DNA from: an uncultured Gammaproteobacteria bacterium
GTDB taxonomy: Bacteria > Patescibacteriota > Microgenomatia > UBA12405 > JAHJSD01
Length of the DNA stretch: 64,000 nucleotides
Direction: 5' to 3'
NCBI GenBank assembly: GCA_964498425.1
Contig: CAZCGQ010000001.1
Location: 99,063-163,062 of the forward strand
In this document: positions 1 through 64,000 of the stretch, piece after piece
Position numbering within the stretch: the stretch's first letter is position 1
Layout of the letters: each line of letters starts with the position of its first letter
Notes under the pieces: model-generated
The model's database searches: none
Told to the model about the DNA's origin: nothing
What the model saw: the letters and a program-made list of their open reading frames with translations, nothing else
Position numbers and translations under genes: made by a program

Positions 1-575
1 GAATTTAATTGACTAGACGAAGTAATTTGCAAATTGGGAAGGTTTCGAAAGGCTCGCCGAGCTGCTTCTAAGCCCTGCGGAAGGACCAAAAGATACTTAT
101 GATCATAACTATAATTGTCTTTGAACCACATTTGAAGGCTTTCCTGAGCAGACTTCGTTTTTCTTAACCGTTTAATTCCCTTAACTATCTTAATTCTTCC
201 TTCATTCTGCTGAGCAGAAAGAGCAGAAATTAAAGCCGCCGTTTTAACCTTTTTGGGCAGTTTCTTTTTATAGCCCTGGTTACCCTTTGGACCGTGGGCT
301 CGACCTCCACCGACAAAAATTGGAGCATATCTGTCTCCATGTCTAGCCTGTCCAGTCCCTTTTTGCGGCCATATTTTCTTCCTTGAACCAGACACTTCAC
401 CCCGGGTCTTTACCTTCGGGTATGCCTTTCTTTGATTACTCAAATATACCCTTACTGCTTGAGCAATCAAGGGAGGATTAACCTCTGCTCCAAAAATAAC
501 TGCTGGCAAAGCCATTTCGCTGACTTTTTCTCCAGCTTTGTCTAAAACAGATACTTTACCTGCCGCTTTAGCCAT
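1..575 (-). CDS. rplD: 50S ribosomal protein L4 (uL4), 3' end runs off window start
   Basis: Minus-strand translation from ATG (rc of 573-575) reads MAKAAGKVSVLDKAGEKVSEMALPAVIFGAEVNPPLIAQAVRVYLSNQRKAYPKVKTRGEVSGSRKKIWPQKGTGQARHGD..., a uL4 pattern. It sits immediately downstream of rplC in canonical S10-operon order. Confidence 0.85.
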   Translation of the reverse strand, partial: MAKAAGKVSVLDKAGEKVSEMALPAVIFGAEVNPPLIAQAVRVYLSNQRKAYPKVKTRGEVSGSRKKIWPQKGTGQARHGDRYAPIFVGGGRAHGPKGNQGYKKKLPKKVKTAALISALSAQQNEGRIKIVKGIKRLRKTKSAQESLQMWFKDNYSYDHKYLLVLPQGLEAARRAFRNLPNLQITSSSQLN

Positions 576-1182
576 TTTTAACTATCTGCAGCCAGCCGTT
601 TTTAGGTCCAGGCAAACCGCCTTTAATCAATAATTCATTTTTCTTGGAATCAATCTTAAAAATGGTTAGGTTTTGAAGAGTAACTCGAGCATTACCGTAA
701 TGACCAGGCATTTTTTTACCCTTAATTACCCGGCCAGGAGTCTGGGCGCCAATCGAACCTGGAGATCGCCAACGCTGTTTCTGACCGTGGGTTCGAGGCT
801 GAGTTCGAAAATTCCAGCGCTTAACTACTCCGGTAAAACCTCTTCCCTTGCTCTTACCAATAACATCGACTTTAATTCCTTCCTCAAGAACATCGGCAAC
901 CTTAACTTGACTGCCAATCTTTGGAGATTTCTCATTATCCCAGTTAAACTCCCTAATAATTGCCGGCGGAATTTTCATCTTTGCCTGCTTCATTTTTCCT
1001 TGAAGCGGCTTGTTCGCCTTTTTCTTTTCCCCAGCCGCTAATTGTACCCGCTTACCGTCGTTGTCAATTACGCCAATAACAGTACAAGGCTTTGCCATAC
1101 AACGAGTAACCGGAATTAGCTTCCCGTTCTCATCGTACTTTTGGGTCATATCCTGCTTTTTTATCAAAAATCCGTTCAACAT
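568..1182 (-). CDS. rplC: 50S ribosomal protein L3 (uL3)
   Basis: ORF-track protein with uL3 signature GKSKGRGFTGVVKRWNF; S10-operon position. Confidence 0.95.
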   Translation of the reverse strand: MLNGFLIKKQDMTQKYDENGKLIPVTRCMAKPCTVIGVIDNDGKRVQLAAGEKKKANKPLQGKMKQAKMKIPPAIIREFNWDNEKSPKIGSQVKVADVLEEGIKVDVIGKSKGRGFTGVVKRWNFRTQPRTHGQKQRWRSPGSIGAQTPGRVIKGKKMPGHYGNARVTLQNLTIFKIDSKKNELLIKGGLPGPKNGWLQIVKNG

Positions 1183-1194
1183 AATAAAAAATTA

Positions 1195-1246
1195 GGGCCG
1201 CAGCCCTAAATTATAGTCGGGCCTTAGGCCCATCCGCCTCTGGCGG
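1195..1246 (-). promoter_or_regulatory. Three consecutive GC-rich hairpins in the rpsJ-rplC spacer, the last followed by a U-run abutting the rplC start
   Basis: gggccgcagccc, gggccttaggccc, ccgcctctggcgg. The minus-strand transcript reads GGGCUGCGGCCC-UAAUUUUUUAUUAUG(rplC). Confidence 0.4.
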
Positions 1247-1319
1247 AAACTAGTAATTAGTAATCAGTAATTTAATGCATATATTCTTGTACGGCTTTAA
1301 GCATTAAGCCTTGAGCTCC

Positions 1320-1637
1320 TTACTTCATCTTAATCGAAACTTCAACACCTGCTGGCAAATCTAAATGCTGCAAACTATCCATTGTTCGAACACTTGCATC
1401 CTCAATGTCAATCAAGCGCTTATGGGTCAAAATCTCATAATGCTCCTGGGCATCCTTATCCCCATGCGGGCTGACAGTAACAACAAAAAGCTTCCTGTCT
1501 GTCGGCAAGGGCATTGGTCCTTTTACCCGAGCACCGGTGGTTACAGCAGATTCTACAATTTTACCTGCTGCCTCATCTACAATTCGATGATCCCATGCTT
1601 TCAACTTTACCCGAATTCTACTTACTGCTTGTGCCAT
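1320..1637 (-). CDS. rpsJ: 30S ribosomal protein S10 (uS10)
   Basis: 105 aa, MAQAVSRIRVKLKAWDHRIVDE...; classic S10 length and sequence; follows tuf. Confidence 0.95.
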   Translation of the reverse strand: MAQAVSRIRVKLKAWDHRIVDEAAGKIVESAVTTGARVKGPMPLPTDRKLFVVTVSPHGDKDAQEHYEILTHKRLIDIEDASVRTMDSLQHLDLPAGVEVSIKMK

Positions 1638-1666
1638 CGGTTTATCTAATTAAATTTTCAAAGTTT

Positions 1667-2860
1667 TTACTTGAGAATTTTGGTTACTACACCTGCGCCA
1701 ACTGTCTTGCCACCCTCTCGAATAGCAAACTTTGACCCTTCCTCAAGCGCTACCTTCTTAATGAGTTTGATTTCTACCTCGGTGTTATCACCAGGCATAA
1801 CCATTTCAACTCCTTCCGGTAAATTTAGTTCACCGGTAACGTCGGTAGTTTGGATATAAATTTGTGGTCTATATCCAGTGAAAAATGGAGTATGACGTCC
1901 ACCTTCCTCTTTCTTCAGGACATAAATTTCTGCCTGAAATTCCTTGTGAGGGGTAATTGACCCTGGCTTAGCCAAAACCATTCCCCGCTCAACATCCTTC
2001 TTTTCGATTCCTCGAATAAGAATACCGGCGTTGTCTCCAGCTTGACCTTCTTCAAGCTGTTTGTGGAACATTTCAATTCCGGTAACAACTGTTTCTTGAG
2101 TATCACCCAAGCCAACAATTTCTACCTTATCATTAAGAGAAATTTTACCTCTCTCAATTCTACCGGTAACAACTGTTCCTCGACCTTTGATTGAGAAAAC
2201 ATCCTCAATCGGCAGCAAGAACGGCTTATCCAATTCTCTTTCCGGAGTTGGAATGTATTCATCAACCGCCTTGAGCAAGTCCTTAATCGACTTAACGGCC
2301 TCTTCGTCACCTTCCAAAGCCTTCAAAGCTGAGCCAGCGACAATAGGAACGTTTTCCCCGTCAAATTCGTACTTGTCAAGCAATTCTCGGACTTCCATTT
2401 CAACCAAGTCCAAAAATTCCTTATCCTCAACGAGGTCAGTTTTATTCAAATAAACAACTATTGCCGGAACATTAACTTGCTTTGCCAGCAAGACATGTTC
2501 TCTGGTTTGCGGCATTGGGCCGTCCGGCGCAGACACTACTAAAATTGCTCCGTCCATTTGAGCTGCACCAGTAATCATGTTCTTAATGTAGTCAGCATGA
2601 CCTGGACAATCAATATGAGCGTAATGGCGGTTGTCAGTTTCATACTCTTGGTGTGAAACTGCAACGGTCAAAATCTTATTTGAATCCCGTTCAACACCAC
2701 CCTTGGCAATTTCTTCATAAGGCACGTATTCGGCCTTATCTTCTTCTGCCAAAACCTTAGTAATAGCTGCGGTAAGACTGGTCTTACCGTGGTCAATGTG
2801 ACCAATTGTTCCCACATTTACGTGGGGCTTTCCTCGTTCGAATTTTTTGTCGTCTGCCAT
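1667..2860 (-). CDS. tuf: Elongation factor Tu
   Basis: 397 aa; GHIDHGKT P-loop, [12 protein letters not shown] motifs. Confidence 0.97.
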
Positions 2861-2932
2861 TTTTAAAATTCCTCCTAAATTAAACTTTTATAACAATTAA
2901 ATGCCTATCTGCAATTCTTTTAGATTTTAACA

Positions 2933-5029
2933 TTAAGTAGCACTATTTGCAACAATTTCCTCTTGTATATTTTGAGGTACTTGCTCATAGTGTGACGGCT
3001 CCATGTAAAAAGAGCCTCGACCTTGAGTTAAGCTTCGAATAATTGTCGCATAACCTCTAGCTTCAGCCAAAGGCACCAAGGCGTTTATCGTCTTAACCTT
3101 TCCCCGAGTTTCTGTACCTAGAATTTTTGCCCTCCTAGCTGAAAGATCACCAATAACTTGGCCTAAAAATTCATCCGGGGCATTAACCTCTAACTTCATA
3201 ATTGGCTCTAACAAAACCGGCTTAGCCATTTTAGCAGCTCGTTGGGCAGCCATCGACCCGGCAATTTTAAAAGCCATATCTGAAGAGTCAACTTCATGGT
3301 AACTTCCATCATAAACAACCGCCTTAACATCAATTAAAGGATATCCAGCAACAACACCCTTCTCCATTGCTTCAACTACACCCTTCTCAATCGCTGGAAT
3401 AAAATTATCCGGAATTGATGCTCCCTTGATTTCTGAATCAAACTCAAATCCCTCACCTCGTTCCCGTGGTTCAAGCCGCAAATAACAATGCCCGTATTGT
3501 CCACGACCACCACTTTGCCGAATATATTGGCCCTCTGCCTCAGCTGTATTGGTTATCGCTTCCCGATAAGCAATCTGGGGCTTACCTACCTTAACATTAA
3601 CACCAAATTCCCGCTTCATTCGGTCAACCAAAATTTCCAAGTGCAGTTCGCCCATACCGGAAATAATTGTCTGGCCAGTATCATGATCAACTTTGGTTTG
3701 AAAAGTCGGATCTTCTTCCATAAACTTATTCAAAGCAGCACTTAATTTTTCCTGGTCAGCCTTAGTTTCCGGCTCAATCGCTAAAGAAATGACCGGATCA
3801 GTAAATTCAATATTTTCGTAAACTATTGGTCGGGCCGGATCACACAAAGTATCCCCGGTAACCGAATCCTTCAACCCAATAGCTGCAACAATTTCTCCAG
3901 CAAAGCCTTGATCAATTCCCTCACGCTTGTCAGCGTGCATTAATAACAACCGACCAACTCGCTCGGTCCTGTTCTGGGAAGCGTTAAACACCTTGGAAGA
4001 ACTTTCTAAACTACCAGAGTAAATCCGCAAATAGGCTAGCTTACCAACATGCGGGTCGGTTTGAATCTTAAACAGCAGAGCTGAAAAAGGGTCCTTCTTT
4101 CCCGGCTTTCTTTCTTCTTTTTTATCTGTCTTCGGGTTAGTCCCTTCTGCTGGCGGTAAATCCAATGGTGAAGGAAGATAATCAACAATCGCATTTAAAA
4201 TTAACTGTACACTAACCGTGCGACTGTCAGCTCCCATAATCGGGAAAAATTCATTTTTAATAACTCCCTTACGAATTGCTTTCTTTAATTCCTCTTCGCC
4301 AACCTCTTCTCCTTCTAAAAACTTTTCCAAAATTGGCTCATCGACTTCTGCTACCGCTTCAACCAACCGCTCACGATACTTTTTTGCCTTTTCCATAAAT
4401 TCTTCTGGAATTTCAATCTCAGTCAATTCATTGTCCTCAACATCTTCATATTCATAAGCCTTCATTGCAATTAAATCAATTGCTCCCCGCAAATCATGGC
4501 CAAGACCTAATGGAAGTTGAATTGGAGAAGCATTAGCCCCTAACCTTTCCCGAATACTTTCTACTGAACCTTCAAAATCAGCCCCAACTAAATTCAACTT
4601 ATTAAAAACACAAATTCTGGGAACGTCATACTTGCCGGCCTGATGCCAGACTGTTTCCGACTGAGCTTCAACTCCGGTTCGACCATCAAAAACCATTACT
4701 GCTCCGTCCAAAACCCGCAAAGACCGTTCAACCTCAGCGGTAAAATCAATGTGACCAGGAGTATCAATAATGTTAATTCGATGGTCCTGCCAGAAAGTAG
4801 TTACTGCCGCCGAAACAATCGTAATTCCTCGTTCCCGCTCTTGATCCATCCAGTCGGTTACCGTTGATCCTTCATCAACAGACCCCAACTTATAAGTCCT
4901 GCCGGTTTCAAACAACATCCGTTCAGTAGTTGTCGTCTTGCCAGCATTAACGTGAGCAATAATTCCAATGTTCCTGATTAACTCCATCGGAACATCACGG
5001 TTTTCAGTTACTTGAATAGGTTGTGCCAT
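2933..5029 (-). CDS. fusA: Elongation factor G
   Basis: About 700 aa; AHVNAGKTT, DTPGHIDF, NKLN GTPase motifs. The ORF track starts at a TTG (5041); ATG at 5027-5029 (MAQPIQV...) is the more likely start. Confidence 0.95.
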   Translation of the reverse strand: MAQPIQVTENRDVPMELIRNIGIIAHVNAGKTTTTERMLFETGRTYKLGSVDEGSTVTDWMDQERERGITIVSAAVTTFWQDHRINIIDTPGHIDFTAEVERSLRVLDGAVMVFDGRTGVEAQSETVWHQAGKYDVPRICVFNKLNLVGADFEGSVESIRERLGANASPIQLPLGLGHDLRGAIDLIAMKAYEYEDVEDNELTEIEIPEEFMEKAKKYRERLVEAVAEVDEPILEKFLEGEEVGEEELKKAIRKGVIKNEFFPIMGADSRTVSVQLILNAIVDYLPSPLDLPPAEGTNPKTDKKEERKPGKKDPFSALLFKIQTDPHVGKLAYLRIYSGSLESSSKVFNASQNRTERVGRLLLMHADKREGIDQGFAGEIVAAIGLKDSVTGDTLCDPARPIVYENIEFTDPVISLAIEPETKADQEKLSAALNKFMEEDPTFQTKVDHDTGQTIISGMGELHLEILVDRMKREFGVNVKVGKPQIAYREAITNTAEAEGQYIRQSGGRGQYGHCYLRLEPRERGEGFEFDSEIKGASIPDNFIPAIEKGVVEAMEKGVVAGYPLIDVKAVVYDGSYHEVDSSDMAFKIAGSMAAQRAAKMAKPVLLEPIMKLEVNAPDEFLGQVIGDLSARRAKILGTETRGKVKTINALVPLAEARGYATIIRSLTQGRGSFYMEPSHYEQVPQNIQEEIVANSAT

Positions 5030-5041
5030 TGTTATTAACAA

Positions 5042-5093
5042 AAATACCCCCGCCTATCAAAGTCTACCTTAAATATCGACTTTTCGGCGGGAA
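5042..5093 (-). terminator. Hairpin plus U-tract (minus strand) between the PaaX-like gene and fusA
   Basis: Minus strand reads CCCGCC-GAAAAGUC...GACUUUGAUA-GGCGGG then GGUAUUUUUG; imperfect long stem followed by a U-run, directly upstream of the fusA ATG. Confidence 0.35.
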
Positions 5094-5109
5094 ATCACCC
5101 TTACGAGCA

Positions 5110-5139
5110 ATGTAGTCATTATAATATCACACCAACAAT
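5110..5139 (-). promoter_or_regulatory. Candidate sigma70-like promoter for fusA-tuf (minus strand)
   Basis: Minus strand TTGCTT-N17-TATTAT(AAT). Read by eye; untested. Confidence 0.25.
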
Positions 5140-5169
5140 TAAGAAGCAAACCTCCCCCTCCCTGCAAAT

Positions 5170-5213
5170 CTCCCCTTTTATTAAACGACGATCGTCCGTT
5201 AAGAAAAGTGATT
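5170..5213. repeat. Direct repeat copy A (about 44 bp, contains palindrome GACGATCGTC / CGATCG)
   Basis: ctccccttttattaaacgacgatcgtccgttaagaaaag is about 90 percent identical to copy B at 6037-6080. It overlaps the 3' end of the PaaX-like gene. Confidence 0.8.
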
Positions 5214-6011
5214 GGTGATTAATTTATTAAGCGCTTTAACTTTCGAAAATAATTCCTGACGAATATCTTTCCGCTCAAATAAATTACCCGGCACACCCCG
5301 ATCTTCTAATATTAATCCTGGGAACTCTAAGATTAGTTGTCTGGCTTGGCCCATATCTTTGTTTTTTAAAACGAAATCCGCCTTGCTGACAAACTTAATA
5401 AATTTTGCTTCTAATTCATGCGGCTTAAAAAGCCTATTAATTACCTCTTCATCTCTATCTCCGAACAAACTCTCAGCCCGAAATGCAAATAAATAAGTCT
5501 GCTCTTTTTCAAATAATCGCTGAACTTGTCTTTTAACATTGTTAATTGTTACCCAAACTGATCTCTGCCATTGGACAAAACCCAAATGCTTTAAATAATT
5601 TCTAATCTCACGCCTTCTATTTCGTTTTTCCTCTGGAATATCAAAAATAACAACTGTCCAAAATCCATCCCATTTTTGAGGTGATGCAAAAAACCGAAAT
5701 TTTAAATTAAAATAGTCTTGCCACCAATTTGAAGTTAAATTAACACTAATTTGTTCATCTTTCTCCCGCAAAACATCAAATTTTCTTAAGTTATAAAATG
5801 AGCTAACCTCATGGGCTTTCTTTTTTATGATTTTTTCCAGATAATCTCGAAAATTTTCAAAAGGATAACTTTGCAGGGGCTTCCTGCCAGGCAAACGAGC
5901 ATAATCATAACCAAAGGCAACATAATCAACACAGAGTAGAAAACCGAGGGCAATAACATCCTTAAATGAAACGGACGAAAAGAACCGAGATAATTTCGTA
6001 CTTTCAGCCAC
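5199..6011 (-). CDS. PaaX-family-like regulator with Cas2-like central domain
   Basis: N-terminal ALGFLLCVDYVAFGYDYARLPGRK resembles the PaaX N-terminus (LFGDYARPRGG). The central WTVVIFDIPEEKRNRRREIRNYLKHLGFVQWQRSVWV has a Cas2/PaaX-middle-domain pattern. The annotated start is GTG. The gene is inserted between rpsG and fusA. Confidence 0.5.
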   Translation of the reverse strand: MAESTKLSRFFSSVSFKDVIALGFLLCVDYVAFGYDYARLPGRKPLQSYPFENFRDYLEKIIKKKAHEVSSFYNLRKFDVLREKDEQISVNLTSNWWQDYFNLKFRFFASPQKWDGFWTVVIFDIPEEKRNRRREIRNYLKHLGFVQWQRSVWVTINNVKRQVQRLFEKEQTYLFAFRAESLFGDRDEEVINRLFKPHELEAKFIKFVSKADFVLKNKDMGQARQLILEFPGLILEDRGVPGNLFERKDIRQELFSKVKALNKLITNHFS

Positions 6012-6036
6012 TTAATTTAATAATACCAGAAAGATC

Positions 6037-6080
6037 TATCTTCCATCTCCCCTTTTCTTAAACGACGATCGTTCATTAAG
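6037..6080. repeat. Direct repeat copy B (about 44 bp, contains ACGATCGT)
   Basis: ctccccttttcttaaacgacgatcgttcattaagaaaa; lies between the methyltransferase pseudogene and the PaaX-like gene start. Confidence 0.8.
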
Positions 6081-6088
6081 AAAAAATA

Positions 6089-6819
6089 TTATTGGGATTT
6101 GAAAAGGTTTATCCAATTTAACAAACTAATTTCTGAGGGTTTGGCGTTTATTGAAACACCTAGCCCTTGGGTGATTTTGTTTAATCTATCAGCTGAATAA
6201 TAGCCTGACAAATTTTGTTTTAACCGTCTCCCCCCGCCAAAGCCTTGCCTAACAAATTGTTTATATTTATTTTTGTCCTTATCGTAAATCAAGGAATGCT
6301 TTCGCTGATCTACCCTAAATAATACTGCCTCAACTTGAGTAGCAGGCCTAAAGTCACTTGATTTAAAGTGGTGGATGATTAAAAACTTAAACCAAGGCCC
6401 GTGAATAGCTGAAAACTGGGTACTCTTTTTAGCTCCACCCCATCGGAGAGCCGACCTTTTTCGAACGACAACGCACATTACAACTTTCCTTGAACAGCAA
6501 ACGGGAAATTGCTAAATACTTTATATTGAGATTTAGGCAAAGGATACTTCAAAGCATCAAGATTAAATAAAACAACGTTGTCCGGAACTTTATCCAATAA
6601 ATTTTTGGTTAACTGCCTATCTTTTTCAATTGCAATAACCTGCCTGACTTTATCAGCTAATTTTAAAGTTATAATCCCCTGACCAGGACCGACCTCAATT
6701 ACCGTATCCTTTTTTCCAATAGAAGACTTCTCAACCAGCTTTTCTACTAACTGGCGATTGTGAAGAAAATTTTGCGATAGGTGCCGCCTTGCTTTGTACA
6801 CAGCGACCACCCCAAACAA
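6089..6819 (-). pseudogene. rRNA adenine N6-dimethyltransferase (KsgA/Erm family), disrupted by an in-frame stop, a roughly 15-aa deletion and a frameshift near 6478
   Basis: The N-terminal 113-aa ORF has HLSQNFLHNRQLVEKL, VIEVGPGQGIITL (motif I) and VFSNFPF (NLPY-like motif IV). The C-terminal 129-aa ORF is in another frame and aligns to the KsgA C-terminus (SDFRPATQVEAVLFRV and FVRQGFGGGRRLKQNL match PPSAFTPPPKVDSAVVRL and AFNQRRKTIRNSL). A TAA stop lies directly after FAVQGKL. Confidence 0.55.
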
Positions 6820-6873
6820 ATGTAATCATAATCACGATTATTGTAACATAAATGGGAAAAAGTTAAAACTATT

Positions 6874-7371
6874 TTACCAGCGGAGGTGGGAAAAGGCTTT
6901 ATTAGCTTCAGCGGCACGTTCTACTTGTTCTTTCTTAGCATAAGCACCGCCCGTTTGATTAAAAGCATCAATAATTTCGGCAGCTAATTTTTCACCATAA
7001 GTATGATATTGAGAATTTGGTCGATCTCGAGCAGAAGTAATTATCCACCGAATTGCCAAAGAATCTTTGCGGGGACCACGAACCGGCATCGGAACTTGGT
7101 AAGCCGCACCACCAACTCGACGTGACCGAACTTCCTTGTCCGGCCGGATATTATTCAATGCCTGCCGAAAAATAGTCATTGGCTCGGTTTTTTCTTGCTT
7201 CTTAATTAATTCAAAAGCTTTATAAACCTGTTTACGGGCAGCCGTTTTCTTCCCATCCTTCATTGCCCGATTAATCAGCTTCGTCACCAGACGACTGTTG
7301 TAAACTGGATCTTTCTTTACCTCTCGTGGTTTTACCGCTCCTTTTCTGGGCATGTTAAGCTTCCTCCTCAA
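6874..7371 (-). CDS. rpsG: 30S ribosomal protein S7 (uS7)
   Basis: 165 aa with typical S7 sequence; str-operon position after rpsL. Confidence 0.95.
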
Positions 7372-7819
7372 CTGAAGTTTCTAATTCTTCGCCGCCAGTA
7401 TCACCAGTAACACCACTCTTTGGCGTTCCATATTTACTTCGGCTGGTTTGCCGACCAACTACGCCAGAAGAATCGGCGACTCCTCGAACAACGTGATATT
7501 TAATACCCGGTAGGTCCCGTACTCGACCACCGCGGATCAAAACAATAGCGTGCTCAGCTAAATTATGACCTTCACCCGGAATATAGGCAGTAACTTCACG
7601 CTGATTAGACAGTCTTACCTTGGCTACTTTCCGCAAAGCCGAGTGCGGTTTCTTCGGCGGCATAGTTTTAACCTGAGTAACAACCCCCCTCTTCTGAGGC
7701 GACTGAACCTTAATCAACCGCCCTTTAAGGTTGTTTAACTTCCCGTGCAAAGCCGGGCTTTTTGATTTTTTCTTTGGTTGTTTTCGGCCCTTCCGGACCA
7801 ATTGATTAATTGTTGGCAT
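7355..7819 (-). CDS. rpsL: 30S ribosomal protein S12 (uS12) with an unusual acidic C-terminal extension
   Basis: [12 protein letters not shown]...; conserved PKKPNSALRK-like and RGGRVKDLPG regions. It ends ...[27 protein letters not shown], about 18 aa beyond the usual C-terminus, and overlaps the rpsG start by 17 nt. Confidence 0.93.
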
Positions 7820-7856
7820 AATTTAATACCTTCGTGCTTCGTATTTTAACATATTA

Positions 7857-10800
7857 TTATTCTAGCTTCGCTCTTTCTGGAGTAATCGGAATCTTTCTTC
7901 CGACAATAACGTTCTCCTTAAGACCAATCATCGGATCAACCTTACCTAGAATTGAGGCTTCAGTTAAAACATTAGTTGTATGCTGGAAAGAAGCAGCTGA
8001 CAACCAAGAATAAGTGTTCAACGCTGCCTTAATTAGTCCCAAAATTACCCGTTTACCCTTAGCCGGTTTCTTTCCCTCATCCTTAAGTTCCTGATTAATT
8101 TCCTGATAAATCGGTTGTTCAACATATTCGCCGATCAAGAAATCAGAATCCCCCGGACGAGTGATCTTAACCCGACTGCTCATCTCCCGAATTAATGTTT
8201 CAAAATGCTTATCGTGAATAGTAATTCCCTGTGATTCATATACTCTTTGAACTTCTCTAAGTAAAAGAAGCTGAGCATCTCTTAAGCCGCAAACTTCTAA
8301 AACCTGTTCTATATCCATTGACCCAGATGCTAATTGCGTTCCTTTTTCAACTGTTTCTCCATTCTTGACCATTAGGGTCGAAGTTAGCGGAACTCGATAA
8401 GAAACACTCTTTTTCTTCTTGCCCTTGCCGCCGACCAAACTAATCTGGTAGCCCTGCTCTGTTTCTGAAACCTTAATCTTACCGTCAATTTCGGCAATCG
8501 GAGCCAAGTTTTTCGGCGTTCTAACCTCAAGTAATTCTTCTACCCTAGGCAAACCCTGAGTAACGTCTTTACCAACAACTCCACCAGCATGCTTCGTTCT
8601 CATTGTTAACTGCGTTCCCGGTTCACCAATTGACTGAGCAGCGACAACACCAACCGGTGTACCAATATCTACTGCTTTCTTATTAGACATATCCCAACCG
8701 TAGCAGGTAGAACAAACTCCATACCTTGTCCGGCAGTAAAGCGGTGACCGAACAGCCGCCTCTTTGACTTCTTTATCAGCAATTAATTGCGCATCTTCCT
8801 CACTGACCAAATGCCCCTTCTTAAATAAAGTCTTCCCAGTTTCCGGGTCAACAACCTTGTCTGCCAAATGTCGGCCAAGGATTCTTTTTGCAAAAGATTT
8901 TTGCCTCTCTCCACTATTTTTGATAACTAGTTTTCTAGTTGTTCCACAATCTTCCTCTCTTACCAAACTGCTGTGAGCTACGTCAACCAACCGACGAGTT
9001 AAATATCCAGCATCAGCGGTCTTCAGTGCCGTATCAGTTAATCCCTTTCGGGAACCTCTGGCTCCGGTAACATATTCAAAAACAGACAAACCCTCCCTAA
9101 AGTTAGATTTAGTCGGCAAAGGAACAATCCGGCCCATCGGGTCAACAACCAATCCCCGCATTCCAGAAACCTGCTTAATTTGGTCTCGGGATACTCGGCT
9201 GATACCAGCGTCACTAATCATTTTTATAGGATCATCAGACTCGAATCTATCCCAAGTTAAATCAGCAATATTTTCAGTTGTTTCAATCCACATATTTTGG
9301 GTTAACTCATCACGTTCACTTTGAGTTATTAAACCTTCACGGTAATTTTCTTCAATCCCACTTGCTCTTTGGTTAGCTTTCTTAATAATCTTGTCCTTAT
9401 CCGGCAAAAGCTTACAATCAAAAATTGACGGGGAAATGCCAGAATAAGTAGCCCCATAAAATCCTAAATCCTTAAGTCCGTCAATTAAATTAACAACCAC
9501 TTCAGAATCAAAATTTTTGTAAGCTGTATTGATTAAATTTTTAATTTGACCAGACTCGACTGCTTCGTTAATGAAACCCATTTCCTCCGGAATAAGCTGA
9601 TTAAACATCAACCGACCAATTGTCGTCAAAACTAACTCTTTACCCAACTTAATCCCAATCAGCTCCCGCATTTCTACCTTTCGCTGACGCCAGGCCATCA
9701 TTGCTTCTTCCTGATCAGCAAACAGGTGAACTTCCTTGAGCGCTTTTTCCTTATCTTCAAATAACTCTTTTTCTTCTTGACGCAGAGAGGTAATGAAATA
9801 ACAGCCAACAACCATTTCCTTAGTCGGGACATTAATTGGCCGTCCACTTGCTGGTTTAAGCAAGTTATTACCCGGCATCATTTTTTCCATTGCTTCCTTT
9901 TGAGCTTTCTTGGACAAAGGCAAATGAACACCCATTTCGTCACCATCAAAGTCAGCATTAAAACCGGAACAAATACAAGCTGGAATTCTAATCGCTAATC
10001 CGTCAACCAAAGTTGGTTTAAAAGCCTGAATCGACAACTTATGAAGCGTCGGTGCCCGGTTAAGCAAAACAACTTTATTTTTAACAACTTCTTCTAAAAT
10101 GTCATATACTTCCGGTGGTTTATGGTCAAGCAGGTTCTTGGCACTGCGTACATTCGGGGCTAATCCTCTTAAAATCATTTCCCGTAGAATAAACGGTCGG
10201 AACAATTCCAAAGCCATTTCCCGAGGCAGACCACATTCATTCAGCTTTAATTTTGGTCCAGATACAATTACGCTTCGACCAGAATAGTCTACCCGCTTAC
10301 CCAACAAATTACGTCGGAATCGGCCTTTTTTGCCCTTAAGTAAATCTGATAATGATCTCGGCGGCCGCTTGGAATAACGCTGACGTCTACTCTTAGTAGC
10401 GTCAATGAGCATATCAACTGACTCCTGAAGCATCCGCTTTTCATTACGCAAAATAATTTCCGGGGCTCCTAACTCCATCAATCTCTTTAATCGATTATTT
10501 CGGTTAATAACTCGTCGATAAAGATCATTTAAGTCGCTAGTAGCAAATCGGCCTCCAGTTAACTGGACCATCGGCCGTAATTCCGGCGGAATAACTGGTA
10601 ATGACCGCAAAATCATCCAGGCGGGTTCAATATCAGCCTTAATCATCCCGTTAATAACTCGAATCCTTCTCATTAATTTCTTCTTTTTCTGCTTACTTCG
10701 AGTTTCTTGAAGCTGTTGACGTAAATCTCTAATTGTACTGGTTAAGGAAATATCCTTAAGGACCTTAAGAATTGCCTCCGCCCCAACCTCAACTTCAAAA

Positions 10801-11621
10801 AAATCATCGGCACCAAATTCTTGTAAATGGTGAAGCTCGGACTCAGTTAAAACTGACAAAACATCAATCGACTCCGCCTTATCAATCAAATCCTTCTTTA
10901 GTTCATCCAGCTTGTCGTGTTCAACCGCTTCCTTATTCTTTAACCGCTGTTTCTTTTGTCTAAATTTAACAGTTAATTCCTCTTTAGCAATGGCTAACTG
11001 GTCATTATCCTTAATTTCCTTCTTCAACCGAGCTTCTTCGTTTTTCTTTGACTCCTGAAGCTTCTTCATTTTTTCCTCAACTTGTTTAGAAATTGCTTCC
11101 TTCTTCGCCTCTACCCCATCTTCAATTTTTGCCGGTGCTCCTCGCTGAACTCGACCGTCAGTCCCCAAAACCATGTACCGGGCAAAATAAATTACACCTT
11201 CTAAATCCTTCCGGGAAATATTCAATAAGTAAGCCAAAGGTGAAAAAGTATTTTTCCAGTACCAAAGATGAACAATTGGAGCAGCCAAAGTAATATGTCC
11301 CATTCTTTCTCTTCTTACTCGAGAATGAGTTACTTCAACTCCACACTTGTCACACACAACACCCTTATATCTCCTCTTCTTATACTTACCGCAGTAACAT
11401 TGATAGTTCTTTGTTGGACCAAAAATCTTTTCGCAAAAAAGTCCATTTTTCTCCGGCCGCCAAGTACGATAATTAATTGTTTCCGGCTCAGTTACTTCCC
11501 CATGTGACCAGTCCTGAATCTCCTTAGGAGAAGCCAACTTAATCCTCAAGCCGTTAAATTCAGCTAAATCTCCAAAATCCTCAATAGACATATCTCGTTT
11601 TGTTTTTTTGTCGTCTGCCAT
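7857..11621 (-). CDS. rpoC: DNA-directed RNA polymerase subunit beta'
   Basis: 1254 aa; zinc-binding CxxC..CxxC N-terminus, NADFDGD catalytic motif, C-terminal CSTCYG zinc motif. The ATG overlaps the rpoB stop (TAATG). Confidence 0.97.
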
Positions 11622-14600
11622 TAGTCTTCCTTAACTGGATTAACCTTTAATCCTAGACCGGCTAATTCTTTAACCATAACCTTGAACGATTCCGGAATTC
11701 CTGGGTCTGGAATATCCCGCCCCTTGATCATTGATTGAAAAGCCTGACCTCGGCCGGTAATATCGTCGGACTTAATCGTTAACATTTCTTGTAATCCTTG
11801 TGAGGCTTTATGTGCTTCTAAAGCCCAAACTTCCATTTCTCCTAAACGCTGACCACCCATCCGAGCCTTTCCACCTAAAGGCTGTTGGGTAACCAAAGAG
11901 TAAGGACCAGTTGATCGGGCATGGACTTTATCCTGCACCATGTGAATAAGCTTCATGATGTAACCAACCCCGACTACTGACTTTTGAGCATAAGGTCGAC
12001 CGGTCTTGCCATTAAATAACTGGGCCTTGCCATCAACCGGCAGTTCTGCTTCCTTTAATAATTCCACCATTTCATTTTCTGACAATGCCTCAAACACTGG
12101 TAATGCGTATTTTTTACCCAACTTCTTTCCCGCCCAACCCAAGTGGGTTTCCATAATTTGGCCTAAGTTCATTCGGGCAATAACCGATAACGGAGAAATA
12201 ACAATATCCACCGGAGTGCCATCTTCCAAGTAAGGCATATCCTGGGAAGGAACTATCTTGGAAATTACTCCTTTATTCCCATGCCTTCCAGCTAATTTGT
12301 CGCCAACCTTGGCTTTGCGCAGTTGTGCAACTGAAACCTTAATAACCTTATTTATTCCCGGATCAAGCTCATCGCCCTCATCACGGTCAAGAACATTGAC
12401 ATCAATAACTGTTCCCCCTTCGCCGTGAGGAATTCTTAAGCTGGTATCTTTAACATCCTTGGCTTTTTCACCGAAAATAGCCCGAAGCAATCTTTCTTCA
12501 GCCGTCAATTCCTTTTCTCCCTTAGGTTCAACTTTTCCAACTAAAATATCGTGAGCTCCAACGTTAGCTCCAACCATCACAATTCCATCTTCAGTTAAAT
12601 TAGCTAAATCTGATTCGGCAACATTAGGAATATCCCGGGTAACCTCTTCCGGACCAAGTTTAGTTTCAACAACCTCGGCCTCGTACTCTTCAATTTGAAT
12701 AGAAGTAAAAGTATCATCCTTTAACAACCGGTCCGAGATAGCAATAGCGTCTTCATAAACCAATCCTTCAAACGGGGCATAAGCAATGAGCAAGTTTTTG
12801 CCCGGAGCAAATTCTCCGCCCTGGCATCCCGGGCCGTCAATAATCATCTGGCCCTTTTTAACCTTATCGCCAACTTCAACTACTGCCCGCTGACTGTAGC
12901 AAGTGCCATATGGGCTTGTTCTTCGATACTTATTAATATTGTAGGTCTTAGCCTTACCGTCTTTCTTAGATTTAACAACAATCTTTTCTCCATCAACGTA
13001 CTCAACTGTTCCTGCTTCCTCGGCTTCTTTTACCCAACCCATTGCTCGAGCAACAACTCCCTCCAAACCGGTACCAACAATTGGTGATTCCGGTCTAACC
13101 AAAGGAGCACCCTGGCAAAGCATGTGAGCACCCATCAAAGCCCGCTGAGGTTCATCGTGGGCAACAAAGGGAATCAAAGCCGCAGCAATTCCCAACACCT
13201 GTTGAGAAACATAATCAACTAACTGCACATTTTCTACCTTTGCTTCGAAGAACTCTCCCTGATGACGGACCGGGACCCAATCTTCAACAATATAGCCGTC
13301 CTCATCAATATTCACTCCGGAATGAGTAATATAGTATTCCTCTTCGTCATCTGCCGGTAAATAAACAACCTCGTCAGTAATCTTCATCTTTGTTTTACCG
13401 CCAGACTTAACCTTTTTAACCTTTCGGTAAGGGGCCTCTAAAAAGCCATACTTATTTATCTGGGAAAACAAAGCAAGGTAGGTTACCAAACCAATATTCA
13501 TTCCTTCCGGCGACCGGATTGGACAAATTCGACCGTATTGGGAATCATGAATGTCACGAATTGAAAATGAAGCCCGCTCCCGACTCAAACCGCCAGGACC
13601 AAGTACAGTTACCCGCCGAAGCAAGTCCAATTCGGAGAGGGGATTAGTTTGTTCAAGAATTGACGATAATTGATTTGTTCTGAAAAAAGAATTTACGGCG
13701 TTAGTGAAAACTTGCGAAGAAATTAACCGAGTCGGAGAAGTTCCATCCTTAGTTGGGCTAGCCAAACTCATTCGTTCCTTAACCATTCGCTCAAAACGCA
13801 TTGTTGCTGACCGCAAAGCAACTTGAACTACAATTTCGCCAACCTGACGAATTCGGCGATTGCCAAGATGATCAATATCATCAATTTTCTGGGCTTCGCC
13901 TTTCTGTAAAGCAATCAAATACTTCACCGTTGAAATTAAATCCTCCTGGCGTAAAACCCAATTTTCTTCCTTGTCGTCCGGATAAGAAAGACCTAACCTC
14001 TTGTTAATTTTATATCTGCCAACCTGGCCGAGTTCATATGATCGGGAATCAAAAAATCTTTCTCGGAAATTGTTGCGTGCAGTTTCAACAACCGCGGGTT
14101 CACCAGGCCGAATTTTTTGATAAAACTCGAGTAAAGCCTCTTCTTCACTTTGAGTAGTATCCTGTTCAATTGTCGGCTGAATGAATTTACCAAAAGTATC
14201 CAACAAAGCTCGATTTGATTCCAAACCTAAAGCCCGAAAAATGACTGTTGCTGGAAACTTTCTTCGCCGGTCAATCCGAGCGTAAATAATCCCTCGGCGG
14301 CTGACCAAAAACTCCAACCACGACCCTCTCAATGGTCTAATTTCTGCTTCATGCAGAGTTTTTCCTGTTCTTTCGTCTTCCTCTGCGGTAAAGTAAACAC
14401 CGGGAGACCGAACCAACTGGTTTAAAATACATCTTTCAATTCCACTAACAATAAAAGTCCCCTGCTTGGTCATCAGGGGTAAATTCAACAAAAAGACATC
14501 TTCAGTCTGTGTTTTATTTTTTCGCTTGTTGGTCAACTTGGCCTCAATCTCAATTGGCGCTGAATAAGTCAAATCCTTACGAAAAGCTTCATTGGGAGTA

Positions 14601-14803
14601 ACTGAAGGCTTACCCACCTTAATATCACCTAATTCTAATAACCAGTTTTTCCCAGTATAGTCTTCAATAGGAGCAATCGACCGAATTGTTTCCCCCAAAT
14701 CATGTTCAATGAATTTCTTCCAAGACTCTTTTTGAACTTTGGTTAAGTCTGATGGTTTTGGAGTAAATGGTTTCTTGCCCAAATAGCTTCGTTTTTTTGC
14801 CAT
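11621..14803 (-). CDS. rpoB: DNA-directed RNA polymerase subunit beta
   Basis: About 1060 aa; conserved rpoB blocks (GLVTYLALFSQINKYGF, GGQRLGEMEVWALEAHKASQGLQE). The track start 14830 is GTG; ATG at 14801-14803 (MAKKRSYLGKK) is a plausible start. Confidence 0.95.
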   Translation of the reverse strand: MAKKRSYLGKKPFTPKPSDLTKVQKESWKKFIEHDLGETIRSIAPIEDYTGKNWLLELGDIKVGKPSVTPNEAFRKDLTYSAPIEIEAKLTNKRKNKTQTEDVFLLNLPLMTKQGTFIVSGIERCILNQLVRSPGVYFTAEEDERTGKTLHEAEIRPLRGSWLEFLVSRRGIIYARIDRRRKFPATVIFRALGLESNRALLDTFGKFIQPTIEQDTTQSEEEALLEFYQKIRPGEPAVVETARNNFRERFFDSRSYELGQVGRYKINKRLGLSYPDDKEENWVLRQEDLISTVKYLIALQKGEAQKIDDIDHLGNRRIRQVGEIVVQVALRSATMRFERMVKERMSLASPTKDGTSPTRLISSQVFTNAVNSFFRTNQLSSILEQTNPLSELDLLRRVTVLGPGGLSRERASFSIRDIHDSQYGRICPIRSPEGMNIGLVTYLALFSQINKYGFLEAPYRKVKKVKSGGKTKMKITDEVVYLPADDEEEYYITHSGVNIDEDGYIVEDWVPVRHQGEFFEAKVENVQLVDYVSQQVLGIAAALIPFVAHDEPQRALMGAHMLCQGAPLVRPESPIVGTGLEGVVARAMGWVKEAEEAGTVEYVDGEKIVVKSKKDGKAKTYNINKYRRTSPYGTCYSQRAVVEVGDKVKKGQMIIDGPGCQGGEFAPGKNLLIAYAPFEGLVYEDAIAISDRLLKDDTFTSIQIEEYEAEVVETKLGPEEVTRDIPNVAESDLANLTEDGIVMVGANVGAHDILVGKVEPKGEKELTAEERLLRAIFGEKAKDVKDTSLRIPHGEGGTVIDVNVLDRDEGDELDPGINKVIKVSVAQLRKAKVGDKLAGRHGNKGVISKIVPSQDMPYLEDGTPVDIVISPLSVIARMNLGQIMETHLGWAGKKLGKKYALPVFEALSENEMVELLKEAELPVDGKAQLFNGKTGRPYAQKSVVGVGYIMKLIHMVQDKVHARSTGPYSLVTQQPLGGKARMGGQRLGEMEVWALEAHKASQGLQEMLTIKSDDITGRGQAFQSMIKGRDIPDPGIPESFKVMVKELAGLGLKVNPVKED

Positions 14804-14882
14804 ATGTTTACCCATACCAAAAAAAGACACGGACCTTAGTCCGTTGTCTTTGTCGTGGGCCTATTATAACACACCTGATTTA

Positions 14883-15824
14883 TTAATCAAGATATTCCCG
14901 GATGTTAGCATTATGCTCTTCAATGGTCTGAGCGTAATGCATCTGCCCACTGCGATCGGATATATAATACCAATAATCTGTCTCCTCGTAATTAACAACT
15001 GCTTTAATCGAACTTAGTGATGGGTTACAAATAGGCGTCGGCGGCAGTCCCTTATATAAATATGTATTATAAGGACTGTCGATTGTTTTCAAATCCCGCC
15101 CGGAAACTTGCGGCCACCAGTTTCCCTCACTTCCTTTCGCATATTGTACAGTAGCGTCAACTTGAAGCGGCCAATCATTCTGCCACCGCTTATAGAGAAT
15201 TCCCGCGACAATTCTTCTTGCCTGGTCAATTTTCGCCTCTCTTTCCACCAATGAAGCTAAAATCAAAACCTGGTTTTGGGTCATCTCCGTCTGGTTTTCT
15301 ACCGCTTGCCATTTTTGCTGAAAATTATCAGTTAATTTTTTAACCACCTGGGGAACAACAACATCCGTCGGCAGTAAATAAGAATCTGGAAACAATCGGC
15401 CTTCCTTTCCCCGGGTCAAACTTAGAAATTCCTCTTCCGGCAAATTAAAATTTTCATTAAGCAAATCGGCGTATTCTTCCCGACGCTGACCTTCAACAAA
15501 GGTTATCCACTCATCTACTCTCCCTTCCTGCAGTTCCTCAACCAACTCCGGAACATTATCTCCCGGAGAAAGTTTAAAACTGCCGGCTTGCAACTTGCCT
15601 ACCTTATCATTCAACCGTAAGTAAGCTAAAAAGGCTAAATCGCTCCGTATTAAACCTTGTTTTTGCAATCGGCTGGCAATCGACCGGGTTGGCTCACCGC
15701 GATTAACCACAAAAACCATCTCTTGACTGCCGCCGACCGGTTGTAGACTATATATATAGTAACCGATAACTCCAATGCCTAACAAAACCAATAAAAAAAT
15801 TGTTATTACTAGAAGTCTCCTCAT
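14883..15824 (-). CDS. mltG: Endolytic murein transglycosylase MltG (YceG-like)
   Basis: N-terminal TM helix plus YceG signature YNTYLYKGLPPTPICNPSLSSIKAV. Confidence 0.8.
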   Translation of the reverse strand: MRRLLVITIFLLVLLGIGVIGYYIYSLQPVGGSQEMVFVVNRGEPTRSIASRLQKQGLIRSDLAFLAYLRLNDKVGKLQAGSFKLSPGDNVPELVEELQEGRVDEWITFVEGQRREEYADLLNENFNLPEEEFLSLTRGKEGRLFPDSYLLPTDVVVPQVVKKLTDNFQQKWQAVENQTEMTQNQVLILASLVEREAKIDQARRIVAGILYKRWQNDWPLQVDATVQYAKGSEGNWWPQVSGRDLKTIDSPYNTYLYKGLPPTPICNPSLSSIKAVVNYEETDYWYYISDRSGQMHYAQTIEEHNANIREYLD

Positions 15825-15827
15825 TTT

Positions 15828-15867
15828 AACTAATCGCTAGCCACTAGCCACTAGCAACTAACACCTA
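15828..15867. repeat. Degenerate heptamer array (TAGTGGC-like, about 5 units) immediately upstream of mltG start
   Basis: Reverse complement reads taggtgt tagttgc tagtggc tagtggc tagcgat. Confidence 0.7.
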
Positions 15868-15871
15868 ATCT

Positions 15872-16072
15872 TTACACTTCTTCAAACAACGCCCGGCGGT
15901 AACTATCCTTTTTAGGATTATAAATAAATATCCGCCCACACTTACAAGTGACCTTCTTCGTTCCATCTTCACGATCTTCGCTCTTCCCGTTATCAAGCGG
16001 TGTACCACATCCGACACATCTACCCTGAGATAATAACCAAGCTTGGATTGGAGCAATAATGTTTTTAAACAC
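15872..16072 (-). CDS. Small zinc-ribbon protein (hypothetical)
   Basis: 66 aa with CVGCG ... CKCG cysteine pairs. Chosen over the overlapping alternative-frame ORF 15865..16089. Confidence 0.4.
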   Translation of the reverse strand: MFKNIIAPIQAWLLSQGRCVGCGTPLDNGKSEDREDGTKKVTCKCGRIFIYNPKKDSYRRALFEEV

Positions 16073-16127
16073 GCTTCACCTCCTTCCAAAAGAACTATTA
16101 ATGTTTTGAGATCTTACCATGAATTTT

Positions 16128-16865
16128 CTACTTGACCAAACGGGCTTTAACAATAAGCCTTCTCAAATAAGTCCCCGGCGGTGAGCAGGTTATTAAGGTC
16201 ATGTAGCGACCGTCATACCGTTGTTCTAAAACAGAAACATCGGTTGGTGGAACTTCAAACATTTTCTCAACTAAATATTCATATTTAATCCCGTCGTAAT
16301 TAAGAATAATTTTGTCGCCGGATTTCAGCGTATGCAAAGTTGAAAAAATGGTTAAATAATTCTTGGGGTTGTAAAATTGCGGCAAAACTGAATGGCCAAA
16401 AACAACGGAATTACCCAATTGCCCCGGCATTGCCGTACCTTGATAATGAATTAGCTTCTTTTTTAGATCTTCGCCGCCAATTTGCACCCAGGCATCGTCA
16501 ATATTCAATTTTGGAATTGACAATCGATAATCGGTTACTTGCGGGGCTTCTTGATAGTCAAGCTCTATTGTTTCATCAAACCAAGAGGAAATCATTGTGT
16601 AATCCGGATTATCCTCATGAGCTGACACTGCCATCGACCCCAAACTCCTTGACCGCTGTTGAACAACTGGGCTGAGCATTTTACCCCGAAAGCGGTTAGA
16701 ATACCGAACCTGATAGCCGATCATTGGAATAACGGCATTGCCAACCAAAACCAATCCCCCAATAGAAAAGAGCAGTGAAAAAAGCTTCTTTCTTTGTTGT
16801 TTTCCTGGGCCAGGTTTTTTAGGGACCTTTTTTGGACGTCCCTTTTCATAAACGTATAGCGGCAT
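16128..16865 (-). CDS. Sortase family transpeptidase
   Basis: N-terminal TM anchor; catalytic His context VVFGHS; TLITCSP (TLxTC active-site Cys motif). 3 nt from the upstream 715-aa gene. Confidence 0.85.
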   Translation of the reverse strand: MPLYVYEKGRPKKVPKKPGPGKQQRKKLFSLLFSIGGLVLVGNAVIPMIGYQVRYSNRFRGKMLSPVVQQRSRSLGSMAVSAHEDNPDYTMISSWFDETIELDYQEAPQVTDYRLSIPKLNIDDAWVQIGGEDLKKKLIHYQGTAMPGQLGNSVVFGHSVLPQFYNPKNYLTIFSTLHTLKSGDKIILNYDGIKYEYLVEKMFEVPPTDVSVLEQRYDGRYMTLITCSPPGTYLRRLIVKARLVK

Positions 16866-16867
16866 TG

Positions 16868-19015
16868 TTATTCCTCAACCTTAATAATAATGTTTTCTGG
16901 CTTAAGAGGCAAGTAGCCAATATATTTCAGCCAGGGGAATTGATAATTAACTTCATGCCGATAAATCCTTGGATAAGACTGGCGGATTAATTCTTTTGCC
17001 TTATCTTCCTTCTTACTAATAACTTCACGACTCAACTTTTCTTTATCGATTTCGGGATAAGCCTCTCCCTTTAAAGTTAGTGTGCCGCTAATTCCTTCTT
17101 CATCATCCTCATTAACATCAAGCTTAGCTTTCAAACTTCCATCTCTTAATTCATAACCTGCTTCAATTTTTTCTGATAAAACTTGTTCAGCAATTTTTAA
17201 CAACCGCTCTTGACTAATTTTAGCCGCCGTCACCTTGGCAGTCATTTCTAATCCAACGTTATCAACCTCATCCCCTACCTCAGCCGTAAACTCCTCCTCA
17301 ACAATACTTGCTTCCAAACTACCACTAATCAGTTGACTGTCCGATAATTTCGACTTCAACTCTTTTTCCGCCTCCGATTTCAACTCTTCAGACAAACTCT
17401 CTCTTAACTTCGCCAAATCTTCTTCGGAAACTGCTCTAATCTTCCTACTTGTCCCCCCGCTGAAAGCCGACTCATTCCGGGCCAAATAATCATCTTCGGA
17501 ATTGTCAGCAATCGTAAAAGTACTTTCTGCCGCCAAATTGTATTCCGCTCCAATTTCACCAGCCGTTACCTCAGCCGTCGTTTCACCCCAACGATCAACT
17601 CCGGTATTCAAATCTGCCGTTTTGGAAGCGACCGAAACATCATTATTGAAAACAAACTCCAATCCGCCCGGTCCAGATAAACTTGTTCCGGCATCAAATT
17701 CTGCCCGCTCGGCCGTCCGGTTAAAAACTTTAACTTCACCCGTTGATTTTTCACCGATTAATTTTTCTCCAGTTGTTGCCCGACTTTTTTCTCCGTCCTT
17801 CTCAACCGAAACCTGATCGGCAGGAATAATACCATTATCCAAATCAACTGACTTAGCTTCCGAATCTAACTGCACCTCCACTTCATCCGATAACTCCTCC
17901 GGGGTTACATAAATCATCACTGTTGCCTTAGAAAAACGCCAGCTCAAAAAAAGGCCGCCGCCAAAAACAATCAAAAATCCGATGACAATAAACACCCAGC
18001 GTTGACCTAAAAAGGCAAAACTGATCTTTGGCATTTTTATTTTAGGCAGTTTCTTTTTCAAACCGGCTCCAATCGGCTTTGGTTTTGGTTTTTGTTCTTG
18101 TTCCGGCTTTGGCTCAATCTTGCTTACCGCCGGCTTTTCTTCTTCAGATGGCTCTGCCTCTTCTTCCGGTTTCTTACTACCAGCACCCCACTCTCCCTGG
18201 GCAACATCAGTGGAACTAAAACCAAAAGCGTCAACTTCCGGTTCTGGTTCCGGCTCCGGCTTGGATTTCGGCTCAACTTCAGTAACTAACTCTTCTTCGG
18301 GTTCTTTCGCCAAACTTGTTTTTTGAGGAACAACCTCCAGTTTAACCTCACCCTTAATTACCTGTGCTGCCATCTTTAAAAATTCCGGCCACAGAAAAAC
18401 CTTAATTTTCGGCACCCGGTCAAATATTTTTTCTTCCTGCCACTGATGAGACAACAACCGATCCTTATTGCCATCCTTAATCTTCCCCCAAAAAACCAAC
18501 TCCTGGGGAATCATCGCTTTCCCATTCAACTGCCTCAAAAAAATAGCAACATCTTCGGGATCAATATCCTCCCCGTTTTCCAACTCTTCTTGCACCTCAA
18601 CACTCTTTTCCTTTAAAACTGAAAACCGAAGATAATTACTACCAAAATAAACGCTGACAAAGTCATCATAATAATTGGCCAAAACTTCCTCGCCAACTAA
18701 AAATCCTTCTGGATTTATCCTTAACTGTTTGCAAACATGTTGAAGAATTTTTTTGCGGCTGGGCAGAACTTCACTCCGATGGCTGACCCAAAAAGGCGGC
18801 AAAATAAAAACCGTCCTCTCCGGCCGAGGAATTCCTTCCTCTTTGGCCAAACAAGTTCCAATACCGGAATCCAGAGCGGCTACCAAACTATTCGGATCTT
18901 CCCCATCCCAACCTTTCTCCTGACTAACCATCAACTCCCCACTTTCTGTCAGCATGCCAACAACCGCTTCTTTCTCCTCAATTAAAATTATCCACTTATT
19001 CTCCCCCTTATCCAT
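16868..19015 (-). CDS. Large membrane protein, co-operonic with the sortase
   Basis: 715 aa; N-terminal IILIEEKEAVVGMLTESGELMV has an actin-like (FtsA/PilM-like, tentative) flavour; PE/K-rich low-complexity region; single TM (FIVIGFLIVFGGGLFL); acidic Ser/Glu-rich C-terminal ectodomain. Confidence 0.5.
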   Translation of the reverse strand: MDKGENKWIILIEEKEAVVGMLTESGELMVSQEKGWDGEDPNSLVAALDSGIGTCLAKEEGIPRPERTVFILPPFWVSHRSEVLPSRKKILQHVCKQLRINPEGFLVGEEVLANYYDDFVSVYFGSNYLRFSVLKEKSVEVQEELENGEDIDPEDVAIFLRQLNGKAMIPQELVFWGKIKDGNKDRLLSHQWQEEKIFDRVPKIKVFLWPEFLKMAAQVIKGEVKLEVVPQKTSLAKEPEEELVTEVEPKSKPEPEPEPEVDAFGFSSTDVAQGEWGAGSKKPEEEAEPSEEEKPAVSKIEPKPEQEQKPKPKPIGAGLKKKLPKIKMPKISFAFLGQRWVFIVIGFLIVFGGGLFLSWRFSKATVMIYVTPEELSDEVEVQLDSEAKSVDLDNGIIPADQVSVEKDGEKSRATTGEKLIGEKSTGEVKVFNRTAERAEFDAGTSLSGPGGLEFVFNNDVSVASKTADLNTGVDRWGETTAEVTAGEIGAEYNLAAESTFTIADNSEDDYLARNESAFSGGTSRKIRAVSEEDLAKLRESLSEELKSEAEKELKSKLSDSQLISGSLEASIVEEEFTAEVGDEVDNVGLEMTAKVTAAKISQERLLKIAEQVLSEKIEAGYELRDGSLKAKLDVNEDDEEGISGTLTLKGEAYPEIDKEKLSREVISKKEDKAKELIRQSYPRIYRHEVNYQFPWLKYIGYLPLKPENIIIKVEE

Positions 19016-19032
19016 ACATAAAATATAGCATA

Positions 19033-19110
19033 GCTAGTAATTAGTAGCTAGGGGCTAGGTGTTAGCGGCTAGGTGCTGGTGACTGGTGGTTAGTGACCGA
19101 CCATACAATT
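19033..19110. repeat. Heptamer array (about 9 units TAGNNNN) plus conserved box TTAGTGACCGACCATACAATTTTACTTCGCC, in the 5' region of the 16868-19015 gene
   Basis: tagtaat tagtagc taggggc taggtgt tagcggc taggtgc tggtgac tggtggt tagtgac, then the box. Confidence 0.75.
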
Positions 19111-20928
19111 TTACTTCGCCATATCTAACTTTGCGTAAATGCGACGCTTGCCAGCCCCAGAAGACTCCTCCTTGATAATCTCAAATTTCCCCAGCTCCCC
19201 AGTCGAATCAACATGCGGCCCACCGCAGATTTCCTTTGAAAAAGAATCTATTTCATAAACCTTAACTTCCTCCGGATAATTCTTCCCTGGTATATATCCC
19301 GCCCCACTTTCTTTCGCCTCCTCTAAACTCATTGTTTTCTGGTTAACCGGTAAATCCTCCTCAATTTTCTGGTTTATCAGTTTCTCAACCGCCTCAACTT
19401 CCTCTTCTGTCAAAGCCTTGGGATGAGGAAAATCGAACCGAAGCTTTTCAGTTGTTATTGCCGATCCGGCTTGATGAACATGTTCTCCTAAAACTTCCTT
19501 TAAAGCCTGGTGAAGAAGATGAGTTGCCGTGTGGAGCTGAATCGTTTCTTCCTTTTGCTCTGCCATTCCCCCTTTAAAAATATCCTTGGCCGCTTTCCGC
19601 GACAATTCCTTATGCCGGTTCATTTCTTCATAAAATCCGTCAATATCAACCTCAACATCCGGCCGGATCCGGTTAACTTCTTCAACTGTTATTTCTAACG
19701 GAAAACCATAAGATTGATAAAGGTCAAAAACAGCCATTCCGCTTAGCTGTCCTTTCTTATTAACCTTATTTAATTCCTCGACTAATTTTTTTAGCCCCCG
19801 ATCAAGGACCTTGAAAAATCGCTTCTCCTCTTTAACCAAATTCGATAAAATAAATTCCCGGTTGTCACCAAGCTTTCGGTAATCATCAGCATAACTGGCA
19901 ATAACCTCCTTGCCAATCAAATCGGCAAACTCCCGCTCAATCCCAAGCAGTTTGCCAAACCGGACCGCCCGCCGAATTAACCGTCTTAAAACATATCCCT
20001 GCCGCTTATTGCTCGGTAAAATTTCTTCTCCTAGAACAAAGACCGCCGCCCGCAGGTGGTCAACAATAATCCGCATATATTTAGTTTCTTCTTCATTCTT
20101 TCCATATTCCTTCCCACTAATTTCTTCTAATTCTTTAATCATTCCGGCCAATGGTTCAATCTGGTAATCATCGTAATGGCCCTGTAAAACGGCAACCATT
20201 CTGGCTAACCCCATGCCGGTATCAACATTCTGCTGAGACAGTTTCTCATAGCTTCCATCTTCTTTACGGTTATATTCAATAAAAACATTATTCCAAATCT
20301 CAATCCACTTACCACAGTCACATCCCGGCTGACATTTTTCGCCGCAGGCGTCTTTGCCGGTATCATAGAAAATCTCCGTATCCGGCCCACCCGGTCCGGT
20401 CTCACCGACTTCCCACCAATTATCTTTTTTTCCCAATGGAAATATTCTATCCTCCGGCATACCAACCGCCAACCAGGCCTTTTTTGCCTCTTCATCAAAA
20501 GGAGCGTTTTCATTTCCCTCAAAAATCGTTACTGCCAGTCTTTCCGGATCCATCCTTAACTCTTTAGTTAAAAATTCCCAACTCCAGGAAATTGATTCCT
20601 CTTTGAAATAGCCCGCCTTGCCGAAAACGTCAGTCGAGGCAGGTCCGCCCAGCGACCAATTACCAAGCATTTCAAACCAAGTGTGATGATAAGTATCTCC
20701 AACATTATCTATATCCACTGTCCGTAAACACTCCTGAACATCAGCCAGCCGGGCTCCCATCGGGTGCTTTTGGCCGACAAAGTAAGGCACCAAAGGATGA
20801 ATACCGGCGGAAATAAACAAAGTAGAAGTATCCCCCTCCGGAATCAAAGGAGCAGACGGAATCCACTTATGCCCTCTTGCCTCAAAAAACTCCCGAAATT
20901 TGGTAATCAATTCCTCCCTAGTCATCAT
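19111..20928 (-). CDS. alaS: Alanine--tRNA ligase, short form lacking the C-terminal C-Ala domain
   Basis: Class II AlaRS N-terminus (FFEARGHKW, HHTWFEMLGNWSLG) and editing-domain HxxxH (LHTATHLLHQAL), but only about 605 aa. The track start 20949 is TTG; ATG ATG (MMTREEL) at 20928 is the likely start. Confidence 0.9.
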   Translation of the reverse strand: MMTREELITKFREFFEARGHKWIPSAPLIPEGDTSTLFISAGIHPLVPYFVGQKHPMGARLADVQECLRTVDIDNVGDTYHHTWFEMLGNWSLGGPASTDVFGKAGYFKEESISWSWEFLTKELRMDPERLAVTIFEGNENAPFDEEAKKAWLAVGMPEDRIFPLGKKDNWWEVGETGPGGPDTEIFYDTGKDACGEKCQPGCDCGKWIEIWNNVFIEYNRKEDGSYEKLSQQNVDTGMGLARMVAVLQGHYDDYQIEPLAGMIKELEEISGKEYGKNEEETKYMRIIVDHLRAAVFVLGEEILPSNKRQGYVLRRLIRRAVRFGKLLGIEREFADLIGKEVIASYADDYRKLGDNREFILSNLVKEEKRFFKVLDRGLKKLVEELNKVNKKGQLSGMAVFDLYQSYGFPLEITVEEVNRIRPDVEVDIDGFYEEMNRHKELSRKAAKDIFKGGMAEQKEETIQLHTATHLLHQALKEVLGEHVHQAGSAITTEKLRFDFPHPKALTEEEVEAVEKLINQKIEEDLPVNQKTMSLEEAKESGAGYIPGKNYPEEVKVYEIDSFSKEICGGPHVDSTGELGKFEIIKEESSGAGKRRIYAKLDMAK

Positions 20929-20988
20929 AGAGTAGTATAACAAAAACAACTCACATTGCTCAATTGTTAAAACCGGAAAAATAAGAAT

Positions 20989-21057
20989 CTAGTAATAATT
21001 AGTGGCTGGGTGCTAGTGGCTAGTGATTAGTGACCGGCCATATATATTTAAAGCGAA
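20989..21057. repeat. Heptamer array plus conserved box TTAGTGACCGGCCATATATATTTAAAGCGAA upstream of alaS
   Basis: tagtaat..tagtggc tgggtgc tagtggc tagtgat tagtgac, then the box; near-identical to the 21822-21890 copy. Confidence 0.75.
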
Positions 21058-21102
21058 ATTTAAGAATTATTTTTGAAAATTGAACATTGAAAATTCGAAA
21101 AT

Positions 21103-21804
21103 TTATAATGTTCCTTTGTACAAATCCCAGGCGGTAATCAATCCCCGAATTTCGGCTGAAGACTTGCCGTCATCGGTCAAAAAGATAACCCCCAATCGCT
21201 TACCTTTATCAATATGGCGTTCAAAAAGATAATGAACTTCATGAAAATCGGCATCGGCTTTCAAAAAATCATAATTATCCGACCCCTCAACACCCTCTAA
21301 ATAATTTTCCACTTCCGCCATCGTCTCTTCGGCATTAAAATTGCCATCAGCAATTAACTGCAGTAAAGAATTCTCCGAAAAAACTCCGTAAAACTTATCC
21401 TTGTTAACTACTGGAACATGCGAGAACATCCGCTGGTTCATCACCCGAACTACCTCGCCAACCGTTGTGTCCCGATGAGCCTTATAAATGCTTTCCTCCG
21501 GCGTAGCAATATCAACCGCTTTCCGGCAAAAGGCGGAAACCAACTTTTCCAACTTAACCACCGCCGCTGATTCAATTTCAACAAATGACGGGGCGTGCGT
21601 TCCAACGTTACGAAGATTGAACAAACCCAAAACATCACCCTCGCTGATCCCCAAATCCTGAGCCCGGTCATGCTCAGCATCCCAAAAAAAACGGACATTA
21701 CGGTACATCGAATCGCTCTTAAATCGAACACTCAAATACCTCGCCCAACGCTCATAAAGTTCAAGAAACCTCGCTGTTAAATCCTTATCTTTTTCTTCAA
21801 CCAT
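21103..21804 (-). CDS. CBS domain-containing protein (hypothetical)
   Basis: CBS-like segment TVGEVVRVMNQRMFSHVPVVNKDKFYGVFSENSLLQLIADG. Confidence 0.5.
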   Translation of the reverse strand: MVEEKDKDLTARFLELYERWARYLSVRFKSDSMYRNVRFFWDAEHDRAQDLGISEGDVLGLFNLRNVGTHAPSFVEIESAAVVKLEKLVSAFCRKAVDIATPEESIYKAHRDTTVGEVVRVMNQRMFSHVPVVNKDKFYGVFSENSLLQLIADGNFNAEETMAEVENYLEGVEGSDNYDFLKADADFHEVHYLFERHIDKGKRLGVIFLTDDGKSSAEIRGLITAWDLYKGTL

Positions 21805-21821
21805 GCTTCAATAATAGCATA

Positions 21822-21890
21822 TAGTGACTAGGTGCTAGTGGTTAGTGATTAGTGACCGGCCATATATACTTAAAGCGAAGTAAATTGATA
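21822..21890. repeat. Heptamer array plus conserved box TTAGTGACCGGCCATATATACTTAAAGCGAAGTAAATTG upstream of the CBS-protein gene
   Basis: tagtgac taggtgc tagtggt tagtgat tagtgac, then the box. A partial box (catacaattttacttcgc) also occurs at 22028-22045. Confidence 0.75.
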
Positions 21891-22135
21891 TGTTCCGAAC
21901 ATGCCTCTTCGAATACCCTCCTAACAGTCTAACTAAGTAATGAATATTTTGGGTATGAGAAGCGGAGTGAATTAATGACAAAAAATATTAAATAAGCACA
22001 GCCAATGAATGAACGTCATAGAGGAACATACAATTTTACTTCGCTAAACAAGCTTTTTGCGAAGCGGGGAGTCTAGCGAACTATATAGGTGAGCGATATC
22101 CCTGGAAACATAATCATTGAGTAAAACCAACAAGG

Positions 22136-23047
22136 TTATTCTTCTTTTTTGGTTTCCTTTTTTGAAGCCTTTTTCTTCTTCTTTTTTCTCTCCAACGGCA
22201 GGAAGTAAATTCCAATCAAAATCAATCCAGCGATAACCAAAAACAATCCAAGCAACTTCCACCAACTAAACCCGGCTATTCTTCCCTCTTCCATCCCCGT
22301 CGGCGAAACCTCGGGTGAAGGTGTAACCTCCTCATCACCAGTCGGCTCATCTGTCGGCTCGGGAGTATCCGTTGGTTCAGTTGTTCCGGTTGGCTCAGGA
22401 GTACCTGTTGGTTCCGGCGTGTCCGTCGGGTCTGGTTCTTCAGTTGCTGTTGGTTCAGGGGTATTGGTTGGTTCCATATGGTATTCAATTTCCAAACTCG
22501 GCGAATTTTCAGCTGCCTCTCGTGACCGGAAAGAAAAAGCAAAATCCGGTGTCCCATCAGCCGGATAGATAAACAAACCATTATTTTCCTTTTCACCATT
22601 CAACCACTGCCGAACCATGTAGGTTATCGCAATTTCTTTTTCACCGGTATCTAAATTAATTTCCTCGGTCATCACTTCGTCATCAAAAATTTCCGGCTGA
22701 TTATCCCAGGTCAAACCGCCTTCACTCCAGTCACTGTCAACCGGGCCAATTTCCACTTCAGCCGAATCAGCATAATTTTGCTCATAAATGTAAAACTTTA
22801 AAATACCCCGGTCTAAAATCGCCCCTTCCGGGATATCAATATCCCCAAACTTTACGTAACCGTGACGGGTTGTCGCTTCATTGCTGACAATTATTGCCTG
22901 CTGACCGCCCCGGGCTTCATCCGGATAGGCTTCATTGGCATAAGTATCAGAAGTCGGCTCAAATTGTTCAGTTTCCGCCATTACCGGCGAAGTCATGAAG
23001 GTAAAAAGAAGAATAAAGATTGCCATCAATCCCAATAATTTCTTCAT
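22136..23047 (-). CDS. Secreted/surface protein with DNRLRE-like domain, Thr/Pro-rich repeats and a C-terminal TM anchor with K-rich tail (sortase-substrate-like)
   Basis: Signal peptide MKKLLGLMAIFILLFTFMTSPVMA (start taken at ATG 23047, not the 23182 extension); GGLTWDNQPE motif; PEPTDTPEPTGT repeats. C-terminus is ...EVSPTGMEEGRIAGFSWWKLLGLFLVIAGLILIGIYFLPLERKKKKKKASKK. Confidence 0.7.
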   Translation of the reverse strand: MKKLLGLMAIFILLFTFMTSPVMAETEQFEPTSDTYANEAYPDEARGGQQAIIVSNEATTRHGYVKFGDIDIPEGAILDRGILKFYIYEQNYADSAEVEIGPVDSDWSEGGLTWDNQPEIFDDEVMTEEINLDTGEKEIAITYMVRQWLNGEKENNGLFIYPADGTPDFAFSFRSREAAENSPSLEIEYHMEPTNTPEPTATEEPDPTDTPEPTGTPEPTGTTEPTDTPEPTDEPTGDEEVTPSPEVSPTGMEEGRIAGFSWWKLLGLFLVIAGLILIGIYFLPLERKKKKKKASKKETKKEE

Positions 23048-23142
23048 TGCTTGGATTATAAGCCGCCCAACCCCTAAAGTCAATTTTCTATGTCTTTTTC
23101 CTCCTGTCATCTCGAGCTTGTCGAGAGATCCCTTTTTAATCC

Positions 23143-23442
23143 CTAATAAGACCAACCATAATCCAATGCTAAATCCCGCCAACCAGGGTTAAATTTTTTA
23201 ATCAAGTTAGTCTTCTTTTCTCTTCTCCACTTTTTAATTTGCTTTTCTCTTGCCAAAGCTTCTTCTACATTTTCAAATTCTTCAAAGTAAACTAACTTAT
23301 GACACTGATATTTTTTTGAAAAACCAATTATTAAATCCATTTTATGCTGCCAAACTCTCTGTTTTAAATCTCCGGTTACCCCGATGTATATAGTTCCAGA
23401 ATTACTGGCCATTATATATATGTAGTATTTTTTAGGAGCCAC
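23143..23442 (-). CDS. GIY-YIG nuclease-domain protein (small, YhbQ-like)
   Basis: YIYIMASNSGTIYIGVTGDLKQRVWQH is the GIY-YIG core; 99 aa. Confidence 0.75.
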   Translation of the reverse strand: MAPKKYYIYIMASNSGTIYIGVTGDLKQRVWQHKMDLIIGFSKKYQCHKLVYFEEFENVEEALAREKQIKKWRREKKTNLIKKFNPGWRDLALDYGWSY

Positions 23443-23725
23443 AATTTAAATATATCAAATCGAAAAGGGATTCCTCGACTAATACTGAAGCTCGGAATGA
23501 CACGGTTATTCTCGATTACCAATGAACTTAACTATTGAAGGAAATCGAAAGGGGAAGTAGTGTAGTTTGGATAGGCTCTAATAAACCGGTAACCATCTCC
23601 CCACTAGTCAACTGCCAACGATGAACTCCATACTCCCGCCTCTCTTCCAAAACGGGTTCTGTTAGTCCATATATTCTTTCACCGTCCATAGCTAATTTTA
23701 TCACTTAAATGTTATACTTAACTGG

Positions 23726-24181
23726 ATGAACAAGGAGCGGACTAAAGAAAAAATTGCTTCTCAAAACGAAACGGCAACTTTTGCCATGGGTTGTTTCTGG
23801 GGCCCGGACAAATTCTTCTCGGATTTAGAGGGTGTTGTTGAAGTCACTGTCGGCTATTCCGGCGGAGACAAAGAAAACCCAACCTATCACGATTTAGGTA
23901 ATCATTCTGAAACCGTCCAGATCATTTATGACCAGGAAAAAATCACCTATGAACAACTGCTTAGTCATTTCTGGCAGGGACACGCTCCAACGGCAGAAAG
24001 AAAAACCCAATACCAATCAATTATCTTCTACCACAACCCGGAACAACAAGACCTGGCCGAGAAAACCAAACATCAAATTCAACAGGAGTTAGATAAACCA
24101 GTTCAAACTGAAATTCAACCGGCGGAAAAATTTTGGCCCGCCGAGGACTACCACCAAGATTACTTGATTAAAAATGCCTGA
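23726..24181 (+). CDS. msrA: Peptide methionine sulfoxide reductase MsrA
   Basis: FAMGCFWG active-site motif; 151 aa. Confidence 0.85.
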   Translation: MNKERTKEKIASQNETATFAMGCFWGPDKFFSDLEGVVEVTVGYSGGDKENPTYHDLGNHSETVQIIYDQEKITYEQLLSHFWQGHAPTAERKTQYQSIIFYHNPEQQDLAEKTKHQIQQELDKPVQTEIQPAEKFWPAEDYHQDYLIKNA

Positions 24182-24614
24182 AAGAATTTTTCACGTTTAC
24201 CGAGCAACTGCCAAAGAACTTGCTGAAATCAAGCAAGAAGACTACCCCAACGTGAATATTGAAATTCACGATCCCTATAACCTTGTTTTCCACCGGGAAA
24301 AATTTGTAAGTCCAATTTCAGAATTAACTCAAAACTGCATTGACCAGGGAGCAACTGAAATCAAAGTAAAGATCGGTCAAAGAAAAATGGTTGTTAAAGA
24401 TAACGTTCAACACCCAGATTCTGAAATGCTAGCAGAAAGACTTAATCAAGACCGGGTCAGGACAACTAAACCACCGGATCCGGAATGGGGGTTTGCTTGG
24501 GGCGGAATTGGAATTCTTTCCTGCCGCAAGACCTTTGCAAAAATTGGCGGCCAATTAACCTATCACGCGACTAAAGACAATCGAATTATCGCTGTTGCCA
24601 CCTGGCTAAGATAA
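24174..24614 (+). CDS. Small GHKL (histidine-kinase-like) ATPase-fold protein, anti-sigma-factor/Ser-kinase-like
   Basis: N-box-like SELTQNCIDQGATEIKVKI, G1-like VKDNV, G2-like EWGFAWGGIGIL. Overlaps the msrA stop by 8 nt. Confidence 0.35.
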   Translation: MPERIFHVYRATAKELAEIKQEDYPNVNIEIHDPYNLVFHREKFVSPISELTQNCIDQGATEIKVKIGQRKMVVKDNVQHPDSEMLAERLNQDRVRTTKPPDPEWGFAWGGIGILSCRKTFAKIGGQLTYHATKDNRIIAVATWLR

Positions 24615-24645
24615 TTTTTACTTTAACCATCACTTATAATATGTC

Positions 24646-25374
24646 ATGAAGCCGGTGGATTTTGTAAAAATAATTGTTAATCAATACAACAACCATCAGG
24701 GAGTTTTTAAAAACCACTTAAACGCCGAGGATTATGTCCCCGAAACCAGTGATACAAAAAAAGCCTTATTCCTTTTTTATGTCATCCAACTCGACTATGC
24801 CACCAAATCCCAACGCCTCTACCAAGGAGCGAGAGAGCTTTTTAATCACCAACCTGATTTTTATTCTCCGTCTTTTATTCTCTCCCTTTCTCAAAAAAAA
24901 TTAAAAGATTATCTATCCGAATACCTAAAACCCCGGTATATTAACGAAGCAATTAACCGCTATCAAAAAAACTCACAAATGCTGTCCAAAAAATACAACC
25001 AAAACCCGCTCTTGATCTTTACAAAATCTGATACAGCCCAGGAAGCCTTAAATAAAGTTAGACAGTTTCGGGGTTTTGGCCCGAAAATTGGTAACTTCTT
25101 TGTCCGGGCGATAATTAATACTTTCTCTCTTAACTACCCCGATATTGAAACTATTTTACCCCCAGTAGATATTCATGACGTTAAAATTGCTTACTTGATG
25201 GGCTATATTAATTCATCAAGAATGACTACCCGAAATATTCATCAAACAAAGCAAGTTTGGAGCAAAGCTTGTCGACAAGCCGGGGTCAGCTGGCTGGTTT
25301 TTGACAAGGCTCTTTGGTTGTTCGGCTCGGAAGCCCAACCAAAATCAAAAAAAGAAATCTTGGCTCTACTTTAA
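24646..25374 (+). CDS. Hypothetical protein, possible HhH-GPD-like DNA glycosylase fold
   Basis: RQFRGFGPKIGNFFVRAI resembles the HhH-GPD hairpin. Weak. Confidence 0.3.
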   Translation: MKPVDFVKIIVNQYNNHQGVFKNHLNAEDYVPETSDTKKALFLFYVIQLDYATKSQRLYQGARELFNHQPDFYSPSFILSLSQKKLKDYLSEYLKPRYINEAINRYQKNSQMLSKKYNQNPLLIFTKSDTAQEALNKVRQFRGFGPKIGNFFVRAIINTFSLNYPDIETILPPVDIHDVKIAYLMGYINSSRMTTRNIHQTKQVWSKACRQAGVSWLVFDKALWLFGSEAQPKSKKEILALL

Positions 25375-26130
25375 ACCTTCATGTCTGGCGCGGGTGTTGA
25401 AGTAAGCACAGTAATCGCAGTCATCGCCGCTGGCCGGAATTTCATCAGATTCCAAACAATTCTTAATATCAAAAATTGCTTTTTCCACCCAGGAATCATC
25501 ACCGGTATAACCGATCAAAGTAACATCAAATTCCAACACTCCGTCAAAAGCCTCCCTATCCTTATCTCCATTAGCATAAACAAAATAACCGGTATCCGAC
25601 ACCGGATATCCATTCTGCCTTAACAACCACTGGTAAACTTCCATCTGCCGCTTATAACTATCCTGCCAGTCCTCATCAAGAGCAGTTATTTCCTTATCCT
25701 TACTCGTTGACTTGTAATCAACAACAATGTATTCATCATTAGAATTAATCCACAAATCGTCAATTGCTCCAAAAACAAGCAGGTTAGTCGGCTGATGAAG
25801 ATGACGAACCCCAGTAAAATTATTCCGCCAGTCATCCAGATCATCATGGGACACCGGCCGGGCATCAACTCCATATTTTTCAATCAGCGGATGTTGTTTC
25901 CCCTCAGCCCGGTGAGCATCAAATTCCTGTTTGAGCAAATGGTCAACGGCAGAATTTAAAGCGAAGGGATATCCCGGCGGACGCTTTGTGCCCAACACCC
26001 GGTCAATATAAAAACAACGCGGGCATTCAATAAACAAATCAATCTTCGACCGGCTTAAATTAAACGGCTCCTTCTGGCCCTTTTTATACCGGTACTTTTT
26101 ATCCCTCTGCGGGTTATAATAATCACTCAT
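25366..26130 (-). CDS. PD-(D/E)xK nuclease with Fe-S cysteine cluster (Cas4/RecB-like)
   Basis: GAIDDLW...IVVDYKS (D...D-YK nuclease core). N-terminal CPRCFY and C-terminal CLESDEIPASGDDCDYCAY cysteines resemble the Cas4/AddB Fe-S arrangement. Confidence 0.6.
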   Translation of the reverse strand: MSDYYNPQRDKKYRYKKGQKEPFNLSRSKIDLFIECPRCFYIDRVLGTKRPPGYPFALNSAVDHLLKQEFDAHRAEGKQHPLIEKYGVDARPVSHDDLDDWRNNFTGVRHLHQPTNLLVFGAIDDLWINSNDEYIVVDYKSTSKDKEITALDEDWQDSYKRQMEVYQWLLRQNGYPVSDTGYFVYANGDKDREAFDGVLEFDVTLIGYTGDDSWVEKAIFDIKNCLESDEIPASGDDCDYCAYFNTRARHEGLK

Positions 26131-26139
26131 TTTATTTGA

Positions 26140-27048
26140 TTAACCAATTTCTAATCTTTTCGCCCAATTGCCTTGGCTGTCTAAATCATACCAACGCAGA
26201 CCATCATTTCCAAACAAATCATACACCTCGTAAGGAACTGCCTTTAAAGCTTCTTCTACCCGATGTTCATTCTGAATATATTCAATAATTGGGTTCTGAT
26301 GATAGTAGCCAAAAATCATTGTTAATTCTTTTAGACCCAATTGACGGCTGTGATCTCTACAAAGCTTTCTAACTGCCTGAGCTATTCGAATATTCCGATA
26401 ATTATATGTATCAACTCCCAACTGATCATCAACCCCATACGTTGATAACTCATTGTGGAGTTCCTGCTTACCCCTTAAACCGCCTCGAAAAAATCTTGAT
26501 AACCGAGATTCATTGTATGTTATTGAAGCCGTTGCAGCTGCTCCTCCCAATAAGGCTAAAAAGCGTCTTCGACTTATCCTCACTTCTCTTTTTTCTAAAA
26601 TTTCATATAAACTAGCTATTGTAATTCCAGCTGTAGTAGACATTGAAGTAAACATCAACATGTAAACAAAAGCCTCTAAACTTGGCGTAAGCGGGTCCAC
26701 TCCAACTACCGAAACATTGTTTTCTTTAGACGTATCCAAAACATCATTAAAAAACTCTAACCCTTTTGGTATAAACAGTTCTGTCCAATCCTCTTCATCT
26801 CGACTAAATTCAAATGGGAGCAGTTCTAAAATAACCGCGTCAGACTCACTTATTTTCTCTTCTATTTCCAAGCCATGGACTTTCAAGGTTATTGGAGCAT
26901 GAGTAACACCAAGAAAATTTACATTTACTCCATGCAAATCAAATTTTTTTTCTTCAAAAAAAACTGGAATTTTTTCTTCTTCCGGAAGATCAAAATCTCC
27001 TTGAACTAATTCTCCTCCCGCAATTAAACCACGTTCAACTTGCCCCAT
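26140..27048 (-). CDS. Hypothetical protein (possibly TraB/GumN-like)
   Basis: LGVTHAPITLKVHGLEIEEKISESDAVILEL is loosely TraB-like. Weak. Confidence 0.25.
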   Translation of the reverse strand: MGQVERGLIAGGELVQGDFDLPEEEKIPVFFEEKKFDLHGVNVNFLGVTHAPITLKVHGLEIEEKISESDAVILELLPFEFSRDEEDWTELFIPKGLEFFNDVLDTSKENNVSVVGVDPLTPSLEAFVYMLMFTSMSTTAGITIASLYEILEKREVRISRRRFLALLGGAAATASITYNESRLSRFFRGGLRGKQELHNELSTYGVDDQLGVDTYNYRNIRIAQAVRKLCRDHSRQLGLKELTMIFGYYHQNPIIEYIQNEHRVEEALKAVPYEVYDLFGNDGLRWYDLDSQGNWAKRLEIG

Positions 27049-27231
27049 AACAAATTATATCAAAATATAATAATTTTTTTCACTTATGCTAAGCTAAATT
27101 TAATGAAGCCAGACGGTTCAACTGTTGTCGCATCGCCCTCCGCCACCCTTCGGCCTTTCTCAAATACGTCTACCATAAACTAACATTATCACCCTAATCG
27201 CTATGAACCCATCAATCTACTCTGATAGAAT

Positions 27232-28158
27232 ATGCTAATGAAACCAAACATTGCCGTCGCCCTTTACACCTTCAATAGAATTGACGATGTAAAAATAAAC
27301 CTTGAAATAATCAATGATATTTGGAAAAAAAGCGGTTTATTTGAAAATATTTATATTGTTCACAGTTTTAACGGGAAAAAAAACTGGTACCCCAAAAAAT
27401 ATCTCGAAGACAAACTGATAAGACTACCCAACAGAGGACATTTCTTCGGTGCAGCTGACCTTATTGAATCGGGAATAAACTATCTTAACGAAACTGATCA
27501 CCCAGCTGACTACATTGTTACTCTCGCTGCTGATACTTGGCTTCTCGACCCTAATTTTATTCATAAAATTATTAGTCAAATGATTTCTGAAAATAAATAT
27601 GTGGCTGCATCCACCTGGGGGAATCCGTTTGAAAATGACCCGATGAGAATGGGGATCTCAACTGATTTTTTTATCGTCAACAACAACTGGGTTAAAAAAT
27701 ACAATCTATTTCCTCTGAAATACGATGAATTTTACAAAAAGTATTTTGAGGTATTAATGTTTCAGAAAAAAGTTGTTTACCTTGAACGGGTATTCTCTTT
27801 AAGACTTTTTCAATCAGCCCAAAAATACTTTGGCAAGAAATATGCTGATCACGTCTTAAAAAGAAAAAAGGATGAGTTACTTTATAGAATAAAAGAACGT
27901 GAACCCGTCCACAATTACTATAAAGACCGCATTTATCGCCCGAAAGCTCCATTAGCGGTAAAAATTAAAAGATTTTTTGATATTGACTTTAGGCAGTACA
28001 GGAATATGTATTGGCCGTCTATTCAATTATTAACTCACCACAATCCAATCACTAAACAAAAACATCTTCAAAACCACAACTACCCGCAAATGAAATACAC
28101 TCAAAAATTCATCGAAGCCAAAAATTTAGATTACTTCAACAACCACGAAAATTTTTAA
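27232..28158 (+). CDS. Hypothetical protein in an AT-rich region
   Basis: 308-aa ORF, N/K/Y-rich, no recognisable motif. Composition is AT-skewed relative to the core genes. Confidence 0.4.
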   Translation: MLMKPNIAVALYTFNRIDDVKINLEIINDIWKKSGLFENIYIVHSFNGKKNWYPKKYLEDKLIRLPNRGHFFGAADLIESGINYLNETDHPADYIVTLAADTWLLDPNFIHKIISQMISENKYVAASTWGNPFENDPMRMGISTDFFIVNNNWVKKYNLFPLKYDEFYKKYFEVLMFQKKVVYLERVFSLRLFQSAQKYFGKKYADHVLKRKKDELLYRIKEREPVHNYYKDRIYRPKAPLAVKIKRFFDIDFRQYRNMYWPSIQLLTHHNPITKQKHLQNHNYPQMKYTQKFIEAKNLDYFNNHENF

Positions 28159-28162
28159 TACT

Positions 28163-28963
28163 TTACTGCAAAAAACCAACCACTTCATCTAAATACTGCT
28201 CAACCATAGTTGGCTTTTCCAAATCATGGTCCCCGCCTTCAACCTTAATGGTTCTCAAATCCTCCGGCAGCCAGTCATTGCTCTCAAACGGCACTGCCTT
28301 ATCTTTATCACCATAAACAATTAAAATTCTCTCGGGGTCTATATCCTCCAGTAAAAATTGATAATCACGATCTTTATTTTCTTGATGATATTCATTACCT
28401 AGATAATGCTCTCCCATTACCTTTTGTTCCTGAGCAGCAAACTCCTGAAAAGCCTTCTCATCTAAATGTCCCTGATAATTACTCCAAGTTATTTCTTTAT
28501 CCTTAACTGTAGAGGAGACAAAATAATATCTTAACAACGCCTGCTGATTAAAAGCTGGTGATAAAAACACCAACTTTCCAACCACATCCGGATGGTCAAC
28601 AGCATATCTTAATCCGGCACAAGCCCCCAAACTGTGAGCTACGAAACTAACTCTTTTTATATCACTGGGTTGAGCCTGTAATTCACTAATCAAAGCTCCT
28701 ACCTCTCCGACTAATTTTTCAACAGTTAAATCTTTGAAACTACCATCGGACAACCCACAACCGGAATGATCCAATCTTAAAACCGGCATTTTACCTCTTA
28801 ACTGACGTTCAATATTAGCGAACTTTTGTTCTTCCGATAATCGTTCAAAACCATGTAGGCAAACAACCGCCGTATTCCCATCCGCTGGGGACCATACGGC
28901 CCTTAAAGTTTCCGCCTGGGAATTCTCAAACTCAATTAAACGCATACTTTGTTCTTTTCCCAT
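28163..28963 (-). CDS. Alpha/beta hydrolase
   Basis: Nucleophile elbow AHSLGA (GxSxG), HGFERLSE; 266 aa. Confidence 0.7.
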   Translation of the reverse strand: MGKEQSMRLIEFENSQAETLRAVWSPADGNTAVVCLHGFERLSEEQKFANIERQLRGKMPVLRLDHSGCGLSDGSFKDLTVEKLVGEVGALISELQAQPSDIKRVSFVAHSLGACAGLRYAVDHPDVVGKLVFLSPAFNQQALLRYYFVSSTVKDKEITWSNYQGHLDEKAFQEFAAQEQKVMGEHYLGNEYHQENKDRDYQFLLEDIDPERILIVYGDKDKAVPFESNDWLPEDLRTIKVEGGDHDLEKPTMVEQYLDEVVGFLQ

Positions 28964-29024
28964 ACTATGAATATTTTACCACTAACTAATCCTCCTCGGG
29001 TTCTCCATCCCCGGTGCAGTTTCT

Positions 29025-29279
29025 TTATTCATTTTCATTCTCCCAATTATCTTTCCAATGATCTAAAAGCTCAGGGACAATTGGTCCACCCTTATAATTC
29101 TTTTCACAGGGAAATTCCTTACAATCAAAACAAAATTCTACTTCTCTTTCCTCTGCACAACTGGGCAAAGGACAAAGATTGGCTGGAATTTTTGGACTGC
29201 AACCTTTACATTCATCCTGTTTAAATTTTCTGCATTTGTAACAAGCGATTCCACAGACTCCAATTATTTTCTTTGTCAT
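29025..29279 (-). CDS. Small Cys-rich putative metal-binding protein
   Basis: 84 aa with CGIACYKCRKF, CKGCSP, CPLPSC, CFDCKEFPC clusters. Confidence 0.5.
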   Translation of the reverse strand: MTKKIIGVCGIACYKCRKFKQDECKGCSPKIPANLCPLPSCAEEREVEFCFDCKEFPCEKNYKGGPIVPELLDHWKDNWENENE

Positions 29280-29468
29280 TTTTTGTTAATTAATTATTAA
29301 ATTATGGAGCAACTTCTCCATATATCACCAATTATACTAGATCAAATTTCTTTGCTTATACGAATGAACAATATGTCTAGATTGACAAATCCTTAAAATA
29401 TTTTGCCCACTAACTTTACAAGCCTATTATTATAGGCCTAACTTATGATATAATTCCCTTTACTTAAA

Positions 29469-29909
29469 ATGGGGTATCAGGAAAACCTAAGATTCTCTAA
29501 TAATTGGTGGATTAGGGAACAAACTACTAAAAAGCTAAGGGATCAGGCTGAAACAGGATGGTTTAACCGGCAGGAAAGGATTTACATTGGAGACACAAGA
29601 AAATTAGAATTAATCAGCGGTGCCTTTAGAGAAATAGCTGATACCTGCCAGTCACCGCCGAGAATGTTTGTCAGAAGAAGCTGTCTAGATGAAATAAGTC
29701 AAAAATATACTTTAGTTGAGTTTTATTTGAGCGAAGAAACAGAAGAGAACCGACGAGTTAGAGAAGCAACTTGGACCGCTCCCGTTCGTTTAAGAGATAA
29801 TCAAATTGTAGAAACAATAAACGAACAATTCGAACCTATATTAGAAGAAAATGAATTCAATCCTCCAAAACCTTTATTCACAGAAGGCTTTGATGCTGCT
29901 AAATCCTAA
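29469..29909 (+). CDS. Hypothetical protein
   Basis: 146-aa ORF, no motif recognised. Confidence 0.35.
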   Translation: MGYQENLRFSNNWWIREQTTKKLRDQAETGWFNRQERIYIGDTRKLELISGAFREIADTCQSPPRMFVRRSCLDEISQKYTLVEFYLSEETEENRRVREATWTAPVRLRDNQIVETINEQFEPILEENEFNPPKPLFTEGFDAAKS

Positions 29910-30067
29910 AACCATCCCTATCTTATACTTGTCTTCACTTTCAAAGTTCCAAAACCAGACTTCAGTCTAGCTTGATTTATTATTAAAGATCTGATCACTC
30001 AAAACCGTTTCTAAATAGTCATAAATTCCTCCTACCTCCCCTTGATTATTCACTTATTCTAAGATTC

Positions 30068-30706
30068 TTGATACAATTATTTCACTTTCAACAAATGGAT
30101 CTTGATCGAATTGAAAAAACAGCTATTAGAATTTTAAAACGGGGAAGAAAAACTCCTGACGGCACTCCAAAAGATGTAGGCCATACATTAAGGGTTCGTG
30201 ATCAAGCTCTAATAATTGCTGATTTAATAGATGAATCAACAGACAAGAGAATCATCGAGGCCTCTGCACTACTTCATGACATAGGTTGGAGCTATGTTAA
30301 TTTTCAAGATAAAGCCTGGGCGGTTGGCGCCCATGCCGGAGCCGGAGCCTACAAAGCATTTCAAATCGTTCTTGAAAATGGAGCAAATTTAGAACAAGCA
30401 ATGAAAATACAAAAGATAATTCAAATACACGACTTTGACGTCGCTTGGGAAGCCCATCCGCAAGAAATGGAAATAGTTAAAAAATTCATGGAAAACATTT
30501 CCCCTGAAGCCTACTGTCTGATTGCAGCCGACAAAGGCGATCGCTTTACAAACATTCAGGCATACCTTGATTTATTTGATCCAAACAACACTAAACTGAT
30601 GACTCAAAAACTAAAACGTCTTATTAACCTATCAAAAATTTGGTTCAAAAACGTAAAAGTCCACCAACTATATCAGGAAGGAATAGACAAAGTTATTTCG
30701 GCATAA
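30068..30706 (+). CDS. HD-domain phosphohydrolase
   Basis: H...HD pattern: VGHTLRV ... ALLHDIGW. The start may be the internal MDLDRIEKT (30098). Confidence 0.6.
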   Translation: MIQLFHFQQMDLDRIEKTAIRILKRGRKTPDGTPKDVGHTLRVRDQALIIADLIDESTDKRIIEASALLHDIGWSYVNFQDKAWAVGAHAGAGAYKAFQIVLENGANLEQAMKIQKIIQIHDFDVAWEAHPQEMEIVKKFMENISPEAYCLIAADKGDRFTNIQAYLDLFDPNNTKLMTQKLKRLINLSKIWFKNVKVHQLYQEGIDKVISA

Positions 30707-30775
30707 AAGAATCAATTAAGCAGCTAACATTAATCTTTTATTCTACCCTATGTTCCAGGTTCTCAGCTCTAAGTT

Positions 30776-32368
30776 CTAATCCCTTTCAAAATTCCAAAAC
30801 CAATCCCATTCTGGCTCCTCAATTTCTTCAATATCCGACTCTTCCAACCTATATTCCCCATCATAATCTCCAACTTTCTGTGTTCCCTCAAAATATTTAT
30901 GAATTAACTTTTCATCAATTAAGTCCGCCGAATAAAACTTAACAAAGACCGTATTTTCTTCATCCTCTACTTCCTCAGATTTAACAAATACAACATACAA
31001 AGTATTTTCATAACCTTCCTTCCACCGCTCAAATGTCCAGTCAGTATATTCCCGGGAAAGCAAATCATACGCCTTTTTTAATTCTCCAGTTGTTTGATAA
31101 TTATAAAAAGCCCGAACACATTCAAGTGGACTTTCGTTCGGCTTAAATTCAATTTTCTCAACGTCAGCAACTGGGTCATCAGCCTTCCGCATTTCATCCC
31201 ACTTTTGATTAATTAGATCATTAGCAGATATCCCAAAACTCAATCCTTCTCGATACAACTGATTTACCCCATAAACTTTGCCGCAAATATCAATCATCGG
31301 ACCACCGCTCATTCCATGGCCTAGTTGGATATCCGTTTGTATCATCTTAGTTGGAAATCCCTCTGGTTGTCTAAGATCAATAAAATGTCCTTTATTAAAA
31401 GTTGCTTCACCGGGTACCGAAGTCCCCAAGGGATAACCAACAGCAATTAACTCATCTAAATTTTCTAGATTGTTAACATCACCAAATTCTAAACTTGGTA
31501 TATTCTCTAGGCCAGAGTCTACCTGAATAAGTGCCAAATCTGATTCCTTATCCGCAGCAATAACCTTCCCTTGCAAAGGGGTGTAGTCCGGCAAAACAAT
31601 CTTCGGTCTCATGTCTCTGGCAATAACATGATGATTCGTCACTACATAGGGATCAGCTATGAGAAATCTGTTTTTCTTAACAAGAAAACCTGAGCCTTCA
31701 ACATTCCTGCCAATAATTCTAACTACACTTTTTTTAACCTCTTCAACTGTTTCCTTTTCATCACAAAGAAGCCTGCTTTCCCCAATTGCCGTCTCAAGTC
31801 TAACCACCCTTTCCGTCAACTGCCAATTTCTCCAACCCAAAAAGCCAATTACTGCCACCAACAGCAACACCCCTAACTTTCGAAAATTCAAATTTATTTT
31901 TTTTCTTTGTCTCTTAGCTCCCAAATATACAAAGTCCTTTTCATCTTTCTTGCGCTCGATTCCTTCAAAAAACTTCCGAACCGGTTTAAATATCCTCAAA
32001 ATCCAAACCAAAAACTGAAATACAAAAAAAAACAAAAAATAATCACCGACTAAACCAATCCAAGTATTCCCTACATCAGCGCTCATCGCAAACCAAAGCA
32101 GAAAACCAAGTTGCCCAATAAAAAATATCAGCCGTGCAAAACGAGCCCTTTCCCCAATGTTTTTATAAATCAATTGGTAAAGAAAAAGAAAAGAAGGAAC
32201 AAAAAACAAAATACTTAAATATCCCAACCACTCAATCTCCAAAAACTCACTCGACACATACATTCCCACCCCAATCAAAAAAGCCCCAACAACAAAAACC
32301 TTATTACTAAAAATAACTTTGGACTTGGATATTAATCTATTACTTTCTCTCACTCCACTCTTCGGCAA
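30776..32368 (-). CDS. Membrane-anchored trypsin-like serine protease (S1/DegP-like)
   Basis: N-terminal multi-TM region; catalytic triad contexts TNHHVI (His), DLALIQVD (Asp), [11 protein letters not shown] (GxSGGP Ser). Confidence 0.75.
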
Positions 32369-35300
32369 ACAATTCAGCTTGATCTAACACAGTCTTGGTC
32401 GCCTTTTCTTGCTTGTCCGGTGGGTAATTATATTTTTTAAGCAATTTCTTAACATATATTCGCAATTTAGCCTGAACGTCTTTTCTCTTAGTCCAATCAA
32501 TGGTTGCATTTTTTTGGATTAAACCTAACAATTCTTTTGCCATCTCGCGTAATACCTCATTCCCTAACTCTCTTACAGCACTCTCGTTTTCTGCCAAAGC
32601 ATCATAGAAAGCAACCTCTTCTTCACTTAACCCTAATTCCTTACCCTTTTCCTGCTCTTTTTGGATTTCTTTTGCTAAAGATACTAATTCTGCAATTACT
32701 TCAGCTGAGGAAATTGTTCGATCCTGATATTTCTTAATTGTGTTTTCAAGCATTTCTAAAAATGTTTTTGAAGCGACAATATTTTTTCTTGACATTTCCT
32801 TTATACTGTCATTCAATAATTTTTTCAAAATCTCAAAAGCGAGATTTTTATGCTCCATATCTTGAACTTCCCTCAAAAACTCTTCACTTAAAATCCCGAT
32901 CTCTGGTTTTTCAATCCCAACTTCCTCATATATGTTAAGAACTTCATCTGAAACGATTGCATTGGAAAGTATTTGTTTTATGGCCGCATCGTAATCAGCT
33001 TCTGTTGGCCCTCCCTCTCCGTCATCCGGTTCTAATTTAATTATTCCGGCCTTTACCGCTTGAAAAAAGGCAACCTCCTCCCTTATTTTTAGTGCTTCTT
33101 CATGGGGTACAGCTATAGAAAATGCTTGACTCAATGCTGAGACCGCTTTTTTGTACCTTTCGGCACCATCTTCTAAGCTTAAGATAAAATCAATTGCCTC
33201 TGTTATAATTTCCGTCCGTCTACCCTCATCAACTTCAAAATATTCCATATATTCAAACCTGTGAAAAAGACTCTTTACAACTTCATATTTTTCCTTCAAT
33301 ACCTGAACCGCTTCGTTCTGCGGTACACCAGTAAGCTTCCGGTCTTCTTTAGTGTAATAGGATAATGCTTTTTGTAATTCACTAGCAATTCCAAGATAAT
33401 CAACAATCAGTCCTGCTTGTTTATCCTTGTAAACTCGATTAACCCGAGCAATTGCCTGCATTAAAGAATGTCCATTCATTGGCTTATCAACATACATCGT
33501 ATGCAAAGAAGGAACATCAAACCCCGTTAACCACATGTCACAAACTATTGCTAATTTTAATTCATCATCAGGGTTCTTCATCCGCTCAGCCAGTCTATCT
33601 CGCCCCCTTTTGTTTCTAATATGAGGCTGATATTCTTGAGGATCACTTGCCGACCCAGACATAACTACCTTTATTTTTCCTTCATCTAACTTATCACTAT
33701 GCCAGTCGGGTCGTAATTTTGTGATTTGAGTATAAACATCTACAGCAATTCTTCTACTCATCGTTACAATTAGCCCTTTGCCCTCGATAACGTTCAAACG
33801 TTCTTCAAAATGACTAACAATATCCTTGGCTACTAAACACAGCCGTTTCTCAGAGCCAACCATTTTTTCCAAACGAGCCCATCTAGCCTTTATTCTTTCC
33901 TTTCTTGTTGATTCTTCACCTGCAGTAATGTCTTCAAACTCCCGATTTATCCTCTTGCTTTCTTTTGCATCTAATCCTATTCGGGCAAGCCGGGCCTCGT
34001 AATAAATAGGAACGGTTGCTTCGTCCTGGACCGCCCGCGAAATATCATAAGTATCGATTACATCTCCAAAAACAGCAACTGTATTCTTATCTTTTAAAGC
34101 AATCGGCGTCGCTGTAAAACCAATAAAAGATGCATTAGGCAAAGCATCACGAATATATTTTGCATAACCATATTTAACTGTTCCATTTTCTAACTTAGCC
34201 TGAAATCCATACTGACTTCGGTGAGCTTCATCAGCAATGACAACAATGTTTCTTCTCTCTGAAATAGTTGGAAATTTAGTCTTATCATCTTCTGGTAAAA
34301 ATTTTTGTACGGTTGTAAAAATAACACCACCTGAAGCAACATCTAATTTCTCTTTTAAATCTTCCCTGCTTTGGACTTGCTTTGGACTCTGACGAAGCAA
34401 ATTCTTTGACTTAACAAATGTGTTAAAAAGTTGATCATCCAAATCATTTCGGTCAGTAATTACAACCACAGTTGGATTATTTAATTCCTTAATCAACTTG
34501 CCAGCAAAAAAAGTCATCGTTAAACTCTTACCACTTCCTTGGGTGTGCCAAATTACTCCAATTCGCTGATCACCCTTTTCATCTGTAGCCTCTCTTGCTT
34601 TTTCCAAAGCTTTATTTGTTGCGAAATATTGATGATAACCAGATACTATTTTCTTGATATTACCTCTGTCATCATGAAACGTAACAAAATTAGTAACTAA
34701 ATCCAGTAATCTGTCTTGGTCAAAAATTCCTTTAACTAAAACTTTGGTTTCATTATGCGATCTCGGGGCAATTACCTTACCGTCAATACTTCGCCATTTT
34801 AAAAACCATTCCCAAGGTGAAGTAATAGTTCCACATCTTGCCTGAACTCCATCGCTAATAACTAACAACTCATTGTAAGCAAACAAAGAGGGTACTTCTC
34901 TTTTATAAGTTCTAAACTGCCGAAATGCATGTTTAATGGTTGCTCTTTCTTTAGCTGGATTTTTTAATTCAAAAACTGCTAAAGGTAAACCGTTAACAAA
35001 AACAACCACGTCAGGGACACGATTATTTTGACCTTCAATAATCCGAAACTGGTTAACTGCCAACCAATCGTTATTTGCAGAATCCTGCCTATCAATTAGC
35101 CAAACTTTATCACCCTGTATTCTTCCATCCTCAACCTTATATTCAACGTCGACACCGTTAATCAGCATATCATGAAAAATTTCGTTGTTAGTTTCTAACT
35201 TTGGACTACGGTTAGGAACATTTAAAACTTTCCGCAATGCTTCTATTCTAGCCGACTCAGGAACTTCTGGATTTAACCTGTTAATTGCTCTTTCTAACCG

Positions 35301-35468
35301 CTTTTCCAAAACCACATCGTCATAAGTCATACGCTCAAACGGATCAAACCTACCATTTGTTTCCGTCACCGGCTCCGGACTAATATCCGGCCCAAACATT
35401 GTTTGGTACCCTAATTTCTCGAGCCAACCTAAAACTGCTTTTTCCAGTGATGATTCTTTATATTTCAT
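32340..35468 (-). CDS. hsdR: Type I restriction enzyme R subunit
   Basis: HsdR_N hallmark [19 protein letters not shown]; helicase motif [12 protein letters not shown]; motif [12 protein letters not shown]; 1042 aa. Confidence 0.93.
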
Positions 35469-36228
35469 TAAGATTTTTTAAGAAGTTTATAAAAGTCCTG
35501 AAACGTAATACTTTTTCGCTGTCCAAAACATCATTAATTACATCTTTATTCATTTTTTCCCCAAATTTTTCGGCAAAGTGAGTCTCCCTATAATTTTTAC
35601 CTAAAAGCCTAGAATGTATTTTTTCTAATTGATTTTTGGGCTTAATAAAATACTTTTCAGGATCTATTTTTGACAAATCACATTCAAGTACGCTATTTAT
35701 CGCTTCTTCCTCCATCCCTAATTTAAGAAGTATTTTAGGCATAGACAAATACCATGCTTCTAGCTCCATCACAGAGTAATAAATTGAAACTTTATTACCA
35801 TCGATGGTTTTGCAAACTCGCTTTGCTTCTTTTTCAAAATCTTCTATAACATTATTATCTATCTCATCGCCAGCTAGATCACAATAATCTTCACTATATA
35901 TATCTCTTAAACCACATATGTAGTCTTTCTGGCCCCTAACCAAATCATCATTTGTAGTAGATAAAAACTTATTACCATACTTCTTTATCCAACTCAAAAC
36001 CTTTTTATCACCTCCAACATTATGCAAAACGATGTTCAACTCAACTTCATCTAAATTACTACCATTTTTTGAGGGAAAATCACGATAGGCCTTTCTGTAG
36101 GGATTATCCGAGAAAAACTCAATGCATTTTATTTTAACTTTCTGTGAATCATAATTATAAAGAACTAAAATTAACTTATAAACAAATATAAGTTCCGACA
36201 TACCTTCAACAACTATATATACTTTCAT
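35458..36228 (-). CDS. Toprim-like (DUF4276/DUF4435-like, OLD-family type) protein, partner of the upstream ABC ATPase
   Basis: N-terminal [15 protein letters not shown] (hhhVEGxxE, Toprim beta1 Glu) and acidic cluster [12 protein letters not shown]. 256 aa. 23 nt downstream of the ATPase gene and overlapping the hsdR start. Confidence 0.5.
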
Positions 36229-36251
36229 TTACTTTTTAAAAAATAAAAACT

Positions 36252-37370
36252 TCATTTAAGTTGCGAAAGCAGATCTGACGAAAAAACGTCAAAATTCGAT
36301 AAGCCTGTTTTCTTAAAATTATCAAAGACTTTTTTATTAGTTTTATAATTATAAGCTTTAACCTCATAGTTTTTTCTACTTAAAATATTCCAATACTTGA
36401 CATTAACTGCATTCATTAGAACCTCGTCATTCGTTGTTGCAATAAGTTGAACATTATTCTTCTTAGTTCTTTGAACGATTAGATGGGAGAGCTTTCTCGC
36501 TCTTTCATAATCTAAACCCTCACAAAGATCATCAATGATTAAGGTCGAAAAATTATTTGTACTTATCACTTGATGTAAAATAACTAAAATAGAAAAAGCT
36601 CTATACATGCCATCGGAAATTGACATTTGCTCTATTGGTTTAGGAATTCCTTCTTCTTTAAAAATTAGATATTTACCAGACTTAATAACATTATTAATTA
36701 TTAAGTCAATTTTTTTTGTTGTTACATCTTTTAAGTCATAACCTACACTATTAAAATCGTCTATAATCATTCTTTGCTTGGATTTAGATAACCCAGAAAA
36801 AATAAGTGGAACTATATTTAAACCCCTGAGTTCCGCTAATTCATCCCGCTCATCAGTACTTATATCAGTAGGTCTATTAAACCCAAAATATATTCCTCTC
36901 ACAGATTCAGCCCAGTTTACAAGAGACTCTAGAAAAGGAAACTCTTTTGTATCTCGCCTGACATGTAATACTAATTTGTTTTTAGGAGGATTCAACTTCA
37001 CTTGATCAGGTTTATTTTTTAGCTTGGAAGCCATTTGTGCCTTAGTATCAGACCGCAAAAGTTTCTTTTCATTATTTAAAACTAATTTTTCCTCAATTAC
37101 TTCGTGATCTTTTACCCTTAAGCAATATTTAAGCTTGTCGTTTGTATCTTCATCATGAAATAAAGCCTGCCAATGACCATTTAATACCCCTCTTTTTTCA
37201 GTAATAACATATGCCAAATTCCACACAACACGAACAGTTCTGGTCTTCCCAGTCGCATTTTTACCAACGATTAGATTTATATTTGAGAGATTAAGATTAT
37301 CTAATGCCCAAGGATTTTTTGAATCGTTAGTATGCTCTTTATATTTTATTGAGGTTAATTTAAATGCCAT
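36252..37370 (-). CDS. ABC-type AAA ATPase (AAA_21/AAA_15-like)
   Basis: Walker A LIVGKNATGKT; signature-like MSISDGMYRAFSIL; Walker B STLIIDDLCEGLD; H-loop region LIATTNDEV. 372 aa. Confidence 0.7.
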   Translation of the reverse strand: MAFKLTSIKYKEHTNDSKNPWALDNLNLSNINLIVGKNATGKTRTVRVVWNLAYVITEKRGVLNGHWQALFHDEDTNDKLKYCLRVKDHEVIEEKLVLNNEKKLLRSDTKAQMASKLKNKPDQVKLNPPKNKLVLHVRRDTKEFPFLESLVNWAESVRGIYFGFNRPTDISTDERDELAELRGLNIVPLIFSGLSKSKQRMIIDDFNSVGYDLKDVTTKKIDLIINNVIKSGKYLIFKEEGIPKPIEQMSISDGMYRAFSILVILHQVISTNNFSTLIIDDLCEGLDYERARKLSHLIVQRTKKNNVQLIATTNDEVLMNAVNVKYWNILSRKNYEVKAYNYKTNKKVFDNFKKTGLSNFDVFSSDLLSQLK

Positions 37371-37400
37371 TTCATTTCCTAATTAACATTATACACAATA

Positions 37401-38651
37401 TTAACTTTTAATTCTTATCCTCCCACTCATTAATCTCGGCAAAAGTAAATCGCGGATTTTATTCAAGTTTCGGGTTTCTTTAACATTTTTAGTTATATTA
37501 ATACGTAGTTGGTTAACAGTCTCTGTAAAATGTCTAACTATATTAGGCGATGGTATTAGCAAATCAAAGCTTCTTATTTCTGTGGCATTTATACTTTTCC
37601 TTGTTGTTCCAGTGCTAGCTCCAGATACAAAAGTTTGAAATATAGGTGAATTTAAATAGTAAAAAAGAAAATAAGCCGTTGTTATGCTTGGCTCTTTCAT
37701 TTTAAGTCTAATTAAGTAGGATGCAAAAACAGCATCCTCACTGTCATTATCAATGATAGCAACTTTTCCTGGATCAGCCATCCTTGCAATGACAATATCA
37801 CCTTTCTTGAGCTTGTATTTTTCCAAGCCAGCGTTATCTATTTCACAAAACGGTACAGCATCCCATAGTATCCAATCGCTTTTATTTATATCCGTTACCC
37901 TTAAAAAGTGCGGGCCCACCTCTTGTTCACAAGCGGATTGGGTGTAACCGTACTGTGTATTTGCCACATCACCTATTTCTTTTACTTTCCAGTTTTCCGG
38001 AATTTCACCAAGCTCTGTATCTTTCAAGATACCTCCACCCGATTTAAAAGGTTCACCTTCCAAATCAAATTCATTTTTTTCAAAATTCCAAGGGAATTCA
38101 AAATCAATAAACCAATGTTTAAATATTGCTTTTCCAATTTCCTCTAAGGTTTTATTTGTCTTTTTATTTAATTTGATTTTGTCATCAAGGGAGGAAAGAA
38201 TAGAAATGATTTGTTTAATTTCTGCGTCTCGTGGAATTAATAAACTAATTTTTTTGACATCTGATTGCCTTATAAGTGGTTGTGTACTTCCTGCATTTAA
38301 AGAGGTAAAATCAAATAATTGTAAGCAATAATAAAGATATTTCAACCTGTCCGTATCGCTACACTTAAAATATAAAACGTTATCAGAGGGCCAACATTTT
38401 TCCTCTTTAAAGTAAATCTCACCAAGTGTTCCGACTCTTCCAATCAATACAGATGGACCACTTATTAAATAGTCATCCAATTTCCCTAGGACTCCATTAG
38501 CTCCTAATACTGGAAATTGACCCTCTTTTTTTCTCTTCGAAGCAGGTAAATATTTTCCAGAAGCAATATTGAACACTTCACCTAATTCCTTGAATTCCCA
38601 GCCTTTTGGGACTTCATCCGTTTGTAATTGATTCCTTTTTCTTTTATTCAT
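37401..38651 (-). CDS. hsdS: Type I restriction-modification specificity subunit
   Basis: Two target-recognition-domain halves with conserved spacer; N-terminus KGWEFKELGEVFNIASGKYLP... is typical of HsdS. Confidence 0.85.
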   Translation of the reverse strand: MNKRKRNQLQTDEVPKGWEFKELGEVFNIASGKYLPASKRKKEGQFPVLGANGVLGKLDDYLISGPSVLIGRVGTLGEIYFKEEKCWPSDNVLYFKCSDTDRLKYLYYCLQLFDFTSLNAGSTQPLIRQSDVKKISLLIPRDAEIKQIISILSSLDDKIKLNKKTNKTLEEIGKAIFKHWFIDFEFPWNFEKNEFDLEGEPFKSGGGILKDTELGEIPENWKVKEIGDVANTQYGYTQSACEQEVGPHFLRVTDINKSDWILWDAVPFCEIDNAGLEKYKLKKGDIVIARMADPGKVAIIDNDSEDAVFASYLIRLKMKEPSITTAYFLFYYLNSPIFQTFVSGASTGTTRKSINATEIRSFDLLIPSPNIVRHFTETVNQLRINITKNVKETRNLNKIRDLLLPRLMSGRIRIKS

Positions 38652-38980
38652 TTACTTAAAATATTAAATACTTGTAATAAGAAACTAATAGTAATTAAAA
38701 GCATTCCCAAGTTCCCTAACTGTTTGTACTTTAATGCTTTCTTTTTTTCTTCTTCATCAATTTGTTCTAGTATGAGATGCTGATGTCCCTCTGTATCTAA
38801 TTTGGGAGAAAGTCCAAAAAAGAATAACAACAAGGAGCCAATAAAACCTAAAATTGCACTCCAAAAATCAAGGTTTTTCATTAATTCTAATACCAAATTA
38901 AAATTAATAAATACTTTCAAAGCTTCTTTATTATTTTTAAGAACCATTACTTTCATTTGTCTACTTTCCCGTAAATCCAT
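38648..38980 (-). CDS. Small two-TM membrane protein inside the R-M operon
   Basis: 110 aa; TM1 FWSAILGFIGSLLLFFFGL, TM2 LGMLLITISFLLQVFNIL. Its stop overlaps the hsdS start. Confidence 0.5.
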   Translation of the reverse strand: MDLRESRQMKVMVLKNNKEALKVFINFNLVLELMKNLDFWSAILGFIGSLLLFFFGLSPKLDTEGHQHLILEQIDEEEKKKALKYKQLGNLGMLLITISFLLQVFNILSK

Positions 38981-39672
38981 CTATACAAAGACATCAATAA
39001 CGGCCAAAAAACAAAAACAATTAAAAACCACACAATCAACCAAGGAATTTTTAATACTTCTACGTATGAAGATATGTCTACTAAAACAATTGGCTTATGC
39101 AAAATGCTAACTTGACCCAATTGCATAATTCCAAGAAAAGCTAATAACCATAGGGTGTCTATTGGCCAAGAATACCGATAGCTATTCCAAAAAGCTAAAA
39201 CAGGTTTTTTATTGTGTATCTCATGAAGCACTTCACCAATTAACAGGCCTTCTTCTGTTGGCCTGTAATCCCATTTTTTGTTATCTCCAAAGGCACTACT
39301 TTTAAAAGCATGTGTTTCCCTGTCTAAAAGTTCTAGCCCTTTTATTACTTTTTCCTTCGCCTCTTCGCCTTTTTTTTCATCGACTCTTTCTACTACCTCT
39401 ATATAACCACGCCAAAAAAGGTTAGATATTATGTGATTAAGTTCGTTTTCATCTTTTTTAGACTTAAATTGTGTAGTTTCTTCTATCCATTTTTTAAAAT
39501 TCTTTCTACTGACAAAATTAGATAAATGTTGATGTCCTTTACCATAAGCTGTTTGTAAAAAAGCAGCTTCATACTTCCACAGATGTTTGTATTTAGAAAT
39601 ACCTTGTTCATCTCTTATTTGCTGGTAAATGTTTAGCTTCTTTAGAAATCTTGATGGAAAATTCAAATTCAT
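38953..39672 (-). CDS. Hypothetical protein with soluble N-domain and two C-terminal TM helices, inside the R-M operon
   Basis: 239 aa; C-terminal hydrophobic helices PIDTLWLLAFLGIMQLGQVSIL and IPWLIVWFLIVFVFWPLLMSLY. Confidence 0.5.
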   Translation of the reverse strand: MNLNFPSRFLKKLNIYQQIRDEQGISKYKHLWKYEAAFLQTAYGKGHQHLSNFVSRKNFKKWIEETTQFKSKKDENELNHIISNLFWRGYIEVVERVDEKKGEEAKEKVIKGLELLDRETHAFKSSAFGDNKKWDYRPTEEGLLIGEVLHEIHNKKPVLAFWNSYRYSWPIDTLWLLAFLGIMQLGQVSILHKPIVLVDISSYVEVLKIPWLIVWFLIVFVFWPLLMSLYRWIYGKVDK

Positions 39673-39702
39673 ATTTTAAACCTCTTTATTTTAATTGTGT
39701 TT

Positions 39703-40137
39703 TCATTGGATATTTTTTTCGTATTCTTGGTTTGCTAAAATATCTACTCTTTTTGCTAAATCTGCCGTTCTGGGATGATGAAAATATTCAACTTTTTTAT
39801 ATCTTAATTCAAACGATTTTGCCTTGTCATAAAGAGGTTTAATGTGGTCTTTTCTCATTCTATATTCACCAGTCATCCATTTAATTACTAATTCACTATC
39901 CATCCATACTTCAACTTCACGTCTCGTGTGTTCTGTTGCCTTATCTAAGGCATAGATTAATCCACTGAATTCAGCCTGGGGAACAGTCATTTCACCCAAA
40001 AATTTAGAATATTCATGTTCATTTCCTGCCTCATCAATAAAAAGTACCCCACACGCAGATTTCCCTCTACCGCGCCTGCCTTTAATATGAGCATTTGGAA
40101 TTTTACAACAAGAATCAACTATAATTTTGAATGTCAT
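39703..40137 (-). CDS. RNase HI-like (RNase H type 1 fold) protein
   Basis: Four catalytic carboxylate contexts in order: IVDSC (Asp), QAEFSG (Glu), WMDSELV (Asp), TADLAKRVD (Asp). 144 aa. The start overlaps the hsdM stop (ATGA). Confidence 0.65.
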   Translation of the reverse strand: MTFKIIVDSCCKIPNAHIKGRRGRGKSACGVLFIDEAGNEHEYSKFLGEMTVPQAEFSGLIYALDKATEHTRREVEVWMDSELVIKWMTGEYRMRKDHIKPLYDKAKSFELRYKKVEYFHHPRTADLAKRVDILANQEYEKNIQ

Positions 40138-41690
40138 ATCTCAAATCCTACTTTTTTCAAATTTTCTTTTATCTTTTTTTCTAATTTTTTTGATTCTTGA
40201 AATTGTTCAGAGAGTTCGGAGGTGAGGCGGGTCATTTTTTCTTCAAACTCTTCATCGTCAATAATGTCAATTTCAATTCCAACATAACGACCGGGGGTAA
40301 GAACGCAATTGTTCTTTTCTACTTCTTCCAGCGTCGCGGATTTGCAAAAGCCTTTTGTATCTTCGTAATCGCCACCTTTTTCTTTCCACTCGTGATAAGT
40401 ATTGGCAATTTTGTCAATTTCTTCCTCGGTTAATTCGCGGTGGCGGCTATCAATCATTTCCCCCATATCCCGAGCATCAACAAATAGAATTTCATTTCGC
40501 CTCTCTCTGTCATCATTACTCTGTTTATGCCTTGATAAAAACCATAAAGTACAAGGAATGGCTACGTTATAGAAGAGTTTATCCGGCATAGCAACAATAC
40601 AATCTACCAAATGGTCTTCGATTATTGCCTTCCTAATTTCCCCTTCATTTGAAGTTTGTGACGCAAGGGATCCATTTGCCATTACAAATCCAGTGATTCC
40701 TTTTGGGCTTAAATGATGAATGAAATGCTGAATCCAAGCATAATTAGCATTACCGGTAGGCGGCGTTCCATATTTCCACCGGACATCATTTTTAAGTTTT
40801 TCCCCTCCCCAATCACTGATATTAAAAGGCGGATTAGCTAAAATATAATCAGCCTTCAAATCAGGATGCAAGTCATTATGAAAGCTGTCACCGGGTTCCC
40901 CACCTAAATCACCTTCAATGCCGCGAATTGCCAAATTCATTTTGCATAACTTCCATGTGGTTGGGTTAGATTCCTGGCCGTAAATTGAAATATCCTGTAT
41001 TTTTCCGCCATGCTCTTCAACAAACTTTTTGCTTTGAACAAACATTCCACCACTCCCACAACAAGGATCATAAACCCGCCCCTGATATGGCTCAATCATT
41101 TCTACTAGTAAGCGAACAATGCAAGTGGGCGTAAAAAATTCACCGCCCCCCTTACCTTCCTGGCTAGCAAATTTGCCGATGAAATATTCATAGACACGAC
41201 CAAAAACATCTTGTGATTCTTCCTTGTTACCCTCCATGTTAATACCGCTAATTAAATCCACTAACTCTCCCAGTACTGTTTTATCCAATTCCTCTCGACT
41301 GTAGCGCTTAGGAAGTACACCTTTTAATGTTTGATTCTCTTTTTCAATTGCGATCATTGCATCATCGATAATTTTGCCAATCTGCGGATCCTTGGCATTT
41401 TCCCTGATATATTGCCATCTGGCCTCTTTTGGCACCCAAAATACATTATGCATACTAAAAGCATCTTTATCTTCCACAAAGCCTTTTCCCAATTCCGGGT
41501 CTTTTTTAATCTCTTTCATCCGGTTTTCAAAAGAATCTGAAATGTATTTCAGGAACAATAGTCCCAAAAAAACATGTTTGTATTGGGATGGATCCATATT
41601 ATTCCGCATTTTGTCGGCAGCCTTCCAAATCTCTTTCTCAAAACCCAATTTAGCTGAAGAATTATTTCTCGACATATTTAATTTTACCAT
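40134..41690 (-). CDS. hsdM: Type I restriction-modification DNA methyltransferase subunit
   Basis: HsdM N-terminal EKEIWKAADKMRNNMDPSQYKHVFLGLLFLKYISD; SAM motif DPCCGSGGMF; catalytic LANPPFN (NPPF). An alternative ATG lies at 41675. Confidence 0.93.
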   Translation of the reverse strand: MVKLNMSRNNSSAKLGFEKEIWKAADKMRNNMDPSQYKHVFLGLLFLKYISDSFENRMKEIKKDPELGKGFVEDKDAFSMHNVFWVPKEARWQYIRENAKDPQIGKIIDDAMIAIEKENQTLKGVLPKRYSREELDKTVLGELVDLISGINMEGNKEESQDVFGRVYEYFIGKFASQEGKGGGEFFTPTCIVRLLVEMIEPYQGRVYDPCCGSGGMFVQSKKFVEEHGGKIQDISIYGQESNPTTWKLCKMNLAIRGIEGDLGGEPGDSFHNDLHPDLKADYILANPPFNISDWGGEKLKNDVRWKYGTPPTGNANYAWIQHFIHHLSPKGITGFVMANGSLASQTSNEGEIRKAIIEDHLVDCIVAMPDKLFYNVAIPCTLWFLSRHKQSNDDRERRNEILFVDARDMGEMIDSRHRELTEEEIDKIANTYHEWKEKGGDYEDTKGFCKSATLEEVEKNNCVLTPGRYVGIEIDIIDDEEFEEKMTRLTSELSEQFQESKKLEKKIKENLKKVGFEI

Positions 41691-41730
41691 TTAATTCGTG
41701 GGGGCTAAAGGGTAAGGCGGTTAAAAATTA

Positions 41731-41759
41731 TTTAATTTTGAAAATAATTATCTTATAAT
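41731..41759 (+). promoter_or_regulatory. Candidate sigma70-like promoter, leaderless, for the 41768 gene
   Basis: TTTAAT-N17-TATAAT. The -10 ends 8 nt before the ATG at 41768, implying a leaderless transcript. Read by eye. Confidence 0.3.
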
Positions 41760-41767
41760 AACTCGAA

Positions 41768-42025
41768 ATGGGGAAAGAGGGAAAAAATAGATTAACACCG
41801 GAAGAAGTGCTTGAAAGACAGCGAGATGTGGATGATATTTACCAACGCCAAGAGATAACTTTGAGAAATCCTGAAGATCAAGAAAATTTTCAGCAGCAGT
41901 GTGATCAGGTAGTCAGCGAGACAATAGCCACCGTATGCAAAGCATATCCCGACCCGAACAGCAAAGAGAAATTGGTCAGAGGGTTGTTTGTAACATTGGA
42001 AATCAAAGACAGAGTTCAAGAATAG
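41768..42025 (+). CDS. Small hypothetical protein, divergent from hsdM
   Basis: 85-aa acidic/charged ORF. Its stop is followed by a palindromic element. Confidence 0.4.
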   Translation: MGKEGKNRLTPEEVLERQRDVDDIYQRQEITLRNPEDQENFQQQCDQVVSETIATVCKAYPDPNSKEKLVRGLFVTLEIKDRVQE

Positions 42026-42030
42026 TAATT

Positions 42031-42056
42031 AGTACCATGGTTCGAACCATGGTACT
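42031..42056. repeat. 26-bp perfect palindromic element AGTACCATGGTTCGAACCATGGTACT (family copy 1)
   Basis: Perfect inverted repeat, preceded by gaatagtaatt, followed by an A7 run. Intergenic. Confidence 0.85.
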
Positions 42057-42064
42057 AAAAAAAT

Positions 42065-42355
42065 CTACTCCGTAAGGACATTAACCAAACCATCACTTCT
42101 AATTCCGTCAATTTGTACAACGGGTTTTCCAAGTTTTGTTTCCGCCGTCAACCTTATCTGTTCCAAGGTCTCACCTTCAATAAACCTTGGCGGTATAGCC
42201 GGGAAAGGATGATCGATAACATGAGATATTTGATATTGGAACATCTCATCTCCTTCTAAACTTCTCCAGTATTTTTCAGCATCTATACCAGCTTGATGAC
42301 AAGCTTGAATCAAATCTTCATCATCTAACTGCACATTTAAGCATTTCTCAATCAT
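42065..42355 (-). CDS. Hypothetical protein
   Basis: 96-aa ORF; no motif recognised. Confidence 0.35.
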   Translation of the reverse strand: MIEKCLNVQLDDEDLIQACHQAGIDAEKYWRSLEGDEMFQYQISHVIDHPFPAIPPRFIEGETLEQIRLTAETKLGKPVVQIDGIRSDGLVNVLTE

Positions 42356-42398
42356 TATTTATTTTCTTAAAGCAAACCTCTCGTAACAGAAATGAATT

Positions 42399-42878
42399 TT
42401 AAAATTGCATTTCCATTTCTCTGATTGCTTCGTCAATTCCGTTATCGACCGACAATAATCTTGGTCTTTGCTGCAATATTCCAAGACCAATCACCCTTCC
42501 CGAATCTATTTCTTCTTTAGATGATAAGTAAACTGCCCTGTGTTGATCAAATCCTTCTTGTTCTGAAACATGGACAACAACTTCTAAATCTTCCGGGGAA
42601 ACTGATAAACTAGCCCTGGAACCAATAATATTGGTTTGCAAATCTAACGAAACTCTATTTTCACTTAAAAGAGCATGGAAATGACTTTCACGTCGCCATC
42701 CTGATAAGGATAAAGCTTTTGGTTCAGCAAAAGGAAATGCGTTTACTCCTCCAAACAATAATCCATCAAGCCCTTCTGCTAAGCGAGAAGAGTTTTCTTC
42801 ATCAACGCCAATTTTTTGTAAATCCTCGCTAACTCGGTTAATGTTTTCTCTAATTTGTTCTTTTGTTCTTCGTGACAT
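42399..42878 (-). CDS. Hypothetical protein
   Basis: 159-aa ORF; no motif recognised. Confidence 0.35.
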   Translation of the reverse strand: MSRRTKEQIRENINRVSEDLQKIGVDEENSSRLAEGLDGLLFGGVNAFPFAEPKALSLSGWRRESHFHALLSENRVSLDLQTNIIGSRASLSVSPEDLEVVVHVSEQEGFDQHRAVYLSSKEEIDSGRVIGLGILQQRPRLLSVDNGIDEAIREMEMQF

Positions 42879-43031
42879 TTATATTCTCACCTCCTTATAG
42901 ATTAAATTATAAAGAGTATTTTAGCATAAAAATTCACTTTCTCCTTAGCGGCGGTTCGATTAATTTAACCTCAAAGGTTAATTACTACCTGAACCTCGGG
43001 ATCCCCGTATAAAAATTGAAGAATAGTAACC

Positions 43032-43057
43032 AGTACTATGGTTCGAACTATAGTACT
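43032..43057. repeat. Palindromic element family copy 2 (AGTACTATGGTTCGAACTATAGTACT)
   Basis: One mismatch from perfect symmetry; it shares the upstream gaatagtaac context with copy 1. Confidence 0.8.
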
Positions 43058-43078
43058 AAGTAAAAACAATCTTTGTTC

Positions 43079-43104
43079 ACTACAATGATTCGAATGATTG
43101 TAGT
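43079..43104. repeat. Palindromic element family copy 3, divergent (ACTACAATGATTCGAATGATTGTAGT)
   Basis: Same architecture (13-bp arms around TTCGAA) with a variant arm sequence. Confidence 0.6.
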
Positions 43105-43139
43105 AACTAATAATTGCTAACTTGGGAGTAGTTAAAGAG

Positions 43140-43934
43140 CTAGGTTTTGCGGTAGCGGGAGATTAGTTCAACACGCTTTTTAAGAAAAGAAATTTTGTCT
43201 AAAAAAGCAAGGTTAACCTGGTCGCCGCAAGTTAAGCAAATCTTATTTCCCTCAACTAACTTTTTATTAATTTTAATGCCGTCGATAAAAACACAAACCG
43301 GTTCATTTTTGTTGAACATAATCTCCATTTTTTGGGCTTTCAAAATATCGCTTAAATATCTGTTAGTGGCGATACCGACCACCGTCCACAACCCACTTTC
43401 CAAAGGAATAACCGGACCGCCAAGATTAAAATTATAAGCGGTACTACCCAATTCGGTGCTAACACAAATCCCTGTCCCGCTGACATCAAAATTTCGGAAG
43501 GAAAAGTCTTCGGTATTCAATTTAAAACTGTGGTATCCCATGATTGAAGAACCAAAAACAATATCATTTACAGCCATTCCCAAAGTTTTTTTGCCGCCCT
43601 TTTTTTCTTCAAGAACAACTTTAATTGTTGATGTTTTAAAAAAATTCAAATCTAAATCATCATTGACTAAATCCTCGAGAATCTGTTGGTCGTCATCAAA
43701 CTTGTTCATCAAAAAGTTCAATGTCCCGGCTCCCCGGCCTAAAAAAGGAACTTGAAGATGATTATATTTTTGAATTGCATGCAAAATTGCCCCATCTCCG
43801 CCGGAAACCAAAATTAGATCGGGATTATTTTCATTTAGAAATTGGGGATATTCTTGACTTATCAAATCGTTAAAGTCTTGACTGCGTGGATCTTTATTTT
43901 CAACATATTTAATTTTCATACTCTTATTATACAA
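43140..43934 (-). CDS. nadK: NAD kinase
   Basis: GGDG motif LVSGGDGAIL, NDIV, GSTAYN. Confidence 0.85.
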   Translation of the reverse strand: MYNKSMKIKYVENKDPRSQDFNDLISQEYPQFLNENNPDLILVSGGDGAILHAIQKYNHLQVPFLGRGAGTLNFLMNKFDDDQQILEDLVNDDLDLNFFKTSTIKVVLEEKKGGKKTLGMAVNDIVFGSSIMGYHSFKLNTEDFSFRNFDVSGTGICVSTELGSTAYNFNLGGPVIPLESGLWTVVGIATNRYLSDILKAQKMEIMFNKNEPVCVFIDGIKINKKLVEGNKICLTCGDQVNLAFLDKISFLKKRVELISRYRKT

Positions 43935-43976
43935 AACATTCTTAAAATAACTTTATCTTCATGCTAAACTTTAATT

Positions 43977-44876
43977 ATGGAAGAAAAAAATACTGGGCCG
44001 AGGAAAACAAATTATAATATTCCGGTTATAATTTTCTTAATTACTTTTTCATTCTTTGCTATTCTCGGTGCGGTTTACTCTGTTTACCAATACCGAGAAT
44101 TGGAGAAAGAAGTTGCTGAGCTTAGAAATAACTTGCAAACAACGCCAACAACACGTCCCTCCCCAAGCGCTGAGGAAATCCCCATTGATGACTGGCAAAG
44201 TTATACTAACGAAAACTACAGCTTTTCATTCCGCTATCCTGATCAATGGACAGTTAGACAACCTGCTGCTGAACAGGGTGATTTAATTGAATACATTGAT
44301 TCCGATCAAACAACCACTCAAAATGGTCAAGAAATGGCCTATTATCTCTGGCTGGAATCCGCTCAATCTCTGCCGGAATATGACTATACCAAAACACTAG
44401 TCAATCACTATCCAGCTTTCAGAACCAGTCAAAAACCTTCCCGGAACGGGACGCTGACCTATTTCATCAAGAAAACAGATGACCAATATATTTCAGTTTC
44501 GCTAACTCCTTACAATTCTGATATTCCTTATTCTAACCAAAAGGACCTCGCCCAAATATTTGAAAAAATTCTTACTACTTTTCAATTTCTCGATCAAGAA
44601 GCGGCGATAATTGTTCAAGGAGCATTGCAGTCAATACAAAGACCGGGCCCGGATGTTCCCTACGATTACCAAATAGAATTAACTACCCCCTATTACGATG
44701 AACTTAATGCCATGCAGCCCGGCTATGTTAACAGTTTTGTTGTTGTCCCAGATAATGAAACAATTAACCAAAAATTAGAAAACTTAGTCGGAGAAACAGC
44801 ATCTATCCAGGGCAAAATTGAGTGGGGCTTAGCTGAAACCCGCCATCTCCGGGCAACCACCGTCGTCAGCAACTAA
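43977..44876 (+). CDS. Membrane-anchored hypothetical protein, paralog family A
   Basis: N-terminal TM, T/P-rich linker, motif DDWQSYTNENYSFSFRYPDQW shared with the 48666 gene. Confidence 0.5.
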   Translation: MEEKNTGPRKTNYNIPVIIFLITFSFFAILGAVYSVYQYRELEKEVAELRNNLQTTPTTRPSPSAEEIPIDDWQSYTNENYSFSFRYPDQWTVRQPAAEQGDLIEYIDSDQTTTQNGQEMAYYLWLESAQSLPEYDYTKTLVNHYPAFRTSQKPSRNGTLTYFIKKTDDQYISVSLTPYNSDIPYSNQKDLAQIFEKILTTFQFLDQEAAIIVQGALQSIQRPGPDVPYDYQIELTTPYYDELNAMQPGYVNSFVVVPDNETINQKLENLVGETASIQGKIEWGLAETRHLRATTVVSN

Positions 44877-44890
44877 GATAACCCTCATTT

Positions 44891-44916
44891 AGTATCACGG
44901 TTCGAACCATAGTACT
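44891..44916. repeat. Palindromic element family copy 4 (AGTATCACGGTTCGAACCATAGTACT)
   Basis: Just downstream of the 43977-44876 gene stop. Confidence 0.75.
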
Positions 44917-45170
44917 GTAACTAATGATAAAATAGATTATGGGGGAAAGATGCCCGAATTTCGATGATTTTCACGGTTGTGTGAATGCTTTTACCGGCAA
45001 AATATGTCCAAGGACTGAAATTCGCTGGCTTCCACAAGGAGGATTGTTTTCTGGCAAGCTGGCAGAAGTGAGGTGTAAAAAAATGGAAGTTGCCTTAAGA
45101 ATAAATATTAACTATACCCGACAAAGCTTACCCTATCGTCCAAAAAAATTTTTTAAAAGATAACGGTGAA

Positions 45171-45941
45171 TTATTTTTTGTTTAAACTCCCTTTGGAAAC
45201 TTCTTGAATGTAGTCAATGCCTTGATTGACATAACCCTTGTAGTCTTTACGGTTTTGATAGATTTGCCAGACTTTTTTGGCGTGGCTGGCTAAGTGCGGA
45301 TAACTACTCTCGGAAAAGTCATCTTCAATTGCCGTTTCTTGGAGAGCGTTCATCTGAGGCCAAAGAGCTGAAATCATCTTTTCTTCTTTAAAAATCAAAA
45401 TGTGAGCAGTAATTTCAGCCAAAGCCCAAATATGCCAGTCGGAAACCGGCCGTTTGTCATAAAGGCGGTCAATCGTTTCGAAAAAATGGCTAAGAACTAG
45501 CTCGTATCCATTCATATAATAATGTTTTCGCGGTTCACGCTTATACCAGGCAGCAAGTTTGTTGGTTCCACCCCAGGAAGCCATCGAGTAAAAGGCAGAG
45601 ATCAAAAAGTAATAACTCGAATAATCCCAAGGTAAATCTCCCATTATTTCTGTCGCTAATTTAAAAAAGTCATCTTCTTTATCCTGCCAAATTTTTTCAT
45701 AGGCTAATTCCACTCTTTCTAAATCCGCTCGAATGTCTTTGTAGACTTCCCGCAGATATTCGTCCAAAATTTTCTCCTGTTTGCCGAAGTCTTCCTCGGC
45801 CAAAATGCTCTCCACCACCTGCTTGTCTAACCCTTTTTTCTTAACCCGGTAGTCAATACCAGCTGGGTCAACTGAGGTTAATCTAAAAAGAATGTTTTCT
45901 AAATCCTCGTCATAGTCAATGTAGAAATTAATTCTAGCCAT
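45171..45941 (-). CDS. Hypothetical protein
   Basis: 256-aa ORF, aromatic-rich; no motif recognised. Confidence 0.4.
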   Translation of the reverse strand: MARINFYIDYDEDLENILFRLTSVDPAGIDYRVKKKGLDKQVVESILAEEDFGKQEKILDEYLREVYKDIRADLERVELAYEKIWQDKEDDFFKLATEIMGDLPWDYSSYYFLISAFYSMASWGGTNKLAAWYKREPRKHYYMNGYELVLSHFFETIDRLYDKRPVSDWHIWALAEITAHILIFKEEKMISALWPQMNALQETAIEDDFSESSYPHLASHAKKVWQIYQNRKDYKGYVNQGIDYIQEVSKGSLNKK

Positions 45942-45944
45942 AGA

Positions 45945-47045
45945 TTATGGAATATAGACAGGTAGTGTCATAACCTTATAATCTCCATCTTCTTTCTTTA
46001 CCTGATAATCAAACGCTGACTGTGTCGGCATTTCTTCCTCTGTTGCTCCACAACAAGGTCCCCGCTCAAACAAGGTTCCATCAGAATTCATAAATTCAAC
46101 CTTAAAATTAAAATCAACCGCTGAAGTTTGTTCACTATTAACAATTTCTTTAATTTTTAAGCACTGCAACCCGTTAGCTTGACAACCATTTTTCAATAAT
46201 TCTTGATAATTTTTTTCATTTATATTTGGATTCCATCCTCTCAAGATCTCGTAGCTTCCACCAAAAAGTTCTACCGCCTGCAAATAATCTTTGGAAGATA
46301 AAGCATCAAAGAAAGAAATTAATGATAATCTCGCCTTCTCAATATCACTATGATTATCCTTTTGAAAACTATCAACAACAATATCGAAAACTTTTTCGTT
46401 TCTGTAGCTCTTAAATTCTATAAACTGATCGTCTATTTCCACAATAGCAAATGGACTTTGAACAGCATCTAAACCCATATTAAATAATAAACCCTTTTCC
46501 CCAGCAATTAATTTTTCCTGCCAAGTAATTCCCTTAGGACTTATTACATCCCCGCTTTCTACTTTTTGAGCAATGTTTTCAAAAAAGCGATTCGACTTGG
46601 GGTTAATAATTATTTTCATAACTAAATTTTCCTCATTTTTAATTATAATTTTTTCAGCGTTATATTCTTCGTAAGCTTCTATCGATAAACCTTCCGGATA
46701 ACTAAAATAATATTGGTCATCTTTAGTGAAGTAAGAAGTCAAAGACTCCAAATTAATTTCTACTTCTTGGTTCGGAATACTCGTTGGAGTCAACTGGTCA
46801 GTTGGCTGACGATCTAAAGTGATAAAGTTTTTTAACACTGGATATAACCAAGGCTTACACTTACCGCCAGCTAGAGGCCCGCGTCCAATAGACCGGCAAA
46901 AAGTTCCTAGTGGACACCGAGCATTATAACTCCAGTCACCGCCGCAGCTAACCGCTCTTGATTCCAACCATTTAAATAAATTTAACTGCCAAAAGGCAAA
47001 TAAACCAAAGGCAAAGATAAAAATGAATAAAAAATATTTTTTCAT
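45945..47045 (-). CDS. Secreted hypothetical protein
   Basis: Signal peptide MKKYFLFIFIFAFGLFAFW followed by Cys-containing segment CGGDWSYNARCPLGTFC. Confidence 0.45.
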   Translation of the reverse strand: MKKYFLFIFIFAFGLFAFWQLNLFKWLESRAVSCGGDWSYNARCPLGTFCRSIGRGPLAGGKCKPWLYPVLKNFITLDRQPTDQLTPTSIPNQEVEINLESLTSYFTKDDQYYFSYPEGLSIEAYEEYNAEKIIIKNEENLVMKIIINPKSNRFFENIAQKVESGDVISPKGITWQEKLIAGEKGLLFNMGLDAVQSPFAIVEIDDQFIEFKSYRNEKVFDIVVDSFQKDNHSDIEKARLSLISFFDALSSKDYLQAVELFGGSYEILRGWNPNINEKNYQELLKNGCQANGLQCLKIKEIVNSEQTSAVDFNFKVEFMNSDGTLFERGPCCGATEEEMPTQSAFDYQVKKEDGDYKVMTLPVYIP

Positions 47046-47082
47046 GTTTTATTATAGCACCAACAAAGTGGTAAAATTGAGC

Positions 47083-47676
47083 ATGGCGAAATTGGCAATT
47101 ACCTACAACCACGACAAAGAAAAATACATCTTTAAAAAATATCGGGATGCCTTTGAAAAACACGAAGGCAAATTGCCCAACCTTAACCAGCCGGCAGATA
47201 ATGAGAAAGCGGATAAGATCTGTAAAGAGCTAAAAAATGCTTGGGAACCGAAAGAAAAGGAATTTATTAATAACCTAAACTGGTTTTATGATTGCGAATT
47301 CAAAATTAACGGCTGGGTTGGCTATTTAATCCGGTCAAGAATCTGTCCATATTCACCGGATGAAAAATTCTTTGCTATTAGTCTCGATAAACCGCTGAGT
47401 GACCAATTACTTACCATCGGCCACGAACTATTTCACCAGCCGTTTCATTATTATTGGGAAGACAAGTGTCTTCAAATTTTTGAAGATGAACAAGTCGTTC
47501 ACTGTCTTAAAGAGGCCTTAACGGAATTACTAAACACACCAAAATTTAATCTAACTGATGAGCTAGATCCTGGCTGGGGTAACCCCTGCGAAAAATTTGT
47601 TCGCCACCTAATCAAGAAATATTATCGAGAAAACGGCCCGTTTAAGTTTGAGGCCCTTCTTCAGTGGGTGAAATAA
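47083..47676 (+). CDS. Putative HExxH zinc metallopeptidase-like protein
   Basis: TIGHELFHQ (HExxH). Start taken at MAKLAITYNH rather than the 47023 extension. Confidence 0.4.
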   Translation: MAKLAITYNHDKEKYIFKKYRDAFEKHEGKLPNLNQPADNEKADKICKELKNAWEPKEKEFINNLNWFYDCEFKINGWVGYLIRSRICPYSPDEKFFAISLDKPLSDQLLTIGHELFHQPFHYYWEDKCLQIFEDEQVVHCLKEALTELLNTPKFNLTDELDPGWGNPCEKFVRHLIKKYYRENGPFKFEALLQWVK

Positions 47677-48334
47677 CCAAATTATCCATAACCCAGTTAT
47701 TTACTAATTCCATTTGCTGCTCAAATCGCTGCTTCCGAACATTGGTCATTTCCCCTAAAGCCTCAGCATCAATAAAAAACAAATGGTCGTAGGGCTCAAA
47801 ATAGACAACATTATTCGGCTGTTGGCCCTGGAACAAATCTCCATGAATATATCCCTGTTCTTCGGCAAACTGCCAATGTGATTTTTCCAGATTGTGAAGT
47901 AAATACTCGGCATAAGACTTGGAAAAACCCTTAAAGGCCACCTCATCCTGAGTTGCATAACCTAACTCTAATAAGTCCATTGAATACCTTAATTCCCCAA
48001 GATTTGGCCCTAAATAAGACATTTTGAAAACAATAAACCCAGAATCCTCCAACCTTGTTTCCTCAACTTCCGGGAATTTACAACCGCAGTGGCGATAAGA
48101 CTCAAATAATAAATTAAGCCGCTTTAACTCACGTTCTCCCTTTCCTTCTTCATTTAGCGGTCGAACTTTTAAGACGGTGTCAGCACCGGCATGAGGGCCG
48201 GCTACCCGCAGCACTCGCCTTTTGGGAAAGTGAATTGGATATACTTGTTTAATTCTTTCTTCTTTTATTGGGTAACCTATTTCCTCAAGATATTGAGCAG
48301 TTTCCGAGCGGTTATACCTTAGAACTTCAGACAT
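47642..48334 (-). CDS. Kinase-like fold protein (aminoglycoside/choline-kinase-type phosphotransferase-like)
   Basis: YIHGDLFQGQ (HGDLHxxN-like catalytic loop) and FFIDAEAL (IDxE-like). Confidence 0.45.
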   Translation of the reverse strand: MSEVLRYNRSETAQYLEEIGYPIKEERIKQVYPIHFPKRRVLRVAGPHAGADTVLKVRPLNEEGKGERELKRLNLLFESYRHCGCKFPEVEETRLEDSGFIVFKMSYLGPNLGELRYSMDLLELGYATQDEVAFKGFSKSYAEYLLHNLEKSHWQFAEEQGYIHGDLFQGQQPNNVVYFEPYDHLFFIDAEALGEMTNVRKQRFEQQMELVNNWVMDNLVISPTEEGPQT

Positions 48335-48346
48335 AGTTATATTTTA

Positions 48347-48592
48347 TCATTTAACTTTTTTTATAGCTAAGGCTTTCAGCATTCTTTGCTTGCCGGTTTC
48401 TGCTTTTTGAGTGTCTGGAGTTAACCGCGGCAAGCCTCGAATTTGTTCAGCTAGAAAAACCAAGGCTTTAATTTCCTCAGCTTCCTGCGAAGCAAGATCG
48501 CTTCTTGACAAGATTTCGTTGGCGCTTTCAGGAGAATTCAAGCACTCGTCTAAAATATCTACTTGGTGTGATACCTCAATAGCTTCACACAC
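48347..48592 (-). CDS. Small hypothetical protein
   Basis: 81-aa ORF. Confidence 0.3.
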   Translation of the reverse strand: MCEAIEVSHQVDILDECLNSPESANEILSRSDLASQEAEEIKALVFLAEQIRGLPRLTPDTQKAETGKQRMLKALAIKKVK

Positions 48593-48665
48593 TGTAATTA
48601 ATTTTATAAGAATGTCTGGCTATAGTCAATTGCAAACTAGGTTTGACTTCTGGTATATTGAATTA

Positions 48666-49241
48666 ATGGAAATGAACGAAAGCAGTCCTAACAACCCCAA
48701 CCAAACCTTATTAATCATTATCGTTATTATGTTTATCGGCTTACTTGGCATTGCTGGCTACTTCATCTATCAGAAATTCCAACTTCAACAACAGCTTCTG
48801 CAATTGAGGACAGAAAATCAATCTGAAACCGGTTTGGCCGATAGCGGGGAAAAAGAGACAACCCCAGTTGAAACCCAACCAACACAGGCCATCGATCCAA
48901 CTGAAATGCCAACTAATACTCCTGATCCCTATCAAGGCTGGGAAACCTACACTAATCAAGAATACGGCTTTCAAATATCTTATCCGAGCAATTATCAGGC
49001 TCTTGATGATGAAAATAATCTATACGGCTGGCCGAACGCAATTGTTCTCCTTTACAAAGGCGGACAAGCCTACGACTTACCCATTGAGGTTTGGGACACT
49101 GAGGCGGAATATCAGGAAAAAAATGAAAATAGCTTAGATAAACTTATCGTCAAAGAAGTAAACGGCAAATACATCACCTTCTTCAACAGTACAACTGACG
49201 GCAATTTTCAAAAAATCGTCAACAGCTTCAAGAAGATTTAA
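48666..49241 (+). CDS. Membrane-anchored hypothetical protein, paralog family A
   Basis: TM LLIIIVIMFIGLLGIAGYFIY; T/P-rich linker; motif YQGWETYTNQEYGFQISYPSNY parallels the 43977 gene. Start at ATG 48666 rather than the 48411 extension, which overlaps the minus-strand gene. Confidence 0.5.
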   Translation: MEMNESSPNNPNQTLLIIIVIMFIGLLGIAGYFIYQKFQLQQQLLQLRTENQSETGLADSGEKETTPVETQPTQAIDPTEMPTNTPDPYQGWETYTNQEYGFQISYPSNYQALDDENNLYGWPNAIVLLYKGGQAYDLPIEVWDTEAEYQEKNENSLDKLIVKEVNGKYITFFNSTTDGNFQKIVNSFKKI

Positions 49242-49248
49242 CAGAAAG

Positions 49249-49962
49249 TTACTTAAAAAGATTTGTTAAAAAGGATAGGATTCCTCGGGATTTTAATTCT
49301 GTTTCAATAGTTTGTTGAAGATAGTCATTTTGCTCCTCCAACATTGCCTGGGCATCTTCAATTTGTTCTTGGGCAGTTTGATCTGCTTCGCTGGCCATTT
49401 TTTCTAATTCCCCAATCAACTGATTATTAAGCTCCATTTCATTCTCTAAATCATTAAGGGCTTCGTGGCTTGGTCCAAAAAGAAACTTTCTAATTCGACC
49501 GCGGGATTTTACTTTTTTTAAAGATTCCGATATTTTTTCCTGAACTTGGTTTTGTTCCATCGCTAAATCTCTAACTCGTGTTCCCAATCCAGTGTCTTCC
49601 GGCACTTTTTTTAAAGAATTTTGAACAGCCTGTCCTGCCTGCTCAACGGCCATTTCTCTAACCTGCTGACCGATACCCTTGCTTGTTGCCTCTTTCTCTT
49701 CTGTCTGAGTTTGGACTTGCTGCTCTTCACCCTGATTTTGTACTTGCACTTGAACCTGGTTTTCAACTCCACCCTGTTGGCTGTTTTCATTATCCCCCTG
49801 ACCGCTAACTTCTACTTCGTCTAACTTAACACTTGCTCCTTGCTGGGTAGTAGATTCCTCTTTACCAACACCAACTCTTGTATCCATGTTTTTATTCTGG
49901 ACAGCAAAGACAGGAAATGGAAGTAAAAACAAAGTTATTAGAAATAAGATTAGCTTTACCAT
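49249..49962 (-). CDS. Secreted Q/E-rich coiled-coil protein (hypothetical)
   Basis: Signal peptide MVKLILFLITLFLLPFPVFA; QVQVQVQNQGEEQQVQTQ low complexity. Confidence 0.4.
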   Translation of the reverse strand: MVKLILFLITLFLLPFPVFAVQNKNMDTRVGVGKEESTTQQGASVKLDEVEVSGQGDNENSQQGGVENQVQVQVQNQGEEQQVQTQTEEKEATSKGIGQQVREMAVEQAGQAVQNSLKKVPEDTGLGTRVRDLAMEQNQVQEKISESLKKVKSRGRIRKFLFGPSHEALNDLENEMELNNQLIGELEKMASEADQTAQEQIEDAQAMLEEQNDYLQQTIETELKSRGILSFLTNLFK

Positions 49963-50018
49963 ATGTAAATACAATATAGACAAAATCAATTTTAAAGTCA
50001 AACCATATGTTATGATTT

Positions 50019-51197
50019 ATGGTTATGAAATACAGAAAAGAAAAGGCCACTATCTTTATAATTCTAGTAACTGAGGTTTTAGGATTTTCACTGATCCTTC
50101 CCTTTTTGCCCTATCTAGCCGAAAGTTTCGGAGCAACCCCCTTTCAAATCGGTCTAATTTCAACCGTATTTTCATTATTCCAATTTTTCTCAGCCCCAAT
50201 AATGGGAGCTCTCAGTGACGTTGTTGGGCGCAAGCCAATGTTAATTCTTTCTCAAACATCAACCCTAGTAAGTTTTATAATTCTCGGTTTTGCCAACTCC
50301 CTTCCTCTAATCTTCCTATCAAGAATTGTTGATGGAGTTCTCGGCAGTAATTTTACTATCGCTCAAGCATACTTAAGTGACCTAACTTCAAAGAAAAATA
50401 GAAGTAAATCCTTTGCTTTAAGTGGAATTGCCTTCTCAATTGGATTCCTAGTTGGTCCGGCACTCGGTGGATTTCTATCAACCAAAACCAGTTATCTCGT
50501 TCCCTCTCTTTTAGCCGCCGGAATCTCACTAATAACTGTCTTAATTACTGTTTTTTTTCTGCCCGAAACAGTTACTAAATCCAACGAAAAAATTAAAATT
50601 TCAATATTGAACATCAACAGCTTCAAAAAATATTTAGCTAATCCCAATATTAATCGCCAATTAGGCCAATTCTTTCTTTATATTCTTGCTCACACCACCT
50701 GGATCAGTACTCTTGCCCTCTATACTAAGGAACGTTATAACATTACTCCCCAACAAATTGGATTATTTTACGCTTATATCGGTTTTATTAACATTATTTT
50801 TAGAGGCCTGATCCTTAACCAGCTTATTGATAAATTTAACGAAAAGAGACTCCAAGTCATCAGTTTATTCAGCATCGCTACTGGTTTAATTGGAGCAAGT
50901 TTAGCCCCCAATCCAATAATTATGGCCTTGATGATGACCTTCTTTGCTATCGGAGGAGGAATGTTCAGACCATTAATTATTGGAAATATTTCTAAGTCTA
51001 CCTCCGAAAATGAACAGGGAGCAGTGTTAGGAACTACCAATTCTCTAGGGAGTATTGCTCAAATTTTTGGCCCCCTTATTGGCGGTTTCAGCTTACAAAA
51101 TTTTTCGCCAATTATTTTGGGCTTAATTGCGGCCAGCTTTTTAGGTCTTAGTTTAATTATTCGCGCCCCGGATTACTTAAAACAAGATAGCGGTTGA
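50019..51197 (+). CDS. MFS transporter (drug/H+ antiporter-like)
   Basis: Twelve-helix hydrophobic profile; MFS motif A GALSDVVGRKP. Confidence 0.8.
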   Translation: MVMKYRKEKATIFIILVTEVLGFSLILPFLPYLAESFGATPFQIGLISTVFSLFQFFSAPIMGALSDVVGRKPMLILSQTSTLVSFIILGFANSLPLIFLSRIVDGVLGSNFTIAQAYLSDLTSKKNRSKSFALSGIAFSIGFLVGPALGGFLSTKTSYLVPSLLAAGISLITVLITVFFLPETVTKSNEKIKISILNINSFKKYLANPNINRQLGQFFLYILAHTTWISTLALYTKERYNITPQQIGLFYAYIGFINIIFRGLILNQLIDKFNEKRLQVISLFSIATGLIGASLAPNPIIMALMMTFFAIGGGMFRPLIIGNISKSTSENEQGAVLGTTNSLGSIAQIFGPLIGGFSLQNFSPIILGLIAASFLGLSLIIRAPDYLKQDSG

Positions 51198-51906
51198 GGT
51201 TATCAGATTTGCCGTCAGCCAAATAGTGGTCAATAACATCAACTTCCAATGGACTGAGCATTCTTTGCATTTCTTTCTCATCAAGATGATGGCAGTAGCG
51301 GTAAGCCCGTGCTCCCCTTTTCCAGTCCAAGATATAATCGTTTTTTTCTAAGTCCTCGGAATTAAGTCCAACCTTTTCCGGGTCGATAACTTTTTTTCTA
51401 AACCGCTTTTTATCAGCAAATTGCCAAAAAGTAATAACGAGAACCCCCTGACTGGTTAAATTGCCAAGCAATTCTTTGACTAAACTTTGCCGAAATTGAA
51501 ATGACGGCAAATGATGAAACAAACCAAAGGCGACAATCAAATTGTGATTATCGGAAAGTGAATCTAACCCATCAACGAGGTCAATTTGATTCAACTGATA
51601 ATTAACATTGGTTGAAGACAATCGTTGTTCGGCCTTATCTAACATCTGCTGATTAAAATCCAAACCGAGGTAATTAACTGAACAATCCTTAACCCTATCA
51701 TCTAAAAATTGACCGAACCGGCCGTTGCCGCAGCCCAGGTCAATAACTTCTAAAGACTCATCTCTGGCAACAAGGACATTGATATAAGGGAGGAGCTTTT
51801 CCCAGCCCGACCAAAAATAGGACCGGGATTGGCTAAACTCATCAGCAGTTTGTTGATAAAATTCTCGATTTAATTGGTTTAATTTTTTAACTGTTTGTTT
51901 GTTCAT
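51157..51906 (-). CDS. Class I SAM-dependent methyltransferase
   Basis: Motif I VIDLGCGNGRFG. Confidence 0.7.
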   Translation of the reverse strand: MNKQTVKKLNQLNREFYQQTADEFSQSRSYFWSGWEKLLPYINVLVARDESLEVIDLGCGNGRFGQFLDDRVKDCSVNYLGLDFNQQMLDKAEQRLSSTNVNYQLNQIDLVDGLDSLSDNHNLIVAFGLFHHLPSFQFRQSLVKELLGNLTSQGVLVITFWQFADKKRFRKKVIDPEKVGLNSEDLEKNDYILDWKRGARAYRYCHHLDEKEMQRMLSPLEVDVIDHYLADGKSDNLNRYLVLSNPGRE

Positions 51907-52009
51907 TTACTAATTACGCAACACCTCGGAGGAGTGATTTCTCCCACCATCCGAGGAGTCGCTTAACTCTTGATATAATTGTAAGGATAATCCCCGGATT
52001 GTCCCAACA

Positions 52010-53638
52010 ATGTCAAATAAAAATTTAATTAAATTAATCAAAGGGCTGGAAAAGAACCGGCCGATAACCAAAAAGAAACTATATAACCTTCAACGGAAGT
52101 ATACCAAAGAAGGCGGAGACCTGTATTCTAAAGTTGACATTATTACCGCTTACAAGCAGTTAGCCGGCAGTCAAGGCCTTGGTAAATATGACCCGAGCCT
52201 AGTAACCGAAATCAGAAAAAAGCCGTCACGGACCACTTCTGGAGTAACTCCAGTAACTGTTTTAACTAAACCCTACCCCTGCCCGGGACAATGTATATTT
52301 TGCCCGGAGCCAGATGAAATGCCCAAAAGCTATTTGCCCAGCGAGCCGGGCAGTCAGCGGGCTGAACGCAATCAATTTGACCCCTACCTTCAAACTTATA
52401 ACCGAGTTCAAACTTTAGCTAACATGGGTCACCCAATTGACAAAATTGAACTGATAATTTTAGGGGGAACCTGGTCGGCCTACCCGAAAAAATACCAGAT
52501 TTGGTTTATCCGGCAGTGCTTTCGGGCTTTAAATGACATTCAATCTCAGAAAACAAATCTTAAATCCTTAGATTACCGGCGGGATCAACCCGAAACAAGC
52601 AGTTGGGAAGAATTGCAAACGGCTATGCAGAAAAACGAAACTGCTTTGGCCAGGAACGTTGGTCTGGTTGTTGAAACCAGGCCGGATTTTATTACCCAGG
52701 AAGAGGTTGTCCGGCTGAGAAAATTGGGGGCAACCAAAATTCAACTCGGTATTCAGTTCCTTGACGATGAAATACTGGCAATGAATAAACGCGGCCATGG
52801 AGTGAAAGAAATAGCAAGTGCCTTTTTCCTACTCCGGTCCGCCGGATTTAAAATCCAGGCTCATTGGATGGTTAACCTCTACGGATCAAATCCGGAAATG
52901 GATAAAGAAAATTATTTAAAAATATTTAGTGACCATCGATTTAAGCCCGATGAACTAAAAATTTATCCCTGTTCACTGCTGGCTGATACGGAGTTATTTA
53001 CGCTCCATCAACAAGGAAAATGGCGGCCGTATAATCATCAAAAATTGGTTGATATTTTAAAATTCTGCTTAACTAATACTCCGCGTTACTGCCGCTTAAA
53101 CCGGGTAATCCGGGATATTCCGTCACCGGAAATAATTGCTGGGAACAAATTGACTAATTTACGGCAAGTTGTTGAAGAAGCAATTGCCAAATCTAAAAAG
53201 AACTTAGTTGAAATTCGGTCAAGAGAAATCGGTCAAGAAGAATTCGATTCAGAAAGTATTAAACTTAAATCAACCCAATATCAAACTGCCGACAGCAAGG
53301 AAGTCTTTCTAGAGTACATAACTCCCAACGACGATTTACTCGGCTTTTTGCGTTTAAGCCTGCCAGAAAAAAAAGCCTGGCTTAATCAGCTAAAAGACTG
53401 CTCAATTATCCGGGAGGTTCACGTTTACGGTCAATCCACTCCCCTCGGAGCAGAACAAACCAAAGCAGCACAACATACCGGTTTAGGAACAAAACTTATT
53501 ACAGAAGCTAAAAAAGTCAGTCAAAAGAATAACTATTCTAAAATGGCGGTAATTTCCGCCGTAGGAACTAGAGAATATTATCGTAAGCTAGGTTTTTCAG
53601 ACGGGAAGTTATATCAAAAATCAGTTACAAGAACCTGA
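52010..53638 (+). CDS. Elp3-like radical SAM plus GNAT protein (tRNA modification, elongator Elp3 homolog)
   Basis: Radical-SAM Cys triad CPGQCIFC (Cx3Cx2C); C-terminal GNAT motif VYGQSTPLGAEQTKAAQHTGLGTKLI; 542 aa. Confidence 0.7.
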   Translation: MSNKNLIKLIKGLEKNRPITKKKLYNLQRKYTKEGGDLYSKVDIITAYKQLAGSQGLGKYDPSLVTEIRKKPSRTTSGVTPVTVLTKPYPCPGQCIFCPEPDEMPKSYLPSEPGSQRAERNQFDPYLQTYNRVQTLANMGHPIDKIELIILGGTWSAYPKKYQIWFIRQCFRALNDIQSQKTNLKSLDYRRDQPETSSWEELQTAMQKNETALARNVGLVVETRPDFITQEEVVRLRKLGATKIQLGIQFLDDEILAMNKRGHGVKEIASAFFLLRSAGFKIQAHWMVNLYGSNPEMDKENYLKIFSDHRFKPDELKIYPCSLLADTELFTLHQQGKWRPYNHQKLVDILKFCLTNTPRYCRLNRVIRDIPSPEIIAGNKLTNLRQVVEEAIAKSKKNLVEIRSREIGQEEFDSESIKLKSTQYQTADSKEVFLEYITPNDDLLGFLRLSLPEKKAWLNQLKDCSIIREVHVYGQSTPLGAEQTKAAQHTGLGTKLITEAKKVSQKNNYSKMAVISAVGTREYYRKLGFSDGKLYQKSVTRT

Positions 53639-54589
53639 AGCAGCCGGTGCATCAGCAGAACCTTCCAACTCTGTTTCACAAGCCTCTGGTGCTTCGGTAA
53701 AGGCACCGCAAATTGCACCCTTATACCCTTCTTCGCTTCTTTCCCCGTTGAATTTAACACCGTTGATAACTAACGCAGGAGAACCGGTAACACCATACTC
53801 ATCGGTTAACTTAACCTCTTCTTCGGCTAGAGCTAACTTTTTATCATTAAAGCAAGATTCTACTGTAGTGGCGTTTACACCAACTGTTTGAGCCGCTGTC
53901 TTCCAGCAAGTTTCAACATCATCAGTTGTACAATCTTGATTAACCTGGTCAATGTACCCCCAATACTTATCCTTTTGATTTTCATAAACACACAGCTCAC
54001 GAATATGTTGATTAGCTTCGTTGACGCCGTGCATAGCACAATACTTGCTCTCTTCGTCAATACAATAATCCGGTCCGCCGCCTTGATAATTGTCATAGAA
54101 AATATAATGTGGTTCAATCTCAACTGCGTCTCCAAGTAAATCTATCACCGGCATGATTAAATCCTCTGCTTGATTACCGTAGGGGCAAAAGGACATTGTA
54201 AATAATTCTACTGTTGGCTTATCAGACTGAGGAATTTCTTGAGGTTCTTGAGCGGTTTGATTTCCGCCTTCTTCGGCGTCTTTCATGCTAACTCCCGTGG
54301 TAAAGAACATTGATTGATCGGTTGTCATGTAAGAAGTATATTCCTGGCCGCCAACTTCTAATTTAATTTCATACAAACCGTTTTTCTTAGTCACTTCTTT
54401 AACCTCAAAATTGTCTTGCATTTCAGGATTAAGGAGATTGGTAGAAATAAACTCAGAAGCTACACCCTTGATTTTTTCCGGGTTACTGGCTGCTAAGGGA
54501 TTTTGGGTAAAGCCTTGGGTTAAGACGGCTACTGCCAAAGCAACAACCAGTCCAATTACGAGTTTATTTTTCTTGACGAGTTCTTCCAT
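53621..54589 (-). CDS. Secreted thioredoxin-fold DsbA-like protein
   Basis: Signal anchor; SFCPYGN at the CxxC position; DsbA-like YGVTGSPALVING. Confidence 0.45.
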   Translation of the reverse strand: MEELVKKNKLVIGLVVALAVAVLTQGFTQNPLAASNPEKIKGVASEFISTNLLNPEMQDNFEVKEVTKKNGLYEIKLEVGGQEYTSYMTTDQSMFFTTGVSMKDAEEGGNQTAQEPQEIPQSDKPTVELFTMSFCPYGNQAEDLIMPVIDLLGDAVEIEPHYIFYDNYQGGGPDYCIDEESKYCAMHGVNEANQHIRELCVYENQKDKYWGYIDQVNQDCTTDDVETCWKTAAQTVGVNATTVESCFNDKKLALAEEEVKLTDEYGVTGSPALVINGVKFNGERSEEGYKGAICGAFTEAPEACETELEGSADAPAASGSCN

Positions 54590-54627
54590 AATCCTTACTC
54601 TAACACAAAAAATTAATTTGTCAAAAA

Positions 54628-55020
54628 CTACTTTTTACGAAAGAAAAACTTCCGCTTTTTCTTAGGATTATCTTTCTTTTTATTATTATCCTTATCACTA
54701 TCATCCTCTTTTTCAATATTCTTATTTTTTTGATCTTTTGCCATCTTTTCCTTAATTTCAGGAATAACATCAGCCAGTTTTTCTTTCTTTGACCACAAAG
54801 TAGATAAAGTTGCCATCAACGCCATCATACTGAATCCGTCTTTAATTTTTTGCTTAACAAATTGCGATGTTTCTTCGACATCATCGCCAATTTTGGATAC
54901 CTTTTCCGCCGCTCTTCTGACTTCACGAAGAATTAAAATTACCCACACGCCGGCAGTAACAAAAATCGCCGTCAGCGATACAACACAAATGATTAGAATT
55001 ATCTGAATAGTCGATTCCAT
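54628..55020 (-). CDS. Membrane-anchored protein with K/D-rich tail (DUF948-like)
   Basis: N-terminal TM ILIICVVSLTAIFVTAGVWVILIL; charged C-terminus. Confidence 0.4.
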   Translation of the reverse strand: MESTIQIILIICVVSLTAIFVTAGVWVILILREVRRAAEKVSKIGDDVEETSQFVKQKIKDGFSMMALMATLSTLWSKKEKLADVIPEIKEKMAKDQKNKNIEKEDDSDKDNNKKKDNPKKKRKFFFRKK

Positions 55021-55074
55021 TATCTATAAACTACCAACATCCTCTCTCTCCTGTCAAGAAGATGTGCACCCGTT

Positions 55075-55548
55075 TTAACCAGCCATCCTCTTCTCATAGT
55101 ATAGTGCCATTGCGCCTGGTGCCTTCTTTTTCTTATGAGTGAATTCATAACCCAAAGATTCATAAAGGTTGATTGCTGGCAGTGATTGTTCATCATCTCC
55201 TACCCCAAGAATAATTTTTTTAATCCCTTTATTTTTAGCGTATTCTTCTAATATTGATATTAATTTCTTGGCAATACCTTGTCGTCGGTGATCAGGGTGA
55301 ACACGGAGACTTTTCATCTTGGCTATGCGTGAAGAAATAATCTTTAAACCAATCATGCCAACTATTTTATCCTCATTAATATGATCAACTACCCAAAAGT
55401 GGCCCCCTTTATCGAAATAGTCATTTTTAATATTTGCTAAAGGCTTTTTATCCCTAACATAATCATCTAATTGTCCTATCGAAGATCGTTTATTAAGAAT
55501 TTGAACCTTTTCTTTGTCTGCAGACTGATAAGACCGATATTTATACAT
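55075..55548 (-). CDS. GNAT family N-acetyltransferase
   Basis: Acetyl-CoA motif A: LRVHPDHRRQGIAKKLI. Confidence 0.75.
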   Translation of the reverse strand: MYKYRSYQSADKEKVQILNKRSSIGQLDDYVRDKKPLANIKNDYFDKGGHFWVVDHINEDKIVGMIGLKIISSRIAKMKSLRVHPDHRRQGIAKKLISILEEYAKNKGIKKIILGVGDDEQSLPAINLYESLGYEFTHKKKKAPGAMALYYEKRMAG

Positions 55549-55572
55549 TAGTAGGCTAATTCTAACAAATTC

Positions 55573-55598
55573 AGTACCATGGTTCGAACCATAGTACT
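55573..55598. repeat. Palindromic element family copy 5 (AGTACCATGGTTCGAACCATAGTACT)
   Basis: Sits between the divergent GNAT and HAD genes. Confidence 0.8.
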
Positions 55599-55632
55599 AT
55601 GTAATTAAAATCGTTAATGGTGGTAAAATTAA

Positions 55633-56265
55633 GTGATGAAAAAACCAAATGTTATTGTTTTTGACTTTGACGGGACAATAGCTGACTCCCAAAGGGCAAC
55701 TGAAAAATTATTCAAACTACTTTCTAAAGAATTTGGTTTTGAACAGACTAATTCAAACGGATTTGATATTTATAAAGAAAAAGGAGCACAAGAGGCAATT
55801 CAACTTCTTGGAATCCCAAAGAAAAAACTACCAGCAATTATGGAAAAGTATCGCACTAGTATGTCAAAGCTGTTCAATACTTTTAAACCAATTATGGGCA
55901 TCAAAAATGTTCTTACTGAATTAGAAAAAAACGGATATACCCTAGGTATACTAACCTCTAATTCTGAGGAAAATGTTAATAGGTTTTTAAAAGCTAATAA
56001 AATGGATTTTTTTGAATTTGTTTATTCACAAGGAGAATTATTTGGCAAAGATACAATAATGAAACAAATGCTCGCCGACGAAAACCTATTTGCCGAAAAC
56101 GTTATTTATGTCGGAGATGAATCAAGAGACATTGAATCAGCAAAAAAAGTGAATATTGAAGTTATTGCTGTAACCTGGGGATATAATTCAAGTGAAGTTC
56201 TTAAAAAGTACAAACCAAATTATTTAGTCAATCAACCTAGGGAAATTATCGAGTTGTTAATTTAA
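55633..56265 (+). CDS. HAD-superfamily hydrolase
   Basis: Motif I VIVFDFDGTIADS; later GDESRDIESAKK. Confidence 0.8.
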   Translation: MMKKPNVIVFDFDGTIADSQRATEKLFKLLSKEFGFEQTNSNGFDIYKEKGAQEAIQLLGIPKKKLPAIMEKYRTSMSKLFNTFKPIMGIKNVLTELEKNGYTLGILTSNSEENVNRFLKANKMDFFEFVYSQGELFGKDTIMKQMLADENLFAENVIYVGDESRDIESAKKVNIEVIAVTWGYNSSEVLKKYKPNYLVNQPREIIELLI

Positions 56266-56270
56266 ATAAA

Positions 56271-56903
56271 TTGATTATGAATAATAAAAAGATTGCGGAA
56301 ATAAACCGGCGGGCGTGGAATAGAATAGCTAAACAGAAAAAGGCGGTTCATCCAACTAAGGGTAAAAAAGAAATGTTGGGAAAATTTATTGATCTTCTTC
56401 CGAAAGAGGGAAGGGTTTTAGATTTAGGCTGCGGTGACGGTATACCAATCGGCAAAAAACTAAGCGAAGCAAAATTAAAAGTTGTTGGTATTGATGTTGC
56501 TGATGAAATGATTAAAAAGTACGAAAAAAATGTACCTGGGTCAAAAGCTCTTCGGCTATCAATGACTGAGATTAATTTCAATGAGGAGTTTGACGGAATT
56601 ATCTCCAGCTTCTCTATGCTTAGCCTACCCCCGGATGATTTTAAATTAACCGCTAAAAAAATAATTCGGGCATTAAAACCAAATGGCTGGTTTTTGCTGA
56701 TTTTAAACGAAGGCAGTTCTAAGACAGGTAAGGTGCAAGAAGTTCAAGGCCAGCAGATGTACTCCACCGGAATGTCTGAAAAAGAAGTCCGAAGTGCTTT
56801 TGAAACAAATCAAATGGAAATAATGGAGTTGGTAAGAGAAACTGTTCAGTCCCAAGAATACGGCACTGAACATACCATGATTTTTCTGATGAAAAAAGTC
56901 TAG
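56271..56903 (+). CDS. Class I SAM-dependent methyltransferase
   Basis: Motif I VLDLGCGDGIP; LKPNGWF post-II region. Confidence 0.7.
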   Translation: MIMNNKKIAEINRRAWNRIAKQKKAVHPTKGKKEMLGKFIDLLPKEGRVLDLGCGDGIPIGKKLSEAKLKVVGIDVADEMIKKYEKNVPGSKALRLSMTEINFNEEFDGIISSFSMLSLPPDDFKLTAKKIIRALKPNGWFLLILNEGSSKTGKVQEVQGQQMYSTGMSEKEVRSAFETNQMEIMELVRETVQSQEYGTEHTMIFLMKKV

Positions 56904-57490
56904 TCTAATTCTTTGGTGACTTCGCGGGTGCGGCCGGCGGGTGATTGGACAACAATCCGAAGCTGATTATCATCACGGTTAGCGGTGTAAGTAAACCGAC
57001 CATTTTCATCAAGATTAACTATCTGTTCATCAATTTTTAAAGTAGCCTGAGGGTGGGTTTTGCCGGTAACTACTTTCCCTTGGGAAGTCGGTCGAACATT
57101 ATTGACCCTAACTACTGGTGGGCGAACAAAATTCAGGTATTGGTAAATTAAATAGCCAAGAAAGACAGTAACCAAAAGGCCAGCAGCGATATAGCCCTGC
57201 CATTTTGAAAAAAAATTTAACTTCTGAAAAGAAAATTTTGATTCCTCCTCTGCCTCTTGATAGTCCCGTCGAAAAATTGCCGCCATTTTCTGAGGCGACA
57301 ATTTCAAAAAGTCAGCATATTTTTTAACATAAAGTTGGGCATAAACACCATCAGGCAAGTTTTCAAATTGGTTGTCCTCTATCGCCTGTAGGTACTCTTC
57401 TGGAATTTTTGTCGCCTTAACAACATCCGACAAAGATAGATGTTGTTCAACCCGAGCAGATTTGATTATCTCCCCTGCTTGTTTCATCAA
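56900..57490 (-). CDS. RodZ-like protein (XRE-type HTH plus TM)
   Basis: HTH LSLSDVVKATKIPEEYLQAIE; RodZ-like LPDGVYAQLYVKKYADFL; central TM helix. Confidence 0.6.
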   Translation of the reverse strand: MMKQAGEIIKSARVEQHLSLSDVVKATKIPEEYLQAIEDNQFENLPDGVYAQLYVKKYADFLKLSPQKMAAIFRRDYQEAEEESKFSFQKLNFFSKWQGYIAAGLLVTVFLGYLIYQYLNFVRPPVVRVNNVRPTSQGKVVTGKTHPQATLKIDEQIVNLDENGRFTYTANRDDNQLRIVVQSPAGRTREVTKELD

Positions 57491-57493
57491 AGT

Positions 57494-59566
57494 TTACTTA
57501 ATAACTTCCCGGGCTTTGGAACCGCGAGCTGGACCAACAATTCCAGCAGCATGAAGCTGGTCTAATATGCGAGCGGCCCGAGCATAACCAACATGAAGTT
57601 TACGTTGAATCAACGAGGCTGAACCCTTATCAGCAGCAATTACCAATTGTTTGGCCTCATCAAACAACTCATCGCGTTCTTCTCCATCAATTAAAACGGT
57701 ACTTTCCGTTACCGGAACCGGCTGTTTAACTACCTCTTTCTGGTAATCAGTTCCTCCTTGTTCTTTGAGGAAATCAACCAACTCATCAACTTCCTGGTCA
57801 GTGATAAACGGACCTTGAATACGAGACGGCTTAGCCTGATCAGGTGGAATAAAGAGCATGTCGCCCTTACCCAATAATTTCTCGGCTCCGGGCATGTCTA
57901 AAATAACTCGGGAATCGGCATTACTGGCAACAGCAAAGGAAATTCGGGAAGGGATATTCGCCTTAATCAACCCGGTGATAACGTCAACCGACGGCCGCTG
58001 AGTTGCTAAAATTAAATGAATACCCGTCGCCCGCGCCATCTGAGCTAACCGGCAAATTTTGTCTTCAACCTCAGACGGTGCGTGAAGCATAATATCAGCT
58101 AACTCGTCAACAATAATAATCACGTAAGGCAGACGCTCATCCTCTTCAACGGTTTGATTGTAAAGTTCCAAATTTCTCGCCTTTCTCTTAGCCAACAACT
58201 CATATCGCCTATCCATTTCCTTAATCGCCCATTTAAAGGCCGAAATAACTTTATCCGGTGCTGTTAAAACCGGCGTTAATAGATGAGGAATATCATCAAA
58301 TCTAGTTAACTCCACCCGTTTTGGATCAACTAAAATCAGCCTGACTTCATCCGGCGTCGACCTAAAAAGAAGGGTTGAAATAAGCGAACTTAAAAGGACA
58401 CTTTTTCCTGACCCAGTTTGACCAGCAACCAACATATGCGGCATTTTGGCAATGTTAATTATTCTTGGTTGATTGGAAACATCCAATCCTAAGGGAATTG
58501 AAATTTTTGATTCTGCTTTATCCATCTCGTCGGTAACCAACATTTCCTGCAAAGAAACGATTGCCGATGATTTATTAGGAACTTCAATCCCAACTAATGA
58601 CCGACCCGGAATTGGGGCCTGAATACGGATTTGGCCGGTTGGAGCAGCTAAAGCCAAAGCTAAGTCTTCTGCCCGGGACGTTATTTTCGATAATTTTGTC
58701 CCCAAAGCAACCTTTAAACCGTACTGGGTAACTGCTGGTCCTTTGTTAACTTCTTTAACCCTGGCCGTGATTCCAAATGATTCTAAGGTTTCTTCAATGA
58801 TATTGGCGTTAGCATTAACATTACCCCGATCTGCCTGACTGTCCAAGTCTTGACGAAGTATCGACATTGGCGGATACTCCCACTCACCGCTACTACCGGA
58901 GGTTGTTATTGCACTGATTTCAATATCCTTGTCTTCACCTCCACCAGCGGCTTTTGGTTGCTGACTGGTTGATAAAGCCGGCTGAGGTTGGGGCTTAGGT
59001 TGGGGTTGTGGTGACGGCTTGGATACTTTAGCTTCTTCGTCTTCACCAACAAAGGCAGGTTTCTTTTTCTTTTTGGGCTGACCAACAATATACTTTTTAA
59101 TAGTTTTCAATATCTGACCGAAAAACTCAAAAATTTCCTGAAGTGAAGAATTAAACATAACCACTAAACCTATTAAAACTCCACCAAAAAAAACAAAAAT
59201 ACCTCCTGCCGGAGTAATTAAGTAGGCTGTTTGTTGCCAAATCCAAACCCCAATTACCCCAGACCGGCCAACACCAAGAAGACACAAAAAGATAATTACT
59301 GCTCCAATAAGAACAGTCGGCTGACGAAGCGGAGTTTTCATCTGGCTGAAAATAATTGCTATTAAGAAAAATAAGGCCGGCAAAAAAACTGCCGCAAAGC
59401 CAAAATACTGGGTAAACCAATCATTTAACTTAATTAAAACCGCCCCTTGGCGTAAAAAACCAAAGATGGTAACTACCCCAAGGAGACCGAACCCTAATGC
59501 AGCAATTGACATTAGGGCCTTCTTTTTTAGTTTTGGTTTTGACTTTTTCTTTTTTTTCTTAGCCAT
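57494..59566 (-). CDS. ftsK: DNA translocase FtsK/SpoIIIE
   Basis: N-terminal TM helices, PQP linker, Walker A LVAGQTGSGKS, Walker B IIIVDELADIM, gamma (winged-helix) C-terminus LIQRKLHVGYARAARILDQL. The ATG at 59566 (MAKKKKKK) is preferred over the TTG-extended 59608. Confidence 0.93.
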   Translation of the reverse strand: MAKKKKKKSKPKLKKKALMSIAALGFGLLGVVTIFGFLRQGAVLIKLNDWFTQYFGFAAVFLPALFFLIAIIFSQMKTPLRQPTVLIGAVIIFLCLLGVGRSGVIGVWIWQQTAYLITPAGGIFVFFGGVLIGLVVMFNSSLQEIFEFFGQILKTIKKYIVGQPKKKKKPAFVGEDEEAKVSKPSPQPQPKPQPQPALSTSQQPKAAGGGEDKDIEISAITTSGSSGEWEYPPMSILRQDLDSQADRGNVNANANIIEETLESFGITARVKEVNKGPAVTQYGLKVALGTKLSKITSRAEDLALALAAPTGQIRIQAPIPGRSLVGIEVPNKSSAIVSLQEMLVTDEMDKAESKISIPLGLDVSNQPRIINIAKMPHMLVAGQTGSGKSVLLSSLISTLLFRSTPDEVRLILVDPKRVELTRFDDIPHLLTPVLTAPDKVISAFKWAIKEMDRRYELLAKRKARNLELYNQTVEEDERLPYVIIIVDELADIMLHAPSEVEDKICRLAQMARATGIHLILATQRPSVDVITGLIKANIPSRISFAVASNADSRVILDMPGAEKLLGKGDMLFIPPDQAKPSRIQGPFITDQEVDELVDFLKEQGGTDYQKEVVKQPVPVTESTVLIDGEERDELFDEAKQLVIAADKGSASLIQRKLHVGYARAARILDQLHAAGIVGPARGSKAREVIK

Positions 59567-59573
59567 GTTTATT

Positions 59574-59603
59574 TGTAAGGACAATCCTAGGATTGTCCCT
59601 ACA
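59574..59603. promoter_or_regulatory. 30-bp palindrome (20-bp perfect core GGACAATCCTAGGATTGTCC) between the rnj stop and the ftsK start
   Basis: tgtaaggacaatcctaggattgtccctaca has one mismatch over 30 bp. It sits 8 nt upstream of the ftsK ATG and is not followed by a U-run on the minus strand. Confidence 0.5.
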
Positions 59604-59609
59604 TACAAC

Positions 59610-61292
59610 TTATACTTCTAATATCACTGGTAGGATAATTGGTTCTCTGCCAGTTTTATTTTTAACAAACTCTTCCAGCTGGCCTTGAACGGCATGGCGA
59701 ACAGTTTGATAATCAAAAGTTGGTTCACTCGCTTCCTTATAAAGTTTACCAGCTTCTTTTTCGATTTCCCCTAACAGCTGTTTACTTTCTTTCAAGTAAA
59801 CAAATCCCCGTGAGGCCACCGTTGGTTTATCAACCAACTGGTAATTTTCACTGCTGGCTAAAAGGATGATAACTAAAATACCATCTTCAGCTAAAATTCG
59901 CCTGTCTCGGAGAACTGTCTTCCCGACATCTCCAATGCCCAAACCGTCAATTAGAACCCGGCGATTTCGATGACGATAGGAAAGATCAATTCCTCCATCA
60001 GTGCTAAAAGTTGGCATGACGTCTTCTCTGGGGATAATAACTTTTTTCTCGCTAACTCCCATCTTACCAATTAATTCACGGTACTTATGAGCGTGCCGCC
60101 ATTCTCCACCGATCGGAATATAGTATTCCGGCTTAACTAAATCCGCTAAAAGGGACAGCTCTCGCTGATAACCGTGACCGGAAACATGAAGAGTTTCTCC
60201 CAGTTCTTCATAAACAACCTCAGCTCCCTGTTTAAACAAATCGTTAATTAACCGGAAAACGGCACCCGATGTTCCTGGAACGTAATCTGGTGAAGAAAAG
60301 ATAAAGGTATCCCCTTCCCGCACTTTCAAAGAGTGCTTGCCAAGAACAACCCTATCCAGACTTGATCCGGTTTGACCAAGACTGCCGGCAATTAAAAAGG
60401 TTATTTTATCCTCAGGCATCTTTTTAGCCTGGTGATAGTTAACTAAATCCCCCTTATGCAGGTTTTTCAAATAACCAAGCTTTTTGGCAACATCAACATT
60501 TTTCTGAATTGACATTCCAACTAAAGCAATTTTCCTGCCGTCTTTCTTCGAAGCTTCAATTGCCGCTTCCCAACGGTAAATATTTGAGGATATTGCCGTT
60601 ACAAAAACCCGGCCTTTTGCCCGATTAATCTCATCGTTAAACGGCTGATTTAAAATTGATTCTGACGGAGAATGACCCTGCTTCTCCGCGCCCAAACAAT
60701 CAGAGAGCATACAAGTTACTCCCTTTTTGCCAAATTCGGCTATTTTGTCAACCTGAGGCAAAACTCCATCTGGCGGGGTGAAATCCAACTTGAAATCCGC
60801 CCCGTGATAAAAGTTGCCAACTGGGGTTTGAATTAACAAGTGGTAACTATCCGGCAAGGAATGTGTTACCCGGGCAGAGTCAATCTTAAATTGGCCCATT
60901 TTAACCGGTTTGTTTTCATTATATTCCTTTACCGGAGCAGAAATATTTTTCTCCTCAAATTTTCCCCGAATTAAAGCTGCCGCTAATCGCGGCCCATATA
61001 CGGGGATATTTGACGGTAAATCGGGCATTAAGAAGGGCAAAGCCCCAATGTGGTCCTCATGTCCGTGAGTAACCAAAATTCCCTGAATCTTATTTTTCCG
61101 GCTTAAAACATAATCAAAATCAGGAATAATTAAATCTACTCCCAAAGTTGACCGTTCCGGAAAACCCATTCCACAATCAACAATTAATAATTGGTCATTT
61201 TTTTCTTGACCATTTGGCAAATAATGATAAACATACATATTTGCCGTAACGCCAGTAAACTGGCTTAAAGATACTATACGTAATTTGTCCAT
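59610..61292 (-). CDS. rnj: Ribonuclease J
   Basis: Metallo-beta-lactamase HGHEDHIGA, beta-CASP region; 560 aa. Confidence 0.88.
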   Translation of the reverse strand: MDKLRIVSLSQFTGVTANMYVYHYLPNGQEKNDQLLIVDCGMGFPERSTLGVDLIIPDFDYVLSRKNKIQGILVTHGHEDHIGALPFLMPDLPSNIPVYGPRLAAALIRGKFEEKNISAPVKEYNENKPVKMGQFKIDSARVTHSLPDSYHLLIQTPVGNFYHGADFKLDFTPPDGVLPQVDKIAEFGKKGVTCMLSDCLGAEKQGHSPSESILNQPFNDEINRAKGRVFVTAISSNIYRWEAAIEASKKDGRKIALVGMSIQKNVDVAKKLGYLKNLHKGDLVNYHQAKKMPEDKITFLIAGSLGQTGSSLDRVVLGKHSLKVREGDTFIFSSPDYVPGTSGAVFRLINDLFKQGAEVVYEELGETLHVSGHGYQRELSLLADLVKPEYYIPIGGEWRHAHKYRELIGKMGVSEKKVIIPREDVMPTFSTDGGIDLSYRHRNRRVLIDGLGIGDVGKTVLRDRRILAEDGILVIILLASSENYQLVDKPTVASRGFVYLKESKQLLGEIEKEAGKLYKEASEPTFDYQTVRHAVQGQLEEFVKNKTGREPIILPVILEV

Positions 61293-61387
61293 AATATTCC
61301 TTTCTAGCCTAGTAAGGCTAAATTCGAATTTCGAATATCGAAACTCGAAATAATAACTAATAATAAATTTTCAAAATAATAAACTAA

Positions 61388-61738
61388 TTAATTAGATTTT
61401 CGAATGATCGACCCGAAAATCTTCATCAATTCTGTTGCTTCTTGAATAAGGATATCCCGTTCTTTCTCCAACCCTCCCACATCTAAAAGCTTTAGCCAAT
61501 ATCTGCTTTCTTTAGATTCCTTACGAGATATCTTTATTCTATGAATAAAATCCTTTTTACTCAAGGCTTCGTTAGCCTCAATGTAATTAGCACCAACCGA
61601 ACCAGATGATCGCAGTAATTGCCTACTGTCTTCTCTGTTTCTAGCAGTTTGACGTATTTGGCTAACAAACTGTCGCACCTTTCTTGCAAATTTTAAGGTT
61701 CTTTCTTCCAAATCATATTTTTTTACAGTTTTGGTCAT
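61388..61738 (-). CDS. Four-helix-bundle protein (23S rRNA intervening-sequence protein family)
   Basis: 116 aa; SGSVGANYIEA ... RKESKESRYWLKLL are family hallmarks. Confidence 0.75.
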   Translation of the reverse strand: MTKTVKKYDLEERTLKFARKVRQFVSQIRQTARNREDSRQLLRSSGSVGANYIEANEALSKKDFIHRIKISRKESKESRYWLKLLDVGGLEKERDILIQEATELMKIFGSIIRKSN

Positions 61739-61782
61739 TATGATTTGTTTCGTATTTCGAAATTAGTGCTTCGGATTTTCTT

Positions 61783-62829
61783 CTACAGTGGAAGGTAACT
61801 ATTAACATTTTCCACTGTAATTTTAACTTGTTTCTTTTCGCCTTCAACAATCTGGCGAGCAACCCGACGACAGATAGACTCGATGTTCCGATATAAAGTA
61901 CGAACACCGGCGTCATATCCTAGCGGTCGAGTAATTTTCGGCCAAACTCTTTCTTCGAAATTAATCTCATCAGAATTTAAGCCTGTCTGTTCAATTGCCT
62001 TTGGTAAAAGGTAATCCTTGCCAATGGCAATCTTTTCATCGTCTGAATAAGACGGCATCTGCAAAACTTCCAACCTGTCCATTACCGCCGTTGCTATTCG
62101 GCGAGTATGATTGGCAGTAGCAATAAATATTGCCTCTGATAAATCAAACGGATAATCGATAAAATAATCCGAGAACCGGTCATTTTGCTCCGGGTCAAGT
62201 AATTCTACCAAAACACCCATAATTGTATTGAGAGAATCATCAGCCACCCGGTCTATTTCGTCCAAGAGGATAACCGGATTTTTAGCTTCTGCTTGCCGCA
62301 ACCCCTTGATAACTTGCCCTGGTTCCGCCTCGGGATGAATCCGGGACTGGCCCCTTAAATAAAGCGGGTCACCCAAACCTCCAAAAGGTATCCGCATAAA
62401 TTTTCTACCCAGGGCTTCGGCAATCGATTTGGCAATAGTCGTTTTACCGGTTCCAACTAAACCAACAAAACAGAGCACCGGGGCACGAACCTTGCCCTCT
62501 CGCCGCTTCTCTTTTAAAATCAAAACCGATAAATATTCCAAAATCCGGTTTTTAATTTTATCTAATCCGTAATGACTTTCGTCCAAAACCTTTTTAGCAT
62601 GGTCCAAATCTAAAATATCTTTGGTTTTTTCTTTCCAGGGTAAAGATGTAATCCAGTCGGCCCAGTGCGACACTTGGTTTAAACCCTGCCAAAAAGCTTC
62701 GCCCTGTTGAACTAACTGCAGGCGTCGAATTTCTTCTTCCGCCTGGGCAACCAAGTCTGCCGGCAAATCCTCTTTCTTTAACTTTTCTTGGATATCTTTG
62801 AGATAATCTTCCTGCTTTTTATTAGTCAT
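61783..62829 (-). CDS. Lon-family AAA+ ATPase module lacking the N-terminal LON domain and the S16 protease domain
   Basis: Aligns to the Lon region from LPW...HYGL through the AAA+ alpha-lid: SLPWKEKTKDILDLDHAKKVLDESHYGLDKIKNRILEYLSV, Walker A GLVGTGKTT, Walker B ILLDEIDR, LLDPEQN, sensor-2 GVRTLYRNIESICR. It ends at the position where the Lon protease domain normally begins. Confidence 0.75.
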   Translation of the reverse strand: MTNKKQEDYLKDIQEKLKKEDLPADLVAQAEEEIRRLQLVQQGEAFWQGLNQVSHWADWITSLPWKEKTKDILDLDHAKKVLDESHYGLDKIKNRILEYLSVLILKEKRREGKVRAPVLCFVGLVGTGKTTIAKSIAEALGRKFMRIPFGGLGDPLYLRGQSRIHPEAEPGQVIKGLRQAEAKNPVILLDEIDRVADDSLNTIMGVLVELLDPEQNDRFSDYFIDYPFDLSEAIFIATANHTRRIATAVMDRLEVLQMPSYSDDEKIAIGKDYLLPKAIEQTGLNSDEINFEERVWPKITRPLGYDAGVRTLYRNIESICRRVARQIVEGEKKQVKITVENVNSYLPL

Positions 62830-62891
62830 CCTCTACACCCATTCTACATACGATTAAAAAAACTTTCAATATAACTCTTCAAAGGGAAAGT

Positions 62892-64000
62892 TTAAACTTG
62901 AGGTTCGAGAAGCTTAAGGTCATATCGACCACGGTCATCAATCTTGATTAGCTTAACTTTAACTTCCTGTCCGGGTTTAAGTACTTCCTGAGCATCTTCA
63001 ATAAACCGATCACTCATCTTTGAAACATGAACCATTCCCTGCTTGCCTGGTAAAAACTCAACAAAGGCACCAAACGATTCTACCCGCTTTACTTCTCCTT
63101 CAAATTCTTCTCCAACTTCAACTTCACGAGTTAATGCCTTTACTTTTTCAACTGCTTCTGCCACCTCTTCTTCCTGGATCCCAGTAATACTCACTGTTCC
63201 GTCATCATCAACATTAATGGCACAGTTAGTTTCATCAATTAAACGCTTGATTGTCTTTCCTCCCGGACCAATTAGCTCTCCAATTTTCTTAGGTGGAATT
63301 TGAACCATAACAATTTTCGGAGCATGCTCAGATACCTTCTTCCTTGGTTCAGCAATAACTTCCATCATTTTTTCTAAAATAGGAAGATAGGCCTCCTCAG
63401 CTCTGACTAAAGCGTCCTTGACTACGTCCAAGCTTAAACCATGAGTTTTAATATCTACTTGAATAGCGGTAATTCCATTTTTTGTCCCGGTAACCTTGAA
63501 ATCCATATCCCCGTTAAAATCCTCAATTCCACGCATATCGGTTAGAAGAAGATGATTATCTCCTTCACTCACCTTGCCAACTGAGATACCGGCAACAGGA
63601 TTAGAAATTGGAACTCCAGCATCCATTAAAGACAGAGTAGAACCGCAAGTGCTGGCCATTGAGGTCGAACCGTTAGAGGATAAAATCTCTGAAACTAATC
63701 GAATTGTATAAGGGAAATCTTCCTCACTTGGAATAACCGGTTTCAAACCTTGTTCAGCTAAAGATCCATGTCCAATTTCCCGCCGTTTTGGCCAACCAAA
63801 TCGACCAGTGTCCCCGACTGAATAAGGCGGCATGAAATAGTGGTGAATATAGCGTTTACTTTCTTCTCCTTCTGGACTTTCAATTAACTGCTTTAGTGAC
63901 GGTGAACCAAGCGTAGTTACCGTTAAGGCTTGGGTATCTCCGCGCTTGAAAATCGCCGAACCGTGGGTTCGAGGTAGAACTCCAATTTCAATATCCAACT
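62892..64000 (-). CDS. pnp: Polynucleotide phosphorylase (C-terminal about 370 aa; 5' part beyond window end)
   Basis: Second RNase PH domain (LPRTHGSAIFKRGDTQAL), KH (IGELIGPGGKTIKRLIDE), S1 (GEVKRVESFGAFVEFLPGKQGMVHVS). The ORF continues past position 64000. Confidence 0.9.
   Translation of the reverse strand, partial: LDIEIGVLPRTHGSAIFKRGDTQALTVTTLGSPSLKQLIESPEGEESKRYIHHYFMPPYSVGDTGRFGWPKRREIGHGSLAEQGLKPVIPSEEDFPYTIRLVSEILSSNGSTSMASTCGSTLSLMDAGVPISNPVAGISVGKVSEGDNHLLLTDMRGIEDFNGDMDFKVTGTKNGITAIQVDIKTHGLSLDVVKDALVRAEEAYLPILEKMMEVIAEPRKKVSEHAPKIVMVQIPPKKIGELIGPGGKTIKRLIDETNCAINVDDDGTVSITGIQEEEVAEAVEKVKALTREVEVGEEFEGEVKRVESFGAFVEFLPGKQGMVHVSKMSDRFIEDAQEVLKPGQEVKVKLIKIDDRGRYDLKLLEPQV

What the first reader, a model, noticed from the sequence alone, without database searches (positions are those of the whole stretch)
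5042..6819. str operon interrupted between rpsG and fusA by a degraded KsgA/Erm-type methyltransferase and a PaaX-like gene bracketed by 44-bp direct repeats
rpsL-rpsG-fusA-tuf is normally contiguous. Here about 1.8 kb is inserted. It holds a KsgA/Erm-family rRNA adenine dimethyltransferase broken by a stop, a deletion of the NLPY-downstream helix and a frameshift. It also holds a 270-aa PaaX-like protein with a Cas2-like middle domain. The PaaX-like gene is flanked by two about 90 percent identical direct repeats (5170-5213 and 6037-6080). Each contains the palindrome GACGATCGTC (CGATCG core), a plausible dimeric-regulator operator or a recombination footprint. A hairpin plus U-tract and a possible new promoter precede fusA. 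This looks like an insertion into one of the most conserved operons in bacteria.
Basis: seen in the sequence. Interest (0 to 1): 0.65.

Follow-up and report, generated by a model that had tools for sequence, protein, structure and literature searches.

The report
Broken erm-like gene plus PaaX-like regulator
In this candidate-phyla-radiation bacterium the gap between the ribosomal protein S7 gene (rpsG) and the EF-G gene (fusA) is a common parking place for accessory genes; here it holds a recently broken Erm-like rRNA methyltransferase gene and an intact PaaX-like regulator flanked by two copies of its probable binding site, which is real but fairly ordinary.

Summary
About 1.84 kb lies between rpsG (6874-7353) and fusA (true ATG at 5029).

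- **Methyltransferase:** it is Erm-like rather than KsgA. It carries one lesion, a 37-bp deletion, which accounts for the stop, the frameshift and the missing helix together.
- **PaaX-like gene:** a 270-aa PaaX_M/Cas2-like protein, intact.
- **Repeats:** two copies of a 40-nt repeat, at 5168-5207 and 6045-6084. Each copy is itself a CGATCG-centred palindrome.

The interpretation needs revision.

- **Not a recent insertion:** three sister lineages have rpsG-erm-PAL-PaaXL (PAL = the palindrome, PaaXL = the PaaX-like gene), one read through to fusA, all with an intact erm. A fourth has erm plus one palindrome and no PaaX-like gene.
- **Not an exceptional site:** the rpsG-fusA gap is at least 450 bp in about half of 71 Microgenomates species.
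- **Not a new promoter:** the fusA promoter and the hairpin/U-tract leader are conserved in relatives that lack the insert.

The PaaX-like gene has a long palindrome 22-56 nt upstream of its start in all four divergent lineages found. It has a second copy at its 3' end in three of them. The most likely role is operator sites for an autoregulated repressor. An RNA hairpin or a recombination site remain possible.

Erm-like genes in these bacteria are already reported. Interest is modest.

The parts
6874..7353 (-). rpsG (ribosomal protein S7, 159 aa), upstream boundary of the accessory slot
   Evidence: Pfam Ribosomal_S7 7e-54. The 159-aa gene call in the identical contig L001.
6478..6801 (-). 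Erm-like rRNA adenine N6-methyltransferase pseudogene, N-terminal fragment. Probable GTG start at 6801, SAM motif VGPGQG, motif IV SNFPF, TAA stop at 6478-6480.
   Evidence: RrnaAD 5.6e-23. NCBIfam Erm23S_rRNA_broad 101 bits against ksgA 91. Aligns to intact homologues through ...AVQGKL.
6479..6483 (-). Junction of the 37-nt deletion. It removes the 13 codons FRKFIQADNPPxx that follow motif IV and shifts the frame.
   Evidence: DNA alignment with L002, L004 and L005. Protein alignment A1. BLAST break L002 6318/6361 against window 6484/6478.
6089..6478 (-). Erm-like pseudogene, C-terminal fragment (129 codons, frame +1 relative to the N-terminal fragment)
   Evidence: RrnaAD positions 136-259. 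Erm(38) 7f8a match. 69.5% identity to P0001.
6045..6084 (.). Palindromic repeat, copy upstream of the PaaX-like gene (palindrome 6052-6084, centre CGATCG). It begins 4 nt after the erm stop and ends 41 nt before the PaaX-like start codon.
   Evidence: A homologous palindrome lies upstream of every PaaX-like orthologue found.
6020..6028 (-). Extended -10-like element TGGTATTAT, 8 nt upstream of the PaaX-like GTG start. It is conserved in L002, L090 and L089.
   Evidence: Read from the sequence. Promoter function is inferred, not shown.
5199..6011 (-). PaaX-like gene (270 aa): predicted N-terminal helix-helix-beta-hairpin, Cas2-like PaaX_M domain, C-terminal helices. Intact and under purifying selection.
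   Evidence: PaaX_M 4.6e-21. dN/dS 0.089 against L002. Foldseek top hits 3kfw and E. coli PaaX 8a39, on a low-confidence model. 4719 representative relatives at E<=0.001.
5168..5207 (.). Palindromic repeat, copy at the 3' end of the PaaX-like gene (palindrome 5175-5208). It overlaps the last codons and the stop. Its centre lies about 45 nt upstream of the centre of the fusA -35 hexamer.
5121..5149 (-). fusA promoter: TTGCTT (5144-5149), 17-nt spacer, TATTAT (5121-5126) preceded by TGA. Conserved across eight lineages.
   Evidence: Alignment of fusA upstream regions. The consensus scanner did not call it because the -35 matches only 3 of 6 positions. Function is inferred from conservation.
5030..5115 (-). 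fusA leader: small GUAA-loop hairpin, then the CCCGCC...GGCGGG hairpin (5049-5091) followed by a U-tract (5040-5046), ending about 10 nt before the ATG.
   Evidence: Fold -26 kcal/mol, z -2.1. Basal stem invariant and apical stem with 2 compensatory pairs in 5 lineages. Present in relatives without the insert. No Rfam match.
2933..5029 (-). fusA (EF-G, 698 aa), downstream boundary
   Evidence: Pfam EF-G domains. 97% identity to L002 EF-G.

Best explanation
In this lineage of Microgenomates (Patescibacteria) the rpsG-fusA spacer is a transcription-unit boundary. fusA has its own conserved promoter and structured leader, so the spacer tolerates accessory genes.

The window's genus carries two such genes.

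1. **An Erm-family rRNA adenine N6-methyltransferase gene.** It was inherited at this site and is intact in at least four relatives. In this genome a single 37-bp deletion has recently inactivated it. The deletion removes the helix after motif IV and shifts the frame. This looks like a loss in progress, in keeping with the patchy distribution of the gene among relatives.

2. **A PaaX-family gene (predicted wHTH, Cas2-like domain, helical C-terminus) bracketed by two copies of a 34-40-bp palindrome.** The palindromes are most likely its operators. The dimeric protein would bind the copy next to its own extended -10 promoter and autoregulate. The second copy lies about 45 bp upstream of the fusA -35 and may give it some influence on fusA-tuf transcription.

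The gene plus one palindrome copy is present or absent between sister species (solo palindrome in L097). So it was gained or lost by recombination at the palindrome.

**Shown:** gene content, the lesion, the repeats, and their distribution in relatives. **Inferred:** operator function, promoter function, methylation target, direction of gain versus loss.
For: **Slot and boundary**
- Gaps of 8 bp to about 6 kb in 71 species representatives, 37 of them at least 450 bp. Contents are heterogeneous: IS200-like Y1 transposases, DUF559 endonucleases, toxin-antitoxin pairs and others.
- The fusA promoter and leader are conserved with or without an insert.

**erm**
- Intact 249-260-aa homologues at 60-69% identity.
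- They lie at the same site in L002/L003, L090, L097, L004 and L005.
- One 37-nt deletion.
- An identical sequence in a separately assembled Logan contig.
- dN/dS of the window copy against the others is 0.10-0.15, the same as between intact copies (0.13-0.19). Inactivation is therefore recent.
- The best NCBIfam hit is Erm (186-196 bits) over KsgA (136-143).

**PaaX-like gene and palindromes**
- PaaX_M domain.
- The profile finds thousands of proteins of about 250 aa, and many of the matches extend into the predicted wHTH region.
- PaaX and Rv0674 are the top fold hits.
- A long palindrome lies 22-56 nt upstream of the start codon in all four divergent lineages: window group, L089, L088 and L086, the last outside the str locus. 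A second copy lies at the 3' end in three of them.
- Such palindromes are rare: 69 in 1.24 Mb.
- The 22-bp core TTAAAyGACGATCGTCrTTTAA is conserved between the window group and L089, although their proteins are only 58% identical.
- The two copies within one genome match each other better than they match copies in other genomes.
- E. coli PaaX autoregulates and binds a roughly 39-bp inverted repeat, TGATTC-N27-GAATCA (PMC9493321).
- As RNA, the window's palindromes fold weakly (-8 and -10.6 kcal/mol, z -0.24 and -1.86) and have no U-tract.
Against: - Solo CGATCG-centred palindromes lie upstream of the fusA promoter in L006, L007, L004 and L097. None of these has a PaaX-like gene in the DNA available.
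- In L006, L007 and L086 the palindromes are perfect or near-perfect over 16-20 nt per arm and form very stable hairpins (z -5 to -8). That is more than a wHTH dimer would constrain.
- Each copy sits directly after a stop codon, as a 3'-end element would.
- The N-terminal wHTH is not detected by Pfam, and the structure model is poor there (pLDDT below 50 for residues 1-72).
- No binding or expression data exist.
- The intact orthologues fall below NCBI's Erm cut-off (212 bits), so the methylation target is unproven.
- The Logan contig may derive from the same reads as the window, so it is not fully independent.
Confidence: 0.6

Rival explanations
1. The palindromes act as RNA (or single-strand DNA) hairpins. 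They would be 3'-end, terminator, insulator or processing elements that close the upstream transcription unit just before the next promoter. Their association with the PaaX-like gene would be incidental, or a by-product of duplication.
For: - Each copy starts within 0-16 nt of a stop codon: erm, the PaaX-like gene, rpsG in L007, erm in L004 and L097.
- Arms differ between lineages while pairing is kept and the CGAUCG tip is conserved.
- L006, L007 and L086 hairpins are very stable (z -8.1, -5.5, -8.4).
- The L086 hairpin is followed by CAUUUUUGC.
- Solo copies exist without a neighbouring PaaX-like gene.
Against: - The window's own copies fold no better than shuffled sequence and lack a U-tract. 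Terminator-like sites elsewhere in the window are short GC-rich stems with U-runs.
- This does not explain why a palindrome sits upstream of every PaaX-like gene, including the one at the recA/tRNA-Pro locus.
- It does not explain why the primary sequence of the 22-bp core is conserved between lineages whose neighbouring DNA has diverged.
- No Rfam family matches.
Confidence: 0.25
2. Palindrome, PaaX-like gene and palindrome form a small mobile or invertible cassette. The palindrome would be a recombination site, with crossover at the symmetric CGATCG. The gene would be inserted, excised or flipped at it, by a recombinase in trans or by the Cas2-like protein itself.
For: - Filled site (window, L002, L090) against an empty site with one palindrome of the same sequence in a sister species whose EF-G is 96% identical (L097).
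- Opposite gene orientation between the same flanks in L088 and L089. This is expected from recombination between two self-complementary repeats.
- A copy at an unrelated locus next to tRNA-Pro.
- The asymmetry of the palindrome is flipped in both window copies relative to L002, L090 and L097.
- IS200-like Y1 transposases, which act on hairpins, occur in the same gap in 4 other species.
Against: - No recombinase was identified next to any copy.
- PaaX_M proteins are known as regulators, not recombinases.
- No relative was found in viral contigs.
- Only about 7 full-length close relatives exist in a very large database, so there is no sign of spread.
- Plain homologous recombination between two 40-nt repeats explains presence/absence and inversion without any dedicated machinery.
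- The arms do not fit the integron attC core GTTRRRY.
Confidence: 0.12
3. The methyltransferase is not really broken. Either the deletion is an assembly artefact, or the two halves are translated through the TAATG overlap and work as a split enzyme.
For: - Both halves keep long open frames with homologue-like dN/dS.
- The stop and start overlap (TAATG) would allow translational coupling.
- The window is probably from a metagenome-assembled genome.
Against: - A 37-nt loss is not a typical sequencing error. It is reproduced exactly in the Logan assembly.
- The lost 13 residues are present in all eight homologues aligned, and the consensus over them is FRKFIxADNPP. By alignment with ErmC' they correspond to the helix after the catalytic N-x-P-[YF] motif. 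Losing them should break the Rossmann core (inference).
- Low dN/dS is equally expected if inactivation is recent.
Confidence: 0.05
4. The methyltransferase is the housekeeping 16S rRNA dimethyltransferase KsgA/RsmA placed in a ribosomal operon, not a resistance-type Erm.
For: - The Pfam family is shared by the two.
- TIGR00755 ksgA gives 136-143 bits for the intact orthologues.
- The location among translation genes fits.
Against: - Scores are below the ksgA cut-off (171) and lower than the Erm model in every case.
- The best structural matches by sequence include ErmC' and Erm(38).
- Distribution among close relatives is patchy and the gene is pseudogenised here, which is unlikely for a near-universal gene.
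- More distant homologues sit beside MFS pumps, MarR/MerR regulators and an APH-like kinase.
Confidence: 0.05

Closest known systems
Erm 23S rRNA (adenine2058-N6) methyltransferases (ErmC', Erm(38), Erm(42); NCBIfam NF000499)
   Same: - Same RrnaAD fold family and a similar length of about 250 aa.
- SAM-binding GxGxG motif and motif IV N-x-P-[YF] (here SNFPF).
- Erm is the best-scoring model for the intact orthologues.
- Erm-like hits are already reported as the commonest resistance-type methyltransferase in CPR genomes (PMC8651080; bioRxiv 10.64898/2026.07.13.738296).
   Different: - The orthologues score 186-196 bits, below the 212-bit cut-off.
- No leader-peptide attenuator of the kind that controls inducible erm genes was seen upstream.
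- The window's copy is a pseudogene.
- The methylation target and any resistance phenotype are untested.
PaaX, the phenylacetyl-CoA-responsive repressor of E. coli and Pseudomonas (PDB 8A39, 3L09; TIGR02277)
   Same: - Central Cas2-like PaaX_M domain.
- Overall three-part architecture suggested by secondary structure and by the top Foldseek hits.
- PaaX represses its own promoter and binds a wide inverted repeat of about 39 bp (PMC9493321). This is similar in span to the 34-40-bp palindromes here.
   Different: - 36.6 bits against a 264.6-bit equivalog cut-off.
- Pfam's PaaX N-terminal and PaaX_C domains are not detected.
- No paa catabolic genes are nearby.
- The palindrome is continuous and CGATCG-centred, not two hexamers separated by 27 nt.
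- The gene is bracketed by two copies.
- The ligand is unknown.
Cas2 (CRISPR adaptation protein)
   Same: The ferredoxin-like core (residues about 118-168) matches Cas2 models weakly. The Asp of the (Y/F)DI motif is kept (FDIPE, invariant in 7 homologues).
   Different: - No CRISPR-like array in the 64 kb by tandem-repeat search. No Cas1 family appeared among the top 25 of 72 Pfam families shown for the other ORFs (an incomplete check).
- The protein is three times the size of Cas2, with flanking domains.
- The match is at domain level only.
Genomic insertion hotspots between conserved core genes
   Same: Two highly conserved flanking genes (rpsG, fusA) enclose lineage-variable cargo: resistance-like genes, IS200-like transposases, toxin-antitoxin pairs and DUF559 endonucleases.
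   Different: The hotspot lies inside what is a single str operon in model bacteria. That is possible here because fusA has its own promoter and leader.

Membership tests
Erm (23S rRNA A2058 N6-methyltransferase) | RrnaAD methyltransferase fold with SAM motif I and catalytic motif IV N-x-P-[YF] | tested here: met
   PF00398 on both fragments (5.6e-23 and 5.9e-09). VGPGQG and SNFPF are present and aligned with homologues.
Erm (23S rRNA A2058 N6-methyltransferase) | Score above the curated NCBIfam Erm23S_rRNA_broad cut-off (212 bits) | tested here: not met
   Intact orthologues P0001, P0004 and P0005 score 193, 196 and 186 bits. Window fragments score 101 and 70 bits. Erm is nevertheless the top model in every case.
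Erm (23S rRNA A2058 N6-methyltransferase) | Uninterrupted reading frame encoding the full catalytic domain | tested here: not met
   A 37-nt deletion removes 13 codons and shifts the frame. The same sequence is in contig L001.
Erm (23S rRNA A2058 N6-methyltransferase) | Methylation of 23S A2058 and a macrolide-lincosamide-streptogramin B resistance phenotype | not testable with these tools
   Needs expression of the intact orthologue in a sensitive host, plus primer extension or mass spectrometry.
KsgA/RsmA (16S rRNA A1518/A1519 dimethyltransferase) | Score above the TIGR00755 cut-off (171 bits), and near-universal single-copy presence | tested here: not met
   136-143 bits for the orthologues. 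The gene is absent from close relatives L006, L007, L009, L088 and L089 at this locus and is pseudogenised here. Whole genomes could not be searched.
PaaX-family transcriptional regulator | Central PaaX_M (Cas2-like) domain | tested here: met
   PF20803, 75.2 bits against a 24-bit cut-off, residues 112-189.
PaaX-family transcriptional regulator | Equivalog-level match to PaaX (TIGR02277, cut-off 264.55), and linkage to paa catabolic genes | tested here: not met
   36.6 bits. The neighbours are rpsG, erm, fusA or recA, and no paa genes.
PaaX-family transcriptional regulator | [quoted passage not shown] | tested here: inconclusive
   No Pfam hit. The AF2 model has helix 52-62, helix 70-77 and a beta-hairpin 81-90, but pLDDT is below 50 for residues 1-72 and about 50 for 73-90. 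Foldseek aligns 209-219 columns to 3kfw and 8a39 with TM about 0.3. Many distant relatives match from profile position about 47 onwards.
PaaX-family transcriptional regulator | Binds an inverted-repeat operator at its own promoter (autoregulation) | not testable with these tools
   Sequence evidence only. A palindrome lies 22-56 nt upstream of the start in 4 of 4 lineages.
Cas2 / CRISPR adaptation module | Small stand-alone Cas2 next to cas1 and a CRISPR array | tested here: not met
   The protein is 270 aa and multidomain. Tandem Repeats Finder finds no CRISPR-like array in the window. PADLOC gives only weak Cas2 domain hits.
Intrinsic (rho-independent) terminator | Stable GC-rich stem-loop followed by a U-tract | tested here: not met
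   For the two palindromes in the window: -8 and -10.6 kcal/mol, z -0.24 and -1.86, no U-tract, and not called by the scanner. The fusA leader hairpin does fit this pattern.
Integron gene cassette (attC) | Imperfect palindrome with RYYYAAC / GTTRRRY core sites, and an intI integrase with attI nearby | tested here: inconclusive
   By eye the arms read TCTTAAC / GTTTAAT or GTTTAAG, which miss the consensus at one position each. No integrase search of the full window was completed: only the top 25 of 72 Pfam families were shown.

The most novel reading that the evidence does not exclude
Palindrome, PaaX-like gene and palindrome form a self-contained recombining unit. A PaaX/Cas2-like protein would recognise the CGATCG-centred palindromes that flank its own gene. 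The unit could then be excised, re-inserted or inverted at the palindrome just upstream of the fusA promoter. That would make it a small mobile or phase-variable regulator of EF-G/EF-Tu expression in genome-reduced bacteria.
Probability: 0.1. Interest if true: 0.65.

Novelty: new member of a known kind. Interest (0 to 1): 0.3.

Why it matters
The main value is as a correction. What looked like a striking disruption of a near-universal operon is a lineage-typical accessory slot, and the 'three lesions' are one deletion.

Two modest points of wider interest remain.
- An Erm-like gene, a class widely counted as resistance genes in CPR genomes, is caught here in the act of being lost, with intact orthologues available for functional testing.
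- A small PaaX-like family shows a tight association between each gene and lineage-specific flanking palindromes placed next to the fusA promoter. This gives a directly testable protein-site pair in organisms where almost no transcription factor has a known target.

Tried and rejected
- **Rfam on 4800-8000 at E<=1:** no match for the palindromes or the fusA leader.
- **PADLOC on the PaaX-like and Erm-like proteins:** only weak Cas2 domain hits and an unrelated methyltransferase hit.
- **Viral contigs scan for PaaX-like relatives:** none.
- **Metagenome scan:** only 3 loci, two of them redundant with loci already held.
- **Relics of erm or the PaaX-like gene in the 'empty' gaps of L006, L007, L009 and L088** (tblastn, E up to 5): nothing credible.
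- **The extra 105 nt between the palindrome and the promoter in L097:** no similarity to the other loci.
- **Are the 250-aa ORFs next to erm in L004 and L005 distant PaaX-like proteins?** No similarity and no Pfam or NCBIfam hit.
- **AlphaFold model of the PaaX-like protein:** mean pLDDT only 59.8. I used the fold matches as weak support only.
- **Mini-ORF MEDRSFWYY / VKTFWYY between the palindrome and the PaaX-like start, considered as a leader peptide:** rejected. The Shine-Dalgarno spacing is implausible, and the conservation is explained by the overlapping extended -10 element.
- **Generic genome-wide terminator, considered for the repeats:** rejected for this window. There are two copies only, and only 5 CGATCG sites in 64 kb.
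- **GC content of the insert:** 0.34-0.37 against 0.41-0.45 in the flanks. This is too weak to argue for foreign origin, because the flanks are highly expressed genes.
- **A second RrnaAD gene in the window:** none. The rest of the genome could not be searched.
- **First gap analysis:** it used a mis-framed EF-G query. I discarded it and redid it.


Full report
**What is at the locus**

All relevant genes are on the minus strand: rpoB, rpoC, rpsL (7355-7819), rpsG (6874-7353), two RrnaAD-family fragments (6478-6819 and 6089-6478), a 270-aa ORF (5199-6011), fusA, tuf. Homologue alignments put the fusA start at ATG 5029 rather than the TTG at 5041. The rpsG stop and the fusA start are therefore 1,844 nt apart. 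A contig assembled separately by Logan from run SRR15425351 (L001) is 100% identical to the window over 10,426 nt.

**The methyltransferase**

The N-terminal fragment covers Pfam RrnaAD positions 3-110 and the C-terminal fragment covers 136-259. By sequence the fragments match ErmC', Erm(38) and archaeal/bacterial KsgA structures.

A database search with the two fragments joined found intact proteins of 249-260 aa at 60-69% identity (P0001-P0005). Aligned with them, the window reads correctly through ...VFSNFPFAVQGKL. It then lacks 13 residues (consensus FRKFIxADNPPxx) and resumes at MCVVVRKRSALRWGG in another frame. The DNA alignment shows one gap of 37 nt relative to L002, L004 and L005.

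NCBIfam ranks the intact orthologues as Erm (186-196 bits, cut-off 212) ahead of KsgA (136-143 bits, cut-off 171). I call the gene Erm-like, not a confirmed Erm.

Pairwise dN/dS of the window's copy against the others is 0.10-0.15. Intact copies compared with each other give 0.13-0.19. The gene was therefore under purifying selection for most of its history, and the deletion is recent. No second RrnaAD gene lies in the window.

**Relatives**

Exact look-ups of the homologues gave their genomic contexts.

| Locus | Arrangement |
|---|---|
| L002 / L003 (about 85% DNA identity to the window, EF-G 97%) | rpsL, rpsG, intact erm, PaaX-like, fusA, tuf |
| L090 | rpsG, intact erm, palindrome, PaaX-like (contig ends inside the gene) |
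| L097 (EF-G 96%) | rpsG, intact erm, one palindrome of the same sequence, about 105 nt, fusA promoter, fusA; no PaaX-like gene |
| L004 (EF-G about 80%) | erm with a conserved 250-aa unknown protein on the opposite strand |
| L005 (EF-G about 80%) | erm with the same 250-aa unknown protein, an APH(2'')/Mph-like kinase, a NUDIX protein and another methyltransferase |

I then anchored on S7 and fetched 80 species-representative loci. Many are labelled Microgenomates-group (Woesebacteria, Shapirobacteria, Beckwithbacteria and others), though many record titles carry other taxon labels. Among the 71 with a measurable rpsG-fusA distance the gap runs from 8 bp to about 6 kb. It is at least 450 bp in 37 of them and at least 1 kb in 23. 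The cargo is heterogeneous: IS200-like Y1 transposases and DUF559/Vsr-like endonucleases (4 each), toxin-antitoxin pairs, TGT, an ABC transporter, peptidases and others.

The closest species representatives, L006, L007 and L009, have gaps of 338, 492 and 283 nt with neither gene. By S7 identity there are two clades.
- **Inner clade (at least 82%):** window, L002, L090, L006, L007, L008, L088, L089.
- **Outer clade (about 70%):** L009, L004, L005.

erm occurs in both clades but patchily. This fits inheritance at this site with repeated loss, of which the window's pseudogene is an example. Exchange between relatives is not excluded.

More distant Erm-like homologues (40-45% identity) sit elsewhere, beside MFS pumps and, in two of three loci, MarR/MerR regulators.

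**fusA promoter and leader**

Upstream of fusA every member of the clade, with or without an insert, shares three features:
- (G)TTTGCTTCT, a spacer, then TG(G/A)TATTATA;
- a leader with a small GUAA-loop hairpin;
- a larger hairpin ending in a U-tract just before the start codon.

In the window this hairpin (5049-5091) folds at -26 kcal/mol (z -2.1). In five lineages the basal stem is invariant and the apical stem shows two compensatory changes. Rfam has no match. The 'new promoter' and hairpin are therefore ancestral. fusA-tuf is an independent transcription unit here, which explains why the spacer tolerates cargo.

**The repeats**

The best in-register pair is 5168-5207 against 6045-6084 (40 nt, 93%). 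Each copy is a 33-34-nt imperfect palindrome centred on CGATCG. There are only two copies in 64 kb, where none is expected by chance. The window contains only five CGATCG sites in all.

In L002 the same two copies sit at the same two places.

I scanned 1.24 Mb (the window plus loci L002 and L004-L085) for loopless palindromes and found 69. The six centred on CGATCG all lie in the rpsG-fusA gap of the window's clade: window, L002 (two copies), L004, L006, L007. The second window copy scores just below the threshold.

The arms differ between lineages while symmetry and the centre are kept:
- L006: CCTCCAACTACTA-CGATCG-TAGTAGTTAGGGGAGG
- L007: AAATTTATCTATG-CGATCG-CATAGATAAATTT

**The PaaX-like gene and its palindromes**

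The protein has a PaaX_M domain (75 bits) and a weak Cas2 match. Only about seven full-length close relatives exist. A profile search finds 4,719 representative proteins at E<=0.001, mostly 230-270 aa. Many of these match from profile position about 47 onwards, which includes the predicted wHTH region.

The AlphaFold model is poor (mean pLDDT 59.8; N-terminal residues 1-72 below 50). Its secondary structure there is helix, helix, beta-hairpin. The top Foldseek hits are Rv0674 (3kfw) and E. coli PaaX (8a39), followed by Cas2 proteins. dN/dS against L002 is 0.089, so the gene is functional.

Contexts of the orthologues:

| Locus | Protein identity to window | Arrangement |
|---|---|---|
| L089 | 58% | rpsG, then the PaaX-like gene on the opposite strand, then a palindrome, then the fusA promoter and fusA. 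A second palindrome copy overlaps the last 13 codons of the PaaX-like gene. |
| L088 | about 50% | rpsG, palindrome, inverted PaaX-like gene, palindrome. The repeat sequence is different and centred on CGGCCG. |
| L086 / L091 | 43% | Next to recA and tRNA-Pro. A perfect 36-nt CGATCG-centred palindrome ends 22 nt before the ATG. No second copy. |

In all four lineages a long palindrome lies 22-56 nt upstream of the gene. In three of them a second copy lies at its 3' end.

The 22-bp core TTAAAyGACGATCGTCrTTTAA is shared by the window group and L089. An extended -10-like TGGTATTAT follows the upstream copy in the window, L002, L090 and L089.

According to a review, E. coli PaaX represses its own promoter and binds TGATTC-N27-GAATCA, a span of about 39 bp (PMC9493321).

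**Interpretation**

I favour operators for an autoregulated PaaX-family regulator, for four reasons.
- The palindrome is tied to the gene wherever the gene sits.
- Its primary sequence is conserved between orthologues that are only 58% identical as proteins.
- The two copies within a genome co-vary.
- The window's copies are weak as RNA hairpins (-8 and -10.6 kcal/mol, z -0.24 and -1.86) and have no U-tract.

The second copy is centred about 35-45 nt upstream of the fusA -35 hexamer in the window and L002. In L089 the single shared palindrome lies between the divergent PaaX-like and fusA promoters. An effect on fusA-tuf is therefore conceivable but unproven.

Evidence against this reading:
- Solo palindromes persist in L006, L007, L004 and L097 with no PaaX-like gene in the DNA I could see.
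- Some are perfect over 16-20 nt per arm and fold very stably (z -5 to -8).
- Each follows a stop codon.

An RNA 3'-end or insulator hairpin therefore remains a serious rival.

The filled and empty sites (window/L002/L090 against L097) and the opposite orientation in L088/L089 fit recombination between two self-complementary repeats. This could be ordinary homologous recombination, or, less likely, a dedicated mobile or invertible cassette. I found no adjacent recombinase and no viral or wide distribution.

**Comparison with what is known**

Erm-like hits are already described as the most prevalent resistance-type methyltransferases in CPR genomes, without a demonstrated phenotype (PMC8651080; bioRxiv 10.64898/2026.07.13.738296). 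PaaX-like proteins with a Cas2-like middle domain are a large known family (Pfam PF20803). Insertion hotspots between conserved genes are well known.

What is specific here:
- the hotspot lies between rpsG and fusA;
- an erm-like gene is caught in decay;
- each PaaX-like gene is paired with flanking, lineage-specific palindromes.

**Verdict**

The reading as an unusual, recent insertion with a new promoter is not supported. The operator idea is the best-supported but unproven mechanism. I rate novelty as a new member of known kinds and interest as modest (0.3).

Noticed in passing
window 5030-5115 (minus strand); also L002, L004-L007, L009, L089, L097 upstream of fusA: A conserved structured fusA leader: a GUAA-loop hairpin, then a larger hairpin with a U-tract ending about 10-20 nt before the start codon. 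The outer clade has an extra terminator-like hairpin. It looks like an attenuator or autoregulatory leader and has no Rfam match.
   Followed up: partly
L006-L085, region between rpsG and fusA: The rpsG-fusA spacer is an insertion hotspot across the Microgenomates-group loci fetched (8 bp to about 6 kb). Cargo includes IS200-like Y1 transposases (4 loci), DUF559/REase_MTES_1575 endonucleases (4), BrnT/CopG and other toxin-antitoxin pairs, TGT and an ABC transporter.
   Followed up: partly
L004 5161-5910 (-) and L005 5173-5919 (-): A conserved 250-aa protein (69% identical between the two loci) is transcribed divergently from erm. It has no Pfam or NCBIfam hit. Its ...PKIIDFTAYYD stretch resembles the IDF motif of APH-type kinases. 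In L005 it sits beside an APH(2'')/Mph-like kinase and a NUDIX protein, so the island looks like a cluster of resistance-type genes aimed at ribosome-targeting antibiotics.
   Followed up: partly
window 5175-5208 and 6052-6084 against L002 6754-6791 / 7629-7666, L090 1148-1181, L097 942-979: The small asymmetry inside the palindrome is flipped in both window copies relative to both L002 copies and to L090 and L097 (window AACGGA-CGATCG-TCGTTT; others AAACGA-CGATCG-TCCGTT). The two copies in a genome therefore evolve in concert. A single inversion between the two centres does not reproduce the pattern, and I have no explanation for it.
   Followed up: partly
L004 4315-4967: A different palindrome, TAGGGACAATCCTAGGATTGTCCCTA (CCTAGG centre), occurs three times. 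A 55-nt direct repeat also occurs three times (two copies identical). Both lie in the non-coding stretch just after rpsG.
   Followed up: no
L006 about 8545-8590, L007 about 1490-1540, L088 about 60-105 (reverse strand): A conserved element of about 45 nt (GGTTGAGAAACATCGTTTACACTCCTAGGTCAAA-like, with a small hairpin and a GAGAAA loop) lies in the rpsG-fusA gap of three relatives. It is absent from the window. L007 also carries a MITE-like insert (GTCATTTCGACCGAGCGTAGCGAGTGGAGAAATCTC...) between the palindrome and the fusA promoter.
   Followed up: no
window, whole 64 kb: GATC is under-represented (139 observed against 219 expected from base composition). A complete type I restriction-modification set (HsdR, HsdM and HsdS domains) is encoded among the ORFs between 14.9 and 64 kb.
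   Followed up: no
window 1192-1209 (minus strand) and 14829-14844 (minus strand): Canonical GC-rich hairpins with U-tracts lie just upstream of rplC and of rpoB. They are possible leader attenuators for these ribosomal and RNA polymerase genes, and they show what classical terminator-like structures look like in this genome.
   Followed up: no
L010 3191-3916 (minus strand): A more distant Erm-like gene (44% identity) lies upstream of rpsL/rpsG in another Microgenomates genome, that is, near the str genes but at a different junction. In the same genome a glycosyltransferase occupies the rpsG-fusA gap.
   Followed up: no

What the first reader, a model, noticed from the sequence alone, without database searches (positions are those of the whole stretch)
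15828..22048. Family of degenerate TAGTGGC heptamer arrays plus a conserved about 30-bp box in the 5' regions of four consecutive minus-strand genes
There are four copies. Three (19033-19110, 20989-21057, 21822-21890) carry 5-9 tandem, imperfect 7-bp units (TAGTGGC/TAGGTGC/TAGTGAC) followed by a box TTAGTGACCGGCCATATATA(T/C)TTAAAGCGAA (variant TTAGTGACCGACCATACAATTTTACTTCGCC). The fourth, upstream of mltG at 15828-15867, is the array alone without the box. All have the same orientation relative to the downstream gene. On the transcribed strand the units read GCCACTA/CACCUAG and lie in or near the 5' UTR. In one case the array ends 10 nt before the start codon. A 7-bp period is not helical phasing. 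The units are too degenerate for slipped-strand phase variation and the arrays are far too short-period for CRISPR. They could be reiterated regulator binding sites, a 5'-UTR RNA element (CACCU resembles the 16S 3' tail neighbourhood), or a lineage-specific intergenic repeat family.
Basis: seen in the sequence. Interest (0 to 1): 0.65.

Follow-up and report, generated by a model that had tools for sequence, protein, structure and literature searches.

The report
Degenerate 7-bp intergenic repeat arrays
The TAGTGGC-type arrays are real, but they are best read as decaying heptanucleotide simple-sequence repeats, joined to a piece of a small inverted-repeat element, which have filled the intergenic spacers of one clade of tiny-genome (Microgenomates/CPR) bacteria; this is a known and fairly ordinary kind of bacterial repeat rather than a new regulatory element.

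Summary
The arrays exist and are far beyond chance: 4 arrays of at least 5 units against 0.01 expected. An independent assembly that is 100% identical confirms them. The mltG copy is inverted. A fifth array (1251-1272) was missed. The arrays lie upstream of extended -10 promoters of apparently leaderless genes, not in 5' UTRs.

Sites 2-4 are copies of one 45-58-nt composite: five ordered heptads plus CCGRCCATA. The distal part of its box matches the terminal inverted repeat of a neighbouring 172-bp hairpin element. At site 2 the box supplies the alaS stop codon.

Relatives with 71-84% AlaRS identity carry heptamer arrays at the same two spacers, but with different units and copy numbers. More distant relatives have no spacer there. 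Period-7 arrays are the commonest tandem-repeat class in the clade loci, at about 6 times the density in unrelated loci. TAGTGRY arrays also occur in more than 120 unrelated metagenome contigs (31-70% GC), with no strand bias.

Best reading: heptanucleotide simple-sequence repeats like the cyanobacterial STRR repeats, made by slippage and local copying. They act passively as six-frame stop spacers and as promoter-upstream filler. A role as binding arrays for a heptad-recognising ribbon-helix-helix protein (like omega of pSM19035), or at RNA level, is not excluded. No binding protein, RNA fold or Rfam match was found.

The parts
1251..1272 (+). It lies in the rpsJ-rplC spacer, in the same orientation as sites 2-4.
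   Evidence: TRF; context.
15826..15867 (-). Site 1: TAGGTGT TAGTTGC TAGTGGC TAGTGGC TAGCGAT TAGTTAA, read on the minus (sense) strand. It fills the spacer between the stop of the 66-aa zinc-ribbon ORF and the yceG/mltG ATG. It is inverted relative to the other sites and has no box.
   Evidence: As RNA it forms a hairpin of -17 kcal/mol, z = -3.9. The orthologous spacers in L068, L069 and L063 also carry 7-8-bp arrays.
19035..19097 (+). Site 2 array: 9 degenerate heptads between the alaS stop and the extended -10 of the 715-aa gene.
   Evidence: The five distal units align in register with site 3. The proximal units are orthologous to a 3-unit array in L064.
19090..19120 (+). Site 2 box: TTAGTGACCGACCATACAATTTTACTTCGCC. 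It contains the alaS stop codon (19111-19113) and encodes the atypical C-terminal tail DMAK.
19022..19030 (-). Extended -10 (TGCTATATT) of the 715-aa gene. It ends 6 nt before the ATG at 19015 and is conserved in L063, L064 and L065.
20989..21034 (+). Site 3 array: TAGTAAT, a 3-nt offset, then TAGTGGC TGGGTGC TAGTGGC TAGTGAT TAGTGAC. It lies upstream of the -35 of the alaS promoter.
   Evidence: The promoter TTGAGC-18-TATACT at 20963-20934 is conserved in L064.
21027..21057 (+). Site 3 box: TTAGTGACCGGCCATATATATTTAAAGCGAA.
21822..21856 (+). Site 4 array: TAGTGAC TAGGTGC TAGTGGT TAGTGAT TAGTGAC. It abuts the extended -10 (TGCTATTAT, 21811-21819) of the CBS-domain gene.
21849..21879 (+). Site 4 box: TTAGTGACCGGCCATATATACTTAAAGCGAA. 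It runs directly into the left arm of the inverted-repeat element.
21874..22045 (.). 172-bp MITE-like inverted-repeat element. Its 23-nt arms are AGCGAAGTAAATTGATATGTTCC and GGAACATACAATTTTACTTCGCT. The right-arm sequence equals the distal part of the site-2 box, and a copy is also present in L064.
   Evidence: I1, 87% complementary; fold z = -3.6.
22046..22120 (-). Half copy of a second small element with the terminal repeat CAATGATTATGTTTC. L063 (alaS-downstream spacer) and L064 (alaS-upstream spacer) carry copies showing both inverted ends in the spacer sequences; halves occur in L064 and L065.

Best explanation
The arrays are degenerate heptanucleotide simple-sequence repeats of the kind described as long SSRs in prokaryotes and as STRR repeats in cyanobacteria. 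They have colonised the intergenic spacers of one Microgenomates (CPR) clade.

Inferred history:
- Short YTAG-N3 arrays arose by replication slippage at gene ends in an ancestrally compact alaS...yceG operon.
- They persisted and drifted by point mutation, mostly transitions at unit positions 4-7.
- In this genome, a five-unit block fused to CCGRCCATA and to a fragment of a small inverted-repeat element was copied locally to three spacers.

They need no dedicated factor. Their effects are passive:
1. YTAG every 7 nt puts stop codons in all six frames, so the arrays end upstream ORFs and even supply AlaRS C-terminal tails and stops.
2. They form the DNA directly upstream of the extended -10 promoters from which the downstream genes appear to be transcribed without a leader.

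Shown here: the anatomy, the homology among copies, the turnover between relatives, the excess of period-7 arrays in the clade, and the position relative to predicted promoters.
Inferred only: slippage as the generating process, passive function, and leaderless transcription.
For: Reality of the arrays:
- 4 arrays of at least 5 units observed against 0.01 expected.
- An identical independent assembly.

Excess of period-7 arrays:
- They are 13 of 26 tandem repeats in 132.6 kb of clade loci.
- There are none in 38 kb of more distant relatives and 7 in 444 kb of unrelated loci.

Turnover between relatives at orthologous spacers:
- Window: 9 units. L064: about 3 units.
- L068 and L069: TTTACTG-type units. 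L065: GGCTAAA x3. L063: AT-rich 8-mers.
- In L190 and L191 alaS overlaps the next gene, so there is no spacer and no array.

Effects on the upstream gene:
- AlaRS ends ...RIYAKL plus 1-2 residues in L063, L064 and L190.
- In L065, L068 and L069 the last 3-4 residues and the stop are encoded by heptamer units. In the window they are encoded by the box.

Copying of the composite:
- Sites 2-4 align in register over five units plus CCGRCCATA at 84-93%.
- The distal box equals an arm of the 172-bp inverted-repeat element and a copy in L064.

Wider occurrence:
- TAGTGRY arrays of 2-27 units occur in more than 120 metagenome contigs of 31-70% GC.
- 113 of 132 lie outside long ORFs, and flanking-gene orientation is ++27 against --22.
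- Those contigs also carry about 136 other period-7 arrays.

Published background:
- Heptanucleotide repeats are the most abundant class of 5-11-nt long SSRs in most of the repeat-rich prokaryotic genomes surveyed, and GTGATTA, a cyclic permutation of TAGTGAT, was reported in H. pylori (PMC4679880, PMC4692102).

Negative evidence for a dedicated function:
- No Rfam match.
- No significant RNA fold of array plus box.
- No RHH, ParA or Rho protein in the window.
Against: - The units are very imperfect (68-94% TRF matches), so slippage is not currently active. An old neutral array should decay evenly, yet TAG is nearly invariant (T 29/30, A 27/30, G 30/30) while positions 4-5 vary (T 21/30, G 16/30). 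That asymmetry hints at a constraint.
- Arrays occur at the same two spacers in every clade genome sampled, but not at most other spacers of the same loci. This could reflect selection rather than persistence.
- The near-identity of sites 3 and 4 (93%) could reflect selection as well as recent copying.
- Only 64 kb of the source genome and a few loci per relative were available.
- No expression data exist.
Confidence: 0.6

Rival explanations
1. The arrays are reiterated binding sites for a heptad-recognising DNA-binding protein. The model is the ribbon-helix-helix (RHH) omega/ParB protein of pSM19035, where one dimer binds each 7-bp unit co-operatively along the array. Here they would act as operators, or as nucleoid-structuring sites, next to promoters.
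For: - Omega binds 7-10 contiguous WATCACW heptads, in either orientation, that overlap promoters, and at least 4 contiguous units are needed for full ParA ATPase activation (PMC9499535).
- The window arrays have 5-9 contiguous heptads, whose complement reads A[AG][TC]CAC[TC].
- AGTGATT, present at sites 3 and 4, is an exact omega heptad.
- The arrays abut the extended -10 at sites 2 and 4.
- TAG is nearly invariant within otherwise drifting units.
- Arrays recur at the same spacers across the clade.
- Tolerance of an inverted copy (site 1) fits a DNA-level reader.
Against: - Only about 2 of 30 units match WATCACW exactly.
- Units differ strongly between relatives: TTTACTG, GGCTAAA and AT-rich 8-mers.
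- Distance to the promoter is inconsistent. Site 3 lies upstream of the -35, and site 1 lies between a stop and a start codon.
- Pfam found no RHH or other small DNA-binding protein in the window.
- Only one ParA-type Walker motif was found in 712 kb of array-bearing metagenome contigs.
Confidence: 0.17
2. The arrays act at RNA level on read-through or operon transcripts. At sites 2-5 the sense strand is C-rich, G-poor, unstructured and untranslatable, which could serve as a Rho-loading or insulating tract. At site 1 the sense strand is G-rich and SD-like or hairpin-forming directly before the yceG start codon, which could tune translation, as proposed for TAACTGA repeats in Beggiatoaceae.
For: - The site-2 sense strand is about 40% C and 11% G (counted), has stops in every frame and has no significant fold.
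- No hairpin-plus-U terminator was predicted in these spacers.
- Site 1 and its orthologues in L068, L069 and L063 end 1-4 nt before the ATG and are purine-rich: TAGGGG, TAGGTGA, AGGAATTT.
- Site 1 folds with z = -3.9.
- TAACTGA repeats sit in the same position and are proposed to be translational (PMC4679880).
Against: - Predicted extended -10 promoters put sites 2 and 4 upstream of the transcription start of the downstream gene.
- Orientation differs between sites, and the L065 array is G-rich on the sense strand.
- Across metagenome contigs there is no strand bias relative to flanking genes.
- The presence of Rho in this organism was not tested.
Confidence: 0.13
3. Array plus box is itself a small mobile element (MITE- or REP-like) that transposes into spacers, and the heptads form one of its ends.
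For: - There are three copies with conserved unit order plus CCGRCCATA.
- The distal box equals the terminal repeat of a 172-bp inverted-repeat element.
- The site-2 copy replaces the normal alaS terminus.
- Sites 3 and 4 are absent from the orthologous spacers of relatives, which instead carry another small element.
- TAGTGACCGAC also occurs, inverted, in L065.
Against: - The composite has no terminal inverted repeats and no recognisable target-site duplication.
- All three copies lie within 2.9 kb and none was found elsewhere in the 64-kb window.
- The 16-mer TTAGTGACCGRCCATA gave only single, apparently chance hits across 185,579 representative genomes.
- Local recombination between arrays explains the pattern equally well.
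Confidence: 0.1

Closest known systems
Heptanucleotide long simple-sequence repeats of prokaryotes, including the cyanobacterial STRR repeats (Mrazek 2007 and Calothrix PCC 7601, as summarised in PMC4679880 and PMC4692102)
   Same: - Head-to-tail 7-nt units.
- Mostly intergenic.
- Sporadic, lineage-specific abundance.
- Variable copy number between relatives.
- Period 7 dominates over other periods.
- The unit GTGATTA reported in H. pylori is a cyclic permutation of TAGTGAT.
   Different: - The units here are strongly degenerate rather than near-perfect.
- Three arrays are copies of one ordered five-unit block joined to a non-repetitive box.
- The host is a small-genome, low-GC CPR bacterium, whereas long-unit SSR richness was reported mainly for large, GC-rich genomes and cyanobacteria.
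TAACTGA direct repeats of marine Beggiatoaceae, Cyanobacteria and Bacteroidetes (PMC4679880)
   Same: - Intergenic heptamer arrays of 2-6 or more copies.
- Often directly upstream of start codons of unrelated genes that lack a Shine-Dalgarno sequence.
- Contain stop codons.
- Found near ribosomal-protein and RNA-polymerase genes.
   Different: - The unit is different.
- Only site 1 sits sense-oriented against a start codon. The others are antisense and lie upstream of predicted promoters.
GGGNATC / GGGGAYT heptamer repeats of Xanthomonas and Nostoc (PMC4692102)
   Same: - Heptameric intergenic arrays.
- Preferentially between co-oriented ORFs.
- Within about 50 bp of gene ends.
- Variable unit number.
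   Different: Those repeats are G-tract repeats that form G-quadruplexes, with a preference for four units. The TAGTGGC units have no GGG tracts.
Omega (RHH ParB) heptad operators / parS of pSM19035 (PMC9499535)
   Same: - 7-bp units in uninterrupted arrays of 5-10, next to or over promoters.
- Either orientation is tolerated.
- AGTGATT is an exact omega heptad.
   Different: - Most units deviate from WATCACW.
- The setting is chromosomal, among housekeeping genes.
- No RHH or ParA partner was found.
- Unit sequence is not conserved between relatives.
MITEs that contain tandem repeats (for example the Porphyromonas gingivalis MITE with an internal minisatellite, PMC4596501; abstract only seen)
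   Same: A small non-coding dispersed element that combines a unique part with an internal tandem array.
   Different: The array-plus-box composite has no terminal inverted repeats of its own. Only the adjacent 172-bp element has them.

Membership tests
Heptanucleotide simple-sequence repeat (long SSR / STRR-like) | Head-to-tail repeats of a 7-nt unit, at least 3 copies, longer than chance | tested here: met
   TRF reports period 7 at all five sites. Four arrays of at least 5 units observed against 0.01 expected.
Heptanucleotide simple-sequence repeat (long SSR / STRR-like) | Perfect or near-perfect units | tested here: inconclusive
   TRF matches are 68-94%. The 30 units have an invariant TAG but variable positions 4-7. 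They look like decayed rather than active SSRs.
Heptanucleotide simple-sequence repeat (long SSR / STRR-like) | Intergenic location, with lineage-wide excess of period 7 over other periods | tested here: met
   All arrays lie between ORFs or overlap only gene ends. 13 of 26 tandem repeats in clade loci have period 7, at 0.098 per kb against 0.016 per kb in unrelated loci and 0 in distant relatives.
Heptanucleotide simple-sequence repeat (long SSR / STRR-like) | Copy number and unit sequence vary between related genomes | tested here: met
   The orthologous alaS-downstream and yceG-upstream spacers compared in six genomes.
Omega-type RHH heptad operator / parS | At least 4 contiguous 7-bp units without gaps | tested here: met
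   5-9 contiguous units at sites 1-4. The requirement is taken from PMC9499535.
Omega-type RHH heptad operator / parS | Unit consensus WATCACW | tested here: not met
   Only the TAGTGAT-T units at sites 3 and 4 match exactly. Most units have 1-2 mismatches in the ATCAC core.
Omega-type RHH heptad operator / parS | Cognate RHH protein (and ParA) encoded nearby | tested here: not met
   Pfam scans of the ten small ORFs scanned and of most larger genes found no RHH or ParA. The rest of the genome was not available.
TAACTGA-type start-codon-proximal heptamer repeats | Sense-oriented array ending within a few nt of the start codon and replacing the SD sequence | tested here: inconclusive
   True for site 1 and its orthologues. 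Not true for sites 2-5. The unit sequence differs.
MITE | Terminal inverted repeats flanking a short non-coding element, in multiple copies | tested here: inconclusive
   Met by the 172-bp element 21874-22045. Not met by the array-plus-box composite, for which no inverted partner was reported. Target-site duplications were not identified.
Phase-variable contingency SSR | Perfect repeats within a promoter spacer or ORF, so that unit gain or loss switches expression | tested here: not met
   Adjacent units are almost never identical, and the genes are housekeeping genes.
Known structured RNA (Rfam) | Match to a covariance model, or a fold more stable than shuffled sequence | tested here: not met
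   No gathering-level hits in the window, and only one weak, irrelevant hit at E <= 1. z-scores for array plus box are -0.1 to -1.9.

The most novel reading that the evidence does not exclude
The heptad arrays are a chromosomal operator system. A still unidentified heptad-reading protein, ribbon-helix-helix like omega, polymerises along YTAG-N3 arrays placed against extended -10 promoters and at gene ends. It thereby co-ordinates or insulates a set of leaderless housekeeping genes (alaS, yceG/mltG, a CBS protein, a large surface protein, the S10 operon) in a CPR clade. The invariant TAG and the recurrence of arrays at the same spacers would then be the footprint of selection by that protein.
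Probability: 0.12. Interest if true: 0.6.

Novelty: new member of a known kind. Interest (0 to 1): 0.3.

Why it matters
As read here, it matters modestly.
- It records that a small-genome Patescibacteria/Microgenomates clade is rich in heptanucleotide repeats. That trait was previously described mainly for cyanobacteria, Xanthomonas, Burkholderia and Beggiatoaceae.
- It shows how such repeats and small inverted-repeat elements accompany the break-up of a compact operon into separately promoted, apparently leaderless genes.
- It shows that the repeats can rewrite the C-terminus and stop codon of an essential enzyme (AlaRS).
- For annotation, it warns that these arrays are not UTR elements, CRISPRs or riboswitches.

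If the minority reading is right and the arrays are protein-binding heptad operators, this would be a rare view of transcription control in uncultivated CPR bacteria.

Tried and rejected
1. A scan of representative genomes for the box core TTAGTGACCGRCCATA gave 62 single hits in unrelated taxa and none in relatives. The box is therefore not a widespread element and the source genome is not in that collection.
2. Look-ups of the source contig through the CBS protein and through P0001 found nothing on record. Only L192, identical to the window, was retrievable, so the rest of the 278-kb contig could not be surveyed.
3. A test of whether TAGTGRY is more common than permuted control heptamers (TGATGRY, GTTGARY) in viral contigs was uninformative.
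4. Literature searches for the literal repeat strings returned only primers and unrelated sequences.
5. The centromere (parS) idea was tested and rejected as a general explanation: one ParA Walker motif in 712 kb of array-bearing contigs.
6. RNA element: no Rfam hit and no significant fold.
7. A sigma-70-type promoter inside the box was considered. The consensus scan reports none there. There is only a weak 9/12 match just upstream of the site-3 box.
8. CRISPR, phase variation and iterons were rejected on period, degeneracy and context.
9. An idea from my own knowledge that YAG/CTR units mimic DnaG primase initiation trinucleotides (CTA, CTG) was considered but could not be tested.
Full report
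**1. What is in the sequence**

The window has 39% GC. All genes from about 0.2 to 23.7 kb lie on the minus strand. These include the str/S10 ribosomal-protein genes and rpoC, followed by:
- rpoB (11621-14830)
- yceG/mltG (14883-15824)
- a 66-aa CxxC zinc-ribbon ORF (15872-16072)
- sortase (16128-16865)
- a 715-aa protein (16868-19015)
- a short AlaRS (19111-20928)
- a CBS-domain protein (21103-21804)
- a CBM96 protein (22136-23182)

AlaRS relatives carry the names Microgenomates, Shapirobacteria and Patescibacteria, so the source is a CPR bacterium.

Imperfect tandem heptamers of consensus T-A-G-K-N-R-Y occur at four places:
- 19035-19097: 9 units
- 21000-21034: 5 units, plus one unit offset by 3 nt
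- 21822-21856: 5 units
- 15826-15867: 6 units, read on the minus strand

Arrays of at least 5 YRG-N4 units number 4, against a mean of 0.01 in Markov simulations. The 222 bp of arrays hold 13 of the window's 86 CTAG sites. A Logan contig assembled independently from run SRR15425351 is 100% identical over window 12225-21214. The arrays are therefore not an assembly artefact.

**2. Corrections to the observation**

- The mltG copy is inverted. There TAGTGGC is on the mRNA-sense strand. At the other sites it is on the antisense strand.
- There is a fifth array, TAGTAAT x3, at 1251-1272 in the rpsJ-rplC spacer.
- The distal half of the site-2 box, CATACAATTTTACTTCGC, recurs without any array at 22027-22044.
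- The site-2 box overlaps the end of alaS and contains its stop codon.

**3. Position relative to promoters**

Of 63 ORF-based gene models, 16 have an extended -10 (TGnTAnnnT) ending 4-10 nt before the start codon. At six control offsets the count is 0-2. This genome therefore appears to use many leaderless, extended -10 promoters.

Three of the four genes in the finding fit this pattern:

| Gene | Extended -10 | Gap to ATG |
|---|---|---|
| 715-aa gene | TGCTATATT | 6 nt |
| alaS | TGTTATACT | 5 nt |
| CBS gene | TGCTATTAT | 6 nt |

These core promoters are conserved in relatives. The alaS promoter also has a TTGAGC -35.

The arrays at sites 2 and 4 start 2-5 nt upstream of the extended -10. 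The site-3 array lies upstream of the -35. Only site 1 sits between a stop codon and a start codon. 'In the 5' UTR' is thus not the likely location. This rests on motif prediction, not on mapped transcription starts.

**4. The three boxed copies are one composite repeat**

Sites 3 and 4 share 58 nt at 93% identity. Site 2 aligns with them in register over five ordered units plus CCGRCCATA at 84%. The arrays were therefore copied as a block and not grown independently.

The distal box at site 2 equals one 23-nt arm of a 172-bp inverted-repeat element at 21874-22045. That element's arms are 87% complementary, and it folds with z = -3.6. It begins inside the site-4 box. A 34-nt copy at 97% identity lies in a different spacer of relative L064.

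Next to it, at 22046-22120, is half of a second small element with the terminal repeat CAATGATTATGTTTC. This element occurs with both inverted ends visible in the L063 and L064 spacers, and as a half in L064 and L065.

**5. Comparison with relatives**

Syntenic loci were recovered at these AlaRS identities:

| Locus | AlaRS identity |
|---|---|
| L064 | 84% |
| L063 | 77% |
| L065-L067 | 75% |
| L068 | 74% |
| L069 | 71% |
| L190 | 66% |
| L191 | 55% |

Every clade member at 71% or above has a short-period array in the alaS-downstream spacer, and those with sequence there also have one in the yceG-upstream spacer. The units differ, however:
- L068 and L069: AGTCACC/TTTACTG/GATTACC after alaS; TTAGGGG/ATAGTGA or GATAGGG before yceG
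- L065: GGCTAAA x3
- L064: about 3 units, orthologous to the promoter-proximal units of site 2
- L063: AT-rich 7-8-mers

Sites 3 and 4 have no counterpart in relatives. Those spacers carry the small inverted-repeat elements instead.

In L190 and L191 alaS overlaps the next gene by 4 nt, and TRF finds no period-7 array of at least three copies.

AlaRS ends ...RIYAKL plus 1-2 residues in L063, L064 and L190. In L065, L068 and L069 the last 3-4 residues and the stop are encoded by heptamer units. In the window they are encoded by the box.

Period 7 is the commonest tandem-repeat class in the clade loci: 13 of 26, or 0.098 per kb. In 444 kb of unrelated loci the density is 0.016 per kb.

**6. Outside the clade**

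These span 31-70% GC and carry arrays of 2-27 units.
- 113 of 132 arrays lie outside long ORFs.
- Flanking-gene orientation shows no bias: ++27 against --22.
- The same contigs carry about as many heptamer arrays of other units.
- Many arrays are paired with an inverted array across a short spacer.
- ParA is essentially absent from these contigs.

TAGTGRY therefore cannot be called special.

**7. What is already known**

Heptanucleotide repeats are the most abundant class of 5-11-nt long SSRs in most of the repeat-rich prokaryotic genomes surveyed, and polymerase slippage has been proposed as the cause (Mrazek 2007, as summarised in PMC4679880).

Described examples:
- Cyanobacterial STRRs.
- GTGATTA in H. 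pylori, a cyclic permutation of TAGTGAT, and GGGNATC/GGGGAYT in Xanthomonas and Nostoc (PMC4692102).
- TAACTGA repeats directly upstream of start codons in Beggiatoaceae (PMC4679880).

A protein-binding precedent for 7-bp arrays is omega/ParB of pSM19035. It binds 7-10 WATCACW heptads that overlap promoters (PMC9499535).

**8. Interpretation**

The best-supported reading (about 0.6) is that these are degenerate heptanucleotide simple-sequence repeats, plus fragments of small inverted-repeat elements, which colonised spacers opened in an ancestrally compact operon. Their effects would be passive. YTAG every 7 nt gives stop codons in all six frames, and the arrays make up the DNA upstream of the extended -10 promoters.

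Three things do not fit a purely neutral view:
- TAG is nearly invariant across 30 units while positions 4-7 drift.
- Arrays recur at the same two spacers in all clade genomes.
- Sites 3 and 4 are 93% identical.

These keep alive a protein-binding (omega-like) reading at about 0.17 and an RNA-level reading (Rho-loading tract, or translational tuning at site 1) at about 0.13. A transposing array-plus-box element gets about 0.1.

Nothing found here identifies a binding protein. No RHH, ParA or Rho protein is encoded in the window. There is no Rfam hit. Array plus box has no significant fold on either strand.

**9. Verdict**

The feature is a new lineage-specific member of a known and fairly ordinary class. 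Interest is low to moderate.

Noticed in passing
window 21874-22045: A 172-bp element with 23-nt terminal inverted repeats (87% complementary). As RNA it folds into a long hairpin (-45.6 kcal/mol, z = -3.6). It looks like a MITE. One arm also occurs in L064 615-648.
   Followed up: partly
window 22046-22120; L063 3866-3995; L064 about 665-810 and about 2700-2745; L065 8690-8712: A second small element with the terminal repeats CAATGATTATGTTTC...GAAACATAAATCATTG. It occupies different spacers in different relatives. The window has only a half copy.
   Followed up: partly
window 21073-21103 and 61320-61351; L063 4021-4052 and 7110-7139: A second, AT-rich set of 7-8-bp arrays (TTGAAAA, AAATTCG, GGAATTTA), also in spacers next to promoters or start codons.
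   Followed up: no
whole window: 16 of 63 gene models have an extended -10 (TGnTAnnnT) ending 4-10 nt before the start codon, against 0-2 at control offsets. This implies widespread leaderless mRNAs. A few genes, such as the 66-aa ORF and tuf, keep a canonical GGAGG Shine-Dalgarno sequence.
   Followed up: partly
window 14795-14882 (minus strand); L063 8079-8158; L065 14867-14962; L068 12630-12712; L069 6176-6300: A conserved rpoB leader: promoter TGTTATAAT followed by the hairpin ACGGACnnAGGTCCGT and a T-run. It is terminator- or attenuator-like and is conserved in all relatives, including L190.
   Followed up: no
window 1183-1272 (minus strand): The rpsJ-rplC spacer holds the TAGTAAT array, then two GC hairpins, a TATAAT, and a third hairpin followed by a T-run just before the rplC ATG. 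This may be an attenuator inside the S10 operon.
   Followed up: no
window 15872-16072 (minus strand): A 66-aa CxxC...CxC zinc-ribbon ORF with no Pfam match. It is conserved between sortase (or ruvX) and yceG in every relative examined.
   Followed up: no
window 32340-41690: A type I restriction-modification operon: hsdR, hsdS and hsdM. An AbiL-like pair (AAA_21 ATPase hitting the AbiLi/AriA models, plus a DUF4276 protein) and an RNase H-like RVT_3 ORF are inserted between the subunit genes.
   Followed up: partly
L065 10601-10638; L068 8433-8465; L069 about 1975-1995: Heptamer units (GCTAAGG, GCTAACA) run into the 3' end of alaS. They encode its last 3-4 residues and supply its stop codon.
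   Followed up: yes
L110, L127, L150, L171, L178, L188 and other metagenome loci: Many TAGTGRY arrays in unrelated bacteria are followed, after a short spacer, by the reverse-complement array. This gives long potential hairpins or cruciforms.
   Followed up: no
window about 21-57 kb compared with L190 and L191: In distant relatives RNase J, FtsK and an HTH gene lie only a few genes upstream of alaS. In the window they are about 36 kb away (57.5-61.3 kb). The intervening block, including the R-M/AbiL island, therefore looks like an insertion or rearrangement.
   Followed up: no

What the first reader, a model, noticed from the sequence alone, without database searches (positions are those of the whole stretch)
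35458..41690. Type I R-M operon (hsdM..hsdS..hsdR) carrying two embedded accessory modules in a single co-directional, tightly coupled gene string
All eight genes from hsdM (41690) to hsdR (32340) are on the minus strand. Junctions are overlapping or very short: hsdM/RNaseH ATGA overlap, the 110-aa gene/hsdS overlap, the Toprim-like gene/hsdR 11-nt overlap, and 23- to 31-nt gaps elsewhere. That argues for one transcription unit. Canonical Type I systems are hsdR, hsdM, hsdS only. Here a three-gene module sits between hsdM and hsdS (RNase HI-like plus two small membrane proteins) and a two-gene module between hsdS and hsdR (ABC ATPase plus Toprim-like). The inserted stretch (about 35.4-40.1 kb) looks clearly more AT-rich than flanking core genes. 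Defence genes are known to nest in R-M loci. This particular composite, in what looks like a CPR-type genome, is a strong candidate for an uncharacterised multi-layer defence island.
Basis: partly seen in the sequence, partly recalled or inferred. Interest (0 to 1): 0.85.

Follow-up and report, generated by a model that had tools for sequence, protein, structure and literature searches.

The report
Type I restriction operon with nested accessory genes
A DNA-restriction operon in a tiny-genome (CPR-like) bacterium carries four independently acquired extra genes or gene pairs; one belongs to a known defence-candidate class, and two (an RNase H and a membrane-anchored DNA-binding-type protein) turn out to recur next to restriction genes elsewhere and appear undescribed.

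Summary
Eight minus-strand genes (41690 to 32340) form one tightly coupled string: hsdM, RNase H-like, p239, p110, hsdS, ABC ATPase, p256, hsdR.

The "two modules" reading holds only in part. Comparison with 51 related loci shows four separate insertions at the two inter-subunit junctions.
- **ATPase + p256.** This is a divergent AAA_21 ABC ATPase plus a DUF4276 (Toprim superfamily) protein. It matches the known HEC-01/AbiL/PARIS-like class, which has no proven phenotype.
- **RNase H.** It has an intact DEDD tetrad and belongs to a conserved subfamily (45-74% identity). That subfamily lies inside Type I operons in 6 of 9 loci examined, usually just before hsdS. It is better conserved than HsdM or HsdR.
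- **p239.** This is a rare, mostly CPR family with no Pfam or PADLOC model. It has a cytosolic winged-helix domain and two TM helices. It lies directly downstream of methylase or restriction genes of Types I, III, IIG-like and II-like in 8 of 15 loci.
- **p110.** This small 2-TM protein has one detectable relative, which also sits beside a p239 homolog.

A syntenic ortholog locus (L014) has only p239. Nesting in R-M operons is known; the RNase H and p239 associations appear new. All functions are inferred.

The parts
40134..41690 (-). hsdM, Type I methyltransferase subunit (518 aa)
   Evidence: Pfam N6_Mtase E=6.2e-111 and HsdM_N E=5.8e-28; PADLOC MTase_I E=4e-222.
39703..40137 (-). RNH: type-1 RNase H-like protein (144 aa, RVT_3 family), ATGA-coupled to hsdM
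   Evidence: RVT_3 E=4.7e-13, above the cut-off. NCBIfam RNase HI models. Nearest PDB entry is LC11-RNase H1 3u3g, E=9e-13. DEDD residues D8/E56/D80/D132 are conserved in 27 relatives. Relatives lie in Type I operons in L033, L034, L035, L047 and L050/51.
38953..39672 (-). p239: membrane-anchored winged-helix protein (239 aa). Conserved basic N-terminal region (1-55), WH domain (about 56-155), two TM helices (about 157-185 and 200-238)
38648..38980 (-). p110: small two-TM protein (110 aa as the longest ORF; probably 102 aa from the ATG at 38956), ATGA-coupled to hsdS and probably to p239
   Evidence: Hydrophobic segments 36-61 and 87-110. ATGA overlap of codon 9 with the p239 stop. NCBI calls it as 102 aa, and an identical copy lies on a separate Logan contig. 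No Pfam, PADLOC, PHROG or NCBIfam family. The only relative is an 84-aa 2-TM ORF directly upstream of p239 in L022/L028.
37401..38651 (-). hsdS, Type I specificity subunit (416 aa, two target-recognition domains)
   Evidence: Methylase_S E=1.1e-42 with two stretches; PADLOC Specificity_I E=4.6e-92.
36252..37370 (-). ABC-type ATPase (372 aa, AAA_21), first gene of the ATPase/Toprim pair
   Evidence: AAA_21 E=3.3e-12 over the full model. PADLOC AbiLi E=2.8e-19, AriA E=5e-17, HEC-01A E=7e-11. A 33% identical ATPase is paired with a DUF4276 gene in L031. Second-lowest GC in the window.
35458..36228 (-). p256: divergent DUF4276 (Toprim-superfamily) protein, predicted nuclease partner of the ATPase
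   Evidence: DUF4276 at 27.0 bits vs cut-off 30.2. Weak HEC-01B hits, E about 2e-3. Its only non-identical relative, P0043, scores 30.2 bits over the whole DUF4276 profile and follows an AAA_21 ATPase. The N-terminal IVVEGxSELIF motif has E8 conserved. The structure model failed, pLDDT 39. Lowest GC in the window.
32340..35468 (-). hsdR, Type I restriction/translocase subunit (1042 aa)
   Evidence: HSDR_N, SWI2_SNF2, ResIII, T1R_D3-like and T1RH-like_C; PADLOC REase_I 1168 bits.
41691..41767 (.). AT-rich 77-nt gap between hsdM and a divergent 85-aa ORF; presumed operon promoter region (inferred)
   Evidence: Sequence. No gene lies upstream on the same strand before the hairpin. No consensus promoter was called specifically here.
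42029..42058 (.). Perfect 13-bp-stem hairpin between two convergent genes; upstream boundary of the transcription unit
   Evidence: Terminator-like site with 13 pairs; sequence.

Best explanation
This is a complete, probably active Type I R-M operon in a CPR-like genome. Its two inter-subunit junctions have served as landing sites for four accessory units that occur independently elsewhere. All are expressed with the R-M genes from one promoter upstream of hsdM.

Shown:
- The gene identities and the tight or overlapping junctions.
- Each accessory unit occurs in other loci without the others.
- RNH and p239 recur next to R-M genes.

Inferred mechanism:
1. HsdM2S methylates the host DNA. HsdR2M2S translocates and cuts unmodified DNA (established Type I biology).
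2. The ABC ATPase and the DUF4276/Toprim protein form an OLD/PARIS/HEC-01-like sensor-nuclease pair. By analogy with PARIS, the ATPase holds the nuclease inactive until a phage cue releases it, giving a back-up layer.
3. RNH is a metal-dependent RNase H made together with the methylase module. It would cut the RNA strand of RNA:DNA hybrids (R-loops, replication primers) on incoming DNA. That would deny primers to the invader and/or clear the path for the translocating enzyme.
4. p239 sits in the membrane with its winged-helix domain in the cytoplasm. It accompanies R-M systems of unrelated types, so it most likely acts on what they share, DNA at the membrane where it enters, rather than on one particular subunit. 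p110 may be its small membrane partner.
For: Core subunits.

Operon anatomy.

Independence of the inserts:
- L014 is a syntenic ortholog (HsdR 60% identical, same downstream peptidase gene). It has hsdM-p239-hsdS-hsdR only.
- RNH-only Type I operons: L033, L034, L035, L047, L050/51.
- A stand-alone HTH-ATPase-DUF4276 cassette lies beside transposases in L031.

RNH:
- 6 of 9 loci (5 of 8 lineages) lie inside Type I operons.
- It is always within 8 nt of hsdS, or within 1 nt of hsdR in L047.
- It is 53-68% identical across these loci, against HsdM 37-53% and HsdR 31-43% in the same loci.
- The DEDD tetrad is conserved.

p239:
- 8 of 15 loci (7 of 14 lineages) have it directly downstream of a DNA methylase or restriction gene.
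- Type I: window, L014, L009, L022. Type III-like: L018. Eco57I methylase plus IIG-like helicase: L010/L024. N6_Mtase: L025. EcoRI-methylase fragment: L012.
- Three more loci have an HNH, SLFN-like helicase or AAA_15/21 neighbour.
- Even with a 5% background for R-M genes, P is about 2e-7. A CPR survey reports only 4,737 restriction enzymes in 12,552 genomes.

ATPase/Toprim class.

Low GC of the inserts.

Assembly support.
Against: - No expression or functional data exist.
- HEC-01 gave no protection in the only published test.
- p256 is below the DUF4276 cut-off, and its Toprim fold and DxD motif could not be verified.
- RNH is conserved like a housekeeping enzyme, and 3 of 9 loci are outside R-M operons.
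- Four of 15 p239 loci have no recognisable defence neighbour.
- CPR genomes are compact, so tight junctions alone are weak evidence of a functional link.
Confidence: 0.6

Rival explanations
1. Passive hitchhiking in a compact genome. The inserts have no functional link to restriction. RNH is the cell's housekeeping RNase HI. p239 and p110 are unrelated membrane proteins. Only the ATPase/Toprim pair is a selfish or defence cassette. The R-M junctions merely tolerate insertions.
For: RNH is highly conserved (45-74% identity) and is found outside R-M operons in L036, L046 and L048. p239 lies next to ribosomal, gyrase, aaRS or cupin genes in L001, L029 and L007. Same-strand, tightly packed genes are the norm in this window.
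Against: RNH sits at the same position, just before hsdS, in Type I operons whose HsdM and HsdR are only 31-53% identical to the window's. p239 follows methylase or restriction genes of four different R-M types. The orthologous locus L014 lacks RNH, so RNH is not in a conserved housekeeping position. Even the non-R-M RNH loci carry Shedu, recombinase, RadC or YgjP-like neighbours.
Confidence: 0.2
2. p239 is a membrane-tethered transcription regulator of the R-M operon. It would be a functional analogue of C-proteins or RptR, built like ToxR-type anchored regulators, and would set R-M expression rather than act on invading DNA.
For: Winged-helix fold with best matches to MarR- and PadR-type repressors. 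A basic, highly conserved N-terminal region. Small regulators are known to associate with Type I systems (RptR).
Against: It is never the first gene of the operon and always follows a methylase or restriction gene. No repeated operator-like motif was found in the locus. The N-terminal region keeps the same conserved sequence across R-M systems with unrelated promoters. A two-TM anchor with no sensor domain is unusual for a regulator.
Confidence: 0.12
3. p239, with or without p110, is an abortive-infection membrane effector. The winged-helix domain would sense foreign DNA or a DNA-mimic anti-restriction protein, and the TM helices would disrupt the membrane when restriction fails.
For: Two membrane proteins sit together in a defence operon. 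A p110-like 2-TM ORF lies beside p239 in a second, divergent locus. Other small membrane proteins lie next to p239 in several loci. There is precedent for systems that sense anti-restriction proteins (PARIS).
Against: There is no similarity to known membrane effectors, holins or PADLOC models. The TM region is the least conserved part of the family (21-45% identity against 78% for the N-terminus). Many distant relatives keep only one TM helix.
Confidence: 0.12
4. The composite locus is an assembly chimera.
For: It comes from a metagenome-assembled contig, and composition differs between the inserts and the hsdM/hsdR genes.
Against: An independent Logan assembly is 100% identical across ATPase-p256-hsdR. 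Identical RNH and p110 proteins are found in Logan assemblies. Reading frames overlap across four junctions. Similar architectures exist in other loci.
Confidence: 0.02

Closest known systems
Type I R-M operons with embedded defence genes ('guilt by embedding': PrrC, DarTG2 in the EPEC RRDM island, PADLOC HEC/PDC candidates)
   Same: Accessory genes are nested between the hsd genes, especially at the hsdS-hsdR junction, and are co-oriented with them. Related loci here carry KAP NTPase, 23S_rRNA_IVP, DUF4145 or DUF3800 at that same junction.
   Different: Both junctions are occupied at once, by four units. Two of the inserted families (RNH, p239) have no PADLOC v2 model and are not mentioned in the text or the 11 supplementary files of the embedding survey.
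HEC-01 (PADLOC), and more broadly the ABC ATPase + Toprim pairs: AbiL, PARIS AriA/AriB, OLD, Gabija, and the MADS Mad4 (DUF4276) protein
   Same: A two-gene cassette in which an AAA_21-type ABC ATPase is followed by a Toprim-superfamily protein, embedded in another defence system.
   Different: The partner is DUF4276-like, not the DUF4435 of AriB and not RloB. Scores are weak (HEC-01B E about 2e-3; DUF4276 at 27 bits). Only two relatives were found among 5.8 billion clustered proteins. No phenotype is known even for HEC-01.
Type-1 RNases H of the LC11 / Sto-RNase HI / Rv2228c N-domain group (Pfam RVT_3)
   Same: A single-domain protein of about 145 aa with the DEDD active site. Sequence matches to solved RNases H at E=9e-13 to 1e-5.
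   Different: This subfamily has an extra Cys/His-rich loop after strand 1 (DACCHIPxAHIKGR). It is mostly encoded inside Type I R-M operons, a context I did not find described.
R-M-associated DNA-binding regulators (C-proteins, RptR) and MarR/PadR winged-helix repressors
   Same: A small DNA-binding-type fold encoded with R-M genes.
   Different: p239 is membrane-anchored by two TM helices and is never promoter-proximal. It has no sequence family in Pfam and accompanies several R-M types.

Membership tests
Type I restriction-modification system | HsdM with N6-adenine methylase and HsdM_N domains | tested here: met
   N6_Mtase E=6.2e-111; HsdM_N E=5.8e-28.
Type I restriction-modification system | HsdS with two target-recognition domains | tested here: met
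   Methylase_S E=1.1e-42 with two stretches; PADLOC Specificity_I E=4.6e-92.
Type I restriction-modification system | HsdR with an N-terminal nuclease domain, an SF2 translocase and a C-terminal assembly domain | tested here: met
   HSDR_N E=1.9e-48; SWI2_SNF2 E=3e-81; T1RH-like_C E=3.7e-125.
Type I restriction-modification system | Sequence-specific methylation and ATP-dependent restriction activity | not testable with these tools
   Needs methylome data or biochemistry.
HEC-01 (ABC ATPase + Toprim, PADLOC) | HEC-01A-type ABC ATPase | tested here: met
   Several HEC-01A models hit at E=7e-11 to 1e-4. AbiLi (2.8e-19) and AriA (5e-17) score better.
HEC-01 (ABC ATPase + Toprim, PADLOC) | Adjacent HEC-01B / DUF4276 Toprim-like partner | tested here: inconclusive
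   HEC-01B hits at E=2e-3 to 7e-3. DUF4276 at 27.0 bits, below the 30.2 cut-off. The relative P0043 reaches exactly 30.2 bits over the full length.
HEC-01 (ABC ATPase + Toprim, PADLOC) | Toprim fold with a catalytic Glu and a DxD motif | tested here: inconclusive
   E8 after strand 1 is conserved and D74 and D109 are conserved between the two sequences, but no clear DxD is present. The AF2 model is unusable, pLDDT 39. A PDB profile search found nothing.
PARIS (AriA/AriB) | AriA-type ABC ATPase | tested here: met
   PADLOC AriA E=5e-17, model positions 1-304 of 304.
PARIS (AriA/AriB) | AriB with a DUF4435 Toprim domain | tested here: not met
   p256 has no AriB or DUF4435 hit in PADLOC or Pfam; its only match is DUF4276. 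It is therefore not filed as PARIS.
Type-1 RNase H (RVT_3 / RNase HI family) | RNase H-fold sequence signature above the family threshold | tested here: met
   RVT_3 at 49.6 bits vs cut-off 21.6; PDB RNases H at E=9e-13.
Type-1 RNase H (RVT_3 / RNase HI family) | DEDD catalytic tetrad | tested here: met
   E56 and D80 are invariant; D8 and D132 are at least 90% conserved in 27 sequences; all four are present in the window protein.
Type-1 RNase H (RVT_3 / RNase HI family) | Cleavage of RNA in RNA:DNA hybrids | not testable with these tools
   Needs an enzyme assay.
MarR/PadR-type winged-helix regulators (considered for p239) | Winged-helix fold | tested here: met
MarR/PadR-type winged-helix regulators (considered for p239) | Sequence membership of the family | tested here: not met
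   No Pfam hit for p239 or for 33 distant relatives. p239 is not filed as MarR or PadR.
R-M controller (C) proteins (considered for p239) | Small soluble Xre-type HTH protein encoded upstream of the restriction gene | tested here: not met
   p239 is 239 aa with two TM helices, has a WH rather than an Xre-type fold, and is located after the methylase or restriction gene.

The most novel reading that the evidence does not exclude
Two previously unrecognised accessory families work with R-M systems. The first is an RNase H1 subfamily that is a near-obligate passenger of one Type I lineage and assists or backs up restriction by acting on RNA:DNA hybrids of invading DNA. The second is a mostly CPR, membrane-anchored winged-helix protein that couples R-M systems of any type to the cytoplasmic membrane, where DNA enters these bacteria. 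Some CPR bacteria are shown to be naturally competent (title and abstract of PMC10187176, listed).
Probability: 0.3. Interest if true: 0.72.

Novelty: new variant of a known kind. Interest (0 to 1): 0.55.

Why it matters
CPR/Patescibacteria rarely carry CRISPR (abstract of PMC6509639, listed), so R-M systems are probably a main barrier to foreign DNA in these organisms. This locus and its relatives point to two gene families that travel with restriction systems and are missing from current defence catalogues. One is an RNase H, which would link RNA:DNA hybrid processing to classical restriction. The other is a membrane-tethered winged-helix protein that attaches to Type I, III, IIG-like and II-like systems alike. 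Both are short genes that could be tested in E. coli alongside a Type I system. If either changes restriction efficiency or the range of phages or plasmids blocked, it would add a new kind of R-M accessory function. If not, the locus is another example of the known 'embedding' hotspot.

Tried and rejected
- **p256 structure.** The alignment had only two sequences, so the model was unusable (pLDDT 39) and I did not fold-search it. A profile search of PDB found nothing.
- **afdb50 fold library.** It was unavailable. A BFVD viral fold search with p239 gave no significant match.
- **Window p239 look-up.** The exact protein is not on record for a contig look-up.
- **Viral contigs.** No p239 relatives were found. 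The only RNases H found are distant (33-41% identity) and were not used.
- **RNH against phage genomes and plasmids.** There was no phage match and one weak plasmid hit.
- **Conserved partner of p239.** All-against-all comparison of its neighbours found none apart from the p110-like ORF in L022/L028. The small ORFs in L014 and L050 are not p110-like, and the L050 ORF is a split HsdS C-terminus.
- **Insertion scars or hsdS shufflon repeats.** Only short, chance-level repeats turned up.
- **Structured RNAs and tRNAs.** None were found in the window.
- **PARIS membership.** Rejected, because there is no DUF4435 partner.
- **MarR/PadR or C-protein membership for p239.** Rejected (see the membership table).
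- **Literature.** Searches for RNase H or RVT_3 in R-M operons returned nothing relevant. That covers only the held library.

Full report
**Observation.** The window carries eight co-directional minus-strand ORFs between 41690 and 32340.

| Gene | Coordinates |
|---|---|
| hsdM | 40134-41690 |
| RNase H-like gene (RNH) | 39703-40137 |
| p239 | 38953-39672 |
| p110 | 38648-38980 |
| hsdS | 37401-38651 |
| ATPase | 36252-37370 |
| p256 | 35458-36228 |
| hsdR | 32340-35468 |

hsdM/RNH and p110/hsdS overlap as ATGA. p256/hsdR overlap by 11 nt. The other gaps are 23-30 nt. One refinement concerns p110: codon 9 is an ATG that forms an ATGA overlap with the p239 stop codon. NCBI's own annotation calls that 102-aa form.

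Pfam and PADLOC identify the three Type I subunits unambiguously. The inserted genes are AT-rich. p256 (GC 0.297) and the ATPase (0.308) are the two lowest of 49 ORFs of at least 450 nt in the window, whose mean is 0.395 with sd 0.040. p239 is 0.324, RNH 0.343 and p110 0.270. hsdS, at 0.339, is also low.

Consensus promoter and terminator hits inside the string are at or below shuffle expectation. The operon inference therefore rests on the junctions. Upstream, a perfect 13-bp-stem hairpin (42029-42058) separates two convergent genes. A 77-nt AT-rich gap then separates hsdM from a divergent 85-aa ORF. An independent assembly (L032) is 100% identical over 2,734 nt covering ATPase-p256-hsdR, which argues against a chimera.

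**The ATPase/p256 pair.** The ATPase matches AAA_21 over the whole model. In PADLOC it matches AbiLi, AriA and HEC-01A. p256 scores 27.0 bits on DUF4276, below the 30.2-bit cut-off, and only weakly on HEC-01B.

A search of 5.8 billion clustered proteins found just two relatives of p256. The non-identical one, P0043, matches DUF4276 over the full profile at exactly the cut-off. It follows a 33% identical AAA_21 ATPase in a stand-alone HTH-ATPase-DUF4276 cassette beside transposase genes.

PMC12065111 assigns DUF4276 to the Toprim superfamily and notes its presence in MADS (Mad4). Payne et al. describe HEC-01 as an ABC ATPase plus Toprim pair embedded in other systems, and it gave no protection in their assays.

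I could not verify the Toprim fold directly. The AF2 model failed (pLDDT 39) and a PDB profile search found nothing. E8 after the first strand is conserved, but a clear DxD motif is not evident. I therefore file the pair as HEC-01-like. It is not PARIS, because there is no DUF4435 partner.

**RNH.** The protein passes the RVT_3 threshold, and its nearest solved relatives are type-1 RNases H: LC11-RNase H1, the Rv2228c N-domain and Sto-RNase HI. The DEDD tetrad is conserved across 27 relatives. It has more than 100 close relatives at 45-74% identity, in CPR and in other phyla.

The nine loci I could inspect have these gene orders:

| Locus | Gene order | In a Type I operon? |
|---|---|---|
| Window | hsdM-RNH-p239-p110-hsdS | yes |
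| L033 | RNH-hsdS-IVP-hsdR | yes |
| L034 | hsdM-RNH-hsdS-IVP | yes |
| L035 | hsdM-RNH-hsdS-DUF4145-hsdR | yes |
| L047 | hsdM-hsdS-RNH-hsdR | yes |
| L050/51 | RadC-hsdM-KilA-N-RNH-hsdS-DUF3800-hsdR | yes |
| L036 | beside a Shedu gene and a serine recombinase | no |
| L046 | beside a DUF5615 gene | no |
| L048 | RadC-RNH-YgjP-like | no |

That makes 6 of 9 loci inside Type I operons. L033 and L034 encode the identical RNH protein, so I count them as one lineage, giving 5 of 8 lineages.

Within these loci RNH is 53-68% identical to the window protein. HsdM is 37-53% identical and HsdR 31-43%. The subfamily has no PADLOC v2 model. It has no match in the phage genome collection. RNase H and RVT_3 are not mentioned in the text or the 11 supplementary files of the embedding survey. 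Full-text searches found no description of an RNase H embedded in an R-M operon.

**p239.** It has no Pfam, NCBIfam, PHROG or PADLOC family. The family is rare. The word-indexed search found 41 relatives. A profile search found 89 representatives at 50% clustering among 1.84 billion proteins. Most named members are CPR/Patescibacteria. A few lie on MAG contigs labelled otherwise.

Gene contexts of p239 relatives:

| Locus | Gene order around p239 | Class |
|---|---|---|
| Window | hsdM-RNH-p239-p110-hsdS | Type I R-M |
| L014 | hsdM-p239-hsdS-hsdR | Type I R-M |
| L009 | hsdM-p239-hsdS-KAP NTPase-hsdR | Type I R-M |
| L022 | p110-like-p239-hsdS | Type I R-M |
| L018 | mod - two unknown genes - res - p239 | Type III-like R-M |
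| L010/L024 | Eco57I-type methylase - T5orf172/ResIII IIG-like protein - p239 | IIG-like R-M |
| L025 | N6_Mtase-p239 | methylase |
| L012 | DUF3800 - EcoRI-methylase fragment - p239 | Type II-like methylase |
| L011 | HNH-p239 | other defence-like |
| L008 | SLFN-like helicase - p239 - unknown - SocA/Panacea | other defence-like |
| L015 | AAA_15/21 ATPase - unknown - p239 | other defence-like |
| L006, L007, L001, L029 | no recognisable defence neighbour | none |

So 8 of 15 loci (7 of 14 lineages) place p239 directly downstream of a methylase or restriction gene. Under a deliberately generous 5% background this has P of about 2e-7. A CPR survey counts only 4,737 restriction enzymes in 12,552 genomes. 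p239 is absent from IMG/VR contigs.

**p110.** It has two hydrophobic helices and no family hit. Its only detectable relative in the 51 loci is an 84-aa two-TM ORF directly upstream of a 40% identical p239 homolog in L022/L028 (phmmer E=1.3e-5 across both helices). This hints at a p239/p110 pairing, but it rests on two loci.

**Are the two 'modules' real units?** No. L014 is a syntenic ortholog of the window locus: its HsdR is 60% identical and the same peptidase gene lies downstream. It contains hsdM-p239-hsdS-hsdR, with no RNH, no p110 and no ATPase/p256. RNH occurs in Type I operons without p239. The ATPase/DUF4276 pair occurs on its own.

The locus is best read as a Type I operon whose two junctions have each collected insertions. 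hsdM-hsdS holds RNH, p239 and p110. hsdS-hsdR holds the ATPase and p256. Related loci hold other passengers at the same junctions: KilA-N at the first, and KAP NTPase, 23S_rRNA_IVP, DUF4145 or DUF3800 at the second. This matches the published 'embedding' hotspot.

**Mechanism (inferred).** The Type I core methylates host DNA and restricts unmodified DNA in the established way. By analogy with PARIS/OLD-type systems, the ATPase/Toprim pair would be a sensor-nuclease back-up. This is unproven even for HEC-01.

RNH is predicted to cut RNA in RNA:DNA hybrids. It is translationally coupled to the methylase module, and it is more conserved than the R-M subunits. Both points suggest a substrate common to all hosts, such as R-loops or primers on incoming DNA. 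I give this about 0.3.

p239 probably has an N-in topology, with basic residues on the cytoplasmic sides of both helices. It accompanies unrelated R-M types. That argues that it acts on their shared substrate at the membrane rather than on a particular subunit, again at about 0.3. The rivals are listed separately: passive hitchhiking or a housekeeping RNH, p239 as a membrane-tethered regulator, p239/p110 as an abortive-infection effector, and a chimeric assembly.

**Novelty and verdict.** The overall architecture is a new variant of a known kind: nested defence genes in a Type I operon, with a known-class ATPase/Toprim pair. What is potentially new is the recurrent link of an RNase H subfamily to Type I operons, and the link of a membrane-anchored winged-helix family to R-M systems of several types. 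Both rest on small, non-random context samples and have no functional data. Interest is 0.55.

Noticed in passing
L009:11773-13602; L033:1690-2028; L035:6627-7322; L050:8615-9433: The hsdS-hsdR junction of related Type I operons carries different passengers: KAP P-loop NTPase, 23S_rRNA_IVP four-helix protein, DUF4145 and DUF3800. This is the same hotspot that holds the ATPase/p256 pair in the window.
   Followed up: partly
L048:6262-6975; L050:3701-4369; L051:183-851; L002:4515-5228: A RadC (JAB-domain) gene lies directly upstream of RNH (L048) or of the hsdM-...-RNH operon (L050/51). One also lies in the island that holds a p239 homolog (L002). This looks like a recurrent neighbour of these cassettes.
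   Followed up: no
L010:827-4849 and L024:3647-7675: An Eco57I-type methylase (about 500 aa) is followed by an 837-aa protein with an N-terminal T5orf172/GIY-YIG-like domain, a ResIII helicase region and a PADLOC Type IIG match. A p239 homolog comes next. This is an unusual R-M-like pair.
   Followed up: partly
L018:1317-7280: A Type III-like mod (752 aa) and res (894 aa) pair is separated by two tightly packed genes (216 and 122 aa) with no Pfam or PADLOC hit. The gene after p239 in this locus is 70% identical to window ORF 25366-26130, so the locus comes from a relative of the window organism.
   Followed up: partly
window:41768-42025 (+): An acidic 85-aa ORF is divergent from hsdM, in a stretch where GC skew turns positive, which suggests real plus-strand coding. 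It has no family hit. It ends 3 nt before the 13-bp-stem hairpin at 42029-42058.
   Followed up: partly
window:55633-56265 (+): This ORF has the third-lowest GC in the window (0.311) after p256 and the ATPase. It may be another recently acquired gene.
   Followed up: no
window:1-64000: ARAGORN found no tRNA or tmRNA gene, and there is no Rfam family at gathering score, anywhere in the 64 kb.
   Followed up: yes
L047:3225-4794; L050:7444-8618: Some R-M genes in RNH-bearing operons look split. In L047 hsdM is in two ORFs (337 + 177 aa). In L050 the HsdS C-terminus is a separate 73-aa ORF. These may be frameshifts, assembly errors or decaying systems.
   Followed up: no
L007, L011, L012, L013 (genome contigs records): Some p239-family loci lie on MAG contigs labelled Gammaproteobacteria, Chloroflexota, Bdellovibrionales or Pseudomonadales. 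Either the family is not strictly CPR or these contigs are mis-binned.
   Followed up: no
window:39703-40137 (RNH residues 9-30) and alignment A2: The RNH subfamily has an extra loop after strand 1 (consensus DACCHIPxAHIKGRxGxGKSACG) with an invariant Cys29 and frequent Cys10/Cys11/His. This could be a metal-binding or partner-binding feature that is absent from the solved relatives.
   Followed up: no
window:30776-32368 (-): A membrane-anchored trypsin-like peptidase gene follows hsdR. Its listed TTG start overlaps hsdR by 29 nt, but an ATG at about 32263 preceded by GGTGGG looks more likely. The homologous gene also follows hsdR in L014, so it is a conserved flank.
   Followed up: partly
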